In this document: positions 1 to 59,756 of the stretch, piece by piece | How positions within the stretch are numbered: position 1 is the stretch's first letter | Layout: each line of letters begins with the position of its first letter | Source: Candidatus Saccharimonadota bacterium | Lineage (GTDB): Bacteria; Patescibacteriota; Saccharimonadia; CAILAD01; BJGX01 | Reading direction: 5' to 3' | Assembly (NCBI GenBank): GCA_014191035.1 | Contig: BJGX01000005.1 | Coordinates: forward strand, 1 to 59,756 | Length of the DNA: 59,756 bases | Notes under the pieces: generated by a model | The model's database searches: none | What the model was told of the DNA's origin: nothing | What the model saw: the letters and a program-made list of their open reading frames with translations, nothing else | Program-made: the position numbers and the translations under genes

Positions 1-80
1 CTTCTTAATGAATTTTCTAATCGCATTGTTGCCTTCACCAAACTTGCCCTCTTATAAAATAATAATACTCTAAAGAATAA

Positions 81-107
81 AAAACTCCACTAATAAAAGT
101 GGAGTTT
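81..107 (-). terminator. Intrinsic terminator hairpin
   Basis: AAACTCCAC-N8-GTGGAGTTT inverted repeat at the stop of the 106..1086 gene, with a U-tract on the minus strand. Confidence 0.65.
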
Positions 108-1086
108 ATTCCTTGCGAAAACGGCTTAGGCTCTGTTTGGCCTCTTCGAAAAGACTATGCTTGTCATAGTAATGATGGGGTATCAGCGATTGACGATGAC
201 ATGCCCTGGCTATATCTCGCATCGTATCGTGACAATCTTTATGATCATTAATATATCGCCATTTTAGAACTTCACAGGCCGGCTCACTACCATCCAGAGT
301 GATAGCCACTGGAATAACCCAGCCCTTCATCATGTCCATTGTTCCATCCTTAAGTGGCTGCATATGCACTCCCTCTCGCCATATCAAATCCTTAGAAGCG
401 CTTGGCGCGATTGCTAGGATTGATCCGCCCCGAGAACGAAACTTTTCTATTTCTAGCTTGGTAAGCTCATTGGAAAGTCGCACTAGCTTAGAAGGGAAAT
501 TTTTACTTCTAACACTTGTGGTCGTGGGGAAGGTAAAAAAGACATTCGTAAAGAGCTGAATAGCTTCAACCGTCGGAATGGCCATATTTAGACCACTCAA
601 AGCAACCTGAGTTGTGGTTATCCCTCTGCTGATTACAATTCCGGTTTTGTCAGAAAAAGTATATTCGTCCAAGCCGTATACTTCTAGATGTTTCTTAATT
701 TGCAATCTTAGGCCACCAAGCACTAGGGCAATATCGATGACATTGCTGTGATTAGTGACGATTGTAAAATTAGACCCGGAATGACTTATTTCGCCTGCCA
801 AAAAGCTCATCATATCGGTATGCTTATTCCAGGCTTCTGGAATAACACCAAAGTTTTTATGTGCCGATGGCCCTAGTGGCGACAAGTCTTCATTGCTAAT
901 TGGGGTAGCCCTACAAACAGCAACTGATAGATCATGAAAATCATTATCTTTGCTGTATGGCATTGTCTGCAGTAGCTCAGTCAAATTCCTTTGACCAAGC
1001 TCTTCGATTTTTGAATAAATCAAATTATTATCGAATTGCTGCAATTCTTTTATGATTTGCTCTTTTCTTTGCAATTTCGAACTCAC
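106..1086 (-). CDS. Putative glycerolipid acyltransferase (PlsC/GPAT-like)
   Basis: NHSNVID matches the HxxxxD catalytic motif; IAPSASKD resembles the IAPSGGRD block of plastid/chlamydial GPAT; GTG start with AAGGAG SD. Confidence 0.55.
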   Translation of the reverse strand: MSSKLQRKEQIIKELQQFDNNLIYSKIEELGQRNLTELLQTMPYSKDNDFHDLSVAVCRATPISNEDLSPLGPSAHKNFGVIPEAWNKHTDMMSFLAGEISHSGSNFTIVTNHSNVIDIALVLGGLRLQIKKHLEVYGLDEYTFSDKTGIVISRGITTTQVALSGLNMAIPTVEAIQLFTNVFFTFPTTTSVRSKNFPSKLVRLSNELTKLEIEKFRSRGGSILAIAPSASKDLIWREGVHMQPLKDGTMDMMKGWVIPVAITLDGSEPACEVLKWRYINDHKDCHDTMRDIARACHRQSLIPHHYYDKHSLFEEAKQSLSRFRKE

Positions 1087-1163
1087 GCATTCTCCTTGTG
1101 GTAGGTACAGAACCAGAGTATTCTACATCAAATCACAACTTTTGTCATTATGATCTATTCTAT

Positions 1164-1193
1164 ACAAAAAGGCCCATATTTGGGCCTTTTTGT
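1164..1193. terminator. Intrinsic terminator after rplS
   Basis: ACAAAAAGGCCCA-TATT-TGGGCCTTTTTGT perfect inverted repeat. Confidence 0.8.
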
Positions 1194-1207
1194 TTACCGT
1201 ATAACTT

Positions 1208-1855
1208 TTATTTTTCGACTCTGTCGACGCCTTCTTGAAATTCTTCGGCTGGAAGCTGGGCTTCGTCTTCGCCATCAGTGTTTACCTTTTCGTCGGCAGG
1301 CTTGTCTTTAGGGGCTTCATCATTACTGGCATCTGCTTTGTCAGCTTCTTTAGTTTCTTCTTTAGCTAAATCATCAGTGCTTTCTTCAACTTGATTCAAT
1401 TCATCTTCATTTGCTTTAGCTTTTTCAGATTCAGCAATCTTAGCTTTTTCTTCTTCGGCTATCTGCTCGGCTGTTCTGTCGTCGGCATCATTTGCTGCAT
1501 TGCGGTCAAAATCTTGTTCGGCCATACGGGCAGACTTACCAGATCGAGCGCGCATATAGTTAAGAACTGCTCGGCGCACTTTGCTACGCTTAACAATCTG
1601 AATTTTTACAACATTTGGGCTGTGTACAAACCAGCTTTTTTCTACGCCTACACCAGAAGCAACCTTACGCACAGTTATAATTGCACCAACTGAGCCCTGT
1701 TTTCGGTAACTAATTACTAGGCCTTCAAAAATCTGAACACGTTCTTTTTTACCTTCTTTAATTTTTTGGTGAACGCGAACAGTATCACCAACGCGAACGT
1801 CGGCAATCTTTTTCTTGATAGAGCCTTTTTCAATCTTTGCTAGAGTTTCTTGCAT
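1208..1855 (-). CDS. rplS: 50S ribosomal protein L19 with acidic C-terminal extension
   Basis: GDTVRVHQKIKEGKKERVQIFEGLVI, VRKVASGVGVEK and KVRRAVLNYMR motifs. Confidence 0.97.
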   Translation of the reverse strand: MQETLAKIEKGSIKKKIADVRVGDTVRVHQKIKEGKKERVQIFEGLVISYRKQGSVGAIITVRKVASGVGVEKSWFVHSPNVVKIQIVKRSKVRRAVLNYMRARSGKSARMAEQDFDRNAANDADDRTAEQIAEEEKAKIAESEKAKANEDELNQVEESTDDLAKEETKEADKADASNDEAPKDKPADEKVNTDGEDEAQLPAEEFQEGVDRVEK

Positions 1856-1910
1856 AACGAAACAATTCTATCATATGCGATCATATCTGGCAAGTGCTCA
1901 TAATTAATGT

Positions 1911-4900
1911 TTATTTTGGGGCAGTTTCTGGCTGCTTGGTGACAACGCTCTCGATACCAGCAATGGCTTTTATTTCGCTCAAAATGCTTTCATCCAGCTT
2001 GATACCTCCCGGCAAGCGCATTTTCTGGTTGGTCGAAGTAAACAACAGAGTTACGGGTGTATCACCTTGGTTTTCATCAAGGATAGCCTTAATTTTCATT
2101 AATAATTCGGTATCGGTGATAGATTTTAGACTAATTGTTAAAGCAGACTCCTTACCCTGCTCTTCTTTGGGTTTTTCAGCTGGCTTAAGCCACATGCGGG
2201 CGGTCTCAGCATTTAAGACCTTGGCCTTATCAGCAAATATCTTAAGCTCATCAGTAGTATTGCCGTCGCGATCTTTGGCATTAATCTTGCCTTCGATCTC
2301 AAGTACATTATCAGCCGCAATAATTTCCTCAATCTTGGCATAAACACGCGGAAAAACGATTAACTCTACATCTCCATCTAGTGTTTCAAGTTGAACAAAG
2401 GCCATCGGGTCGTTGTTTTTGGTATAAATTTTGCGGGCCGATGTGACTATGCCGCCAATTGTGATTGCCCTGCCATCATCATTCTTGGTAAAGCTTTTAA
2501 TACTTTGGGTCTTATGCTTGAAGTAGTTTTTGAAATCATCGAGCGGATGAGTACTAACATAAAGACCGAGTAATTCCTTCTCCCACATTAGGTGTTGGCG
2601 AGGATCAATTTTATGAGTTGGCTTATCCATGCTGATCGGGGGTATTTCTTCATGCAGATTTAATGATCCAAAAATATCAATTTGTCCCGAAAGTGCGTTT
2701 TTTTGAACACGACTCGCATAAGAAGTAATTTTATCGACATTAAACAGCAAGGTATCACGATCCCCCATAGCATCGAACGCACCGCATCTAATTAAGCTTT
2801 CCATAACCTTCTTATTAACTACAGCAGCATCTACGCGTTGAGCAAAATCCTCGATCGATTTGAACGGCCCGTCAGCATCTCGAGCTTCGACAATCTTTTC
2901 GATAGGACCTTGGCCAACATTTTTAACAGCACCTAAGCCGAATCGAATATTGCCAGTTTCGGGAACAACCGCAAACTCCATGAATGATTCATTTATTTCA
3001 GGGGGCAAAACTTCGATGCCCATCTTACGGCACTCGGCCACTTCGATTGCGATACGATCTAAATTTTCATGATCACTGGTAAGTAAGGCTGCCATGAAAG
3101 CTGATGGATAGTGGCTCTTTAAATAAGCTGTCTGTACAGAAATAAGTGCATAACATGCGGCGTGGGATTTGTTAAAACTATAAGCAGCAAAATCTTCTAG
3201 ACCCTTCCATAAATCCTCGACAAACTTTTTGTCAGCATCAGAAGTCTTGATGGCTCCGTCGATAAATTCATTTTTCATCTTGGCTATGACTTCAGGAATT
3301 TTCTTGCCTATACCCTTTCGCAGCGTGTCGGCCTGACCACCGGTAAAGCCACTGAGGTCTTTTGCGATTTGCATAACCTGCTCTTGGTACACAATAATTC
3401 CGTAAGTTTCCTTGAGTGCTGCTTCCATCTTGGGATGACCATAAGTAACTAATTCCGGTCTGTGCTTACGATTTATAAAGTCTTCAATCCACTGCATTGG
3501 ACCCGGGCGATACAGCGAAACCATCGCAATAATGTCTTCGAATTTGTCGGGCTTAAGTTCACGCAAGTAGCGTTTCATACCTGCGGATTCGAGTTGGAAT
3601 ACGCCGGTTGTGTCGCCATTACTCAAGAGCTCAAAAGTTTTTTTATCGTCAATAGGAATATCTGTGATGACGATTTCTTTTTCATATACTCTTTTGATAA
3701 TACGTATGGCATTTTTGATAACAGTTAAGTTTGATAGTCCTAAGAAGTCAAACTTCAGTAGCCCCAACTCTTCGATCGGATTCATAGAATACTGAGTTGC
3801 TATACCGCCCTTACTTGCACGAGTCAATGGCGTGTATTCCACTAGAGGCTCTGGTGCAATTACCACACCCGCAGCATGGGTGCCGGCGTTACGTATTGTG
3901 CCCTCGAGCTGGATGGCAATATCGATAATCTCTTTATTTTTAGGGCTGGCATTATATACAGCCTTTAGCTCCGGGCTGTCTTCAACCGAAACTTTTAGTG
4001 GTATATGCCTACCCTGTACCGGCGGAGGTACAACCTTGGCAATTGCATCGACCTCTCCGTAAGGCGCACCAAGCACACGGCCTGTGTCACGCACGGCGTT
4101 TCGCGCAGCCATAACGCCAAAAGTAATTATCTGTGCTACTCGTTCTTGGCCGTACTTTTCGGTGGCATAAGCAATAACTTCTTCGCGACGGTCATCGGCA
4201 TAATCCATATCAATATCGGGCATACTAATTCGATCTGGGTTCAAGAATCGCTCAAAGAGTAGTTCGTAGCGAATAGGATCTAACTCGGTGATCTTCGTGC
4301 AATATGCAATTATACTTCCAGCCGCACTACCCCTACCCGGGCCACAAACAATGCCCTGCGATTTGCTCCAGTTAATAAGATCCGAAACGATAAGCATGTA
4401 GCCTTCATAGCCCATTTCGCCAATAACTTTTAGCTCGTATTCAATCCTATCTAAAACCTCCGGCTTTAATTTAGGCTTTACCCTTTTTTCTGTTAACGTT
4501 TCGGGCTTATCGGTTGGTAAGTCGGTATAACGATCTGCAGCCCCTTGATAAACCAACTTACGCAAATAGCTCTTTTCGGTTTCCCCCTCCGGTACACCTG
4601 GGAAGCGCGGAATTAAAATTTTACCAAGCTCTATCTCGACATTGCACATTTCAGCAATCTTAACGGTATTACTTAGAACTTCTGGATGATCCGGGAATCT
4701 GTCTAAAAAATAGCTACCAGGCTGAACAGACAAGTCCATCTCAAGCTTCATTCTGTTTTCGTCATCAATATTGGAGCCTGTCTGTACACAAAGCAAAATA
4801 TCATGCGGATAATGATCGGCCTCGGTGGAGTAATGGCAGTCACCAGTTACAACCATATCGATTCCCAACTTCTCGGAAATTTCCATCAATCCCTTATTAA

Positions 4901-5522
4901 GTTTCTTTTGTGGGGCCCAATCAATATGAGGCTGAAGTTCTAGATAATAATTTTCTTTACCAAAAATTCCTAGATACCATTTGGCAAGTTCTAAAGCCTG
5001 CTCCATTTGATCATTACTTATTAATGTGCCAAGCTCACCACCCAAACAACCAGACAGCGCAATAATTCCATCGTGATATTTTTCAATAAGTTCATGGTCA
5101 ATTCTGGGCTTATAATAAAACCCCTCCAGACAAGCAATGGTACTTAGCTTCATTAAGTTCTGATAGCCCTGATTGTTTTTGGCTAACAAAGTTAAGTGGT
5201 ATGGATTGCGGTCTTCGGCCGAGTTCTTATCGGTGTGCTTTCGTGGCGCTACATAAGTTTCTAATCCAATAATTGGTCTAATGCCCTTAGCTTTGCAGGC
5301 TTTATAAAACTCGATACTTCCACTCAATGTCCCGTGGTCGGTAATCGCAACCGAAGCTTGGCCAATTGATTCTACACGATCAACTAATTGAGGTATTTTT
5401 TGCAAACCATCGAGCAGGCTGTAATGAGTATGGTTGTGCAAATGGACAAAATCAACAAAGCCTTCGCTTTTGCGTGCTTTATTTATAATCTCATTTTTCA
5501 AAGCTAAATCACTCCCCGGCAT
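1911..5522 (-). CDS. dnaE: DNA polymerase III alpha subunit
   Basis: PHP domain HLHNHTHYSLLDG; GRGSAAGS; PDIDMD; FNKSHAACY; C-terminal OB fold. Confidence 0.98.
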   Translation of the reverse strand: MPGSDLALKNEIINKARKSEGFVDFVHLHNHTHYSLLDGLQKIPQLVDRVESIGQASVAITDHGTLSGSIEFYKACKAKGIRPIIGLETYVAPRKHTDKNSAEDRNPYHLTLLAKNNQGYQNLMKLSTIACLEGFYYKPRIDHELIEKYHDGIIALSGCLGGELGTLISNDQMEQALELAKWYLGIFGKENYYLELQPHIDWAPQKKLNKGLMEISEKLGIDMVVTGDCHYSTEADHYPHDILLCVQTGSNIDDENRMKLEMDLSVQPGSYFLDRFPDHPEVLSNTVKIAEMCNVEIELGKILIPRFPGVPEGETEKSYLRKLVYQGAADRYTDLPTDKPETLTEKRVKPKLKPEVLDRIEYELKVIGEMGYEGYMLIVSDLINWSKSQGIVCGPGRGSAAGSIIAYCTKITELDPIRYELLFERFLNPDRISMPDIDMDYADDRREEVIAYATEKYGQERVAQIITFGVMAARNAVRDTGRVLGAPYGEVDAIAKVVPPPVQGRHIPLKVSVEDSPELKAVYNASPKNKEIIDIAIQLEGTIRNAGTHAAGVVIAPEPLVEYTPLTRASKGGIATQYSMNPIEELGLLKFDFLGLSNLTVIKNAIRIIKRVYEKEIVITDIPIDDKKTFELLSNGDTTGVFQLESAGMKRYLRELKPDKFEDIIAMVSLYRPGPMQWIEDFINRKHRPELVTYGHPKMEAALKETYGIIVYQEQVMQIAKDLSGFTGGQADTLRKGIGKKIPEVIAKMKNEFIDGAIKTSDADKKFVEDLWKGLEDFAAYSFNKSHAACYALISVQTAYLKSHYPSAFMAALLTSDHENLDRIAIEVAECRKMGIEVLPPEINESFMEFAVVPETGNIRFGLGAVKNVGQGPIEKIVEARDADGPFKSIEDFAQRVDAAVVNKKVMESLIRCGAFDAMGDRDTLLFNVDKITSYASRVQKNALSGQIDIFGSLNLHEEIPPISMDKPTHKIDPRQHLMWEKELLGLYVSTHPLDDFKNYFKHKTQSIKSFTKNDDGRAITIGGIVTSARKIYTKNNDPMAFVQLETLDGDVELIVFPRVYAKIEEIIAADNVLEIEGKINAKDRDGNTTDELKIFADKAKVLNAETARMWLKPAEKPKEEQGKESALTISLKSITDTELLMKIKAILDENQGDTPVTLLFTSTNQKMRLPGGIKLDESILSEIKAIAGIESVVTKQPETAPK

Positions 5523-5539
5523 AATTTTATTATAGCAAC

Positions 5540-5797
5540 CTACTTAGAAGTTGTGACAGCTTCACCTATTTTATTTATAAATTCCCCAATAAAAGGTATG
5601 CCGCCCAAATAAGTTACCATTAGGCCAATTATCAATATGGCCACTGCAGCACCAAACACTCCTGCAAATCCCCTAACAAATCCTGCTTTAAAATTAAGCC
5701 ACAATAATTTTCTTCGATCTTTAAGAGTTTCTAATATTGCATCGAGCGATACTAGATCTTGTTTGGAAATATTTTTATATTCATTCTTTTTAGACAT
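5540..5797 (-). CDS. Small membrane protein (DUF5665-like)
   Basis: NFKAGFVRGFAG...IPFIGEF pattern with one to two TM segments. Confidence 0.65.
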   Translation of the reverse strand: MSKKNEYKNISKQDLVSLDAILETLKDRRKLLWLNFKAGFVRGFAGVFGAAVAILIIGLMVTYLGGIPFIGEFINKIGEAVTTSK

Positions 5798-6309
5798 TAT
5801 TTTGTCTTCTTGGAAGATGTATCTTTACGAACTTCTTTAGCTGCTACATTTACTACTTTTTGAGTAGACTTACCTGCCTTTGAGACGAATTTTTTAGTTT
5901 CTTTTAATGCTCCACTTTTTTGAGTATTTAATTCTTGCATCAAAACCTTTCCATCTTGAATCAGTTTATCAGCCTCCCTTGCGGCCACTTTAGTCACCTT
6001 TTTTCCTGATTTACTGAAATCATCACCTTTTTCTGATAGGTCTTTTTTCAATCTTTCTGCCTTATCAATAAGCTCCATCTTTTTCTTTTTAGCTTCACCC
6101 GTTAGATTGTCTGCTTCTTTGCGTGCCTTCTTTATCTTCTCATCCAAATCATTACTAATCTCTTTTGCCTTTTTCGCAATATCCTCCCTTAGTTCTTTGC
6201 CAGCCTTTGGTGCAAAAAGTAAAGCAAGTGTGCCTGCGATTGCAGCTCCAATTGCTGCCCCTTTGAAGAATCCTTTATTTTTCACTATTTCTTTTTCCTT
6301 TCTTTTCAT
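5797..6309 (-). CDS. YtxH-domain general stress protein
   Basis: GAAIGAAIAGTLALLFAPKAGKELRE signature followed by coiled coil. Confidence 0.88.
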   Translation of the reverse strand: MKRKEKEIVKNKGFFKGAAIGAAIAGTLALLFAPKAGKELREDIAKKAKEISNDLDEKIKKARKEADNLTGEAKKKKMELIDKAERLKKDLSEKGDDFSKSGKKVTKVAAREADKLIQDGKVLMQELNTQKSGALKETKKFVSKAGKSTQKVVNVAAKEVRKDTSSKKTK

Positions 6310-6568
6310 AATGTTTTCTTAAATATTTTTCTATAAGCACCGCAATAACTCCTGGATTAACAACCGCGCTTCTTACTTCATCAACCAGCTCTGTTGCTGT
6401 ATCAGCACTCTCTTGAACCTTTTTAGATGCTATCATAACTTCATTGGAAGCCAGGCGAACCTGCTTCATTGTCTTTATTAGCCCTATTAAAAATATGACT
6501 GTATAAATAATAAGTATCACCAAGGCAATCGATACCAAAGTAATTAGAACTACTAATAGATTATTCAT
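6275..6568 (-). CDS. Membrane-anchored coiled-coil protein (DUF948/YoxC-like)
   Basis: N-terminal TM then coiled coil, directly upstream of the YtxH gene. Confidence 0.55.
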   Translation of the reverse strand: MNNLLVVLITLVSIALVILIIYTVIFLIGLIKTMKQVRLASNEVMIASKKVQESADTATELVDEVRSAVVNPGVIAVLIEKYLRKHYEKKGKRNSEK

Positions 6569-7185
6569 TATTTACCCTCTTTCTTTATTTTAGATTTTGC
6601 TCTACTAATTATACCACTTGATTTACTAGGCATTTTAGAATGAACGTGTCTATCTAAAACAACCCATTCATTTTTTTCAATTAGACTATTAGGTATTACA
6701 TGAAGCCTTCCGTTCTTATCCTCTATTCTGGTCTTTTTGATGTCCATTTCTCTTACCACGCCCTCGGTCTTTTGGTCTCCTGCCTTGACTTCAAAGCCCA
6801 CCTTAAAATCTTTGTCATTGGCTAACTGTAAACCTGCCAAAACATCGCTTACAGTAGAAGTAATCGCATTAGAAAATCCCAAAAGCACAATAGCAAATGA
6901 TCCAGTAAGGGCTAGGGCCACATTTGTTAAGCCAAGCACCTGCAATAGAACTAAAAAGAAGATAACCCAAAGTACCACTTTAATAAGAGCAGCTGAAATT
7001 TCCTGAAGACCAACTGGCCATTTAGTCCATTTAATCGATCTATTAACAAACATGCTCAGTAACTTTATTAAGATAATACCAACCACAATAACAACCAGAG
7101 CAAGTGGTAGTCGTGTAATCAGATCGTCAACCGATAAATTTACGTTGCCAAAACCTTTTAATATGTCGTTTTGAATATTTTGCAT
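6568..7185 (-). CDS. Small-conductance mechanosensitive channel family protein
   Basis: Three TM segments, then FKVG...EGVVREMDIKKTRI...VIPNS MscS beta-domain pattern. Confidence 0.85.
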   Translation of the reverse strand: MQNIQNDILKGFGNVNLSVDDLITRLPLALVVIVVGIILIKLLSMFVNRSIKWTKWPVGLQEISAALIKVVLWVIFFLVLLQVLGLTNVALALTGSFAIVLLGFSNAITSTVSDVLAGLQLANDKDFKVGFEVKAGDQKTEGVVREMDIKKTRIEDKNGRLHVIPNSLIEKNEWVVLDRHVHSKMPSKSSGIISRAKSKIKKEGK

Positions 7186-7189
7186 AATT

Positions 7190-8608
7190 TTATCCTTTCA
7201 ATAATTTAACCACAAGCTCATTAACTTTTGAAGGATTAGCCTGTCCTTTAGTTTCTTTCATGACCTGCCCTACAAAAAATCCTAATACTTTTTCACTTCC
7301 CGACCTATAATCTTCAACTGGCTTAGGATTGTTTTTAATTATTTCGGTAATTATTTTTTCTAGTTCTGTATCATCAGAAACCTGAACCAGACCCCTATCA
7401 TCGATAATCTTGCTGGGTGCTTCCCCTCCGCAAACTTCCGCAAAAATTTCTTTACCTATTTTAGAGCTAATCTCTTCATCATCAATCAGCTTAACTAGCT
7501 CTGCTAAGTTTTTTCCGGTAAGGTCTTTTCTGTCGTCTAGTCCAAGTGCCTGAAAATCTCCAACCAGCCAGTTAACAGCCTTTTTTATTAGTTTTTCTTT
7601 TTTTAATATTTCTCTGGCATCCTGAAAAATTTTTGCTGTTTTTGGCTGAGATATCAGCAGGTCTTGATCGTCTACGCTCAAACCGATTTCAAGTAGTTCT
7701 TTTCTTATCGTACTGGGCAATACATCTATTTCTTTTTGAATCTCAGAAATAAAATCGTTACTCAAATTTAATGGCGGGATATCTGGCTCAGGAAAATAAC
7801 GATAGTCATTTGCCTCTTCTTTACTCCTTTGAGAAAAAGTTTTTGATTTAGCATCATTCCAGCCGCGCGTTTCTTGTTTTACTTTTTCTCCAGATTCTAG
7901 TAAATCAATTTGTCTTTGAATTTCATATTTTAGCGCCCTCTCGGCATTTCTAAATGAATTAAGATTTTTCAATTCTGTTCTTGTTCCAAGTTCTTCGCTG
8001 TCACTAACCGAAACATTTAAATCAAATTTGAAATTACCATGCTCCATATCTCCATTGCATACACCAAGCGCAGTGACAATATTATATATTTCCTGTAGGT
8101 ATCGCTTGGCTTCTTCGGGACTATTTATATCAGGCTCGGAAACAATCTCAACCAACGGAGTTCCTGCACGGTTATAATCAACTAGGCTGTAGTCGGCACC
8201 ATCTGGATGTGTTAGCTTGCCTGCATCTTCTTCTATGTGAGCATGGTGTATGCCAATTTTTTTGAATTCTTTATCTATTAAGATTTCCACGAAACCATCT
8301 TGAATAATAGGCTCATACATTTGAGTTATCTGATAACCCTTAGGGGAGTCTGGATAAAAGTAGTTCTTGCGATCAAAACTTGTGACATTTGCAACCTTAG
8401 CGTTAAAGCCTTTAGCCATTTTTATTGCCATTTCTACTGCACCTTTATTTATAACCGGTAGCGTTCCAGGTAAAGCCATGCATACCGGACATATATTGCT
8501 ATTAGGCTTAGATCCACGACTATCGTTGTTGCAACCACAAAACATTTTACTTTTTGTTGCAAGCTGGGTGTGAATTTCTATTCCAATTGTTGGCTTATAT
8601 TTACTCAT
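7190..8608 (-). CDS. gatB: Asp/Glu-tRNA amidotransferase subunit B
   Basis: IGIEIHTQL, FDRKNYFYPD, EEDAGK, DYRYFPEPD, GQVMKETKGQANP. Confidence 0.98.
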   Translation of the reverse strand: MSKYKPTIGIEIHTQLATKSKMFCGCNNDSRGSKPNSNICPVCMALPGTLPVINKGAVEMAIKMAKGFNAKVANVTSFDRKNYFYPDSPKGYQITQMYEPIIQDGFVEILIDKEFKKIGIHHAHIEEDAGKLTHPDGADYSLVDYNRAGTPLVEIVSEPDINSPEEAKRYLQEIYNIVTALGVCNGDMEHGNFKFDLNVSVSDSEELGTRTELKNLNSFRNAERALKYEIQRQIDLLESGEKVKQETRGWNDAKSKTFSQRSKEEANDYRYFPEPDIPPLNLSNDFISEIQKEIDVLPSTIRKELLEIGLSVDDQDLLISQPKTAKIFQDAREILKKEKLIKKAVNWLVGDFQALGLDDRKDLTGKNLAELVKLIDDEEISSKIGKEIFAEVCGGEAPSKIIDDRGLVQVSDDTELEKIITEIIKNNPKPVEDYRSGSEKVLGFFVGQVMKETKGQANPSKVNELVVKLLKG

Positions 8609-9072
8609 GATAGTTTTATTCCTAAATCTCTTATAGCAAGTCCTAGATCATCAATTGCCCTTTTGATCTGTTCGGGAACCAAATCATGCTCCACCTCATG
8701 AGCAATTTGGTTACGTAATTTGTGAGCAGACCAAACTGCGTTTAAATTATTAAACCTACTTCCTTCGCTTTTTAATCTATCCCCCATCGTCTCACCAGCA
8801 AATCCCTTGCCAATCATGCAATAATCTAGCAATTTATCAGCATCAATTAAAGCAGCCTTAAGTCCTGAAGGACCAGAGTTTTGCATTGTTTTAATTTCTG
8901 CCCATTTTGCCTGAACTAAACCCTGATCTAAAACTTTTGAATTTTCTTGATTACTATTTTCTTCTGGTTTAAAACTTTTTCTTATTGGCTGAGCTCTTCC
9001 CTTTAAAAGAATAACAATCAAAGAACTAATGACTATTAAAGCCAAAAAAAACGAAATTAAGGACAAATTCAT
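8605..9072 (-). CDS. Membrane-anchored protein with HEPN-like RxxxxH motif
   Basis: N-terminal TM; DADKLLD...GETMGDRLK...AHKLRNQIAHE; 4-nt overlaps with gatA and gatB. Confidence 0.6.
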   Translation of the reverse strand: MNLSLISFFLALIVISSLIVILLKGRAQPIRKSFKPEENSNQENSKVLDQGLVQAKWAEIKTMQNSGPSGLKAALIDADKLLDYCMIGKGFAGETMGDRLKSEGSRFNNLNAVWSAHKLRNQIAHEVEHDLVPEQIKRAIDDLGLAIRDLGIKLS

Positions 9073-10502
9073 AACGTAATTCCCTCCACTCTTTCATGAT
9101 ATTTAGTTAAAGATTGGATTTTTTTAGCAATTTCTAAAATCTTTAGATCGTCCCCCTGTTTTCCAATTATTTGCAGTCCAAGTGGAAGGTTAGTGTCTTC
9201 ATCTATTCCAAAGGGTATACTCACCGACGGAACTCCTGCCAAATTAACAAAAACCGTTAGTAGGTCTGTTTTGTACATTTCAATTGGATCAGACTTAGAT
9301 CCAATCTTAAATGCTGGCTCCGTAGTGGTTGGAACAATTATTACATCGTACTTTTCTAGTACCTTGTCGACTTTTTCTTTAACAATCGTTCGAACCTGCA
9401 TCGCTTTTTTATAATAAGCATCATAGTATCCTGCAGAAAGTGCATAAGACCCGATTAAATTTCGTCTTTTTACCTCGGTTCCAAAAAATTCACCTCTAGT
9501 TTTAAAATATGTTTCACTAAGATTCGATGCTTTCTGGGAACTTTCACCATAGCGTATTCCATCGTAGCGCTCCAAATTAGAGCTAATTTCTGAAGGTACC
9601 AATACATAATAGGCCGCCAACGCCTCATTTGTAATGCCAAGTTTTTCTACTGGCTCTTTTTGAGCTATATTAATTCCTTCAATTTTATGTTTCGATATTT
9701 CTTCGTCTAAAATATTACCAACCTGATAGTATATTGCATTTGTTTCATCGTTGGAATTCGAGAAGTCATAACCCACTGTTGTGGAATCTTTACTATCAAG
9801 ACCTTTAATGGCATCAAAAACAATCTGTGCATCTTCGGCATTTCGAGCAATTGGACCTATACAGTCAAAGCTACTAGCCATCGATACAACTCCATATCTG
9901 CTTACGGCCCCGTAGCTTGGCTTTAGACCTGTAACTCCACAATATGCAGCAGGCTGACGGATAGACCCGCCAGTATCGGTACCTAGACTAAATATTCCAA
10001 AGTCTGCCGCTACGGCTGCCGCCGAGCCACCCGAACTTCCGCCCGGAACCCTATCTAAATCCCAGGGATTATGCGTAGGGTGATACCCACTATTTTCGGT
10101 GCTCCCACCATGGGCAAATTCATCTTGGTTTACTTTGGCGATCAATATAGCGCCGTGCTCTTCTAGTTTTTTTATTGACGTTGCCGAGTATGGCGCTACG
10201 TAGTCATTTAATATTTTGCTCGCTGCAGTTGTTTTTACACCCTTAGTCATAAACATTTCTTTTGCTGTATAGGGGATGCCCTCAAGTACTCCAATTTCTT
10301 TGCCTTCAGATATTTTGGAATCTATAAATTTAGCTTTTTTAAGAGCGTCTTTTTCGGAAATAGTTATGACTGCTTTAATTTTTGGATTATTTTTTTTAAT
10401 TTTATCAATATAAAACTTAACTAAATCCTGAGCAGTAATTTTTTTCATTTTTAATAAATCGTGGGCTCTGCTGATTGTTAGGTAATTCAAGTCTTCCATC
10501 AT
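9069..10502 (-). CDS. gatA: Asp/Glu-tRNA amidotransferase subunit A
   Basis: Amidase signature PGGSSGGSAAAVA and GTDTGGSIRQPA. Confidence 0.97.
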   Translation of the reverse strand: MMEDLNYLTISRAHDLLKMKKITAQDLVKFYIDKIKKNNPKIKAVITISEKDALKKAKFIDSKISEGKEIGVLEGIPYTAKEMFMTKGVKTTAASKILNDYVAPYSATSIKKLEEHGAILIAKVNQDEFAHGGSTENSGYHPTHNPWDLDRVPGGSSGGSAAAVAADFGIFSLGTDTGGSIRQPAAYCGVTGLKPSYGAVSRYGVVSMASSFDCIGPIARNAEDAQIVFDAIKGLDSKDSTTVGYDFSNSNDETNAIYYQVGNILDEEISKHKIEGINIAQKEPVEKLGITNEALAAYYVLVPSEISSNLERYDGIRYGESSQKASNLSETYFKTRGEFFGTEVKRRNLIGSYALSAGYYDAYYKKAMQVRTIVKEKVDKVLEKYDVIIVPTTTEPAFKIGSKSDPIEMYKTDLLTVFVNLAGVPSVSIPFGIDEDTNLPLGLQIIGKQGDDLKILEIAKKIQSLTKYHERVEGITL

Positions 10503-10789
10503 AAAACCTTCTTAACTTTTACATAACCGTCCAAGGTTTCAGGGGCAGAGTCAATCAAAACTCTTGGCTCAACTTCTGATTTAACTACTTCATCATCTCG
10601 CCAAACATCATTTAAGCCTGTCACCTGAGATGTAGGTGCAACTCCGCCGGTCTCAGCTTTCTGAATGATTTCAACAAAATTTAAAATAGAGCCAAAATCT
10701 TCAGTAATAGAATTGATATTTTTACTGTCTAATTCTATTCTTGATAATTTTGCAGCAGCTTCTATATCTGAGCGATTTATTTTATTCAT
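10499..10789 (-). CDS. gatC: Asp/Glu-tRNA amidotransferase subunit C
   Basis: AKLSRIEL...WRDDEV...APETLDGYVKVKKVL; lies upstream of gatA. Confidence 0.93.
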   Translation of the reverse strand: MNKINRSDIEAAAKLSRIELDSKNINSITEDFGSILNFVEIIQKAETGGVAPTSQVTGLNDVWRDDEVVKSEVEPRVLIDSAPETLDGYVKVKKVL

Positions 10790-10828
10790 ATCTGTTATTT
10801 TACCAGATATAGCTAAGCCATGCGAACA

Positions 10829-11533
10829 CTATTTTGTCTTAGATGATAGTGGCGCGATTCTAAAAGCCAAAATAATTGCGTATATTACTGCAAAGCCGCA
10901 CATCACTGATGGTATTGCTGAACCTGCCGATGGTGCCATCAAATATATAATTCCGGTAGGCAAGGTAAAGGTTAGCACGCCAATAATAAGCCAATGTAAT
11001 GCGCTTCTAAGTTTCTTCTTTTTTTGAACAGAGCTAAGATTAACAGAAATAACAAGTGTTCCCAGTAAAAGCCCGAAATAATAAGCACCATAGAGCAGGT
11101 TGTATGGCTTTGAGAATCTAAAAATAACATAGTTTCCGGTGCATATTGAATCGTTTATTGAATTTGGTACTAGCAAAAAGAATGCAGTAAATCCAATAGC
11201 GAAGACATAGGAGGCATAAATACTCCAGTGTTTTTTACGGCCCCCAATTTCGTTTGCCAGATGGATTCCTAAAGGAGGCAAGAATGTTATAGCAATATAA
11301 CCCAATCTAGAAATTATATTTATTCCTTCGACGTTATAATTACTGCACACAAAGAACTCTGCCAGCTGAAAAGAGGCCAATAGAAACAAAGTGGCGACAA
11401 TAATATTTTTTATTCTGCTAGGCCTTAATTTTAAAAAGGCGTACAAAGCCAGCACCAATTCAATCGCAAATGTCCCAATCATTACTGGCGGACTGAAGCA
11501 GTAGAGAGTATTTTTATTTTGTTTTTGTTTCAT
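10829..11533 (-). CDS. Multi-pass membrane protein (about 7 TM)
   Basis: Seven hydrophobic stretches; CFSPPVM...FQLAEF...PSVMCGFA. Confidence 0.7.
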   Translation of the reverse strand: MKQKQNKNTLYCFSPPVMIGTFAIELVLALYAFLKLRPSRIKNIIVATLFLLASFQLAEFFVCSNYNVEGINIISRLGYIAITFLPPLGIHLANEIGGRKKHWSIYASYVFAIGFTAFFLLVPNSINDSICTGNYVIFRFSKPYNLLYGAYYFGLLLGTLVISVNLSSVQKKKKLRSALHWLIIGVLTFTLPTGIIYLMAPSAGSAIPSVMCGFAVIYAIILAFRIAPLSSKTK

Positions 11534-11555
11534 TTTGGTTGTGCTTATTGTATCA

Positions 11556-14301
<2,746 letters not shown>

Positions 14302-14321
14302 ATATATATTATAGCGCAAAT

Positions 14322-14350
14322 AAAAAATCCTCATAATATGAGGACTTTTT
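14322..14350 (-). terminator. Terminator after the tRNA-Phe/Gly pair
   Basis: TCCTCAT-AAT-ATGAGGA stem flanked by A/T tracts. Confidence 0.7.
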
Positions 14351-14351
14351 A

Positions 14352-14428
14352 TGGTGCGGGTAGGGGGACTCTAACCCCCGGCCTCATCCTTGGCAAGGAT
14401 GCGCTCTAAACAACTGAGCTATACCCGC
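14352..14428 (-). tRNA. tRNA-Gly(GCC)
   Basis: Cloverleaf GCGGGTATAGCTCAG...CATCC-TTGCCAA-GGATG...CCCGCACCA; T-loop variant TTAGAGT. Confidence 0.93.
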
Positions 14429-14439
14429 TTAACTAAAAA

Positions 14440-14515
14440 TGGTGGCGAGACTCGGAATCGAACCGAGGACACGAGGCTCTTCAGGCCACTGCTCTACCAA
14501 CTGAGCTATCTCGCC
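14440..14515 (-). tRNA. tRNA-Phe(GAA)
   Basis: GGCGAGATAGCTCAGTTGGTAGAGC...CTGAAGA...GGTTCGATTCC...CGCCACCA. Confidence 0.95.
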
Positions 14516-14591
14516 GTGTCGTGCGAATCACAAATAAATATGTGAAGTAACGCGAATAATCATAGCAGATTTTAGTACATTATTCTACCCT

Positions 14592-14620
14592 TTTACAGAT
14601 TGAGAAGTAGAAGGTATAAT
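14592..14620 (+). promoter_or_regulatory. Sigma70-type promoter of tRNA-Cys/Leu
   Basis: TTTACA-N17-TATAAT, 12 nt upstream of tRNA-Cys. Confidence 0.7.
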
Positions 14621-14632
14621 ATATCGATATAT

Positions 14633-14706
14633 GGCGCGTTGGCCGAGGAGTTAGGCACGGGTCTGCAAAACCCGCTACACCGGTGCGACTCCGGTACGCG
14701 CCTCCA
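14633..14706 (+). tRNA. tRNA-Cys(GCA)
   Basis: GGCGCGT acceptor, CGGGT-CTGCAAA-ACCCG anticodon arm, U73, CCA; T-loop variant TGCGACT. Confidence 0.93.
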
Positions 14707-14707
14707 A

Positions 14708-14792
14708 GGGAGAGTGGTGGAATTGGTATACACGACGGACTTAAAATCCGTTGCCGTAAGGCTTGAGGGTTCGAGTCCCTCCTCTCCCACCA
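14708..14792 (+). tRNA. tRNA-Leu(TAA)
   Basis: ACGGA-CTTAAAA-TCCGT anticodon arm, long variable arm, GGTTCGAGTCC, CCA. Confidence 0.95.
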
Positions 14793-14801
14793 GATATTAT
14801 T

Positions 14802-14827
14802 AAAAAAGACCCTTTTGGGTCTTTTTT
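14802..14827. terminator. Bidirectional intrinsic terminator
   Basis: AAAAAAGACCC-TTTT-GGGTCTTTTTT between convergent genes. Confidence 0.85.
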
Positions 14828-14829
14828 AG

Positions 14830-15327
14830 TTAAACCTTTTCAGATGTGTCAGAATTTTCTGCGTTTGCTTTATCACGAGCTTCAATTTCTGCCATTTTTG
14901 CCTGTATTGCTTGTTGACCGCCCTTGACGTATATATGTTCCTCTTCAAGCTCAGCAATAGCCCTTCTTCTTAACTCGCCTTTTCTTTGCTCTTCTTCATT
15001 GGTTGCATTAGCCCGGCCAGACCGTTCTCGTTCGGCGACTATACGTTGCTCTTCCGCTCTGTGCTCTTCGATAGAGCCTCTTACTCTGCCCGACTCATCT
15101 GTAAAACTAGAAATAGCTTCAGCCCTAGGGCTTTGATCTTTAATACCTTCTTCGCCAACTGTGGAATCTTTATCTCTTGAAAAAGTCTTCTTTGTAAAAT
15201 CGGATAGTTTGCTCAGTATAGATTGTTTCTTTTGTTCTTTTTTTATATCCTGCAAATCCTGTTTAAGTTCTGTGTTGTCAACATCTTTTTCTGATGATTC
15301 AAATTTAGGTTTAGTTGTTTCTGGCAT
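14830..15327 (-). CDS. Hypothetical highly charged protein
   Basis: 165-aa E/K/R-rich ORF with AAAGGA SD; no recognised domain. Confidence 0.7.
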   Translation of the reverse strand: MPETTKPKFESSEKDVDNTELKQDLQDIKKEQKKQSILSKLSDFTKKTFSRDKDSTVGEEGIKDQSPRAEAISSFTDESGRVRGSIEEHRAEEQRIVAERERSGRANATNEEEQRKGELRRRAIAELEEEHIYVKGGQQAIQAKMAEIEARDKANAENSDTSEKV

Positions 15328-15379
15328 AATTTTTCCTTTTTTAATTGTTAGAAATATTATAGCAAATTATATTTGCTTC

Positions 15380-15408
15380 TTTACGAATACAGGGTTTAAT
15401 AGTATAAT
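15380..15408 (+). promoter_or_regulatory. Sigma70-type promoter of tRNA-Val
   Basis: TTTACG-N17-TATAAT. Confidence 0.65.
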
Positions 15409-15420
15409 TATCAGGTTCGC

Positions 15421-15497
15421 GGGTGATTAGCTCAGTTGGCTAGAGCGTCTCGTTTACACCGAGGATGTCGGGGGTTCGAGTCCCTCATCACCCACCA
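15421..15497 (+). tRNA. tRNA-Val(TAC)
   Basis: GGGTGATTAGCTCAG...CTCG-TTTACAC-CGAG...GGTTCGAGTCC...CACCCACCA. Confidence 0.95.
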
Positions 15498-15498
15498 T

Positions 15499-15526
15499 AA
15501 AAAGTCCCACTTTGTGGGATTTTTTA
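15499..15526 (+). terminator. Terminator after tRNA-Val
   Basis: AAAAAGTCCCAC-TTT-GTGGGATTTTTT. Confidence 0.75.
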
Positions 15527-15548
15527 TTTTATAAAGTACAATATAGTT

Positions 15549-16286
15549 ATGTCAGAATCATATCGCCCAAAACCAGAAGCAAGCTGGAATAGGACAATTA
15601 GCAGAACAGAGCTTGAGAAGCTTAAAAATAACCCTCTTTACGAGGAGCCGACAGGCGAGCTAAAGCTGGGCGAAATATCTCCATCTAACCCATCAAAATA
15701 TGGAATTTACAAAGATCGCCATGTTATTGGCAGAGATGAAAAAATTAATCAGGGAGTATATTTGGGCTCAGGCGAAAGAGAAGAAATCGTCGTAGATGAT
15801 ATCAACAGTCAAGCAAAAGAATCTTATGACAAAATATATAGTTCTCTTTGGCAAAAAATCCAAAATAGGCAAAAAGAGCAAGAAGAATTGGGGCTAAGCA
15901 GCAATGTAAAAAATGGAATATTATCTGATGTTTTTGAATTAGTAATGGATCAAATGAGATACGATGGAGATTTTGTAAGTGTTGCGAGTAAAGAATTTAA
16001 AAATCAAAAAATTAATTTAAGCTACTTTATAGACAACAAAAAAGGAGTATGCCGGCATCAGGCCTTAATGGCAGGTTATCTACTTGAAAGATTAAAAAAC
16101 GAAGGGTACATAGATGGCGATGTCTCAATAGACAGAAATTCAGTGGCCGGTAGAGGGGCGCACGCATGGGTAAGATACAAAAGCGCTACTAGTGGAGTTA
16201 CATACATTATTGACCCGGCACAAAATTGGGCAGGTAGGCTCGATGACGCGCCTGGGAATTGGCCATATAAAAGACCAGAAGACTAA
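15549..16286 (+). CDS. Transglutaminase-like (papain-fold) domain protein
   Basis: GVCRHQA...HAWV...IIDP gives a Cys-His-Asp triad arrangement. Confidence 0.75.
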   Translation: MSESYRPKPEASWNRTISRTELEKLKNNPLYEEPTGELKLGEISPSNPSKYGIYKDRHVIGRDEKINQGVYLGSGEREEIVVDDINSQAKESYDKIYSSLWQKIQNRQKEQEELGLSSNVKNGILSDVFELVMDQMRYDGDFVSVASKEFKNQKINLSYFIDNKKGVCRHQALMAGYLLERLKNEGYIDGDVSIDRNSVAGRGAHAWVRYKSATSGVTYIIDPAQNWAGRLDDAPGNWPYKRPED

Positions 16287-16327
16287 ATAAAAAACCGACC
16301 AAGAATAATTCTTGATCGGCAGGTGGC

Positions 16328-16867
16328 CTAGATCCCCTTAATGGTGATAAGAGCGTTTTTTATGCTCTCACCCAAAAGAACAGCTTTTTGCCCAATTTCA
16401 CCGACAACACTTTGCTTTTGAAGCCTGTCGCAGAAGCTAAGGGCCTCTTTAACTTCATCGGCCTTTAGAAGCTTACGAAGCCGTGTCAATGAGTTGTGCA
16501 GAGTATTGTTCTCTGAAGTCAGTGCGGAGGCCTTGCTCTTGAGCTCAGCAATCTCTTTGTTCTGAGCCTCAATCACTTCGTCGAGAGCCTCAACAAGTGA
16601 CTCTATCTCGGCAAAGTCTTCGCTAACAATCTCTCGCAGTCTCATTAGGGTATCGCGCATTGCGCTTAGGACTGGGCTTTTTTCCGATGTAACCAGACTG
16701 TAGCTAATTTCGGCAGTCAGGTACTCAATAAGATCGTGTAGTTCTTTTGGCTCTAGCAGACGAGCTACTTTTTGCTTAACCTTTTTTCCTGCTTCTTCAT
16801 CGACATTCATTGTAAGATCAATGATTATTGCATTATCGGGCAACTTAAGTTGGCTGGTACTGTCCAT
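16328..16867 (-). CDS. Hypothetical coiled-coil protein
   Basis: Heptad-rich 179-aa ORF; own TTGACC-N17-TATAAA promoter and AGGGGG SD. Confidence 0.7.
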   Translation of the reverse strand: MDSTSQLKLPDNAIIIDLTMNVDEEAGKKVKQKVARLLEPKELHDLIEYLTAEISYSLVTSEKSPVLSAMRDTLMRLREIVSEDFAEIESLVEALDEVIEAQNKEIAELKSKASALTSENNTLHNSLTRLRKLLKADEVKEALSFCDRLQKQSVVGEIGQKAVLLGESIKNALITIKGI

Positions 16868-16959
16868 GTATCCCCCTTTTGTTTACATGGAAAAGTTTAT
16901 AATTTATACCATAAAAAATTTTTAGGGTCAATCAGGACAAAGTTTGCTAAACTTGTCTT

Positions 16960-17790
16960 ATGCGCAAAATAATCAACGGCGAAGAGATTGCCGAAAATAT
17001 ACTAAACTCAATAAAAAATAAAACCTCAGCCGAGAATACCAAGCCCAAACTAGCAATCATAACCTACAATCCTGATGAGCGATCTGAATTGTATGTAGGT
17101 CTTAAGATTAAAAAAGCAAAAGAAGTTGGCATTGAATTTGACGTATTAGACTGGTCTGGAAAAGATATTGATGAATGCAAAGCTGAAATACAGAAACTGG
17201 CTAGAGACGAGTCAACTAATAGCATTATTGCCCAGTTACCCATGAATGGATTAGATAATTTTCAAGAGGTTCTTGATTTTATCCCAACTAAAAAAGATGT
17301 AGATGGTTTATCTGGCAAATCTTTAGAATTATTAAAGAATAATAAACTAATATTAATACCAGCAACCCCAAAGGCAATTCTAGAAATTATAGAGCAAGAA
17401 AATATTGAATTAAATGATAAAAGCATTTTAGTAATTGGCCAGGGAAAGCTTGTTGGCTTGCCACTTTCAATTATTCTTAAAAATAAAGGCTATGAAGTAA
17501 TGACAGCCGACAATAATACTAAAAATCTTTACGAATTAACTTTGGGTGCCGATATTATTATTTCAGCAGCTGGTGTTCCTAAATTGCTTACAGGCGATAT
17601 GATCAAACACGATGTAATAGTATTGGACGCAGGTGCCGCCGAAGCCAATGGCAAAATAGTCGGCGATGTTGATTATGAAAGCGTAGAACCAAAAGCCTCA
17701 GTTATTTCTAAAGTTCCGGGGGGTATCGGCCCTGTGACTGTGGCTTGCCTGTTAGAAAATACCTTAGAAGCATCAAAAAACTCACAATAA
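16960..17790 (+). CDS. folD: Bifunctional methylenetetrahydrofolate dehydrogenase/cyclohydrolase
   Basis: QLPM, KDVDGL, PATPKA, VPGGIGPVTVACL. Confidence 0.93.
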   Translation: MRKIINGEEIAENILNSIKNKTSAENTKPKLAIITYNPDERSELYVGLKIKKAKEVGIEFDVLDWSGKDIDECKAEIQKLARDESTNSIIAQLPMNGLDNFQEVLDFIPTKKDVDGLSGKSLELLKNNKLILIPATPKAILEIIEQENIELNDKSILVIGQGKLVGLPLSIILKNKGYEVMTADNNTKNLYELTLGADIIISAAGVPKLLTGDMIKHDVIVLDAGAAEANGKIVGDVDYESVEPKASVISKVPGGIGPVTVACLLENTLEASKNSQ

Positions 17791-17804
17791 TTTGTGAGTT
17801 TTTT
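17775..17804. terminator. Bidirectional terminator between folD and tRNA-Leu
   Basis: AAAAAACTCACAA-TAAT-TTGTGAGTTTTTT. Confidence 0.8.
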
Positions 17805-17805
17805 A

Positions 17806-17896
17806 TGGTGCCGCGGAGAAGACTCGAACTTCCACGCCCGATATATTGGGCACTAGCCCCTCAAGCTAGCGTGTCTACCAATTCCACCACCACGGC
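17806..17896 (-). tRNA. tRNA-Leu(GAG)
   Basis: GCCGTGGTGGTGGAATTGGTAGACAC, CTAGC-TTGAGGG-GCTAG, long variable arm, GTTCGAGTC, CGGCACCA. Confidence 0.95.
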
Positions 17897-18124
17897 TCGG
17901 TTATTAAGATATTTCAGCATCCCAACTTTGTTGAGGTGCTAGTTCTAGCCTAATATTATGCTCGCTATCTCTCGACAGCTAGCGCGAATACCAATTCCAC
18001 CACCACGGCTCGGTTTATTAAGATATTTCAGCATCCCAACTTTGTTGAGGTGCTAGTTCTAGCCTAATATTTATGCTCGCTATCACTCGACAGCTAGCGC
18101 GAATACCAATTCCACCACCACGGC
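17897..18124 (-). repeat. Two tandem 113/115-bp units, each starting with a copy of the tRNA-Leu(GAG) 5' end
   Basis: Units 17897-18009 and 18010-18124 differ by two 1-nt indels and one substitution; each begins GCCGTGGTGGTGGAATTGGTA, identical to the adjacent tRNA. Confidence 0.95.
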
Positions 18125-18177
18125 AGATTATATTTTCAACCCGAGTATTATATCTGAAAAGACTATATTTTGTAAGC

Positions 18178-19815
18178 TTAATGGAAAGAACCAAGCCCAG
18201 GCATGTGCTCACTTAAGTGCTTCATAGAATATTCTTTGCGCAAATGTACCTGGCCGTATTCCTTGGTGGCCCCAAGCTTACTGCGTGGGTTCAATAAATT
18301 GTACGGATCAAATAGTTTTTTAATTTCCTTAAACAATCCGTAAAGTTCAGCTCCATACATTTGTCTTAAATACCCACCACGCATTATTCCATCATTGTGT
18401 TCGCCAGATATACTGCCGCCCAATTTTAATACCATCTTATAAAACTCATCTGAAAGCGCATAAATTTTATGTCTATCGCGAATATTACTCAAATCTAAAA
18501 ACGGCTGGATGTGTAGATGCCCATTACCTGCATGCCCCCAGACTGCATTTTTAACTTTGTATTTATCTAGAAGCCCATAGGCCTGCTTAACAAACTCGTC
18601 AAAATGCTCTAAAGGAACAATTCCATCTTCGATAATTGGTAGAGCTTTCTTAGGGCCTTGTTGCATCCAGATAACTGCAGCTGCTTGTCTCCTAATCTTC
18701 CACAGATGATCTTGCTCTAGCTTATTATTGCTAGTCTTTGTTTCGAATGCATATTTGTTTAATATCTTTTCGGCAGTCTTAGATTTTTTCTTTTGAGCTT
18801 TTAGTTTTTCATCATCGAACTCCACCAAAAGCACAACCTTAGGCATTTGCTCTGGAAGTAAATTTGCTACTAGCGACGGTTGCTTTTCCATAACAAAATT
18901 AATTACCTGATCATCGACTAGCTCTTGGGCGCTCGGCACTAATGGAGCAATCTCGACGACAGCCTGGCGCATTTTTTCTATACTATCGAAGTAGCCAACC
19001 AACAGAGTGGTATTTTTATTAAAAGGTATGTGATACAACGAAGCTTCAGTAATAACTCCTAGAGTACTTTGCGAACCAACAAAAAGCTGAGATAAATCGA
19101 AACTACCATCCTTGCCTTTTATATCCCACAAATCATAACCGGCTGAATTTTTGGAAACAATTGGCTTTGCCTTTTCAATTACATCTCTATTGGCCTCAAT
19201 TAATTCGTCAACCGTCCTATACAGCTCGCCCTCTAAATCGCCTTGCTTTTTCTTTTGAGCAAGTTCCTTTTTTGTAAGCCTATATGTCTCTATAACGTCA
19301 CCATTGTGCAAAACTACCCTAAGTCCTGCAACGTAGTTACGCATAGGTCCATACTTTAAAGTCTTCTCGCCAGCTGCATTATTTGCAAGTGCTCCGCCGA
19401 TACTGCAAAAATCTACACTGGCTGGATATGGCGGCAAGAACCTACCATGACTTTTTAGTACGGATTCTAAGTGTGCAAATATCATTCCTGGCTGAACTGT
19501 AATGGTATCTTTTTTCATCTCCACCAGTTTTCGCATGTGGGCCGGAAATACCAAAGAAATACCCTCGCTCAAAGAAGCTCCGCCCTGATCGGTGCCCTTA
19601 CCTCTTGCAGTAATAGGTAAAGCTTTTTTCTTGGGCACTAAATTGTGATTGAATCTCAAAACTTCAATAACGTCTTTTTCATTATTGGGATACACTACTA
19701 GCTTAGGGGTAACCTTAAAAATGCCTCCGTCGGTAGAAAAAAAATCACGGCTGTGCGCATCATACACTACTTCGCCATCGAGCTTTTCTTGCATTTCTTT
19801 TACTAGAGTACTCAT
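18178..19815 (-). CDS. FAD-linked oxidoreductase (GlcD/D-lactate dehydrogenase family)
   Basis: ARGKGTDQGG, CSIGGALANNAAG, GHAGNGHLH, SISGEHNDG, FDPYNLLNP. Confidence 0.9.
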   Translation of the reverse strand: MSTLVKEMQEKLDGEVVYDAHSRDFFSTDGGIFKVTPKLVVYPNNEKDVIEVLRFNHNLVPKKKALPITARGKGTDQGGASLSEGISLVFPAHMRKLVEMKKDTITVQPGMIFAHLESVLKSHGRFLPPYPASVDFCSIGGALANNAAGEKTLKYGPMRNYVAGLRVVLHNGDVIETYRLTKKELAQKKKQGDLEGELYRTVDELIEANRDVIEKAKPIVSKNSAGYDLWDIKGKDGSFDLSQLFVGSQSTLGVITEASLYHIPFNKNTTLLVGYFDSIEKMRQAVVEIAPLVPSAQELVDDQVINFVMEKQPSLVANLLPEQMPKVVLLVEFDDEKLKAQKKKSKTAEKILNKYAFETKTSNNKLEQDHLWKIRRQAAAVIWMQQGPKKALPIIEDGIVPLEHFDEFVKQAYGLLDKYKVKNAVWGHAGNGHLHIQPFLDLSNIRDRHKIYALSDEFYKMVLKLGGSISGEHNDGIMRGGYLRQMYGAELYGLFKEIKKLFDPYNLLNPRSKLGATKEYGQVHLRKEYSMKHLSEHMPGLGSFH

Positions 19816-19898
19816 ACTAATAGCATAACAACTTTATAGTATTTAATAAAGTAAGTTTGACTTATATAGAGATTCGTCTAAACTAATACATAAGTATT

Positions 19899-20771
19899 AT
19901 GAAAAATCAAAAATCTAGAACATCCAGTAATAAAAACATCAAAAGCGTAATTACAAGCAAGCCTGCTATTGCCGTGTTCATATCAATATTCGTAATTGTT
20001 GGCCTATTTCTCATTATCAGGAGTTACGCTTCTACAGGAATACCAGTATTCAACACCGACCCAGATTTTTGGAGAGATAAAATTGGCTACTGCGAATCAG
20101 GTGGACGCTACGATAGAATAGGACCCGGTGGCCACACTGGCAAATATCAATACGATGCACGCACCTGGAGAAGTGCTGTTGGGCCAGAGCTAGCAGCTCA
20201 ATACCCCCAAGCCTACATGGCGCCGGGTGAAATTCAAGAAATGGCTTTCAACAATACTTTCGCACGTCGCGGCACTCAGCCTTGGAATGCTAGTTATAAA
20301 TGCTGGATAAAAGGAACCACCTTCGCTGCTGCATCTAGCTCTCAAAGTGTAAATGCACCAGCAGCTTCACCCCTACCTACTGCACCGATATTACCACCTA
20401 ACCCCTTCGGTATGCCATCAGAATCATATAATGTGACAGTTAATGGCCGAATCACACTAAACGACGCTCCTCTGCCCAATGTTAAATTACAGACTTGTAT
20501 TGGTGATAAGACCGTAACTACCGATGCAGATGGCAGATTCAGCTTCCCTGCACCACTAGACGTTTCGTTTTGCGTAAGGCCAATAGAGGGTGTTCCGGAA
20601 GGTGCCAAACTTGATAGAACGAACAACAATATTGAAGTAGCTAATAATACGACTTATGAATACCAAATTGCCGGAGTAAATGCCTATCGAAGTGTATGGT
20701 ACCTATTAAGGCCACAGTTCAACTGGGACCGCAAAAACGACACAGGCTATAACTTTTACTACGTAAAATAA
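19899..20771 (+). CDS. Secreted Rpf-like lytic transglycosylase with C-terminal beta-sandwich domain
   Basis: Signal/TM anchor, IGYCESGGRY...GKYQYDARTW...QE...GTQPW, Pro-rich linker. Confidence 0.8.
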   Translation: MKNQKSRTSSNKNIKSVITSKPAIAVFISIFVIVGLFLIIRSYASTGIPVFNTDPDFWRDKIGYCESGGRYDRIGPGGHTGKYQYDARTWRSAVGPELAAQYPQAYMAPGEIQEMAFNNTFARRGTQPWNASYKCWIKGTTFAAASSSQSVNAPAASPLPTAPILPPNPFGMPSESYNVTVNGRITLNDAPLPNVKLQTCIGDKTVTTDADGRFSFPAPLDVSFCVRPIEGVPEGAKLDRTNNNIEVANNTTYEYQIAGVNAYRSVWYLLRPQFNWDRKNDTGYNFYYVK

Positions 20772-20775
20772 GTAC

Positions 20776-22485
20776 TTAATTGCTCAGAAGATACCAATTG
20801 TATATGTTGTAAAACCTATTGCTGGGTTCAGCTATTTTCTTAGCATCAAATCCCTTTATCCTATCCGATTGTGCGTAATTATAATATGGAGAATAAATAA
20901 TTACTGCAGGCACATCCTTAGACCATATATCTACGAAAGATGAATATCTACTTGCCTTAAAAGCTTGGTCTTTCGCTAATCTTCCGGCCTCCAAAAACTT
21001 ATCAGCATCAGCATTTTTATAATTAGATATATTTAATCCAGGATCATTAATTTGGCTAGAATGCCAAAAACTATATACATCTGAATCGATACCAATATTT
21101 TGACCATACAAAAGAATGTCATAATTTCGACTTCTGATATAATTTTGTTGAAGATTTGAAATATCTGCAGTTATCACTTCGACATTGACACCTAGTTTTC
21201 TCCACTGTTCGGCCAACTTGTTGGCGACTAATTTATATTGTGCTGAATCTAAAGTAACTAATCTTAAATTTGTACCATTAGAAACTTTTGAATTTGCATA
21301 ATACTCCTTTGCTTTATCAAAATTTAGCTGATATTTTTCGGCGCTTGGGTTAAATCCAACGAAACCTGCTGGTATAGGATAATAAGCAACAGATCCCTCA
21401 GAATAAAGTTGATCTTTAACTATCCCCTCTCTATCAGTCGAAAGCGCAAGAGCCTTTCTAAAATCTAAGTTATTCATTGGTGAATTTTTTGTATTAAAGA
21501 ATGCGCCAACGTAGGCTGGCAGCCCTATGCGGTAGTCATTTATACCTTGAATTTTCTCTACTGTCGAAACATCTTCTGGAGGAACCTGAGAAACCGCGTC
21601 AACTTGTTTTCTAATTAATGAATCAATTGCTTCCTTACTGTCTTGGAATAAAGCAAAGATTACATCTGAAATATATGGCTCTTGAATATAGTACTTTTCA
21701 TAAGCCTTAAGATTTATAGCGCTACTATCCACTTCCAATAAATCGATTTTGTATGGGCCGGTACCTATTGGACGTTGATTAAATTCGTAAGAACGTAAAT
21801 TAGAAGATGCCACGCTATCTAGTCGGTGCTTTGGCAGTATTCCTAGAGTAGTGTTGTATAAAAAGTTTCCATAAGATGATGGTAGGCTGAACCTTATAGT
21901 GGTCTCATCAATAATTTGGTACTTTACACCGTTCCAATTTGCCGAATATGGACTGCGAGTATCGGGGTTCTGAACCCTATCTACAGTAAATGCAATGTCA
22001 TTTGAAGTTACCTTAACTCCATCATGCCAGGTAGCATTCTTGCGCAAGTAAAAAGTATAGTTCTTTCTATCTTCCGAAACTTCCCATTTCTCGGCTAGGT
22101 CGCTTACTATCTCTCTATTGCCATTAACTTTCGTAAGACCACTAAAAACTAAACTAACGACAGATTCTGTAGCATTGTTTTCTGGAAAAAGAGGATTAAG
22201 ACTTTTGACCTGACCGACCAGAGCCTCTTTATAAATGCCTCCTCTTTTAGGTTTTTCTTGGGATGTTATTTGATTAAGAGTAATTATCTGAGAAGTTAAA
22301 CCCCAAAAAGAAACTAAAATAATAAATATCCAGGCAGCAAAAGTCCAACGAACATTGCCCAGCTTCTGCCACGATCCAAACAAATGGCGGTTAAGGTAAT
22401 TATAGAGCCAAGTGCGCCAAAGCTTGAATTTTCGTTTCCAGCTTCTTAGCTTTCTTTTGAATGTAAATTCTGTATAAGAACTCAT
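20776..22485 (-). CDS. Peptide/nickel ABC substrate-binding protein (family 5)
   Basis: DLAEKWEVSED...YTFYLRKNATWHDG, PIGTGPYK; N-terminal TM anchor. Confidence 0.92.
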   Translation of the reverse strand: MSSYTEFTFKRKLRSWKRKFKLWRTWLYNYLNRHLFGSWQKLGNVRWTFAAWIFIILVSFWGLTSQIITLNQITSQEKPKRGGIYKEALVGQVKSLNPLFPENNATESVVSLVFSGLTKVNGNREIVSDLAEKWEVSEDRKNYTFYLRKNATWHDGVKVTSNDIAFTVDRVQNPDTRSPYSANWNGVKYQIIDETTIRFSLPSSYGNFLYNTTLGILPKHRLDSVASSNLRSYEFNQRPIGTGPYKIDLLEVDSSAINLKAYEKYYIQEPYISDVIFALFQDSKEAIDSLIRKQVDAVSQVPPEDVSTVEKIQGINDYRIGLPAYVGAFFNTKNSPMNNLDFRKALALSTDREGIVKDQLYSEGSVAYYPIPAGFVGFNPSAEKYQLNFDKAKEYYANSKVSNGTNLRLVTLDSAQYKLVANKLAEQWRKLGVNVEVITADISNLQQNYIRSRNYDILLYGQNIGIDSDVYSFWHSSQINDPGLNISNYKNADADKFLEAGRLAKDQAFKASRYSSFVDIWSKDVPAVIIYSPYYNYAQSDRIKGFDAKKIAEPSNRFYNIYNWYLLSN

Positions 22486-22488
22486 TAT

Positions 22489-22704
22489 TTAGACGGTTAA
22501 TAGCGCCAATATACATACCACGAAGGCTATTCCAAGTACTACGGTGCCTCCAAAGAGGAACTTTTCAGCTCCACGCTTGGTTCGATAAAAGCTTGCTTCT
22601 CCACCAAATGCAGTACCTAATCCACCACCCTGATTTTGAAGCATCACAAAGATGGTTATTAATATCGAGATTATTACTAATGCTACCTGTAAAAATGTTT
22701 TCAT
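22489..22704 (-). CDS. secG: Preprotein translocase subunit SecG
   Basis: LQNQGGGLGTAFGG...TKRGAEKFL between two TM segments. Confidence 0.93.
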   Translation of the reverse strand: MKTFLQVALVIISILITIFVMLQNQGGGLGTAFGGEASFYRTKRGAEKFLFGGTVVLGIAFVVCILALLTV

Positions 22705-23054
22705 ATTTGCTCCTTATCGATTATAAATCCCATTAGATAATTGGCTAGCCAGACCACAATTACCGCACCAATCGCTGACCATATTGATTCTACCCTAAAA
22801 GGAGAATAAATTGCACTTGTTATATACAATAGAAGGGTGTTAATTATTAAACTAAACAGACCAAAAGTCAATACTATGGCCGGGAGACTAAGTATTACCA
22901 AGAAAGGCCTTAAAAAGGCATTAACTAAACCAAATATCAAGCTAGCTATTAGCAGTACTGTAAAGCTGTCGGCCGCTATTCCTTTTAAGAATATTGTTGC
23001 AGCAGATAAACCTAAAAAATTTGCTAGCCATGTTAATAAAAAGCGTCTTACCAC
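22701..23054 (-). CDS. YvlD-like 4-TM (phage holin family) membrane protein
   Basis: GLVNAFLRPFLVILSLP...LTFGLFSLIIN signature. Confidence 0.88.
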   Translation of the reverse strand: MVRRFLLTWLANFLGLSAATIFLKGIAADSFTVLLIASLIFGLVNAFLRPFLVILSLPAIVLTFGLFSLIINTLLLYITSAIYSPFRVESIWSAIGAVIVVWLANYLMGFIIDKEQI

Positions 23055-23087
23055 AAGTATATTTTAACATATTTACAGATAAACGAA

Positions 23088-24521
23088 CTATCTAAGCTGG
23101 TCGGTTAGCAACTTGGCCTTTGCTTTGCCCAAAACTTTCGCAATCTCTACTTCAGTAGCATCCTTCACTCCGGCAACGCTACCAAAAGCTCTTATTAATT
23201 TCTTACGAGAAGCCGGGCCGATACCGCTTATTTCTTCAAGCTGTGATTTTTTAATTCTTTTAGCTCGAACAACAGTGTGGTAACTTACAGCAAATCTATG
23301 AGCCTCATCGCGAATCCTTTGGATCAGATGAAGTATAGGCGAATCAGATTCAAAATTAATCATATAGTATTCACCTTCTCTCCTTAGTGATTGTGGAGAT
23401 GGCAAATCATTGGCATCAACTACAATCGTTTCGTAGCGTTTAGCCAGGCCGACCGTCATTATGTCGATTTCTGACTCTTTCAGGGCCTTTTTGGCGCTAG
23501 ATAACTGCCCCTTTCCACCATCGATAATAATTAAATCTGGCTTTGGCCAAGATTTATTTCGCTCACTAAACCTACGACTTAATGTCTCTTTCATCATTGC
23601 AAAATCATTTGGGCCTTTTGTCCGCATCTTAAAATGTCGATACTCCCTATTGTTTGGTAGTCCATCTGTAAACACCACCATCGAACTAACACTATCGCCC
23701 CCAGCAAAGTTACTGATGTCATAGCACTCGATACGTCTAAGTTTCTTTAAGTTAAGAATTTCGCTTAATCCCCTGAGGGCAATATCTACACCAATTACCA
23801 GCTTTTCTTCACCCCCAAAAACTACTCTGGTATTTAAGGCTTTAAGGGCCAAATATTGATTTCTAAATTCAATTGCTTCTTCATACTTTTGCTTCTTTGA
23901 AAGTTTATCTATATCTTTTTTTAGTTGATCAATCAGCTTAGTGCTTTTCCCCTCCAAAACCATTATCAGTTTTCTAATTTGCTTCTTATATTCAGTTTTG
24001 GAGATATCTGGCCTTGGCAATACTCCTATTTGGTATTCAAGCTTAGAGCTATATTTGTGCTTCTCTTTAACAAAGTAAGGAAATGCTTTTCTTAGATATT
24101 TTAGGGCCTGTCTGACCCCATAGCTATTTATGAATGGCCCAAAATACTTAGCCTTGTCGTCCATTGGCCTTCTTACTAGTCCAACTGTTGGGAAATCATC
24201 TTGCATAGTTATACGAATATAAATAAAGTTTTTATCATCTCTTTCGCGAACATTATAGAGTGGTTTATGCCTTTTAATTAGCTCGGCTTCTAAAAATAAT
24301 GCTTCAACTTCAGAATTAGTCTCAAGCCACTCTAGATCTGCAATGTTTTCCACCAATAATGGTGTTTTGTAGTCACTGTGCTTTTTACTAAAATAAGACT
24401 TAACTCTACGGCGTAGTATCGAGGCCTTACCGATGTATATAATTTTGCCCTTTTTGTCTTTAAACAAATATACACCCGGCGTCTTGGGCAAATTATCTAG
24501 TTTGTTAGCAAGCTTATTCAT
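23088..24521 (-). CDS. uvrC: Excinuclease ABC subunit C
   Basis: GIY-YIG (PGVYLF...YIGKA), IECYDISN, IDGGKGQ, RDEAHRFA, HhH; start set at ATG 24521 just after TATAAT. Confidence 0.96.
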   Translation of the reverse strand: MNKLANKLDNLPKTPGVYLFKDKKGKIIYIGKASILRRRVKSYFSKKHSDYKTPLLVENIADLEWLETNSEVEALFLEAELIKRHKPLYNVRERDDKNFIYIRITMQDDFPTVGLVRRPMDDKAKYFGPFINSYGVRQALKYLRKAFPYFVKEKHKYSSKLEYQIGVLPRPDISKTEYKKQIRKLIMVLEGKSTKLIDQLKKDIDKLSKKQKYEEAIEFRNQYLALKALNTRVVFGGEEKLVIGVDIALRGLSEILNLKKLRRIECYDISNFAGGDSVSSMVVFTDGLPNNREYRHFKMRTKGPNDFAMMKETLSRRFSERNKSWPKPDLIIIDGGKGQLSSAKKALKESEIDIMTVGLAKRYETIVVDANDLPSPQSLRREGEYYMINFESDSPILHLIQRIRDEAHRFAVSYHTVVRAKRIKKSQLEEISGIGPASRKKLIRAFGSVAGVKDATEVEIAKVLGKAKAKLLTDQLR

Positions 24522-24612
24522 AAACTCTATTATACCCCCAACGAGCTTATAGTTTAATTTTGTAGTAATCTGTTCTATGATATCAGCATCGCACCTTACT
24601 ATCGGGGGGAGC

Positions 24613-24876
24613 ATGAAGCTCGAATCAGTATTAAATGGTTATTGCTGTAATGATCAAAAAGCAATTTTGCTGTTAGTACTTATTTATTCGCATACGCTTG
24701 TGCGTCTTGAAGAAGATCCTAAACTAGTCTTTCTTCAAACAAGAAAACAAGAATTCCTAGAGGGCCTAACAATCAGCTCCCTTCAAATTCCAAGCTGCAT
24801 AATTGAATCTATAAATTCAAATCCGCTAGATTGGTTCTGTCAAACTATGGAATACTTAGACAAAAACAATATATAG
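24613..24876 (+). CDS. Small protein family member A (87 aa)
   Basis: GGGGAG SD before ATG 24613; terminator downstream; aligns with the four other family members. Confidence 0.7.
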   Translation: MKLESVLNGYCCNDQKAILLLVLIYSHTLVRLEEDPKLVFLQTRKQEFLEGLTISSLQIPSCIIESINSNPLDWFCQTMEYLDKNNI

Positions 24877-24899
24877 CCCCTGCATACGTGGGGGCTTTT
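24875..24899 (+). terminator. Terminator after member A
   Basis: GC-rich stem AGCCCC...GGGGCT followed by a T tract. Confidence 0.75.
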
Positions 24900-24902
24900 C
24901 AA

Positions 24903-24931
24903 TTGAAAAATAAAAAATATATGTATATAAT
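24903..24931 (+). promoter_or_regulatory. Promoter of members B-C
   Basis: TTGAAA-N17-TATAAT. Confidence 0.7.
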
Positions 24932-24960
24932 CTTACTTCCGTACCTTCAAAGGAGCAAAA

Positions 24961-25248
24961 TTGAGCGATAGCGAAGTAGTAAAGCTATATAAAAGCTTTC
25001 CAGCCAAGCACCGAGATCAGTTCTATCAGCTGCTGCTAATTTATGTGCTCAACCTTAACACATGGCAGTGTAGCGACCGAACCAACAAAGATGCCTTTGG
25101 TCAAATTCAAAGTTCACTTAAGTATCTGAAGCATGAACCATTTAATCTAAGTACTGAAATGCTCGAAAGAATTGTCGATAATCACGAAGACTGGATGGCA
25201 GACTTGATGGAAATGGATAAGTTTAATGGGAAAACCCAGATACAATAA
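24961..25248 (+). CDS. Small protein family member B (95 aa)
   Basis: AAGGAG SD, TTG start; LKHEPFNLS...IVDNHEDW motif. Confidence 0.75.
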   Translation: MSDSEVVKLYKSFPAKHRDQFYQLLLIYVLNLNTWQCSDRTNKDAFGQIQSSLKYLKHEPFNLSTEMLERIVDNHEDWMADLMEMDKFNGKTQIQ

Positions 25249-25537
25249 TCCCAGATCCTTTATCGAGTCGTACGACATTGAACTGCGAGGTAAGTTAGCA
25301 GTTAAGATTTTTCTTTTTTGTGTTACTCAAGGAAACTGGAAGGAACAATCCAATGATGATTATTGGCATATAAGCTCCATATACAACCCAAAGTCCCCTG
25401 CTTACAAGCTAAAGGCCGAGCTTACATCAGAGCCATTCAACCTAAATGATTTTGTAATCATTTCAATTAAAGAAAATACAGTAGAATGGTTGACTGAGTC
25501 ATGTATGATTTGGGATGACTACATTAAAGCCTCATAA
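25226..25537 (+). CDS. Small protein family member C (103 aa)
   Basis: Overlaps member B by 23 nt; LTSEPFNLN...IKENTVEW motif. Confidence 0.75.
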   Translation: MGKPRYNNPRSFIESYDIELRGKLAVKIFLFCVTQGNWKEQSNDDYWHISSIYNPKSPAYKLKAELTSEPFNLNDFVIISIKENTVEWLTESCMIWDDYIKAS

Positions 25538-25553
25538 GAACGAGGCTTTTTTT
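25526..25553 (+). terminator. Terminator after member C
   Basis: AAAGCCTC-N8-GAGGCTTT followed by a T tract. Confidence 0.75.
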
Positions 25554-25623
25554 ATTTTTATGCTTGCATAATGTAGCCTTACTTATATAGTAAAAGTGCA
25601 GGCAAACCTAGAAAGGCTTGACT

Positions 25624-25887
25624 ATGAACCTTCAGGATCTAATTGGGCGATACCCTAGCGAACAAATTGATGAATTAAAAAGACTGATTCGAGAATTTAT
25701 CAATTGCGAGCTGCAAATTTACATCGGAGATACTCACCTGCGCAGCTGGGAAGAAGAAGACTCGCGCTTGCGAGCCCAAAAGATTGCATTGGTACTGCGT
25801 GGGCCTCCTTGGGGGATGAGCATCGAAGATCTTGAATACCTTTGCGACAACGCCCAGGAAATACTTAATGAGCTTAATCGCTCTTAA
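25624..25887 (+). CDS. Small protein family member D (87 aa)
   Basis: TTGCAT-N16-TATAGT promoter, GAAAGG SD 7 nt before the ATG; LRGPPWGMS...LCDNAQEI motif. Confidence 0.75.
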   Translation: MNLQDLIGRYPSEQIDELKRLIREFINCELQIYIGDTHLRSWEEEDSRLRAQKIALVLRGPPWGMSIEDLEYLCDNAQEILNELNRS

Positions 25888-25891
25888 TATA

Positions 25892-25920
25892 AGACCCCGA
25901 ACAATTCGGGGTCTATTTAT
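25892..25920. terminator. Terminator between member D and the convergent surface-protein gene
   Basis: AGACCCCGAA-CAA-TTCGGGGTCT. Confidence 0.75.
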
Positions 25921-25931
25921 TTTCTGAAATT

Positions 25932-27596
25932 ATTATCTTCTCTTTACCGCATAACCAGTTGCAAGTATGCCGCCTAGTACTAGTAGTCCTGCTATAAGCG
26001 CTGGGGTTTTGGCATCCCAGCCGGTTCCGGCCAGTGTTCCACCGCTACCACCACTGTCTGGGGTTGGGTAAACGTACTCGTAAGATCCACTGTCTGCCAA
26101 GGCTGCCTGTGGGCGTGTAACACCACGCTGATCAATGCTTGGGGTTGCAGGGCTACCTGCTACAGCATTTTCAAGTGCAGGTGAGCCTGCCTGAAGTGGC
26201 AAAACAAATGTGTTTCCAACCTGCTGGTAAGCACCTAGTAGTGGGTCGGTAGAGTTTTTATCATTGGTGGCGATAAATAGAGTATTACAAGTATCATCGT
26301 TAGATATATTTCCACCATCACTTGTCAGGGTTGCGTTTTCACCAATACTTGTGACACAGTTACCTGGAGTTGTTCCGTCTGTTCGTTTATTACTACTAAA
26401 TATATTGTTTCTTAGATTAAGCGATGCGGAGAAATAAGCCGGGTCAGAACCTAAGTTGACTATGAATGGTTCATCAACAAATTCAGCATAATATTTATTG
26501 TTTACGACTGTATTATTGTAGAAATTTGCTGTTGACTGACCCTCGGCATCTACCGAATTTTGTATAGCCAATATCGAAGAATTATTGTTATAAATTGTGT
26601 TATTAAAAACATTCATTGTAGCGTTTCCAGAGGGCCCTTCATTAACTGTCCTTATGTTACCAATCAAAAAGAAGGCTGTATTTTCAGTAAAAACACTATT
26701 GGAGATAGTCGTATTTATTCCTGCTGCAGAAAAAGTCACTGCAATAGCACATACTGGCGTAACACCAACACATGTGTTGTTTTTAATTATTAGTTTATTG
26801 AGTGTAACATTACCAGCAGCATTATTTATTAATGCAGCCCCTGGATCAGTTGGGCTAAAGTTCTGGAATGTGAGGTTCTCTATTAGATAGTTGCCGGTTG
26901 TTGCCACAACTACACCAGAAAAGCCTGCACCATCAATAATTGTTGTGGTGGCGTTTTCTCCAACTACAGAAATATTACCAGGATTAACTATATATCCCAA
27001 ACTAGCTGACAAAGTATATGTGCCGGCGCCAACATTAACGGTATCGTCACCATCTCCTGCTGCACAACTACCCACGGGGGTATCAGTAGCCGCTGCCTCA
27101 AGTGCTTCTTGAAAACTACAAGCACTAGAAGGAGTTACATTGTATGTTGTGGCTTCTGCTTTGGGGGCAAATGCTAATTGAGAAAGTAGCCCTACGACCA
27201 ATATACTAATAATAACTGTTGCGCGGGATAGTAACTTATACTTCATAAGGTTCATTTCAAACATTATCTTCTCTTTACCGCATAACCAGTTGCAAGTATG
27301 CCGCCTAGTACTAGTAGTCCTGCTATAAGCGCTGGGGTTTTGGCATCCCAGCCGGTTCCGGCCAGTGTTCCACCGCTACCACCACTGTCTGGGGTTGGGT
27401 AAACGTACTCGTAAGATCCACTGTCTGCCAAGGCTGCCTGTGGGCGTGTAACACCACGCTGATCAATGCTTGGGGTTGCAGGGCTACCTGCTACAGCATT
27501 TTCAAGTGCAGGTGAGCCTGCCTGAAGTGGCAAAACAAATGTGTTTCCAACCTGCTGGTAAGCACCTAGTAGTGGGTCGGTAGAGTTTTTATCATT
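25932..27596. repeat. 334-bp identical direct repeat (25932-26265 and 27263-27596)
   Basis: The 3' ends of the two paralogs read identically at a constant offset of 1331 bp. Confidence 0.92.
25933..27264 (-). CDS. Secreted beta-helix surface protein (choice-of-anchor Q-like) with LAGTG-TM-KRR tail
   Basis: Signal peptide ...AEA, Asn-rich NNT repeats, DQRGVTRPQ...DSGSYE, C-terminal sorting-like signal. Confidence 0.82.
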   Translation of the reverse strand: MFEMNLMKYKLLSRATVIISILVVGLLSQLAFAPKAEATTYNVTPSSACSFQEALEAAATDTPVGSCAAGDGDDTVNVGAGTYTLSASLGYIVNPGNISVVGENATTTIIDGAGFSGVVVATTGNYLIENLTFQNFSPTDPGAALINNAAGNVTLNKLIIKNNTCVGVTPVCAIAVTFSAAGINTTISNSVFTENTAFFLIGNIRTVNEGPSGNATMNVFNNTIYNNNSSILAIQNSVDAEGQSTANFYNNTVVNNKYYAEFVDEPFIVNLGSDPAYFSASLNLRNNIFSSNKRTDGTTPGNCVTSIGENATLTSDGGNISNDDTCNTLFIATNDKNSTDPLLGAYQQVGNTFVLPLQAGSPALENAVAGSPATPSIDQRGVTRPQAALADSGSYEYVYPTPDSGGSGGTLAGTGWDAKTPALIAGLLVLGGILATGYAVKRR

Positions 27597-28589
27597 AGTC
27601 GAGGTAAAAATAGAATTACAGCTCGTATCGTTGGAAATATTGCCACCATCACTGGTTAATGAGCCATTTTCACCTACCAGACTACCACAATTATAAGGTG
27701 CGTCTGCAAGGCTTACATTGTTGTAGAAAATATTATTTCTCATGTTAAGAAAAGCACCAAAATATGTGTCTGGGCCAACGTTAACGCTAAACATTAAATC
27801 TACAAATTCAGCGTAAGGCTTGTTTTGTACAATTGTATTGTTGTAGAAATTTAAAACAGATTGGCCCGGTGAAGCATCTGTATTTGAAGCACCCGCTATT
27901 CCAGCGTCGTTATCGTAAAAAGTATTATTAAAAACGTTCATTGTAGGACTGCTTGCAGTGCCTTCTATGGCTGGCACTCTGGCGTTTGCAATCAGGAAGA
28001 ACGCAGTATTGTTGTAAAATACACTATTTGAAATCGTGGTATTCACCTCAGCTGGACCAAGCGTTAAGGCAATAGCGCAGACAGGTACTGTACTAGTACA
28101 AGTATTATTTTTGATAATTAGCTTATTGGCTGTAACATTACCAGCAGCATTTAATATTAGAGTATTACCATCTCCATCTGAGACGAAGTTTTGAAAAGTT
28201 AGATTTTCAATTAGATAGTTACCTGTGGCACCAACGATAATACCTGCAAAGCCAGCACCATCTATTATGGTATTGGTGGCATTTTCGCCAATTATTGAAA
28301 TGTTTCCAGCTGTTACCAAGGGGCCTAGATCTGCTGATATAGTGTATGTTCCTGCTCCAACGTTTATAGTGTCGTCTGCATCGCCAGCGTCACAACCACC
28401 TACAGGAGCATCAGTTGCGGCTGCGGTTAAGGCGTCTAAAAAACTACATGCACTAGAAGGAGTTACATTGTATGTTGTGGCTTCTGCTTTGGGGGCAAAC
28501 GCTAATTGTGCCACAAAAGCTAAAATTAAAATTACCATCGCATAAACCATGGTACTTAATTTACTTATAAAACTGTTTTTTGTTTCCAT
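27264..28589 (-). CDS. Secreted beta-helix surface protein, tandem paralog
   Basis: Same architecture; TAATG stop/start overlap with the downstream paralog. Confidence 0.82.
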   Translation of the reverse strand: METKNSFISKLSTMVYAMVILILAFVAQLAFAPKAEATTYNVTPSSACSFLDALTAAATDAPVGGCDAGDADDTINVGAGTYTISADLGPLVTAGNISIIGENATNTIIDGAGFAGIIVGATGNYLIENLTFQNFVSDGDGNTLILNAAGNVTANKLIIKNNTCTSTVPVCAIALTLGPAEVNTTISNSVFYNNTAFFLIANARVPAIEGTASSPTMNVFNNTFYDNDAGIAGASNTDASPGQSVLNFYNNTIVQNKPYAEFVDLMFSVNVGPDTYFGAFLNMRNNIFYNNVSLADAPYNCGSLVGENGSLTSDGGNISNDTSCNSIFTSTNDKNSTDPLLGAYQQVGNTFVLPLQAGSPALENAVAGSPATPSIDQRGVTRPQAALADSGSYEYVYPTPDSGGSGGTLAGTGWDAKTPALIAGLLVLGGILATGYAVKRR

Positions 28590-28725
28590 TAAAATTACCG
28601 CTCCTTTGTATATTGAATATCATAAGTGTTTTAGGTTAACAGCGCAAGTACTTTGGGGGGGGCTGATGTTTCATATTTTAATTTTTTAGGTTATAGTTTT
28701 TAGTTGATTCGTACCTAGGAGCCAA

Positions 28726-28992
28726 ATGCTACTCGAGCCGGTGTGTAATAATGTACAGCCTTCTTTCAGGTCTGCTTTAAAAAATGAAATTCTTAGATTC
28801 GCCAATGCCCACCTTAGAATGCAAAAGCCCTATTCAAAGCTAGAGCCTGAAGACTTTGAAAAACTCAAAGAAAGCGCAGCTTTCTCGGCAGCTAGGCTCA
28901 AAAACCAACCATTTTATATTTCCACAGATCTAATATCCCAGATTGCTGCTAACCCAGAACCCTGGATAGACGAAATATATGATGCCTTGTAG
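28726..28992 (+). CDS. Small protein family member E (88 aa)
   Basis: AGGAG SD; LKNQPFYIS...IAANPEPW motif; terminator at 28990-29013. Confidence 0.75.
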   Translation: MLLEPVCNNVQPSFRSALKNEILRFANAHLRMQKPYSKLEPEDFEKLKESAAFSAARLKNQPFYISTDLISQIAANPEPWIDEIYDAL

Positions 28993-29054
28993 CCCTAAAA
29001 TTATTTAGGGCTATTTTATTTGGCTTATGCTTACTGCTCAGCTAAGATTATATT

Positions 29055-29921
29055 ATGTGGATTGTATACTCAGTTCTATGTGCCCTTAGCGATAGTTTAG
29101 CCAGTCTTTTTAACAAGCAGTTGGTTTCAAAAAAACAAGACGCTTTTTCTATATCTGTTTTTATTCATGGCTTTGGAGCTATTACTATGTTGGTTGTAGG
29201 TATTGTTACATCGGAAAAGCTTTTAGTTTTACCATTAAATGCCTTCTTACTACTTATAGCTACCGCAGCCTCTGCCGCCGCAGCTGGCGTAATACTGCTT
29301 TTGGCACTCAAAAAGGGCGATTTGTCTCTGATTGCTCCTATTCAGACAATTACGCCGTTGTTGATACTTATAATTGCGATATTCTTTTTGAATGAAGCTC
29401 CCAAGCCAATTGGACTTGCTGGAATAATGCTGGTTGTAATAGGCGGAATATTATTAGACAAAAGCCCTAAAGAAAGTTTTAGATCAATCATGATTAGAAT
29501 TGTAACTTATAAGCCTGCGCTACTTGGTGTGGCTGCGGCGGCACTCTATGCGCTTGCTTCTGTCTTTGATAAGGGTGGGCTAAAGCTAGTTAGTGTAGGC
29601 GTTTGGATATTTTATGTTTACTTTTTTGTATTTTTATTTGTACTACCTGTGGTTTTAATTAAAAAACGTAAGGAATTTGTGAAACTAAAAAAGCACAAGA
29701 GGCTACTACTTAGCTCTTCGGTGTTCAGTGTAGCTGCAATTTACTTGCAACTTCTGGCATTAAAGACTGCATTAGTAACCTATGTTCTTTCAATTAAAAG
29801 ATTAAGCTCCGTATTTGCAGTAATTTTGGCTTATTTGGTCCTAAACGAAAAGAAAGCGCTCTTTAGGTTAAAGGGCGCAATACTAATGGTGGTGGGTGCA
29901 ATACTTATCGGTATAAGTTAG
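29055..29921 (+). CDS. EamA/DMT family transporter
   Basis: Two 5-TM repeats: SLIAPI...FLNE and LSIKRLS...VLNEK. Confidence 0.9.
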   Translation: MWIVYSVLCALSDSLASLFNKQLVSKKQDAFSISVFIHGFGAITMLVVGIVTSEKLLVLPLNAFLLLIATAASAAAAGVILLLALKKGDLSLIAPIQTITPLLILIIAIFFLNEAPKPIGLAGIMLVVIGGILLDKSPKESFRSIMIRIVTYKPALLGVAAAALYALASVFDKGGLKLVSVGVWIFYVYFFVFLFVLPVVLIKKRKEFVKLKKHKRLLLSSSVFSVAAIYLQLLALKTALVTYVLSIKRLSSVFAVILAYLVLNEKKALFRLKGAILMVVGAILIGIS

Positions 29922-31366
29922 TCTTTGCGCTTTTTGGCTTGCGCTACAACTAAGCTCATGCGTGGATTGCTTTTAAATCTTTCTATGTTATTTTTGATAA
30001 ATTTCCAGTAAAGCTTGGTAAATTCACTGTTTTGCGCATCCCTGAGGCTAGGCCACCAACCACCCATTTTTTGTAAATAATTACCCCCAGAAACATAAGG
30101 TTTAGTGGCAGTAAAGCCTCCGTCGGCATATTGGCTCATACCATAAACATTTGGAACCATTACCCATTCGTAGGCATCGACATACATACTACTAAACCAC
30201 TCATACACTTCGTGGGGATTGTAACTGTTTAATAAAAACCAATTGCCCAAGACCATTAAGCGCTCAATGTGATGATTATATCCGTATTTGAATGTCGTCT
30301 TGAGCACAGCAGATACTGGCAGTTCCAAATCCTCGGGCAACTCACCACCATACCACCAAGGCTCTAATTTCTTTTTATAGCCAAAATAGTTTTTTAGAAG
30401 ATTATCTGATTTATACATATACAAGCCATACATATATTCTCGCCAACCTATTATTTGGCGTATGAACCCTTCGTATGAATTAATGGGAACTTTGCCTTTC
30501 AAATAAACCTTTTCTGCTTCAGCCAGAACTTCGGTAGGAGTAATTAAGCCAATATTTAGTAGTGGCGATATAACTGAATGAAATAAAAACGCCTCACCAT
30601 TACGCATCGCGTCCTCATAGGCTCCAAAATTTTCGAATCGGTCTTTAATAAAATACCCAAGCCAACGTTTTGCTTCGGGTTGCGTTGTAGGCAACCAAAA
30701 GTCTTTGCTACTACCTGGATTATTGGCAAATAATTTATCGATTGTTTTTGCTGAATCTGCAAAATCTCTAGGAGAAACACTGGGTAAGCTTGGAATTTTA
30801 GCAGTCTTTGGTAGTGGCTTTCGGTTTGAATCGTCATAGCTCCATTTACCCCCAACTGGCTGTCCATTCTTCATTAAAACATTCATGCGCTTTCTTTGCC
30901 ATTTATAAAAGCTATCCATTATTGGGTTATTTTTTTCTTCAAACCAGTTTTCGAGATCCTTTTGAGGGGTTAGGAATTGTTCGTTGGCAAGTATTTCGTA
31001 ATCCAGCTTGAGTTTATTAGCAGTTTTTGTAAGCCCAGCATTCGGCCCTTTATCGGATGAGCTCATCCAAACAAGCTTGTTAAATCTGCGAGATTTAATA
31101 ATCGACTCTAGCTCACTATTGAAATTGCTGCCCCTTTTTAGCTCGACATAAATTAGATTTCTTTTTTCATTTTTTAGATACTTTTTGTAATTGCGCATCG
31201 AAGCCATTATCAAAATAAGTTTGTGCTTGTGATAATTATGTTTTTTAAACAAATTATCAGCTTCAATCATAATTATGTTTGAGCTTGGGTATTTTTTTAG
31301 TGCTGGGTGTTCCGCTAAAAGCTGGTTGCCTAAAATTACAATCGCTGTTTTATCTAGCTCAGCCAT
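29918..31366 (-). CDS. Bacterial (6-4) photolyase/cryptochrome (PhrB/CryB-like), cysteine-free
   Basis: LGNQL, HKHKLILIMASMR, GGKWSYDDSNRK, EGFIRQIIGWRE, HHIERLMV, DAYEWVMVPNV, TKPYVSGGNY. Confidence 0.9.
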   Translation of the reverse strand: MAELDKTAIVILGNQLLAEHPALKKYPSSNIIMIEADNLFKKHNYHKHKLILIMASMRNYKKYLKNEKRNLIYVELKRGSNFNSELESIIKSRRFNKLVWMSSSDKGPNAGLTKTANKLKLDYEILANEQFLTPQKDLENWFEEKNNPIMDSFYKWQRKRMNVLMKNGQPVGGKWSYDDSNRKPLPKTAKIPSLPSVSPRDFADSAKTIDKLFANNPGSSKDFWLPTTQPEAKRWLGYFIKDRFENFGAYEDAMRNGEAFLFHSVISPLLNIGLITPTEVLAEAEKVYLKGKVPINSYEGFIRQIIGWREYMYGLYMYKSDNLLKNYFGYKKKLEPWWYGGELPEDLELPVSAVLKTTFKYGYNHHIERLMVLGNWFLLNSYNPHEVYEWFSSMYVDAYEWVMVPNVYGMSQYADGGFTATKPYVSGGNYLQKMGGWWPSLRDAQNSEFTKLYWKFIKNNIERFKSNPRMSLVVAQAKKRKD

Positions 31367-32739
31367 TTTTTGGCGTATGCCTCCACATCGAATTTATTTT
31401 TGAGTCCGTTATAGTTCATATATCGAATTTTTCCAAATATTGGCTGTTCAAACCAGGGCCTGTCGTGCAATCCACCAATTGACCATAGAACCCCTACGTA
31501 ACCATTCGGGTCTCCACCGTCGATAGAATAATGATCGTTTAAATAATTAGCGTGTTTTATAGCTATTTTAGGACTTGGGCTCCATTCCAAAATCTTCTTT
31601 GCCCAATACATTCGCATGTAACCGTGCATTTTGCCAGTCTTTGAAAGCTGAGCCTGGGCAGCATTCCAGGCATCATCGTGAGTTTTATAACTTTCTAAAT
31701 CTTTTAAACTATACTCGTACTCACGATTGTCATGTATGTGTTCTTCCAGGGACTTTTTAGCCCAGTCTTTGATACCATCATAATTTTTATAATTAGCATT
31801 GTTGTTGCAATAATTATCTGCAAGCTCTTTTCGAACAATTAATTCCTCCAAAAAGGCGTCGATACTATCACCTATTGTTGGTGTGCCTTCATAGCGAGCT
31901 AGCCTGACTTCTTTTATAAGTAATGGTATATGATTTTTTGTAAGTTCTAACGCTACCCTTAATGATGATATCTGCCCGAAGTGCAAATAAGGACTTAAGT
32001 TGCTTTGCCCATCAACATTCGGATTATTTCTGTCTGCGGCATAATCAGGCAGTCGATTTTTAATAAAATCATTTAGCTCATTTTGGGCATGCTTTTCACC
32101 TGATTCGAATTCAATTTTGCTGCCATTGGATTTTTGTTTGTTTACAATCTGCTCGAATTTTTTCCAATCTGCTTTGCTGGTTGATTTCTTAGATTGCTTA
32201 ATAATTTTTAGAGGCTCAACTAACCATTCCTCCAGAAGCTTATGCACCTTGCCCCTAAATGTATGGGCTGCAAACTCTTCCTTATCTGAAGCTACCCAAG
32301 TCGGTATTATGTTGTGTGTGTCAACTACTTCAACTTTATATTCAGCATTTTTTGCTATGTAGTTTTTCTGATCCTTTGGACCATTTAAAGGGCTAAAATC
32401 AAAAACGACCGCAGCTGGATTTAATTTATTTATTTCTTTTAGTAATGATTCTTTATTGTCTTCGAAAAATAATATGAATCCAATATTTAATTTTTCAAGC
32501 TCTAGCTGAACTTCTTTTAGACCATCGTACATAAACTGATAATGTTCTTTGGACCTATCACCAGTTCTGGATAAGACATTGAAAACAACAACTAGTGGCA
32601 GTTTTGCTTCTCTTGATATTTCCAGAGCACGAACTAAGGCATGGTTATCATGAACCCTTTGATCGCGACTCATAACGTAAATTACATGCTCGCCATCTGA
32701 TAAACCTTTGTCATTTAAAGCGCTGGCTCTTTTTTCCAT
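31354..32739 (-). CDS. Class II CPD DNA photolyase
   Basis: SRDQRVHDNHAL, GKMHGYMRMYWAKKILEW, DGGDPNGY, HDRPW...FGKIRYMN. Confidence 0.94.
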   Translation of the reverse strand: MEKRASALNDKGLSDGEHVIYVMSRDQRVHDNHALVRALEISREAKLPLVVVFNVLSRTGDRSKEHYQFMYDGLKEVQLELEKLNIGFILFFEDNKESLLKEINKLNPAAVVFDFSPLNGPKDQKNYIAKNAEYKVEVVDTHNIIPTWVASDKEEFAAHTFRGKVHKLLEEWLVEPLKIIKQSKKSTSKADWKKFEQIVNKQKSNGSKIEFESGEKHAQNELNDFIKNRLPDYAADRNNPNVDGQSNLSPYLHFGQISSLRVALELTKNHIPLLIKEVRLARYEGTPTIGDSIDAFLEELIVRKELADNYCNNNANYKNYDGIKDWAKKSLEEHIHDNREYEYSLKDLESYKTHDDAWNAAQAQLSKTGKMHGYMRMYWAKKILEWSPSPKIAIKHANYLNDHYSIDGGDPNGYVGVLWSIGGLHDRPWFEQPIFGKIRYMNYNGLKNKFDVEAYAKKWLS

Positions 32740-32758
32740 AAATCAATTATACATAATG

Positions 32759-34114
32759 CTAGGATTTTTGGTGGGTTTTTTTGTTTTGCCTATTCTGATG
32801 AAAGCTTTTGAATGCAAATATAGAGCCTGATGCCACAAGAAATGCCGAGGCAATCAAAATCCAACGGAGATCTCTGCCGGTACCTACTAAATAGCCGGCT
32901 GGTGGGTATGGAGTTCCCCCGCTGGGTACTCCCGGTCCGTTATATTCGTAGGAACCACTATCGTACGCTCCACCCTGAGGCCTTGTAACTCCTCTTTGGT
33001 CTGTAGAAGGTGAGCCAGAAGATATCGCAGACCCTATGGCGGCTGAGTTTGCTGCAAGCGGTCTGACATATGTTCCGTTATCTAAGGTTAGAACATTAAG
33101 AAGTGGGTCTATATTACTTTTATCGCTACCTATAAAATAAGGCAAGCAAGAAGAATCGCTAGACAGATTACCACCCTGTGAGGCAATTGTATCTCCAGGC
33201 TTTAATGTTACTGGGCAGGTGCCACCGCCTATGTCTACATTATTTGCATAAAAAATGTTATTTTTTAAATTAAGAGTCACAGGATAAGTTGTTATAGTTT
33301 CATCATTTACATTCATGACCAATATTCCGTCAAAGCCTATTCCGGAATTGTTGGCAATTGTATTGTTAATAAGGTTGGCCACTACCGTTGAGCCTGAAGA
33401 AACATTGGTAACATCAATTGCTGCCGAATTATTGTTACTAATTGTATTATTTATCATATTTAATGTGACGTCACCGCTATTTCCCGAAGGAAGAGTGCCA
33501 ACAGCGACTAGAAAGGCGCCAAAATTATAGTAAAAAGAGCTATTGGTTAAATTGAATACCGTATCACCATTACCTGTGTTGCCAAACAAAAGACATATGG
33601 GTATGCTTGGATTTGAGCACTGATTATTGCGCACTATTATGTTATTGACATTCATATTGCCTTTATAAGAAGCAAGGGCTGTTCTGTAATCAGATGGCCC
33701 ACTAACAATTGACACAAAGTTCCTGAAGGTCAAATTGCTGATTGAGTAGTTATTGTTATCCGAAGGTGGGTCAATTCTTAATCCAGCATTAGAGGCGTTA
33801 CCATCTAATATTGTGGTTGTGGGGTTTTCGCCAACTATCGAAAGATCACCATCATAATTTATGTCTGGTAAGCTACCAATAATAAAGTACTCTCCGGCGC
33901 CAACGTTTATTGTGTTAGATGTCCCACCCGCTGGGCAGCTACCGTATCCTGCTGGGTTTCCTGCAGCAATTATTGCGTCGTTTAATGAACATGCGCTAGT
34001 CGGGGTCACGTTATAAACTGTAGCCTGTGCTGGCGAAGAAAACACAAACAAAAATGCGAACGCAAAAATTGCGCCAAGAGATAGTTTGATTGTATTAAAA
34101 ATTTTGTTTGGCAA
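32759..34114 (-). CDS. Secreted beta-helix surface protein, third paralog (LVGTG-TM-basic tail)
   Basis: AQA-TVYNVTPTSACS N-terminus and DQRGVTRPQGGAYDSGSYEY resemble the other two paralogs. Confidence 0.82.
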   Translation of the reverse strand: MPNKIFNTIKLSLGAIFAFAFLFVFSSPAQATVYNVTPTSACSLNDAIIAAGNPAGYGSCPAGGTSNTINVGAGEYFIIGSLPDINYDGDLSIVGENPTTTILDGNASNAGLRIDPPSDNNNYSISNLTFRNFVSIVSGPSDYRTALASYKGNMNVNNIIVRNNQCSNPSIPICLLFGNTGNGDTVFNLTNSSFYYNFGAFLVAVGTLPSGNSGDVTLNMINNTISNNNSAAIDVTNVSSGSTVVANLINNTIANNSGIGFDGILVMNVNDETITTYPVTLNLKNNIFYANNVDIGGGTCPVTLKPGDTIASQGGNLSSDSSCLPYFIGSDKSNIDPLLNVLTLDNGTYVRPLAANSAAIGSAISSGSPSTDQRGVTRPQGGAYDSGSYEYNGPGVPSGGTPYPPAGYLVGTGRDLRWILIASAFLVASGSIFAFKSFHQNRQNKKTHQKS

Positions 34115-34176
34115 TCTAAACTCACCTTATTTATTTGTACTCTAATCATAAGGTTTTTACAGATTTAGTGCAATTA

Positions 34177-36990
34177 TTATTTAAGAAGTTTCTTAAGATA
34201 TTTGCCAGTATGAGAATCTTTTATTTGAGCGATTTGTTCAGGAGTGCCAGAGCCCAAAATGGTTCCGCCCTTGCTTCCACCTTCGGGGCCTAGATCGATT
34301 ATCCAGTCTGCACTCTTTATAACATCCAAATTATGTTCAATAATAAGTACTGAGTTTCCCATTGCGACCAGTGCATCTAAAACTTCTAAGAGCTTTTTAA
34401 CATCTTCAAAATGAAGGCCAGTTGTGGGCTCATCTAGAATATATAACGTTCTACCGGTTGCACGCCTGCTAAGTTCTGATGCAAGCTTAATTCGCTGGGC
34501 TTCACCACCCGAAAGAGTTGTGGCGGGCTGACCGAGCTTAATGTAGCCAAGTCCAACACTCTTTAAAGTTTCAAGTTTTCGACTGATGCTCGGTATATTT
34601 CCAAAAAAGTCACAAGCTTCTTCAACGGTCATTTCAAGAACGTCAGAAATATTTTTGCCTTTATAGACAATTTCTAAAGCCTCACGATTGTAACGCTTAC
34701 CTTTACATACGTCACAGGTCACGTAAACATCTGGTAAGAAATGCATTTCGATTTTTATAATTCCATCGCCCTTACAGTTTTCGCAACGCCCACCTTTTAC
34801 ATTAAAGCTAAATCGTCCAGCACTATAGCCTCTGATTTTTGCTTCGGACGTCATCGCAAACAGTTCACGAATATCATTAAATGCTCCGGTATAAGTTGCT
34901 GGGTTACTACGTGGGGTTCGGCCAATTGGGCTTTGATCGATATCGATAACTTTATCTAAATTTTCAGTTCCTTCAATTGCCCTGCATTTACCGGCTGGTT
35001 CTTGACTACGGTGATATTCTTGGCTTAGGCGTCGCGCTAAAATGTCATTAATTAATGAGCTTTTGCCAGAGCCAGAAACGCCCGTAACCACTGTCATTAT
35101 TCCCAGAGGAATCTCGGCAGTTACGTCTTTTAGGTTGTGCTCGGTTGCACCAATTATTTTAAGCGACTTACCATTTGACTTACGTCGCTCTTTTGGAACT
35201 TCAATTTTTTTACTGCCACTTAGGTACTGGCCTGTTAAAGATTCTTTTACTTTGGCAACTTCGGTTGGGGTACCTGCAGCCACAACTTTACCGCCATGTT
35301 CACCTGCAGCCGGGCCAATATCTATTACGTAGTCTGCCATACGAATTGTGTCTTCGTCGTGCTCCACAACAATAACTGTGTTGCCTAGTGCCTTTAGTCG
35401 CATAAGAGTAGAAATTAATCTGTCATTATCACGCTGGTGCAAACCAATCGAAGGTTCATCGAGGATATACAAAACACCCATCAAGCTTGACCCAATTTGG
35501 GTAGCTAAACGGATTCGCTGGGCCTCACCACCTGCTAAAGTATTCGCACTTCGGTCAAGACTTAAGTAGCTTAAACCAACATCATTTAAAAATGTTAGGC
35601 GAGCTAGAATTTCTTTTGTGATTTGGTTAGCAATTTTTTGTTGTTGTTCGCCAAGCTTCAGTCCATTGTAGTAAGAGAGGGCATCTTCGACTGTCATTTC
35701 GGAGATATCAGCGATTGATTTATTATCGATAGTAACTGCAAGCACCTCGGGTTTTAAGCGTTTACCATTACATGTCCCGCAGATTTGGCTCGTCATGTAT
35801 TTTTCGATTTCTTTCTTAACAAAATCGCTGTCTGTTTCTCGGTAGCGACGTTCTAGGTTCGGAATAATACCTTCAAATTTGGTTTTATATGTTCTGCCTC
35901 CAGGGCCTGGCACGCCAATCTCTTCATCACCAGTACCATACAAAATTGTGTAAAGCTGATCGTCTGTAAGCTGATCTACCGGTTTTTCGATACTAAATTT
36001 GTGAGCTTTGGCCACTGCCTGAACTAACTTGGTGTACCAATTAAGTCGCTGGGTGGTTCTGCTCCATGGCCGAATTGCACCCTCAAGTATGCTTAAGTTT
36101 CTGTTTGGAATTATAAGCTCTGCATCGATTACCAAAAGCGATCCTAGACCCATACAGCTTGGGCAGGCACCGTGCGGAGAGTTAAAACTGAATAGTCTTG
36201 GTTCAATCTCCGGAAGAGCAAAATCCGAATCTGCCGTGGTGTAATGCTCTGAATATAATTTTTCTTCATTAGTGTCATAATTGAGCACACTTATAACGCC
36301 CTCGCCCAAATGCAAAGCCGCCTCAACTGATTCAACCAAGCGCTGAGGATTATCTTTGTCGATAGTTAATCTATCTGTGACTACCTCAATAGTATGCTTC
36401 TTTTGCTTATTAAGTTTAGGAACTTCATCAATTGGAATGATATTTCCATCAAGACGCACACGACTATAGCCGGCCTTTTGAATTTCTGAAAGCAAATGAA
36501 CGTGTTCACCTTTTTTGTCTTTTACAATTGGCGCTAAAAGCACAACCTTGGTATTTTTAGGATATTCAAAAATTAAATCTACGATTTGCTGAGGAGTCTG
36601 TTTGGTTAAAACTTCACCTGTTTTTGGATTATGCGGGACCCCTACACGAGCAAATAAAAGTCTCATATAATCATAAATTTCTGTAACTGTCGCAACTGTA
36701 CTGCGTGGGTTTCGGCTAGATGATTTTTGATCAATTGAAATAGCCGGGCTTAAGCCCTCTATCTGGTCGACGTCTGGCTTTTCCATTAGCCCTAAAAATT
36801 GGCGCGCATAAGCACTCAGGCTCTCAACATATCGACGCTGACCTTCGGCGTAGATAGTATCAAAAGCCAAAGATGATTTACCACTTCCAGAGAGTCCAGT
36901 AATGACCACCAACTTGTCGCGCGGTATTTCGACATCGATGTTTTTGAGGTTATGTTCTCTAGCACCCTTAACAATTATTTTATCGTGCAT
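34177..36990 (-). CDS. uvrA: Excinuclease ABC subunit A
   Basis: GAREHNLKN, two Walker A motifs [10 protein letters not shown], LSGGEAQR, zinc fingers. Confidence 0.99.
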
Positions 36991-37037
36991 AAGTTCTCCT
37001 CGATTTGCTTTATTATTGGACGCAAAATCAGCTATAA

Positions 37038-37066
37038 ATTGTACGCCTTAAGTCAAGATTATTCAA
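37038..37066 (-). promoter_or_regulatory. Putative uvrA promoter
   Basis: TTGAAT-N17-TACAAT on the minus strand; GAGGAG SD before the ATG. Confidence 0.5.
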
Positions 37067-37079
37067 GAGTATTTATGTA

Positions 37080-39065
37080 CTACTTTATTTTTTTACTTTT
37101 AATTACATCTTTAATTTCTTCGATTTGATCACGTAATTCGGCAGCCTTCTCGAATTGTAAATTGGCAGCTGCCATTTCCATTTGTTCATTTAGCTGCTTG
37201 CTAAGATAGGCCAGCTCATCTTTGGGTACTTTATAAAAATCAATTTCCTCGACATCTACAGTCTCGGCTTCTACTTCCGAACGCAAAGATTCGGCTATAG
37301 CTTTTTTAACCGTGGTTGGTGTAATGCCGTTTTCTTTATTATGTCGCTCTTGTAGCTCGCGTCGATTTTTGGTTACTTCAATCGCTCTCTGCATACTTCC
37401 CGTCATGTTATCGGCGTACATAATTACCTTGCCTTCCTGATGTCGTGCTGCTCGGCCAATTGTCTGAATAAGTGATGTCTCTGAACGCAAAAAGCCTTCC
37501 TTGTCGGCATCGATAATCGCAACCAAGCTAACTTCTGGCAAATCAAGTCCCTCGCGAAGCAAATTAATGCCGACTAAAACATCATAAATTCCAGCCCTAA
37601 GATCCCTTAATATATCGCTCCGCTCCAGTGTGTCTACATCGGAATGCAAATACTGAACTTTGATATTTAATTCATTTAAGTAATCGGTTAGGTCCTCGGC
37701 CATTCGCTTAGTAAGCGTTGTTACCAAAACTCTTTGACGCTTTTTAATGCGATCTCGAATTTCTGCAATAATATCATCTACTTGGTTGTCGCTAGGCCTA
37801 ACCTCTACAATTGGGTCAAGAAGACCTGTTGGTCTTATTATCTGATCGACAGTCTGCTCAGATCTGCTTAGTTCGTATGTGCCTGGAGTTGCTGATACGT
37901 ATATAACTTTATTTATATGTCTTTCAAATTCAGTAAAGTTTAGCGGTCGATTATCTAGTGCACTTGGCAATCGAAAACCGTGCTCAATTAAATTTTCTTT
38001 GCGCGCCCTATCTCCACTATACATACCTCCAACCTGAGGAATCGTCATATGGCTTTCGTCTATTAACATCAAAAAATCATCTGGGAAGTAGTCCATTAAA
38101 GTGGCTGGTTGTTCGCCAGGCTCGCGATTGGTCAAATATCTAGCGTAGTTTTCAATCCCCTTTACATAGCCAGTCTGCTCCATTATTTCGATATCGTACT
38201 TAATTCTATTTTCTAGACGTTGGGCTTCCAAAAACTTAGCATTAGACTTAAACCATTCAACACGCTCCTCGGCTTCGGTTTTTATTTTTTGAATGGCCAC
38301 CTCAAGCTGTTGTTTTGGAGTAACATAATGTTTTGCTGGAAAAACGTTAAGTTCGTTAAGTTTACCCGTAACCTCACCCGTAAGATAATCAATTTGCTTG
38401 ATACTATCGATGTCATCGCCAAAGAATTCTATTCGATACGCACATTCCTCCCCAATAGGAAAAATGTCTAAGTTTTCTCCTCGAACCCTAAAAGTACCGC
38501 GCTCGAAACTTATGTCGTTGCGCTGATATTGTATGTCATTTAGCTGCCTTAGGAGCTTATCCCGTTTGCGAACTTCGCCAAGCTTTAATTTAATTGTCAT
38601 TCCCTGGTAGTCATCAATACTACCAATACCATAAATACAGCTTACCGAGGCAATAATAATTACATCTTTTCGACTCAATAAGCTTGCAGTTGCAGCGTGC
38701 CTTAATCTATCAATTTCTTCGTTAATATCACTATCTTTTTCTATATAAGTATCACTGCGTGCGATATAAGCTTCTGGTTGATAATAATCGAAGTAGCTAA
38801 CAAAATAATGAACAGCGTTATCAGGGAAGAATTCTTTGAATTCACCATAAAGTTGAGCCGCCAAGGTTTTGTTGTGGCTCAATATCAAAGTCGGCTTACC
38901 GTAATTTGCTATTACGTTAGCCATCGTAAAAGTTTTGCCTGATCCAGTAATACCCAAGAGTGCCTGCTCTTTGTATTTGTTACGCAGACCCTCGGTCAAT
39001 TTTTTGATTGCTTCAGGCTGGTCACCGGCGGGCGGAAACTTTGAATGTAAATTAAAAGCGCTCAC
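37080..39065 (-). CDS. uvrB: Excinuclease ABC subunit B
   Basis: [17 protein letters not shown] beta-hairpin, DESH, GRAAR, C-terminal UVR domain. Confidence 0.99.
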
Positions 39066-39082
39066 GCTACTATTGTAGCAGT

Positions 39083-39208
39083 CTAGCGGCCAATAAATAC
39101 AGACTTAATAGTCGAAACCAAAGAAGGTCGAGCAATTGCTACGACTTCTACGATCGATTCCGAACTATAATATTCAATTCGTACTTTTTTATTTTGTGTT
39201 GTAAGCAT
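39083..39208 (-). CDS. Possible 41-aa ORF ([41 protein letters not shown]) overlapping a structured RNA
   Basis: Open frame downstream of TTGACA-N17-CAAAAT; no SD; the locus may instead be non-coding. Confidence 0.35.
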
Positions 39209-39293
39209 TTTGTTTTTTGTTTTTTAATATTGCTTATGTTTATTTTGCTCTTAAATAAACCGGGTGTCAATATTTTTTTTAATAAATATTTTA

Positions 39294-39434
39294 CTAACCG
39301 CCATTAACAGCAGCTGCAAAACTCTGGATTACCAAAAATATACCAACAAGAACAAATGCTGAGCACATCAGAAAGACTGTGAGCATGTTCACTTTGGTAG
39401 TTTTGTTGTTTGATTTTGTTTTTTTAACTGGCAT
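39294..39434 (-). CDS. 46-aa signal-peptide-like miniprotein (not in ORF track)
   Basis: AGGAGG SD, TATAAT upstream; MPVKKTKSNNKTTKVNMLTVFLMCSAFVLVGIFLVIQSFAAAVNGG. Confidence 0.7.
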   Translation of the reverse strand: MPVKKTKSNNKTTKVNMLTVFLMCSAFVLVGIFLVIQSFAAAVNGG

Positions 39435-39488
39435 AACCCTCCTAAAGTTATTATGCTTAGATTATAACTTTACAGCTTTCGTGTCAAA

Positions 39489-39728
39489 TTACTTTGCAAA
39501 TATAGCGTCAAGCTTTGGTTTGTCAAAACCAACGATAATCTCTCCACCCGCGTCAATAACTGGAACGCCCATTTGTCCTGATTTATCAACCATTTCTTGA
39601 ACTCTGTCACGTTGCTCTGCTAGATCAACAGTTTCATAATCCACCTTGTTATCTGCGAAATACTCCTTAACTGCCTTACAAAAAACGCAAGTTGGTGTTG
39701 TGTATAAAATTACTTTTTTATCAGCCAT
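39489..39728 (-). CDS. Glutaredoxin-like protein (NrdH/YruB type)
   Basis: YTTPTCVFC, SGQMGVPVI, GFDK. Confidence 0.92.
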   Translation of the reverse strand: MADKKVILYTTPTCVFCKAVKEYFADNKVDYETVDLAEQRDRVQEMVDKSGQMGVPVIDAGGEIIVGFDKPKLDAIFAK

Positions 39729-39762
39729 TATTATCCTTTCTTTACTATACTAAGTATAGCAC

Positions 39763-40695
39763 TTATTGTTTCTTTGCCAAATATATAGAGGCCTGGATTG
39801 CAGCTTTGGCTCCTTCACCGGCAGCAGTAATTATTTGCTTTTCTACCACTTCGGTTATATCTCCGGCCGCAAAAACTCCCGGCACCGAGGTGGAATTTAA
39901 TTCGTCAATTATAATCTCTCCATTTTTATTTAGTTTTATGAAGCCCTTAAGGTAATCAGTTGCTGGAAGTGAGCCGACCTCAATAAACACCCCCGAAACA
40001 TGCAGGTCTTTTTCTAGGCCTCCATCCCGTGATTTTATTCTGAGAGTATCTACTAGCTTATCCCCCTCAATCTCAACAATCTCGGTGTTATTCATTATTC
40101 TTATATGATGAAGGTCCATTACCTTGTCTATCATTACTGGATCGCCAGTTAACTCATTTGTGATATTAACAATGTAAATTTGCTTTACTAACTTACTTAC
40201 ATTTAGTGCAGCGTCTAGTGCCGAGTTGCCACCTCCTATAATTGCTACATCTTTTCCCTTAAATAATGGGCCATCGCACCAAGCGCAATAAGTCACTCCT
40301 CTGTTTAGAAATTCTTTTTCGCCTTTTACGCCCAGTTCTCGAGGGACCTTTCCTCCTGCTATTATTATTGCCTTGGCTTCCTCTTTTTTACCGTCCCCTG
40401 TTTCAACTAAAAAGTTTTTGCCCTTTTTAGAAACTTTATTAATGCCAGAGATACTAACTCTTAATTCAACGTCCTCGCTAAACTCTTCAAGATGGTCTTC
40501 GAATTTTTTTACCAGATCTGGCCCTGTAATCATGCTAAATCCCAGATAATTTTCAATGTCACTGCTCCAAGAAGCTTGGCCACCAATATCTTTTGAGATA
40601 ATTAATGTTTTAAGTTTTTTGCGGGCTGCATAAACACCAGCCGTCATACCAGCCGGTCCTGCACCAACAATAATTAAGTCATATATTTTGCTCAT
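39763..40695 (-). CDS. trxB: Thioredoxin-disulfide reductase
   Basis: GAGPAG, CAWCDG, GGGNSA, AAGD. Confidence 0.9.
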   Translation of the reverse strand: MSKIYDLIIVGAGPAGMTAGVYAARKKLKTLIISKDIGGQASWSSDIENYLGFSMITGPDLVKKFEDHLEEFSEDVELRVSISGINKVSKKGKNFLVETGDGKKEEAKAIIIAGGKVPRELGVKGEKEFLNRGVTYCAWCDGPLFKGKDVAIIGGGNSALDAALNVSKLVKQIYIVNITNELTGDPVMIDKVMDLHHIRIMNNTEIVEIEGDKLVDTLRIKSRDGGLEKDLHVSGVFIEVGSLPATDYLKGFIKLNKNGEIIIDELNSTSVPGVFAAGDITEVVEKQIITAAGEGAKAAIQASIYLAKKQ

Positions 40696-41711
40696 ATCTT
40701 AGCTATCTCCTTTGGTTTGTAATTGTGTGGGGCGTGTTCCAGCAAATTTATTAAACTCGCTTTTGGAAGCAAGCCTGCTTGTGCACCTAGTTTTTGAGCT
40801 ACACTCATCGGATTAATTGGTGCCCACATTAGTGCCGTTTTAATATCATGTCCACTTGCAAGGGCGGCAACAAATGTTGAAGTATAGGCATCTCCGCAGC
40901 CCGTTCTGTCATAAGGTTTTTTGGGGTCCGGATAGTTTCTCATGCTATAAACATTTGCACCATCACTTGCATAACTACCATTTGGGCCATCAGTTACTAC
41001 AACAATTTTTGGACCAAGCTTATGCAGTTCCTTTATTAAGGAAACAACATTTGAACTATTATTTCCGGTGATAATTTGAGCCTCCTCTAAATTTGAGGCA
41101 AATAGCTCAGTTTTGGCATAAAGATTTTTTAGCTTTTCTGTGCCCATTCTAATCTGGAATGTGCCCGGCTGAAAAGCAAGTTTTACTTCAGGATTGCCAT
41201 TTAAATACTCAACTATATCTGTATGTATATGTCCAGCCTTTTCACCGATTGAACTTAAATATATCCACCTGGGTGTATTTTGTTTGGGAATCTTTGGCCA
41301 AGTGTACTCGTAGGGCTCGTGTTTAATAAGAATCGTGCGATCTGCGCCATACCACAACACATAATGATAATTGCTCGCCATAGAATGATGTTTTTTTACA
41401 AATTCTACAGAAACTCCTTGAGTGGTCAATGCAACCAGCATATTCTCACCAACCTTGTCATCGCCTATATTAGAATAAAGAGCCGAATTGAGTCCAAGCT
41501 TGGCGAAGCAAACTGCTGCATTAGGGCTATTACCAACACCATCAATAACAGTCGAATTCTCAAATGGTATTTTAGTCCCATATGTCATACAAAGTAGCGG
41601 ATGATGCGACCCTGGGTTTTTAATACTTGCCTCATGAGGCAAAAGCTTTATAAATGCGTCTGTCACCACGTCTCCGACGCTCAAAATATCTATTTTATGC
41701 TCTCTGTTCAT
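40692..41711 (-). CDS. PfkB family carbohydrate kinase
   Basis: GNSPNAAV, VTDGPNGS, DRTGCGDAY. Confidence 0.9.
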   Translation of the reverse strand: MNREHKIDILSVGDVVTDAFIKLLPHEASIKNPGSHHPLLCMTYGTKIPFENSTVIDGVGNSPNAAVCFAKLGLNSALYSNIGDDKVGENMLVALTTQGVSVEFVKKHHSMASNYHYVLWYGADRTILIKHEPYEYTWPKIPKQNTPRWIYLSSIGEKAGHIHTDIVEYLNGNPEVKLAFQPGTFQIRMGTEKLKNLYAKTELFASNLEEAQIITGNNSSNVVSLIKELHKLGPKIVVVTDGPNGSYASDGANVYSMRNYPDPKKPYDRTGCGDAYTSTFVAALASGHDIKTALMWAPINPMSVAQKLGAQAGLLPKASLINLLEHAPHNYKPKEIAKI

Positions 41712-42670
41712 AATGTTTCTGTTTCTACCTTTAAAGTCCTTAGAGCTGGTTTTTTTAATATTGCGATTCTAGTCCCGAAAATTTCCATCACCGAACATGC
41801 ATTTGCACTAGCCATAGTTAAGGCCTGCGGAACACTCTTTTGTTGAAAAATTTCCGATACATAGCCAGCAGCAAAAGCATCTTCACTTCCAGTCATATCA
41901 AGTGGGTTAAGTTTTTTGTAGGTTGGAGCCATAAAAATAGTATCGTCCTCAAAAGCATAAGAATTACTAGTAACATCATACAACACTAATGATTGCACTC
42001 CAATGCCATTCAACTGCCTAATAATTTCGACGGGGCTATTTTCTTCACCAAAATACGCACTAGCAAGCATCAATGGAAACAATACTTTATTTGAATTAGC
42101 CAATACAAAATTAAACTGTCGCTTCTTGTATCCTTTAAGGTCCTTGATGTTTACATAAATTTGCGCCTTATTAACTTTTGCCCAATTACAGTAGTATTTA
42201 AAAATTCTAAAATCTTCAGGCAAATCAGCAAAATAAATTAATTTTGACTTCAGATTAGATACCTTTGCATCTTTCGCCCTAAGTGCAACAGAAGAATTGC
42301 TATAACCCAAGTTGATTTCGGTCGCTCTTTCAGTAACTATATGTATATTTAAATCCGTATGGTGCTCTGGCGTACTAACCATAGTTTCAGTTTGTACGCC
42401 CTCATGCTTTGCTATTATTTTAATTTGATTTGCAAGGTGGTCTTTGCCTGTTCGAGCCAAACAGCCGGCAGTTATTCCTTGCCTTGCAAAAAGTATCGAC
42501 GCGTTTAGGGCCGATCCTCCAGCTTCGTATATGGAATGGTCTATTTTATAAAAACTATCATTTTTAAGCTCAATATTATTTTCTACGGAAAACTTATCGG
42601 GCTTCAATTCTTTACCGCTTATAAAAATATCGAACCTTGCAGAACCAATGCACAAAATGTCTAAATCCAT
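41708..42670 (-). CDS. PfkB family kinase-like protein (degenerate)
   Basis: GGSALNAS; DMTGSEDAFAAG variant of DxxGAGD. Confidence 0.8.
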   Translation of the reverse strand: MDLDILCIGSARFDIFISGKELKPDKFSVENNIELKNDSFYKIDHSIYEAGGSALNASILFARQGITAGCLARTGKDHLANQIKIIAKHEGVQTETMVSTPEHHTDLNIHIVTERATEINLGYSNSSVALRAKDAKVSNLKSKLIYFADLPEDFRIFKYYCNWAKVNKAQIYVNIKDLKGYKKRQFNFVLANSNKVLFPLMLASAYFGEENSPVEIIRQLNGIGVQSLVLYDVTSNSYAFEDDTIFMAPTYKKLNPLDMTGSEDAFAAGYVSEIFQQKSVPQALTMASANACSVMEIFGTRIAILKKPALRTLKVETETL

Positions 42671-42673
42671 AAC

Positions 42674-43645
42674 TCAAACCTTTATTACTTCTGTAACTGA
42701 CTTTACCACAGAAGCGCTGTCTAGTTGATATTCCTTCCAAAGTTCAGAAATAGTTCCAGACTGTCCAAATCTATCCCTAACTCCTAGCCTAATTATTTTA
42801 GTTGGCTGATGCTCCGACAATAGTTCTGAAACAGCTCCGCCAAGCCCCGCTGTAGTCTGAGCTTCCTCAAGCGTAAAAACTAGGCCGGTTTTTTTTGCAG
42901 TTTTTATAATGGTTTTAGAATCAATCGGCTTTATTGTGTGGCAGTTTATAACTTCTACACTTTTGCCGATGTTGTTAAGTTCTCTAGCTGCCTTCAAAGC
43001 CTCATAAACCAATGGTCCGCATGCAACTATTGTCATGTCGTCCCCTTCTTTAAGGACTTCTGCCTTACCTATTTTGAATTCTGAATTTTCAGATGTAAAA
43101 ACAGCTGTTTTTTCTCTGGTAAGTCTTAAGTAGCTCGGTTTATCTATTTTTGCCAACTCTTCTGTAGCTTTTTTTGCTTCTAGGCTATCTGCTGGAACAA
43201 CCACAATCATATTCGGCAGAGCTCTCATTAATGCAATGTCTTCTAGCATTTGGTGAGTCGCGCCATCGGGCCCAACCGAAACCCCGGAATGGCAACCCAC
43301 GACTTTAACAGGCCTATCATTAAGGCAAATTGTAGTTCGTATTTGTTCCCAATTCCTACCCGGACTAAAGCTAGCATAGCTTGTTACGAAAGGCTTCTTG
43401 CCTATTGCTGCCATACCGCTAGCAACAGTTACTAAATTTTGTTCAGCAACACCCATCTCTACAAACCTATCTGGAAATTCTTTTGCAAAGGGCTCCACCT
43501 GGGTAGATTCAGCTAAGTCTGCTGAAAGTGCAACTATTTCGCTATCGTTTTTGCCTGCCTCTAAAAGTCCTTCCCCAAAACCCTTTCGAGTTGGCTCCAT
43601 TAATATGTCTGAGCCAAATATTTCTTCTGCTAAGTAATTACTCAT
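42674..43645 (-). CDS. Transketolase C-terminal subunit
   Basis: EMGVAEQN, GPDGATHQ; AGGAG SD before ATG 43645. Confidence 0.93.
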   Translation of the reverse strand: MSNYLAEEIFGSDILMEPTRKGFGEGLLEAGKNDSEIVALSADLAESTQVEPFAKEFPDRFVEMGVAEQNLVTVASGMAAIGKKPFVTSYASFSPGRNWEQIRTTICLNDRPVKVVGCHSGVSVGPDGATHQMLEDIALMRALPNMIVVVPADSLEAKKATEELAKIDKPSYLRLTREKTAVFTSENSEFKIGKAEVLKEGDDMTIVACGPLVYEALKAARELNNIGKSVEVINCHTIKPIDSKTIIKTAKKTGLVFTLEEAQTTAGLGGAVSELLSEHQPTKIIRLGVRDRFGQSGTISELWKEYQLDSASVVKSVTEVIKV

Positions 43646-44519
43646 GCTCACTCCTAATTTTTCCATTCATTGTTCTGAGCTTTTCTAAGGCAACTTTGGC
43701 TTGCCTATCTTTTGGAGGGTCCCCAGAAATATCCTTAGATCCCGGCGGGATTCCGTGCCAACGAAAATCAAATTCCATGAAATCCACACCCTTGCCCGGA
43801 ATAGTATGCGCGATAATGCATGTGGGTTTTTCGAAAATAGCTTTACTCTGATTCATTGCTGATACAATATCATCAAAATCATGACCATTTATTTCTATTA
43901 CATGCCAGTTAAATGATTGGTACTTCATTGCAAATGGCTCTAAAGGCATTACATCCTCGGTCATACCATCGATTTGGATATTATTTCTATCAACAATCAC
44001 GGTTAAATTACTTAGCTTATTTTTACCAGCAAACATAATTGCTTCCCACGTGTTGCCTTCTTGATGCTCGCCGTCACTGGTTAAACACCAGACTCTTTGC
44101 TGTTTTTCCTGGTTCATTCTTAAAGCAAGTGCCATACCACTGGCCTGACTTATTCCACTGCCTAGTGGACCACTGGTAGTTTCAAGTCCTGGTAGCCGTA
44201 ATCTCTCAGGGTGCCCCTGAAGTCGAGTACCAAATTTTCTTAGAGTTTTGAGCTCATCTATTTCGAAATATCCTGCCCTTGCCATAGTCGCGTAAAGTAC
44301 CGGATTGATATGTCCGTTACTAAGTACTACTCTGTCCCTTTCTGGCCACTCAGGATTATGTGGCTGATGGCGCAAAACCTCGAAGTATAAGGCCGTAAAT
44401 ATATCTGCCATACCTAGAGGCCCGGCGGTATGTCCGCTACCTGCCTCAACAAGCATCTTAATAATATCTTCACGAATGTGATTTGCGATTAATTCAAGCT
44501 CTTTATCTGAATGAATCAT
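43638..44519 (-). CDS. Transketolase N-terminal (TPP-binding) subunit
   Basis: GSGH, DRVVLSNGH, LQGHP, SDGEHQEG. Confidence 0.93.
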   Translation of the reverse strand: MIHSDKELELIANHIREDIIKMLVEAGSGHTAGPLGMADIFTALYFEVLRHQPHNPEWPERDRVVLSNGHINPVLYATMARAGYFEIDELKTLRKFGTRLQGHPERLRLPGLETTSGPLGSGISQASGMALALRMNQEKQQRVWCLTSDGEHQEGNTWEAIMFAGKNKLSNLTVIVDRNNIQIDGMTEDVMPLEPFAMKYQSFNWHVIEINGHDFDDIVSAMNQSKAIFEKPTCIIAHTIPGKGVDFMEFDFRWHGIPPGSKDISGDPPKDRQAKVALEKLRTMNGKIRSEHE

Positions 44520-45145
44520 AAGGTATACTCCAAAAGTTTCATGTAACTACTTAAAGGATCTTCGCTACCAAAAATTAATGTATTAATATTGACCACATCA
44601 AATCCAGCTTGCAGAATCTTTTTAGCATTACCTTCGTTAACACCGCCATCTAGGCCAATTTCTGCGTGCGGAAGCAATTCCCTTGCCTCTCCAAGCCTTT
44701 CAAAAACTATAGGATCTAATTTCTGACCCGCAAAGCCAGCACTATAACCCATAATCAACAAGTGGTCTACAAGGTGTTTTAGAGGCTTTATCTTAGAAAG
44801 TTTGGTTTCAGGGTTTATAGCAACCCCAGCGCTTAGGCCAGATTTTTTAATCCTTTCTAAATGAGGGGTTAAATCCTCGCCACACTCAAATTGAATAATA
44901 ATATTATTAGGGTTAAAACTAATTGCCTTTTCCACAAAAGTTTTTGGGGCTTTGACCATAAGATGAATATCTATCTTTATTTCATTTAGCTTAGATATGT
45001 CTTCCAGCTGAATTGTTTTATTATCTACATATTCTCCATCAATTACATCAAGCTGGAACCTGTTTGTTAGTTGCCTTATAACATTCAATCTAGATATATA
45101 ATCTTCTTTATTATTTACCAAAACAGCTGGCACAATTTTTGTCAT
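44516..45145 (-). CDS. rpe: Ribulose-phosphate 3-epimerase
   Basis: IVPAVL, LDVIDG, DIHLMV, AINPET, GFAGQ, DGGV; start at ATG 45145 overlapping the rpiB stop. Confidence 0.88.
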   Translation of the reverse strand: MTKIVPAVLVNNKEDYISRLNVIRQLTNRFQLDVIDGEYVDNKTIQLEDISKLNEIKIDIHLMVKAPKTFVEKAISFNPNNIIIQFECGEDLTPHLERIKKSGLSAGVAINPETKLSKIKPLKHLVDHLLIMGYSAGFAGQKLDPIVFERLGEARELLPHAEIGLDGGVNEGNAKKILQAGFDVVNINTLIFGSEDPLSSYMKLLEYTL

Positions 45146-45591
45146 AGCAACTCTCTTTCCATTTCTGATATTTCTTCGATTCTTCTTTTGTGCCTTTCTT
45201 CTCCAGAAAAGTTTGTATTCAGCCAAGCCCTAGAAATATCCAATAGCTCACGCCCGCTCAACTCTTTAGCCGACAGGCTTAAAACGTTGCTGTCATTATC
45301 TTTGCGCGTTTCAATAGCCTCTTCTGTTGAATCAACAGTTACCGCCCTAATTCCATTGATTTTATTAGCTGCTATAGACATTCCTTCTCCACTTTTACAA
45401 ATAAGAATGCCCATTGATCCAGGATTTTCTTTAACAGCTAAAGATACTTTTTTGGCATAAATCGGATAATCATCGTCTGGGTCAAGCTCGTATGGTCCCA
45501 TGTCGTGAATCGTGTAGATCTTTTCTAGTTCAGTAGCCAAGCGATTCTTGCTTTCAAATCCAGCGTGGTCGGCAGCTATAAATACTTTCAT
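45142..45591 (-). CDS. rpiB: Ribose-5-phosphate isomerase B
   Basis: AADHAG, DYP, ICKSGEGMSIAANK, RHKRR. Confidence 0.92.
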   Translation of the reverse strand: MKVFIAADHAGFESKNRLATELEKIYTIHDMGPYELDPDDDYPIYAKKVSLAVKENPGSMGILICKSGEGMSIAANKINGIRAVTVDSTEEAIETRKDNDSNVLSLSAKELSGRELLDISRAWLNTNFSGEERHKRRIEEISEMERELL

Positions 45592-45593
45592 AG

Positions 45594-46610
45594 CTACCTA
45601 GTTTTGGTACCGACTTTTTCTACAAGCTCCACCAATCGGTTAGAATAGCCCCACTCATTGTCATACCAAGCAACGATTTTAACTAAATTACCCCCAACAA
45701 CCTGTGTTAAATTAAGATCAACAATAGCCGAGTGAGGATCACCAATTAAATCACTAGATACCAATTGTTCAGATGTGCAGGCTAAAACGTGTTTCATTTC
45801 AGCGCTCTTTGAAGCGGCAATTAGAGCATTATTTATTTCTTCTACCGTAGTGTCTTCTTTAGTAACAATCGTAAAATCTGCAATCGAAACGACAGGAACC
45901 GGAACTCTGATACTTAAGCCTAAGAAATTATCCTTTAATGACTTTACTATTTTGGATGCAGCAACAGTGGCGTTCGTTGTTGTGGGAACAATATTCTCGG
46001 CTGCATTTCGACCCTCTCTCAAATCTTTACTAGGTCCATCCTGTAAAGATTGTGAAGCAGTATAGGCATGAACTGTTGTCATCAATGACTTTTCAATTCC
46101 AAATTCATTTTCAACTATGTAGGCAATTGGTGTTATGCAGTTTGTGGTACAAGATTGGTTGGAAATTACCTGCTCATCAGCTATTTGCTCTTCATTAACT
46201 CCAATTAGGAAATTACCCGCCTTAGGATTATTTTCTTCATTCTTTATTGCGGCAGAAACTACAACTCTTTTTGCACCAGCTTTTATGTGTAGTTGCGCAT
46301 CTTCGGCCTTCGTAAAAAAACCAGTCGACTCAATAACAACATCAATCTTCATCTTGTCCCAAGGAAGCTTACTAGGGTCCTTTTCTGCTAAGACCCGAAT
46401 TGTTTTTCCATCCACTATTAATGAATCATCGGTACTTTTAACATCTTTATGATAAGTTCCGTAATTACTATCATGCTTTAATAAATAAGCCAGAGTCTTT
46501 GTATCAGTTAAGTCGTTTATTGCGACCACATCCAGTTCGGGATTAGCAAAGGCAATTTTAAATGCACTTCTACCTATTCTGCCAAAGCCATTTATCGCAA
46601 CTTTTGTCAT
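45594..46610 (-). CDS. gap: Glyceraldehyde-3-phosphate dehydrogenase (type I)
   Basis: INGFGRIGR, SCTTNC, WYDNEWGYS. Confidence 0.97.
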   Translation of the reverse strand: MTKVAINGFGRIGRSAFKIAFANPELDVVAINDLTDTKTLAYLLKHDSNYGTYHKDVKSTDDSLIVDGKTIRVLAEKDPSKLPWDKMKIDVVIESTGFFTKAEDAQLHIKAGAKRVVVSAAIKNEENNPKAGNFLIGVNEEQIADEQVISNQSCTTNCITPIAYIVENEFGIEKSLMTTVHAYTASQSLQDGPSKDLREGRNAAENIVPTTTNATVAASKIVKSLKDNFLGLSIRVPVPVVSIADFTIVTKEDTTVEEINNALIAASKSAEMKHVLACTSEQLVSSDLIGDPHSAIVDLNLTQVVGGNLVKIVAWYDNEWGYSNRLVELVEKVGTKTR

Positions 46611-46673
46611 GCGCACTCCTTGATTCTTATGGTTATATTATAACAGCAATGGAGCCAAAATTTTTAATATTTT

Positions 46674-48308
46674 TTAATTTTTTGGAGGGTGTTTTGCGTT
46701 TGATAACATATCAACACTTATGTTTCTAGGCTGTTGTTGGTTTTTTTGAATTATGGGCTGATTGTCTATTGGGGCTTGGTTAAGTTCTAATGGACTGGTT
46801 ATTTTTGCATTTACGTATTTGCTGTGTTTATCGCGCCTGTTGTGATGATGCCGAATTGTGAAAAATAAAATTAATGTTGGCACAAAAATAAACAATATTG
46901 AAAAGCCAATGATTATTAAGTAAAGACTAGGATCAGTAGCTTCTTTGCCTTTCGATTTAGCATCTTGTGCCCTGGCAATAAAGTTATCAACCAATCTGTT
47001 CTGGGGATATTCTTGCTTTATTTTCTGAAAGTCACTCAGGGCCGAAGTGTAGTAGGCACTATTAAACTTTGACAGCCCTTGCTCCCAAAGTTTTTGATTG
47101 CCCGTGCTTTCACTGGGCACTTTTATACCATTTTTAATGAGCAAATCTTTAATATCCTGAATATCTCGCATATAGTTTATTTTGCTGGCCCCCAATGATC
47201 CGTCCGAAGTTATATATGTTGCCAAGCCAACTACCTCGCCATCAGAGTTATAAGCAGGACCCCCCGAATTTCCTTTTGCGATAGATACGTCGGTCTGAAT
47301 TAGCTTATTATTTGTACCATTAGCGTTTCTAATAGAACTTACTGTGCCTTGAGTTGTTGTGGGCAAACTCTGATTTTTGCTTACCAATTCATTTTCTGCT
47401 GAGCCAGGAAATCCAAGAACTGTGAGCTTACTTCCTTGGGTGACATTTAATAAAGAGCCGAGCCTATTAAATGGATAGTTTGTGCCTCTGTCGAGCTTTA
47501 ATATCGCTACATCAGAACCATTAAAACCCTCTTTGCTGACATTTTCGTAAGGGTCATAGTTTATATCGACCAATCTGGCTTTTATAACATTATCGTTGAA
47601 TCCAAAATTTTTGATGTTACCTAAATCAAAAGAAACCACTTCATCGGAAAGCTGAACAGCGTACACACTATCTGCGCTATTTTCTTTTACTTCTGTCTTT
47701 TCTAAAGCACTATCACTTAAAGAACCTTTTATTGCAGCAAGAGCGTCCTTGTCTCCTGATGCTGCCTTATTATAAAAGTCACTTTCAGTAGATTTACTTA
47801 TTAAGCCTGCCTTGTTTAGAAAACTTAGATAACTTTTTATAATTGGTAAATTTCCAAGATCAATACTGGTAGATAGTACTTCTCCAACAGAGCTTTTTAC
47901 CACGTGCCCATTGGTTGCAATATAACCTTCGGGGCTGACAATAAATCCAGAGCCATACCCCGCCGAACATCCACCCGAGAAATTTTCTACGGCACTATCT
48001 AGTTTTAGATTAAAGTTTGGACAATAAGCAGTCGCAATTCTTACTACTGCTGGCTCATTTTTTGCCACCAACTGACTATCATCAGCCTTCTGGTTGTAAT
48101 TGGTGCTCGAGTTGAATATATTGGCTGCTTCTTGAGCTTTCTTATTATTAGATGCCGATATATATAGGACTATACTTAAAGCGATGACCGTAAGGATAGA
48201 TAAAAATATAAATATTGCCTCCATTCCCCACAAAAATTTTGAAGGAGGCTTAGGGGCCTTATTAGATTCATTTTTACCTTCATAGCCTGAAGGTCTTTGA
48301 TTAAGCAT
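46674..48308 (-). CDS. Trypsin-like (S1C) serine protease with N- and C-terminal TM anchors
   Basis: GSGFIV, TNGHVV, SDVAILK, GNSGGP catalytic triad motifs. Confidence 0.88.
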   Translation of the reverse strand: MLNQRPSGYEGKNESNKAPKPPSKFLWGMEAIFIFLSILTVIALSIVLYISASNNKKAQEAANIFNSSTNYNQKADDSQLVAKNEPAVVRIATAYCPNFNLKLDSAVENFSGGCSAGYGSGFIVSPEGYIATNGHVVKSSVGEVLSTSIDLGNLPIIKSYLSFLNKAGLISKSTESDFYNKAASGDKDALAAIKGSLSDSALEKTEVKENSADSVYAVQLSDEVVSFDLGNIKNFGFNDNVIKARLVDINYDPYENVSKEGFNGSDVAILKLDRGTNYPFNRLGSLLNVTQGSKLTVLGFPGSAENELVSKNQSLPTTTQGTVSSIRNANGTNNKLIQTDVSIAKGNSGGPAYNSDGEVVGLATYITSDGSLGASKINYMRDIQDIKDLLIKNGIKVPSESTGNQKLWEQGLSKFNSAYYTSALSDFQKIKQEYPQNRLVDNFIARAQDAKSKGKEATDPSLYLIIIGFSILFIFVPTLILFFTIRHHHNRRDKHSKYVNAKITSPLELNQAPIDNQPIIQKNQQQPRNISVDMLSNAKHPPKN

Positions 48309-48332
48309 AATGTTTATGCTTATTTTATCACA

Positions 48333-48671
48333 CTACTTCTTGTGTTTGCTGTGTGGTTTACAGGTATTATTTGAGCAATCCGCCCCCTCTAAAAGCATAA
48401 TTATATCTTCTTTATCGTGAGCCCCGCATAAAGCCTGTTTGGTTTCAGTATTTACAAATGCCGGAACTCCAGGCAGTCCTCCACAAGCTTCTCCGATAAT
48501 ATCATTGTATTCTTCCATTTTTCGGGCGTTTTCTTCGTTATTCCAGACTTCTAGTTTTTCAATCTTTGCACCAGTTTCTTTTTCAAGCTCTTCAATAACC
48601 GGCTTCATTGCTATACAATGCGGGCAAGTCTCACCATAAAATTCTATTACATGACCATATTTTTTTGCCAT
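48333..48671 (-). CDS. Thioredoxin-fold protein
   Basis: FYGETCPHC, GVPAF; extra Cys residues. Confidence 0.85.
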   Translation of the reverse strand: MAKKYGHVIEFYGETCPHCIAMKPVIEELEKETGAKIEKLEVWNNEENARKMEEYNDIIGEACGGLPGVPAFVNTETKQALCGAHDKEDIIMLLEGADCSNNTCKPHSKHKK

Positions 48672-48728
48672 TTACCCTCCTTGGCGTTAGTTATGATACT
48701 AGTATAGTATTTTAAAAAATAATTACAA

Positions 48729-49394
48729 TTACTGTGCAAGTGCTTTATCTATAGCTTGCTCAATAGAGCTTGATCCGCTCTTGGTGTCTACCTGAACGCC
48801 ATTTACAAAAAAGCTTGGTGTGCCCTCTAGTTTGAAGGCGTCACCTAGTGCAGCCTGATTGTTAATAATATCTATAACCTTTTGGCTTGCGTAATCTTGC
48901 TTATATTGATCCACGTTTATTCCTATTTCTCTGGCGTAGCTTTCAAGCTTGCCCTTTGGATCTTTTAGTTTTTCCCATTCTTTTTGTCTCTCATAAAGAA
49001 TGTCGTGCATCTGCCAGAACTTACCCTGCAAGGCTGATGCTTCGGCTGCTTGTGCTGCAGACTGGGCATTGTCATGTATTTGAGGAAGTGGGTAGTTCAA
49101 AAATACAAATTTAATCTTCCCATCGTATTTAGGAAGAATGTTTTCTTTTAAGACTTTATGGTACTGAGCGCAGGCTGGGCACTGGTAATCCCCAAACTCA
49201 CTTAAAGTTACTTTGGCATCTTCGGGACCTAGGAAGTTGCCCTGGCTTAGTTTTGCTACATCTGCTTCAACCTTGGGCCGATTAGTATTTGTGGTATTAA
49301 CGCTACTTTCCGGACGGGACAAGGCATAAACAACAAAGCCTATGACAGCCACTATTAGAGTGATAATTATTATTTTGGGTAAATTCTTTTTCAT
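48729..49394 (-). CDS. DsbA/BdbD-family thiol-disulfide oxidoreductase
   Basis: TM anchor, FGDYQCPAC, QGKFWQMHD, GTPSFFVNG. Confidence 0.92.
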   Translation of the reverse strand: MKKNLPKIIIITLIVAVIGFVVYALSRPESSVNTTNTNRPKVEADVAKLSQGNFLGPEDAKVTLSEFGDYQCPACAQYHKVLKENILPKYDGKIKFVFLNYPLPQIHDNAQSAAQAAEASALQGKFWQMHDILYERQKEWEKLKDPKGKLESYAREIGINVDQYKQDYASQKVIDIINNQAALGDAFKLEGTPSFFVNGVQVDTKSGSSSIEQAIDKALAQ

Positions 49395-49472
49395 AATATA
49401 TCTATTCTACCAACTATTTATATAAGCTAAAAGCATAAGCTTTTGTGACACTTATGCTTCTAAAATTTTGAA

Positions 49473-49646
49473 TTAGTTTAATTTCGCTTTAACTTCAACG
49501 AAAGTTTCAACCTTGCGAGTTTTCGGGTCAAACTTTTTCATTTCAAGCTTATCTGGTGTGTTTAGCGTATTTTTTACAGTAAAATACCGGCTACCTGTAG
49601 CCTTATTCTTCAACACAACTAATTGTCGTTTGGTATTCTTTGCCAT
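49473..49646 (-). CDS. rpmG: 50S ribosomal protein L33, Cys-free form (not in ORF track)
   Basis: MAKNTKRQLVVLKNKATGSRYFTVKNTLNTPDKLEMKKFDPKTRKVETFVEVKAKLN. Confidence 0.92.
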   Translation of the reverse strand: MAKNTKRQLVVLKNKATGSRYFTVKNTLNTPDKLEMKKFDPKTRKVETFVEVKAKLN

Positions 49647-49675
49647 AATGAGTATGAATTATATCTTATAATCGA

Positions 49676-50209
49676 CTATTTTTCAAGCTTATTTGAAGCT
49701 ATCTCTACCCAATTTTTATCTTCATGATCCTTTTTATACAAACATACCCTATCGAAAGTATAGTTTTTATCAAAAACCAACCCCTTTAGCTCACTAATAA
49801 GTCTCTGAGCATTTTCGGAATCTAGACGGTTTACCAAGGTTAAATGAGGATGATAGGGCCAAATATCCGTTATATCTTGCAGTATCTTTTCTACTTGTGG
49901 CTTGTATAATTCTTTAATTTTTTCAAAATCTTCATGTTTTACTGGTTCAGAATAAACTGCATTATTTGAATGGTTCATGAAAGCTTCAAAATTTTTAAAA
50001 TTAACAGAAAAACCCCTATAGCCCGAGGCTTTTTTAAATTCTTTAATAGCATCGTCAATTGGTATTTTAAATTGACTGGGCCTGTAGAGTGTGATATGCG
50101 GGCCCAAGGTAATCTTCCAGCGTGGTGCAAAATCTTTGTATTTATCGCGCAGCTTAATAAATTCTTCAGATTCCGATTCTTTAAGAGGCAAAGCAATAAG
50201 ATATCGCAT
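49676..50209 (-). CDS. 2H phosphoesterase (2'-5' RNA ligase family)
   Basis: Two HxT motifs, PHITL and PHLTL. Confidence 0.85.
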   Translation of the reverse strand: MRYLIALPLKESESEEFIKLRDKYKDFAPRWKITLGPHITLYRPSQFKIPIDDAIKEFKKASGYRGFSVNFKNFEAFMNHSNNAVYSEPVKHEDFEKIKELYKPQVEKILQDITDIWPYHPHLTLVNRLDSENAQRLISELKGLVFDKNYTFDRVCLYKKDHEDKNWVEIASNKLEK

Positions 50210-51009
50210 TATAAGTCAACTTCAACCGAAACAGGACAATGGTCACTACCCATTTGTTCTGGATGAATTTCGGCAGCTTTAATCTTTGGCTTCAATGACT
50301 TACTGGCAAGCCAATAATCGATGCGCCAACCAACATTATTTGCCCTAGCATTACCCCAGTGCGTCCACCATGTGTAGTAGCCGTTGCCTTTTTTAAATAG
50401 CCTTAGAGTATCCACAAAACCAGCTTTAACAAAGTTATCTATTCCCTCACGTTCTTCAGTGGTATAGCCCTTTTTGCCTTCGTTTGGCTTAGGCCTGGCT
50501 AGGTCATCGGGTGTATGCGCGACATTTAAATCCCCACAAGCCAATACCGGCTTTTTCTTTTGAAGCAATTTGCAGTAATCCAAAAATGCTGGGTCCCAGT
50601 GATCGTGCCTAAGTGGTATTCTACTTAAATCATCTTTGGCATTTGGTGTATACACAGTTACTACATAAAATTTATCAAACTCAGCTGCAATTACCCGGCC
50701 TTCTGTGGAGCTATCGCGATCCTCATTATCAACTAAATGATATTTTTCAGAAATTTTATCAGGAAATCCATATTCAACACTGATAGGTTTAATTTTAGAA
50801 AAAATCGCAGTTCCGCTGTAACCCTTCTTCTCAGCTGAGTTCCAGTACTCTTCGTAGCCAGGCAAGTCAATTTCGACCTGGTCTTTATGAGCCTTGGTTT
50901 CTTGCAAACAAATTATGTCTGGGCTGTAATTTTTTAAGAACTTTTGAAATTCACCCTTTTTAAGTACTGCCCGAATTCCATTAACATTCCACGAATATAG
51001 CTTTATCAT
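50209..51009 (-). CDS. xth: Exodeoxyribonuclease III
   Basis: SWNVNGIRA, LQETK, GDLNVAH, GWRIDY, SDHCP. Confidence 0.96.
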   Translation of the reverse strand: MIKLYSWNVNGIRAVLKKGEFQKFLKNYSPDIICLQETKAHKDQVEIDLPGYEEYWNSAEKKGYSGTAIFSKIKPISVEYGFPDKISEKYHLVDNEDRDSSTEGRVIAAEFDKFYVVTVYTPNAKDDLSRIPLRHDHWDPAFLDYCKLLQKKKPVLACGDLNVAHTPDDLARPKPNEGKKGYTTEEREGIDNFVKAGFVDTLRLFKKGNGYYTWWTHWGNARANNVGWRIDYWLASKSLKPKIKAAEIHPEQMGSDHCPVSVEVDL

Positions 51010-51024
51010 TCTTTAATTATAACA

Positions 51025-51052
51025 AAAATAAACCTTTTTACAGGTTTATTTT
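51025..51052 (-). terminator. Intrinsic terminator
   Basis: AAAATAAACCT...AGGTTTATTTT inverted repeat. Confidence 0.7.
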
Positions 51053-51173
51053 GAGAGTTAGGTATTTCGCATAAAAACCACATGCGGACGATCGATTCGT
51101 ATCGGGTCAAAATTCACCCGAGCGAGAATCGCCCACATGCGCACTTTTATATCGATCAAAACCCTAACCTTTC
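51053..51173 (-). ncRNA. Candidate structured RNA (long irregular hairpin)
   Basis: Nested stems GGTTAGG/CCTAACT, GCATGTGGGCGAT/ATCGTCCGCATGT and TCGGGT/ACCCGA; G-U pairs work only on the minus strand. Confidence 0.5.
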
Positions 51174-51175
51174 AT

Positions 51176-51346
51176 TTAGTTTGATTTTTTTGTCGATTGG
51201 ACAGACATAGTCTTGGCCTGCAAGGCTTCTGCCCGTCTAGCCCACTTTGTTGCCATTTCGTCTAAGATGTCTTCGACAACTTGACGATCGTGCAGCAGAT
51301 TCCTGTGCATACGACGGAACTGCTTTAAAGCTCTTCGTCTTTTCAT
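51176..51346 (-). CDS. 56-aa basic small protein (not in ORF track)
   Basis: TATAAT, strong GAGGAGGTG SD; MKRRRALKQFRRMHRNLLHDRQVVEDILDEMATKWARRAEALQAKTMSVQSTKKSN. Confidence 0.7.
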   Translation of the reverse strand: MKRRRALKQFRRMHRNLLHDRQVVEDILDEMATKWARRAEALQAKTMSVQSTKKSN

Positions 51347-51437
51347 ATCCTTTCACCTCCTCTCTTAAAAGCGGTGTATTTTTATTATACACCCATTTAA
51401 ACAAAGGCAAGCAAATTTTGTGACAAAATTGTTATGT

Positions 51438-51764
51438 TTATAGCTTGTCTATCTTGGCAGCCATTATAAAGTCATTTTCACTAAGGCCCTTTACAGCGTG
51501 CGTGTACAATTCCAAATCTACAATGTTATAGAAAATATAAATATCTGGGTGGTGCCCCTCATGATTAGCAATATCTGCAACATCGTTTACAAACTTCATT
51601 GCCTCTTTAAAGTCTTTGAATTTAAATTTGCGCTTAATACTATGGTCTTTTATTACTTCCCACTCAGAGTCTACCTCTTTAATATATTTTTTAATGTCTC
51701 CTTGTGGCATTGGTGGGGTTCCACCCTCGCAGGCAAAACAAGTACGGCTAGCTAAATCTTTCAT
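51438..51764 (-). CDS. Pterin-4-alpha-carbinolamine dehydratase family protein
   Basis: FKFKDF, EGHHPDI, THAVKGLSENDFIMAAKID. Confidence 0.93.
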   Translation of the reverse strand: MKDLASRTCFACEGGTPPMPQGDIKKYIKEVDSEWEVIKDHSIKRKFKFKDFKEAMKFVNDVADIANHEGHHPDIYIFYNIVDLELYTHAVKGLSENDFIMAAKIDKL

Positions 51765-51817
51765 GATCCTCCTTATTAATTAAGCTTTGGTTTAGATTAT
51801 ATAGTAAAATAACTCTT

Positions 51818-52864
51818 ATGAATTTAAAAATCCAAGAAAATGTTCCATTAGCCGAGTTAACCACTTTCAAAATTGGCGGCAATGCTAGATACTTTGCTGA
51901 AATTAACTCCATTGATGAGCTAGTAGAGGCTTTTGAATGGGTGAAGGACAAGGGCCTGGGTTATTTTATTCTTGGTGGTGGTAGCAATACTATCTTTAAT
52001 GATGAAGACTATCTTGGCCTAATTATAAAGATGAATATTATGGGTTTTGAAGTAATAAATGAGGATGAATCTAGTGCCACTATAAAAGTTGGAGCCGGTG
52101 AAGACTGGGATGAAACAGTAAAGAGGACTGTCGATATGAATTTATCTGGTATGGAGGCTCTTTCAGGCGTGCCTGGTAACACCGGGGCCACGCCTGTACA
52201 GAATATTGGCGCCTATGGCCAGGAAGTTAAGGATACAATATATTTTGTTGAGGTCTACGACACAAAGCAAAACAAAGTTACTAAATTAAGCAATGAAGAT
52301 TGTAATTTTAGTTACAGAGATAGCATATTTAAAAGCTCCGAAAGGGGCCGATACATAATATGTTTTGTTGCCTTCAAATTATCTAAGGAGAAAGCTGAAA
52401 TTCCGCAATATAAAGATGTGATTAATTATTTTAAAGATAAAAATATAATAAACCCAAGCCTCCAAGAAATTCGCGAAGCAATACTTGAAATTCGTAAAAA
52501 CAAATTCGTGAATCCGTCTATCATGCCTAATGCGGGATCATTTTTTAAAAACCCCAAAGTCTCTAAAGAAATTGCAGAAAAAATAATGCTTAAATACCCT
52601 GATATCAAGCTATACCCAGAAGACACAAAGATTTTTCCAAACCCCGATGGTACTTATAAATTAGCAGCTGGCTGGCTAATTCAGGAGGCCGGATTTAAGG
52701 GTGTTGAGCTTGAAAAAGTTAGAATTGACCCAAATCATGCATTAGTACTAGAAAACAAAGGGGGAGCAAGCCAAAAAGATTTGATGGATTTGGTAGATAA
52801 AGTAAAAAGCAAAGTCTTTGAACTGTTTGAGGTTGAACTAGAAATAGAACCTGTAGTGATTTAG
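51818..52864 (+). CDS. murB: UDP-N-acetylmuramate dehydrogenase
   Basis: GGGSN, QNIGAYG, YRDSIFK, NAGSFFKNP, HALVL, LEIEP. Confidence 0.96.
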   Translation: MNLKIQENVPLAELTTFKIGGNARYFAEINSIDELVEAFEWVKDKGLGYFILGGGSNTIFNDEDYLGLIIKMNIMGFEVINEDESSATIKVGAGEDWDETVKRTVDMNLSGMEALSGVPGNTGATPVQNIGAYGQEVKDTIYFVEVYDTKQNKVTKLSNEDCNFSYRDSIFKSSERGRYIICFVAFKLSKEKAEIPQYKDVINYFKDKNIINPSLQEIREAILEIRKNKFVNPSIMPNAGSFFKNPKVSKEIAEKIMLKYPDIKLYPEDTKIFPNPDGTYKLAAGWLIQEAGFKGVELEKVRIDPNHALVLENKGGASQKDLMDLVDKVKSKVFELFEVELEIEPVVI

Positions 52865-53274
52865 GACCAAACTGCGTATAGGGTAGCGCTCATTGCCATA
52901 AGTATTAGCACCTGGCCAGATAGATCAATCAGCATAAGTTTGGTGCTAATTTTTTCAAATAAGCCACCTGCGACAACGTAAGTGACTATAAATCCAAGCC
53001 AAATCCATCCAGCCACCTTAACAGCCTCGAACATGCTTTGGGGGTTAGTAATTATGATAAATCTTTGAAGTACAATTGCAGTTAATACAATCATCACAAG
53101 TGCAACTAAATACTTAGCTGGAGATCCACCCCTTAACTCTTTATCTTTTATTTTGGCTTCCTTTTGCCACATTTTGCCAAAAGCAATTGGTGAATACCAG
53201 ATTCCTGAAACCACTATTGCAGCAAGGGTTGATAGCAAAATACCTACCCAGTTATCAGTTATTAAATTCAACAT
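52861..53274 (-). CDS. DUF1761 family membrane protein
   Basis: GIWYSPIAFGKMW motif, four TM segments. Confidence 0.85.
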   Translation of the reverse strand: MLNLITDNWVGILLSTLAAIVVSGIWYSPIAFGKMWQKEAKIKDKELRGGSPAKYLVALVMIVLTAIVLQRFIIITNPQSMFEAVKVAGWIWLGFIVTYVVAGGLFEKISTKLMLIDLSGQVLILMAMSATLYAVWS

Positions 53275-53342
53275 AAGCGCTCCTTTTTGTTTTAAAAGTT
53301 ATGCTTATATTATGCACTTAATTTATTATTTATCAAGTTTTA

Positions 53343-54611
53343 CTAGGCCAGCTTTGTTTCCAAGGATTCTATCTCATCAATAGGGTGCATAAAACTTTCG
53401 AATTTATCGCTTCGGCTTATTACTTCTACACAGTTATTTTCTAAGGTCTTTTTGCTAACTACAATCTGCACTGGGCAACCAATTAAATCTGCGTCGGCAA
53501 ATCTCTCACCTGTGCTAGCTGAATCCCTATCATCATAAAGACATTTATCTTCTCCTAATGTTTCATAAACCTTATTGGCAACCTTAATATTTTCTTCATC
53601 TGGAAGCGCGACAATATGATACATGTACGGCGCAATGCTTTCAGGCCAAACCAATCCCTTATCATCTGCAAATTTTTCGGTAATAACGCCCATCAATCTT
53701 GATATGCCAATACCATAGCTTCCCATCCAAACATTTTTTTGGATATTATCTTCGTCGGAATATTTATAATCCAGGTGCTCGGAAAACTTAGTACTTAGAG
53801 GAAATATGTTTCCAACTTCACTTGCCATTACTTGCTCTAGCTCATCAAAGTTAACTCCAAGCTTCTTGGCGTCCTCAGGCGTGGCCACCTCTTTGTTATA
53901 TGCAACTTTATTTTTACGGTCCAAATAAATAACATCTTCACCGCTTTCAAGTACAGTTTGGTACTCATGAGAATAATCATCAGTAAAGTCACCGCCAGAT
54001 GCAAAAGTAATATATGTATCTTGGCCAATTCCTAACCTGTCAAAAATAGCGTCATATCTTTCTTTGGCAAGTTCGTAAAATTTATTCAGATCATCCTCAC
54101 TGGTGTGGAAGCTGTAGAGATCTTTCATTATAAATTCACGACCGCGAAGAAGCCCAGATTTAGCCCTAGCTTCATTTCTAAATTTAGTTTGGATTTGATA
54201 TACAGCAAAAGGAAAATCTTTATAGCTTGTGCGAAAATGCTTTGCAATTGGAGTAATAATTTCTTCGTGCGTAGGATTCAATATGTATTCTGCTGTACTT
54301 TTTTCTAGGGCTTTTTCGTTTGCAGCTCTAGTACTCATTAATATATCTATAGCGTCATGGCGCTTGGTTGCATGCCAGCGCTCGCGGCCCGAAAGTGCGG
54401 GCATCAAGAGCTCTTCACCAATCTTGTCCATTTCGTCGCGGACAATCTGTTCGATATTTTTAATAACCTTCATTCCTAATGGTAAAAAAGCATAAACTCC
54501 AGCCATTTCTTGGTAAATATATCCAGCCCTAGTTAGCAATTGAGCGTTAACAGATTCAATTTGGCTAGAGATGTTTTTACTTGTTTTGGTAAATAGTTTA
54601 GATAGTTTCAT
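53343..54611 (-). CDS. proS: Proline--tRNA ligase (short form without editing insert)
   Basis: LLTRAGYI, PTHEE, QTKFRNEARAKSGLLRGREFIMKDLYSF, MGSYGIGISR. Confidence 0.95.
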   Translation of the reverse strand: MKLSKLFTKTSKNISSQIESVNAQLLTRAGYIYQEMAGVYAFLPLGMKVIKNIEQIVRDEMDKIGEELLMPALSGRERWHATKRHDAIDILMSTRAANEKALEKSTAEYILNPTHEEIITPIAKHFRTSYKDFPFAVYQIQTKFRNEARAKSGLLRGREFIMKDLYSFHTSEDDLNKFYELAKERYDAIFDRLGIGQDTYITFASGGDFTDDYSHEYQTVLESGEDVIYLDRKNKVAYNKEVATPEDAKKLGVNFDELEQVMASEVGNIFPLSTKFSEHLDYKYSDEDNIQKNVWMGSYGIGISRLMGVITEKFADDKGLVWPESIAPYMYHIVALPDEENIKVANKVYETLGEDKCLYDDRDSASTGERFADADLIGCPVQIVVSKKTLENNCVEVISRSDKFESFMHPIDEIESLETKLA

Positions 54612-54651
54612 ATCTATTAGTATCGTGTAAATAATCTAATGTTGCAAGCTG

Positions 54652-56505
54652 TTATTTAGCAACTTTGGGTCTAAAGCGAGCTCTTAGCGCGTTCAATATT
54701 ACAATTACATCAATTGCTTCCTGCATAAATGCGCCCGCAACAGGGACTATAAACCCTGCAACAGCAAAAACCATTAATATTGAGCTTAATCCCATTCCGG
54801 TAAAAATACTTTGCTTGGCTATAAATACAGATCGCTTCGAAATAGCCACCAGCTCAGAGAGCCTACCTAGATCATCTTGCATAATAACTGCATCGGCGGC
54901 TTCAGAAGCAGCGGTTGATCCTTTAGCACCCAAAGCCACTCCGACATCAGAAGCTGCAAGCACTGGAGCGTCATTAATGCCATCGCCAACCATAGCAATT
55001 GGACTATACTTTTTCTTTTCAGCTAGTAAAATATTTACTTTATCGGCAGGCAATACTTCGCTTTCGACTTTTGTAATACCAAGCTGATTGCCTATATACT
55101 CCCCTACCTGCTTACGATCGCCAGTTATCATAATAAAGTTCTTAACCCCTGAACTTTTCAGATCTGCTATAGTCTGCTTGGCTTCTGCTCGCAATGGATC
55201 AACAAATGAAATTGAGCCCAAATACTTATTACCGCTAGCTACATAGAGTGCGGTGTTTTCGTGCTCGCTATGGCCAACGCAAATCGGTGAATTTACATCG
55301 ATACCCGATTCCTTAAGAAGTGCAAAACTACCAACAAATACTTTTTTGCCTTTTACTTCAGCAGTTATTCCCTTTCCTGGTATTTCTTTTGATTTTTCCA
55401 CCTTGTATAAACTTAGCTTTTTGGAATTTGCAGTATCTACAACCACTTGTGCTAGAGTGTGGGTCGAATACTTTTCAACACTTGCGGCAATTTTTAATAA
55501 TTCATCCCTGGTAACTCCCTCGCAAGGGTCAATGCCCATTACAGTCGGCTTGCCCTGAGTTACTGTTCCGGTTTTATCAAAAGCAATTGCCTTTAGTCTA
55601 CTTAATTGTTCGAGCACCCCGCCACTTTTAATGATCACACCTCTACTGGCTGCCCTGCTCATTCCAGATACAATTGCTACTGGGGTGGCAATTAGTAGCG
55701 GGCATGGGGTTGCAACAACCAGAACCGAAAGGGCACGCACCGGGTCACCACTTATAATCCAGGCGATTGCTGCCATTACAAATGTAATTATTGTAAATGG
55801 CAGACTATAAACATCTGCCAGACGCACAAGAGGTGATTTCTTAGTTGATGCCTCGCTAACTAATTTAATAATTGTTTCGTATTGGCTTTCTTTACTTATC
55901 TTAGTTGCATGAATTTCAATAACACCGTCTAGGTTAATTGAACCCGACAATACTTCATCGCCCGATTTTTTATTTTCAGGCAAGCTCTCTCCAGTTATGG
56001 CAGATTCATCAACCGAACTAAAGCCTTTATATATTTTTCCATCTACTGGAATCATGTCTCCGGGCTTTAACAATATCGAGTCGTCAACTTTTACTTTATC
56101 TACCGGAACATCCTGGGGTTGGCCATTAACAATTAAGTGTGCGATGGTTGGCTTGCGTTTTAATAAGCTATCTAGCTCTTTACGGGCACGGTTTTTGGCG
56201 AATTCCTCTAAGGCATTTCCGCCCGTCAACATTATTACAATAACCGCGGCTGCCACGTATTGGCCCAAAAGTAGAGAGGCCCCAATAGCCACCAGTGCAA
56301 TAATATCTACGCCAACTTGGCCAGACATTAGAGTTTTTATCATTTCGCGAGCTTCTGGCAAAATTGCAATTATGGAAATAGCTATTACGCCAATTGTGGC
56401 TGGCTGCTTGTAACCTAAAAGTGCTAACACCAAACAAATACTAAGCACTATTAAAACTAAGCCAAAATTTACATAGGGCCAACTAACTGTTAGCTTTTTA
56501 CTCAT
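54652..56505 (-). CDS. Heavy-metal P1B-type ATPase (P1B-5-like)
   Basis: TGES, ATPCPL, DKTGT, GDGINDAP, QEAID. Confidence 0.93.
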   Translation of the reverse strand: MSKKLTVSWPYVNFGLVLIVLSICLVLALLGYKQPATIGVIAISIIAILPEAREMIKTLMSGQVGVDIIALVAIGASLLLGQYVAAAVIVIMLTGGNALEEFAKNRARKELDSLLKRKPTIAHLIVNGQPQDVPVDKVKVDDSILLKPGDMIPVDGKIYKGFSSVDESAITGESLPENKKSGDEVLSGSINLDGVIEIHATKISKESQYETIIKLVSEASTKKSPLVRLADVYSLPFTIITFVMAAIAWIISGDPVRALSVLVVATPCPLLIATPVAIVSGMSRAASRGVIIKSGGVLEQLSRLKAIAFDKTGTVTQGKPTVMGIDPCEGVTRDELLKIAASVEKYSTHTLAQVVVDTANSKKLSLYKVEKSKEIPGKGITAEVKGKKVFVGSFALLKESGIDVNSPICVGHSEHENTALYVASGNKYLGSISFVDPLRAEAKQTIADLKSSGVKNFIMITGDRKQVGEYIGNQLGITKVESEVLPADKVNILLAEKKKYSPIAMVGDGINDAPVLAASDVGVALGAKGSTAASEAADAVIMQDDLGRLSELVAISKRSVFIAKQSIFTGMGLSSILMVFAVAGFIVPVAGAFMQEAIDVIVILNALRARFRPKVAK

Positions 56506-56629
56506 ATATTAATAATACAGGCTAAATAAGATTATTTAAAACCCGGCAGAACTATTTTAACCTTGACTTTTTTATCTTATTTTGATACTATTATGGGCCT
56601 GCCTAGTCCCGAAAGGAGCTGGTTATCAG

Positions 56630-57004
56630 ATGGCATCCCTGCCATTTTGGAAGAGTTTCGGAAATATGGGTGCACTCCGAAACATTGAAACGCACCAAGA
56701 ACGGAAGGTTCGTGAACACGCCAGGACTGATATCCTGATTACACGAGTTTCACTTGCCGACCAGATGGGCGAGGAATGTCACAAGTTCCTCGACAATGCC
56801 CAAAAGGCCCTCGATAAGGGCTATGTGGAGCCGGCTCACATAAGCCGACTCATCAACTTCTTGCGAGAAGGAGCCTACCCAGGCTTTCTCGTGTGGACGT
56901 TGGTCGCCCTAACCGAAGCCAAGTCCCGAGACCAACGAGAGTCGATCATCGACCTCGCTCGGAGCAACGCTTCGGTTAATTCAAAGCCCCTAGCCAGGGC
57001 ATAG
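56630..57004 (+). CDS. Hypothetical protein (124 aa)
   Basis: TTGACT-N17-TACTAT promoter (56563-56591), AAAGGAG SD, ATG 56630; GC-richer than neighbours. Confidence 0.7.
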   Translation: MASLPFWKSFGNMGALRNIETHQERKVREHARTDILITRVSLADQMGEECHKFLDNAQKALDKGYVEPAHISRLINFLREGAYPGFLVWTLVALTEAKSRDQRESIIDLARSNASVNSKPLARA

Positions 57005-57020
57005 TACTGGTTAGCTTTTT

Positions 57021-57051
57021 GCCCCCTCTGTCTTCGGACAAGGGGCTTTTT
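57021..57051 (+). terminator. Intrinsic terminator
   Basis: GCCCC...TGTC-TTCG-GACA...GGGGC-TTTTT with a cUUCGg loop. Confidence 0.8.
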
Positions 57052-57054
57052 CTT

Positions 57055-57765
57055 TTAATAATAAACTTTGTTGTAAGATTTCAAATGCAAATGGTGATCA
57101 TGTTTATCATACTCATAAACTGTCACTCCGCAATTTAATGGCTTTTGTTCTGTTGAAAATCGAAGAGCCTGTTCATAACTCCATTTTTCTAATAAAAATC
57201 TAAAGCTTCTTATGGCGCCGGCATGTGTTACTACGAGTATTTTTTGCCCAGCTCTGTCTCTAAAAATTGTGTCCATAAACAAATAAATTCTTTCTGTTAC
57301 TTGAGCTAAACTTTCTCCTCCAGGTGGAACTGCAAAGTAGCCACCAAAAGTCTTCCAATACTCAGCCATATATGGAAAGGCTTTTTTAGCTTCTTCTTCG
57401 GTCATATCATAAGCATATCCAGGGTCGCGCTCACGAATAAACGAACTCATTCTAACTTTCATTCGATCTTTTTCTGATTCGCTATAGTTTCTTAAAATTT
57501 CATCAACTGTCTGCTTAGTTCTTTTGTAGCCAGAATGGTAAACATAATCAAACACTCCAAAGCTTTGTTTTAAAATGTGCCCAGTAATTCTGGCTTGAGA
57601 TTTGCCTGCTTCAGTAAGCTCCACTTCCTCATCAGCAATCCCGCGAACTTTATTGCGTGCGTATTCATCGGCAAAGAAAGATTCATCTTTTTTTACTTTA
57701 TTGCGTTCTGATTCAGCATGCCTGACTAATATTAGTTCTAATGGTCGATCAATTTTTCTGTCCAT
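57055..57765 (-). CDS. Histidine phosphatase family protein
   Basis: LVRHAES, RTKQT, PPGGESL, VVTHAG. Confidence 0.9.
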   Translation of the reverse strand: MDRKIDRPLELILVRHAESERNKVKKDESFFADEYARNKVRGIADEEVELTEAGKSQARITGHILKQSFGVFDYVYHSGYKRTKQTVDEILRNYSESEKDRMKVRMSSFIRERDPGYAYDMTEEEAKKAFPYMAEYWKTFGGYFAVPPGGESLAQVTERIYLFMDTIFRDRAGQKILVVTHAGAIRSFRFLLEKWSYEQALRFSTEQKPLNCGVTVYEYDKHDHHLHLKSYNKVYY

Positions 57766-57830
57766 ATCTGTTATTTTAGCATAAAAATAAAATAGCCCGG
57801 CGTATAAACCGAGCTTTTTGACTAAACAAA

Positions 57831-58205
57831 TTAGTTTAGTCGGGGGTCATTAATGGCATTAAAGTTACACTCTTCGAGAGCTTCTGTTATCTCGATGGTT
57901 GTATCGAGCGCCTCTTCATCGTCCATACCCATACCCTCAAGTATGCAGTACACAAATTCCTGCATGGGCTGAATGCCGCTAATTACTGCCTGCTTCCACT
58001 TGGACATGTCATAGAATGTTTCACCATTCGACATTTCTAGGCGGATCTTAGACTTCATATTGCCAAGTACCGTGATAACAGAATCTGTTCCTGAATAGAG
58101 AGAATTTTCATAAGCCTTGATAACAAGTTCACAATAAAAATTTAAGCTATTTTCATAGTGAGAAATCCAGCTGACCGAGAACGTATCTCCCTCATCGATG
58201 CCCAA
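57831..58205 (-). CDS. Hypothetical acidic protein
   Basis: TTGATT-N17-TAATAT promoter, AAGGAGG SD, TTG start, downstream hairpin near 57795-57820. Confidence 0.7.
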   Translation of the reverse strand: MGIDEGDTFSVSWISHYENSLNFYCELVIKAYENSLYSGTDSVITVLGNMKSKIRLEMSNGETFYDMSKWKQAVISGIQPMQEFVYCILEGMGMDDEEALDTTIEITEALEECNFNAINDPRLN

Positions 58206-58262
58206 CTGTCCTCCTTGGTAAGGTCGCTATATATTACAACTTTTACAGATATAAATCAATGC

Positions 58263-59288
58263 TTATCTTATCAACATACTATCGCCGTAGCTCAAGAAAT
58301 TATATTCATTTTTAATTGCTTTTTCATAGGCAATTAGTAGATTATCCCAGCCAGCAAATGCTCCAGCCAGCATCAACACCGTACTCTTGGGCGCATGAAA
58401 GTTCGTAAGAAGCATATCGACTACCTTAAATTGATAGCCTGGGTAAATAAATATGTCTGACTCGCCTTCAATGTTTTCTTTGCCCGATAGAATATGTTCG
58501 CTGGCATACTCCAAAGTTCTAGCTACCGTTGTACCAACAGCTAAAACTTTATTGCCACTATTTTTAGCCTTATTTATTTTTTTAACAGTTGATCCCGGGA
58601 TACTAAACCATTCACTGTGCATTTTGTGTTCTTTGATGTTATCCGTGCGAATTGGCAGGAATGTACCAAGCCCTACATGCAATGTTAAATAGCAAACCTC
58701 AACACCCCTTGCTTTGAGCTTATCAATTAGCTTATCTGTAAAATTAAGGCTCGCAGTTGGTGCAGCCACCGAGCCCTCGCTTTTGGCAAACTCGGTTTGG
58801 TAGCGCTCCACATCCTCTTTGGTATCTTCGCGCTTCATATATGGTGGCAAGGGCACATGCCCTAGGCTTTCGGCTATTTCCATAAAGTCGGCTGTAGATT
58901 CCAAAAGCGCCGTACCGTCTTCGTAAACTCCAAGCACTCGTACATTGTATTTATCGATTGCCAAATCCATACCCTCTTTTAGCTTTCCTCTATACATTGC
59001 TTTGTGATGATATTTATCTTCGGCCTGACCGTGCTTTTCGGTTAAGAGTATTTCATATTTTTTTCCATCAGCACCAACAGCTTCTAGCCGAGCCTTAATT
59101 ACCTTTGTGTTATTTAGTACCACTATGTCGCCAGGATTTAAATAGCTTAATAAATCTGCATATTTTTTATCCTTCACTTCGCCAGTACTTTTATCCAAAA
59201 CCAAAAGCTTTGCATCGCCACGCTTTTGGGGTGGATGCTGGGCAATTCTTTCTTTTGGAAGTTTGTAATTATAATCGCTTAGTTTCAT
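58263..59288 (-). CDS. queA: S-adenosylmethionine:tRNA ribosyltransferase-isomerase
   Basis: NNTKVIKARL, PLPPY, AAPTASL, TLHVGLGTF, TNFHAPKST, SYGDSM. Confidence 0.96.
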   Translation of the reverse strand: MKLSDYNYKLPKERIAQHPPQKRGDAKLLVLDKSTGEVKDKKYADLLSYLNPGDIVVLNNTKVIKARLEAVGADGKKYEILLTEKHGQAEDKYHHKAMYRGKLKEGMDLAIDKYNVRVLGVYEDGTALLESTADFMEIAESLGHVPLPPYMKREDTKEDVERYQTEFAKSEGSVAAPTASLNFTDKLIDKLKARGVEVCYLTLHVGLGTFLPIRTDNIKEHKMHSEWFSIPGSTVKKINKAKNSGNKVLAVGTTVARTLEYASEHILSGKENIEGESDIFIYPGYQFKVVDMLLTNFHAPKSTVLMLAGAFAGWDNLLIAYEKAIKNEYNFLSYGDSMLIR

Positions 59289-59488
59289 TGCGTACATTTT
59301 ACCTTATATCTGGAAATTTAGCCTGTTTTTTGCTAAAATACGGGTTGATTTTGCGATCAATAAATTAACGACAAAAGAATCCGAAGGCGCGTTAGCAACT
59401 GTTTCTTTTGTCGAGAGGAGTAATTAAGTGAAAATAGCAAAATGAATCTGAAAAGATTTATTTGTAAATTGAAACTTAATTAGGACGA

Positions 59489-59563
59489 TGGGGTGTGGCC
59501 AAGTGGTAAGGCGCTTGATTCTGGCTCAAGAGATCGTGGGTTCGAATCCTACCACCCCAGCCA
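59489..59563 (+). tRNA. tRNA-Gln(CTG)
   Basis: TGGGGTGTGGCCAAGTGGTAAGGC, CTTGA-TTCTGGC-TCAAG, GGTTCGAATCC, CCCCAGCCA. Confidence 0.96.
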
Positions 59564-59564
59564 A

Positions 59565-59596
59565 TAAAAGTAGTCGACTTTTGTCGGCTATTTTTA
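59565..59596 (+). terminator. Terminator after tRNA-Gln
   Basis: TAAAAGTAGTCGAC-TTTT-GTCGGCTATTTTTA. Confidence 0.75.
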
Positions 59597-59756
59597 TTAG
59601 ATTGCGTATAGATTTGAACCCAATGAGAGTAGCGGTGGGTTCGGTGGAGCGATATCACGCACAGAAGTTTGCTTCGAGCATGATTTAGCGAAGAAGGCGT
59701 AAGCCGCTATTCTACCGACCCAGACATAAAAAAATTGAGTTTTGCTTTTTATATCT

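What the first reader, a model, noticed from the sequence alone, without database searches (positions are those of the whole stretch)
24613..28992. Undescribed five-member family of hypervariable ~90-aa proteins in stand-alone cassettes
Seen: ORFs A 24613, B 24961, C 25226, D 25624 and E 28726 (all plus strand) have low pairwise identity but align without gaps in two blocks. N-block: LESVLNGYCCNDQKAILLLVLIY / VVKLYKSFPAKHRDQFYQLLLIY / PRSFIESYDIELRGKLAVKIFLF / LQDLIGRYPSEQIDELKRLIREF / LEPVCNNVQPSFRSALKNEILRF. C-block: LTISSLQIPSCIIESINSNPLDWF / LKHEPFNLSTEMLERIVDNHEDWM / LTSEPFNLNDFVIISIKENTVEWL / LRGPPWGMSIEDLEYLCDNAQEIL / LKNQPFYISTDLISQIAANPEPWI. The consensus is L-x3-P-[FW]-x-h-x4-h-x2-h-x2-N-x3-W with an invariant Asn, and the linker between blocks varies in length. 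Four transcription units each have their own promoter, ACCT-SD leader and terminator, and they flank the duplicated surface-protein genes. I recognise no domain. Inference: a conserved helical scaffold with a diversified surface, as expected for an immunity/antitoxin array, anti-defence inhibitors or host-directed effectors.
Basis: partly seen in the sequence, partly recalled or inferred. Interest (0 to 1): 0.82.

Follow-up and report, generated by a model that had tools for sequence, protein, structure and literature searches.

The report
New small helical proteins beside uvrC
Five neighbouring genes in a tiny freshwater Saccharimonadia genome encode related, fast-evolving ~90-residue helical proteins of a family with no known relatives, whose founding copy sits between the DNA-repair genes uvrC and uvrA; what they do is still unknown.

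Summary
The five ORFs are real and homologous. B is the hub in shuffle tests (z 4.5-8.9). Clade profiles match end to end (hhalign E 1.5e-5 to 3.8e-9). AlphaFold2 gives the same five-helix order for E (pLDDT 90.8) and A (93.5).

No Pfam, NCBIfam, PHROGs, PADLOC, PDB-sequence or fold match stands above noise.

"Hypervariable" is not supported. Each paralogue has its own orthologues and dN/dS is 0.02-0.21.

The new result is position. The family is confined to one Saccharimonadia family plus one genome of a neighbouring family: 20 of 31 and 1 of 14 genomes. Nothing credible was found among the other genomes of the 401 searched in the class. In 21 of 21 other genomes with a member, the gene lies next to uvrC and/or uvrA. 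Most of those genomes have a single copy; this genus has up to five.

No toxin, defence or secretion partner was found. My best guess, at low confidence, is a cytoplasmic protein-binding module tied to the UV-repair cluster. The immunity, antitoxin and effector readings are weakly supported.

The parts
24613..24876 (+). Paralogue A (87 aa). It is divergent from uvrC. The start at 24613 is preferred over ATG 24577 because GGGGGGAG lies 3 nt upstream and the same-genus orthologue starts at the equivalent Met.
24961..25248 (+). Paralogue B (95 aa, TTG start after AAAGGAG). It is the hub of the pairwise similarities.
25226..25537 (+). Paralogue C (103 aa). It overlaps the end of B by 23 nt, so B and C form one transcription unit. 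The overlap is kept in both same-genus genomes.
25624..25887 (+). Paralogue D (87 aa). It is the copy most like the single-copy genes of other genera (R-G-P-P-W motif).
28726..28992 (+). Paralogue E (88 aa). It is divergent from the second surface-protein gene and upstream of the EamA transporter gene.
24875..24896 (+). Terminator-like hairpin after A
25526..25549 (+). Terminator-like hairpin after C (end of the B-C unit)
25892..25914 (+). Terminator-like hairpin after D
28989..29014 (+). Terminator-like hairpin after E
24590..24596 (+). Leader motif CGCACCT between the -10-like hexamer and the Shine-Dalgarno sequence of A
24940..24946 (+). Leader motif CGTACCT of B, downstream of the promoter-like site 24903-24931 (11/12)
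28710..28716 (+). Leader motif CGTACCT of E, downstream of the promoter-like site 28670-28697 (9/12)
23088..24518 (-). uvrC (GIY-YIG, UvrC RNase H and HHH domains). The likely start is ATG 24518, with GGTATAAT ending 7 nt upstream. It is the conserved divergent neighbour of the family.
25933..27264 (-). Surface-protein gene 1 (443 aa, N-terminal hydrophobic segment, Asn/Thr-rich repeats, C-terminal LAGTG + hydrophobic segment + KRR). No Pfam family.
27264..28589 (-). Surface-protein gene 2 (441 aa). It is a tandem paralogue; its last 300 nt are 100% identical to those of gene 1.
34177..36990 (-). uvrA (context). In other genera it lies directly beside the family's single copy.

Best explanation
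Shown: A-E are five expressed-looking, protein-coding paralogues of a taxonomically restricted family. The proteins are small (85-105 aa), mostly acidic and soluble, and form five-helix bundles. The family's founding copy occupies the slot between uvrC (divergent) and uvrA (convergent) in one family of Candidatus Saccharimonadia. In this genus the slot has grown to hold up to five copies (five in two of its three genomes), two sortase-type surface-protein genes, an EamA transporter gene and two photolyase-type genes.

Inferred: the conserved residues (the Leu ending helix 3, the P-[FWY]-x-[ILM]-[ST] loop, the Asn-Pro-x-x-Trp cap of helix 5) hold the scaffold together. The divergent helix surfaces bind partners. 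So these are cytoplasmic protein-binding modules, not enzymes or DNA binders.

My committed guess is that the ancestral copy works with or regulates the UV-damage repair machinery encoded around it (UvrC/UvrA, photolyases), and that the extra paralogues have diverged to other partners. The existence and nature of the family are near certain. The link to repair rests on gene position only.
For: Coding and selection:
- dN/dS against the same-genus genome G001 is A 0.14, B 0.02, C 0.21, D 0.07, E 0.07, with uvrC at 0.026. Against G002 it is B 0.08 and C 0.17.
- In a strain contig of run X3, 9 of the 14 listed differences inside D fall at third codon positions.

Family and fold:
- Homology rests.
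- AlphaFold2 gives E pLDDT 90.8 and pTM 0.82, with helices 3-8, 12-33, 44-59, 67-75 and 78-87.
- AlphaFold2 gives A pLDDT 93.5 and pTM 0.84, with helices 3-7, 12-34, 39-53, 61-69 and 71-84.
- pI is 4.2-5.8 in 26 of 32 members.
- No 19-residue window exceeds Kyte-Doolittle 1.24, so I see no membrane segment or signal peptide.

Position:
- Of 21 other genomes with a credible member, 10 have it beside uvrC, 5 between uvrC and uvrA, and 6 beside uvrA.
- One of these is G030, from a different family (f2). Its marginal hit (E 9.2e-4) is again divergent from uvrC.
- As a group, the uvr-adjacent proteins of genera g5, g8 and g17 match the B/D/E profile at hhalign prob 95%, E 3.8e-8.

Context in the window: uvrC, a DPRP-family gene, a photolyase gene, uvrA and uvrB lie within 16 kb.
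Against: Position can be plain inheritance. Twenty of the 21 genomes belong to one family, so they are not independent. If the ancestral order was uvrC-small-uvrA, any single rearrangement leaves the gene beside one of the two.

The gene is dispensable. It was not found in 11 of 31 genomes of the family. In most genomes of genus g2, uvrA appears to abut uvrC directly (I read this from the antisense shadow frames of uvrA).

No UVR-domain or other repair-family match appears in any of the 32 members. No shared operator was seen in the uvrC-small intergenic regions beyond promoter elements. I have no expression data.

Large surface-protein genes recur beside the gene in five genera. That points to a different association.
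Confidence: 0.3

Rival explanations
1. This is a lineage-specific 'orphan' family whose place beside uvrC/uvrA is historical accident. It arose in the uvrC-uvrA spacer of an ancestor, uses the back-to-back promoter region, and has a cellular role unrelated to DNA repair that nothing in the data reveals.
For: The family is confined to f1 (20/31 genomes) plus one f2 genome (1/14). There is no credible member among the other genomes of the 401 searched in the class. Only 15 genuine representatives exist among 1.84 billion proteins. The gene was lost repeatedly within the family. The proteins evolve fast: A 42%, C 66% and B 74% amino-acid identity against G002, while the first 150 residues of UvrC are 91% identical.
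Against: Purifying selection and retention over several genera show that it does something. The gene stays with uvrC or uvrA through several different rearrangements, although this is also what neutral decay of an ancestral order predicts.
Confidence: 0.3
2. The proteins are cytoplasmic escorts or adaptors for the large surface proteins encoded next to them. On this reading the paralogue number grew together with the surface-protein genes.
For: In this window D and E bracket two tandem sortase-type surface-protein genes. In G008 the single copy is convergent with a homologous surface-protein gene (43.8% identity over the best tblastn segment). In G009, G016 and G021 the small gene lies directly downstream of, and on the same strand as, a very large ORF. 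That ORF is 2290 aa in G009, with a 58-nt gap. In G016 its C-terminal part carries Peptidase_S74 at E 2e-11. In G030 a large ORF is convergent with the small gene.
Against: No surface-protein gene is adjacent in g3 (7 genomes), in G015, G041 and G006 (g5), in G019 (g2) or in G011 (g10). In those genomes the gene has only uvrC, uvrA or EamA as neighbours. The uvrC-uvrA gap may simply be a favoured insertion site.
Confidence: 0.12
3. One reading: an array of immunity or antitoxin proteins, or of anti-defence inhibitors. Each paralogue would neutralise a different toxin or defence protein.
For: The proteins are small, helical and cytoplasmic, and they form a paralogous array with a conserved scaffold and divergent surfaces. 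Two small helical type VI immunity proteins appear in the structural list, but only in the noise: Tsi2 (3rq9_A) at Z 5.0 and Rap2a (3zib_A) at Z 5.0. One of 32 members touches EntA_Immun at E 0.12.
Against: No toxin or defence gene was recognised among the neighbours I tested here or in relatives. PADLOC matches 0 of 32 members. B and C, the only two-gene unit, are both family members. dN/dS is 0.02-0.21, with no sign of an arms race. The gene is usually a single copy in a housekeeping slot in the other genera.
Confidence: 0.1
4. The proteins are effectors exported to the host bacterium (Saccharimonadia are thought to live attached to other bacteria; from my own knowledge) by a route that needs no classical signal peptide.
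For: They evolve fast, are lineage-specific, and sit beside surface-protein genes.
Against: There is no signal peptide or hydrophobic segment and no secretion-system gene adjacent. The gene is usually a single copy inside a repair cluster in the other genera. Purifying selection is in the range of ordinary cytoplasmic proteins.
Confidence: 0.05

Closest known systems
Small helical immunity proteins of polymorphic-toxin / type VI systems (e.g. Tsi2, PDB 3rq9; Rap2a, PDB 3zib) and their orphan arrays
   Same: Size of about 80-100 aa, all-helical and cytoplasmic, occurring as diverged paralogues side by side. Both appear in the VIA-align list for the E model.
   Different: Both score Z 5.0 only, inside the range the tool calls common for helical bundles. 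No toxin gene is adjacent. There is no PADLOC or Pfam immunity family. The gene is usually a single copy between uvrC and uvrA in the other genera.
Small acidic modulators of DNA-repair proteins, such as DinI or DNA-mimic proteins like Ugi (named from my own knowledge; not searched with)
   Same: A small acidic protein encoded within a DNA-damage repair neighbourhood. It is expected to act by binding a protein rather than DNA.
   Different: There is no sequence or fold match to any of them in the searches run. SOS control is not shown. The five-helix bundle differs from the mixed alpha/beta folds I recall for DinI and Ugi.
Class IIa bacteriocin immunity proteins (Pfam EntA_Immun, PF08951)
   Same: Helical-bundle cytoplasmic proteins of about 90-110 aa that often occur as several diverged copies in Gram-positive genomes (from my own knowledge).
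   Different: Only 1 of 32 members touches the model, at E 0.12 and far below its cut-off. There is no bacteriocin gene nearby. No solved immunity protein of that class appears in the top 50 of either structural list.
Uncharacterised lineage-specific small proteins (DUF-type families) of Patescibacteria/CPR genomes
   Same: No annotation ('hypothetical protein' where a source names it), narrow taxonomic range, fast evolution.
   Different: This family has a confident fold model, a defined motif, a fixed genomic address beside uvrC/uvrA, and a local expansion to five copies.

Membership tests
Polymorphic-toxin / orphan immunity array | A toxin gene, or the toxin domain at the C-terminus of a large protein, directly upstream of the immunity gene | tested here: not met
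   Pfam on the neighbours in the window and on the large ORFs upstream of the small gene in relatives found no toxin domain. It found Peptidase_S74 and a weak H_lectin in one of them and nothing in the other three.
Polymorphic-toxin / orphan immunity array | Sequence or fold match to a described immunity family | tested here: inconclusive
   No Pfam, NCBIfam or PADLOC family. Tsi2 and Rap2a appear at Z 5.0 only, within helical-bundle noise.
Type II toxin-antitoxin pair | A two-gene operon of an antitoxin and an unrelated toxin | tested here: not met
   The only two-gene unit is B-C, and both genes belong to the same family. A, D and E stand alone between a promoter region and a terminator.
Anti-phage defence or anti-defence proteins | Match to PADLOC defence models or to phage protein families | tested here: not met
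   PADLOC matches 0 of 32 members. In PHROGs no family is matched by more than 2 of 32; one member hits an unnamed phrog at E 4.5e-4. BFVD has 0 matches at E <= 0.001.
Class IIa bacteriocin immunity (EntA_Immun, PF08951) | Match to the Pfam model above its cut-off | tested here: not met
   1 of 32 members at E 0.12.
UVR-domain proteins (UvrB/UvrC interaction motif, PF02151) | Match to the UVR helical-hairpin model | tested here: not met
   No member lists PF02151 at E <= 1. UvrC and UvrB of the window do match it.
Secreted effector | An N-terminal signal peptide or another recognisable export signal | tested here: inconclusive
   No hydrophobic segment: the maximum Kyte-Doolittle value over 19 residues is 1.24. 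No dedicated signal-peptide predictor was available, and export without a signal cannot be tested here.
Nucleotide-excision-repair accessory factor (no described family) | Physical or regulatory link to UvrA/B/C | not testable with these tools
   Only gene position is available: 21 of 21 genomes. Expression data were not found.

The most novel reading that the evidence does not exclude
The family is a previously unseen accessory or regulator of the UV-damage response, specific to one branch of Saccharimonadia. The ancestral copy would bind UvrC, UvrA or the transcription machinery at their shared promoter region. In this genus it has radiated into five partner-specific variants.
Probability: 0.15. 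Interest if true: 0.6.

Novelty: new member of a known kind. Interest (0 to 1): 0.3.

Why it matters
Patescibacteria genomes are small and full of unnamed genes. A family with a confident fold, a clear motif and a fixed address beside uvrC/uvrA is a tractable entry point into that unknown fraction.

If the repair link holds, it would add a lineage-specific component to nucleotide excision repair, one of the best-studied bacterial pathways. If it does not, the locus still shows how a single orphan gene expands into a small array in a reduced genome. It also shows that the uvrC-uvrA gap is a recurrent insertion site for surface-protein genes.

As it stands, this is a well-documented new family of unknown function and not a new system.

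Tried and rejected

**Complex prediction.** UvrC (476 aa, 22-row alignment) with D (30-row alignment) scored 0.00 in both runs. The verdict was 'no answer', and it is evidence neither way. UvrA plus D would exceed the 1000-residue limit and was not sent. No B-C or homo-oligomer job could be run because the cap is one job.

**Expression.** No RNA holder is listed for 24400-29100. The two runs labelled RNA-Seq are probably DNA and hold only scattered 150-310-nt contigs.

**ESM Atlas.** No usable hit for E or D.

**Locus scans.** I used UvrC as bait instead.

**Descent from the DPRP gene.** The weak Pfam DPRP hit of E (E 0.16) suggested descent from the neighbouring DPRP gene. hhalign against that protein gave prob 0.2%, so I rejected this.

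**Long hits.** The two long hits of the representative search (851 aa and 1816 aa) are repeat proteins (Ig/cadherin-like and similar). I rejected them as relatives.

**Leader hairpin.** I tested whether the leader motif pairs with the Shine-Dalgarno sequence. The predicted hairpins are no more stable than shuffles (z -1.3 to +1.3 in the 14 of 16 leaders where a relaxed form of the motif could be located). This is not supported.

**LexA box.** The pattern GAAC-N4-GTTC (recalled Gram-positive consensus) gives 5 matches with one mismatch against 15.4 expected, and none lies at the small genes. I could not define this organism's own LexA box by eye from the lexA, uvrA and uvrB upstream regions.

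**Marginal class-level hits.** The hits in G077, G215, G084, G307, G027 and G045:C37 have no uvr, EamA, surface-protein or photolyase gene within their loci, and most lie inside longer frames. I treated them as spurious. G009 and G022 matched in the order search but not in the class search, so the first-look step is not fully reproducible.

**Literature.** A search for 'Saccharibacteria' + 'uvrC' returned 2 listings (one Gracilibacteria paper and its preprint; listing only, not relevant). A search for 'Saccharibacteria' + 'photolyase' + 'nucleotide excision repair' returned 0. I opened no paper.

Full report
**1. What is there**

The five frames exist as described, all on the + strand:
- A 24613-24876 (the frame also opens at ATG 24577)
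- B 24961-25248 (TTG start)
- C 25226-25537
- D 25624-25887
- E 28726-28992

B and C overlap by 23 nt.

Terminator-like hairpins lie directly after A, C, D and E (8 found in 24300-29300 against 4.0 ± 2.2 in shuffles, and four of them sit at these gene ends). That gives four transcription units.

Promoter-like hexamers are called before B (11/12), E (9/12) and A (9/12), and none before D. The region has no excess of such sites (13 against 13.7).

Between D and E lie two tandem genes on the minus strand for 443- and 441-aa proteins. Each has an N-terminal hydrophobic segment, Asn/Thr-rich repeats and a C-terminal LAGTG + hydrophobic + KRR tail. Their last 300 nt are 100% identical and the rest is 70-80% identical. 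No Rfam family lies in the region.

**2. Are the five related?**

Yes, with B as the hub. In Smith-Waterman scores against 500 shuffles:

| Pair | z |
|---|---|
| B-E | 8.9 |
| B-D | 5.9 |
| B-C | 4.9 |
| A-B | 4.45 |
| C-E | 4.2 |
| D-E | 3.5 |
| A-C | 2.75 |
| A-E | 1.8 |
| A-D, C-D | at chance |

With orthologues added, profile-profile comparison joins the clades end to end:
- C clade against B/D/E: prob 96%, E 3.8e-9
- A clade against B/D/E: prob 79.5%, E 1.5e-5 over 84 columns
- A against C: prob 72%, E 3.3e-5

AlphaFold2 with family alignments gives confident models with the same helix order:
- E: pLDDT 90.8, pTM 0.82, helices 3-8, 12-33, 44-59, 67-75, 78-87
- A: pLDDT 93.5, pTM 0.84, helices 3-7, 12-34, 39-53, 61-69, 71-84

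The two alignments overlap, so the two models are not independent. The two structural search lists share 11 entries, which fits one fold.

**3. Is it a known family?**

Not in any library I could search:
- Pfam on the five: nothing near a cut-off.
- Pfam on 32 members: no family matched by more than 3 of 32, best E 0.016.
- NCBIfam: single members only, best E 0.015.
- PHROGs: at most 2 of 32; one member reaches E 4.5e-4 to an unnamed phrog.
- PADLOC: 0 of 32.
- PDB sequences with the family profile: best E 0.019, mostly designed proteins.
- Foldseek against PDB: 0 matches at E <= 0.001.
- Foldseek against BFVD: 0 matches at E <= 0.001.
- VIA-align against 48,161 chains: best Z 7.1 for E and 6.8 for A, with none at Z >= 8. 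The tool itself rates this as common for helical bundles.
- ESM Atlas: no usable hit.
- Where a source names a homologue, the name is 'hypothetical protein'.
- Two literature searches found nothing relevant (listings only).

**4. Not hypervariable**

An exhaustive HMMER search of 1.84 billion representatives found 17 proteins at E <= 1e-3. Fifteen are 86-103 aa. The other two are long repeat proteins that I reject.

In a tree of 32 members, each of A, B, C, D and E falls in its own clade with orthologues from other genomes. A and C are sisters (support 87/84), and the E clade lies among the D-like sequences.

| Gene | dN/dS vs G001 | dN/dS vs G002 |
|---|---|---|
| A | 0.14 | n.d. (dS saturated) |
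| B | 0.02 | 0.08 |
| C | 0.21 | 0.17 |
| D | 0.07 (52 codons) | - |
| E | 0.07 | - |
| uvrC | 0.026 | - |

The proteins change quickly: A 42%, C 66% and B 74% amino-acid identity to G002, where the first 150 residues of UvrC are 91% identical. That change is under purifying selection. They are old, diverged paralogues, not a diversifying array.

**5. Who has it, and where**

The genome holds 684,728 bases in 18 contigs and is 93.6% complete. A contig with a 99%-identical uvrC is titled Candidatus Saccharimonadia.

The first five-sequence profile found the family in 8 of 41 related genomes. I then looked at the gene divergent from uvrC in 29 genomes of the family. This turned up small ORFs of the same size and pattern in further genera:
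- Four of them score 13-29 bits against the family model when tested singly.
- Two from one genome score about 5-6 bits.
- Two others do not match.

As a group, the proteins of genera g5, g8 and g17 match the B/D/E profile at prob 95%, E 3.8e-8.

With the extended profile, members are found in 20 of 31 other genomes of the family, 1 of 14 of family f2, and otherwise only one doubtful hit in the order. Across 401 genomes of the class, the only hits outside f1 and f2 are marginal and lie next to no uvr gene.

In the 21 other genomes with a credible member:
- 10 have it directly beside uvrC: g1, g3, g7 and the f2 genome G030.
- 5 have it between uvrC and uvrA: G019, G015, G041, G006, G011.
- 6 have it beside uvrA: G016, G009, G022, G021, G005, G045.

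Most genera hold one copy. The three genomes of this genus hold 5, 5 and 3-4.

In the window, the slot between uvrC and uvrA has grown to about 9.7 kb. It holds, in order, A, B-C, D, the two surface-protein genes, E, EamA, a DPRP-family gene, a photolyase and an unnamed 451-aa ORF. uvrA and uvrB follow.

**6. What it most likely does**

Shown:
- The genes are protein-coding and under constraint.
- The proteins are soluble, with no hydrophobic segment.
- They are mostly acidic, with pI 4.2-5.8 in 26 of 32.
- They are all-helical and lack a catalytic-looking motif.

Inferred: the conserved positions are the Leu ending helix 3, the P-[FWY]-x-[ILM]-[ST] loop and the Asn-Pro-x-x-Trp start of helix 5. 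These look like caps and core of the scaffold. The helix faces are free to vary, which is what a binding module looks like. The acidity argues against DNA binding.

The only functional pointer is address. The gene sits inside a UV-repair neighbourhood and is divergent from uvrC across several genera.

I therefore commit, at about 0.3, to a protein-binding accessory or regulator of the UV-damage response. The extra paralogues would have diverged to other partners.

The main rival, at equal weight, is that the address is inherited and says nothing. The genomes are close kin. An ancestral order uvrC-small-uvrA would decay exactly as observed. The gene was also lost in 11 of 31 genomes of the family.

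A second pointer is the recurrent presence of very large surface-protein genes next to the small gene in g1, g7, g8, one g5 genome and g17. It supports an escort or adaptor role at about 0.12, but many genomes lack such a neighbour.

**7. The leader**

CGYACCT, or a close variant, lies 8-12 nt after the -10-like hexamer and before the Shine-Dalgarno sequence. It occurs in A, B and E, in the single-copy genes of g3, g5 and g2, and in the f2 genome.

It is not private to the family. In this genome the motif occurs 7 times in the context '-10-like hexamer, motif, SD, start', against a mean of 0.73 (maximum 5) for 150 permuted motifs. Six further genes carry it, in this or a slightly looser context. 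They encode 88-194-aa proteins, and 0 of the 6 have a Pfam family.

Pairing of the motif with the SD is not more stable than in shuffles. I do not know what the motif does.

**8. Limits**
- No expression data were found.
- The one complex job gave no verdict.
- The lineage name rests on one record title.
- Family and genus labels are the tool's anonymous codes.
- No paper was opened, and supplements were not consulted.

Noticed in passing
window 24590-24596, 24940-24946, 28710-28716; also G000 C2:403, C2:20517, C2:54049, C2:73597, C3:15194, C3:39018: The promoter-proximal motif CGYACC[TC] lies 5-12 nt after a -10-like hexamer and before the SD. It occurs 7 times in this context against a mean of 0.73 (max 5) for 150 permuted motifs. 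Six other genes carrying it, in this or a slightly looser context, encode small proteins with no Pfam family. This may be a shared transcript-start element or a regulon of unknown small proteins.
   Followed up: partly
window 24519-24540 (minus strand); loci L095-L115 upstream of uvrC: uvrC appears leaderless or nearly so. GGTATAAT (read on the uvrC strand) ends 6-10 nt before the uvrC ATG in g1, g3, g7, g5 and g2 genomes, and there is no Shine-Dalgarno sequence.
   Followed up: partly
window 25932-26231 and 27263-27562: The two tandem surface-protein genes share a 100% identical 300-nt 3' end (the sorting-signal region), while the rest is 70-80% identical. This suggests gene conversion. A contig of run X4 joins 25931 to 27263, which is a one-copy form or an assembly collapse.
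   Followed up: partly
window 25601-25977: D and its flanks are more diverged between strains than A-C and E. dS is 0.72 against G001, compared with 0.14-0.36 for the other paralogues and 0.27 for uvrC (only 52 codons for D). In run X3 the contig over D has 18 differences, while the contigs over the A-side intergenic region, B and C have 0-1. An older allele or recombination at this spot is possible.
   Followed up: partly
window 23088-39065: DNA-repair neighbourhood: uvrC, a DPRP-family gene (29918-31366), a photolyase (31354-32739), uvrA (34177-36990) and uvrB (37080-39065) lie within 16 kb.
   Followed up: yes
window 32759-34114 (-): A 451-aa ORF between the photolyase and uvrA has no Pfam family at E <= 1e-5.
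   Followed up: no
L160 4070-10942 (-) (G009); L137 3-1409 (+) (G016): A 2290-aa ORF with no Pfam match lies 58 nt upstream of, and on the same strand as, the small gene in G009. The C-terminal part of the counterpart in G016 carries Peptidase_S74 (E 2e-11) and a weak H_lectin hit. This looks like a fibre-like surface protein.
   Followed up: partly
G000 C1:34794-34982 (-): A LexA-type repressor gene is present (LexA_DNA_bind, 64.8 bits, 211-aa frame). Its operator in this lineage is not defined.
   Followed up: partly
window 22701-23054 (-): A 117-aa membrane protein of the Phage_holin_4_2 family (E 3.7e-26) lies just downstream of uvrC, next to secG-like and SBP_bac_5 genes.
   Followed up: no
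G002 C9:4-132 (-): A fourth, truncated family hit (E 9.6e-6, profile positions 3-45) lies at the very edge of the contig that carries that genome's A, B and C orthologues. G002 may therefore have more copies than the three that are complete.
   Followed up: no
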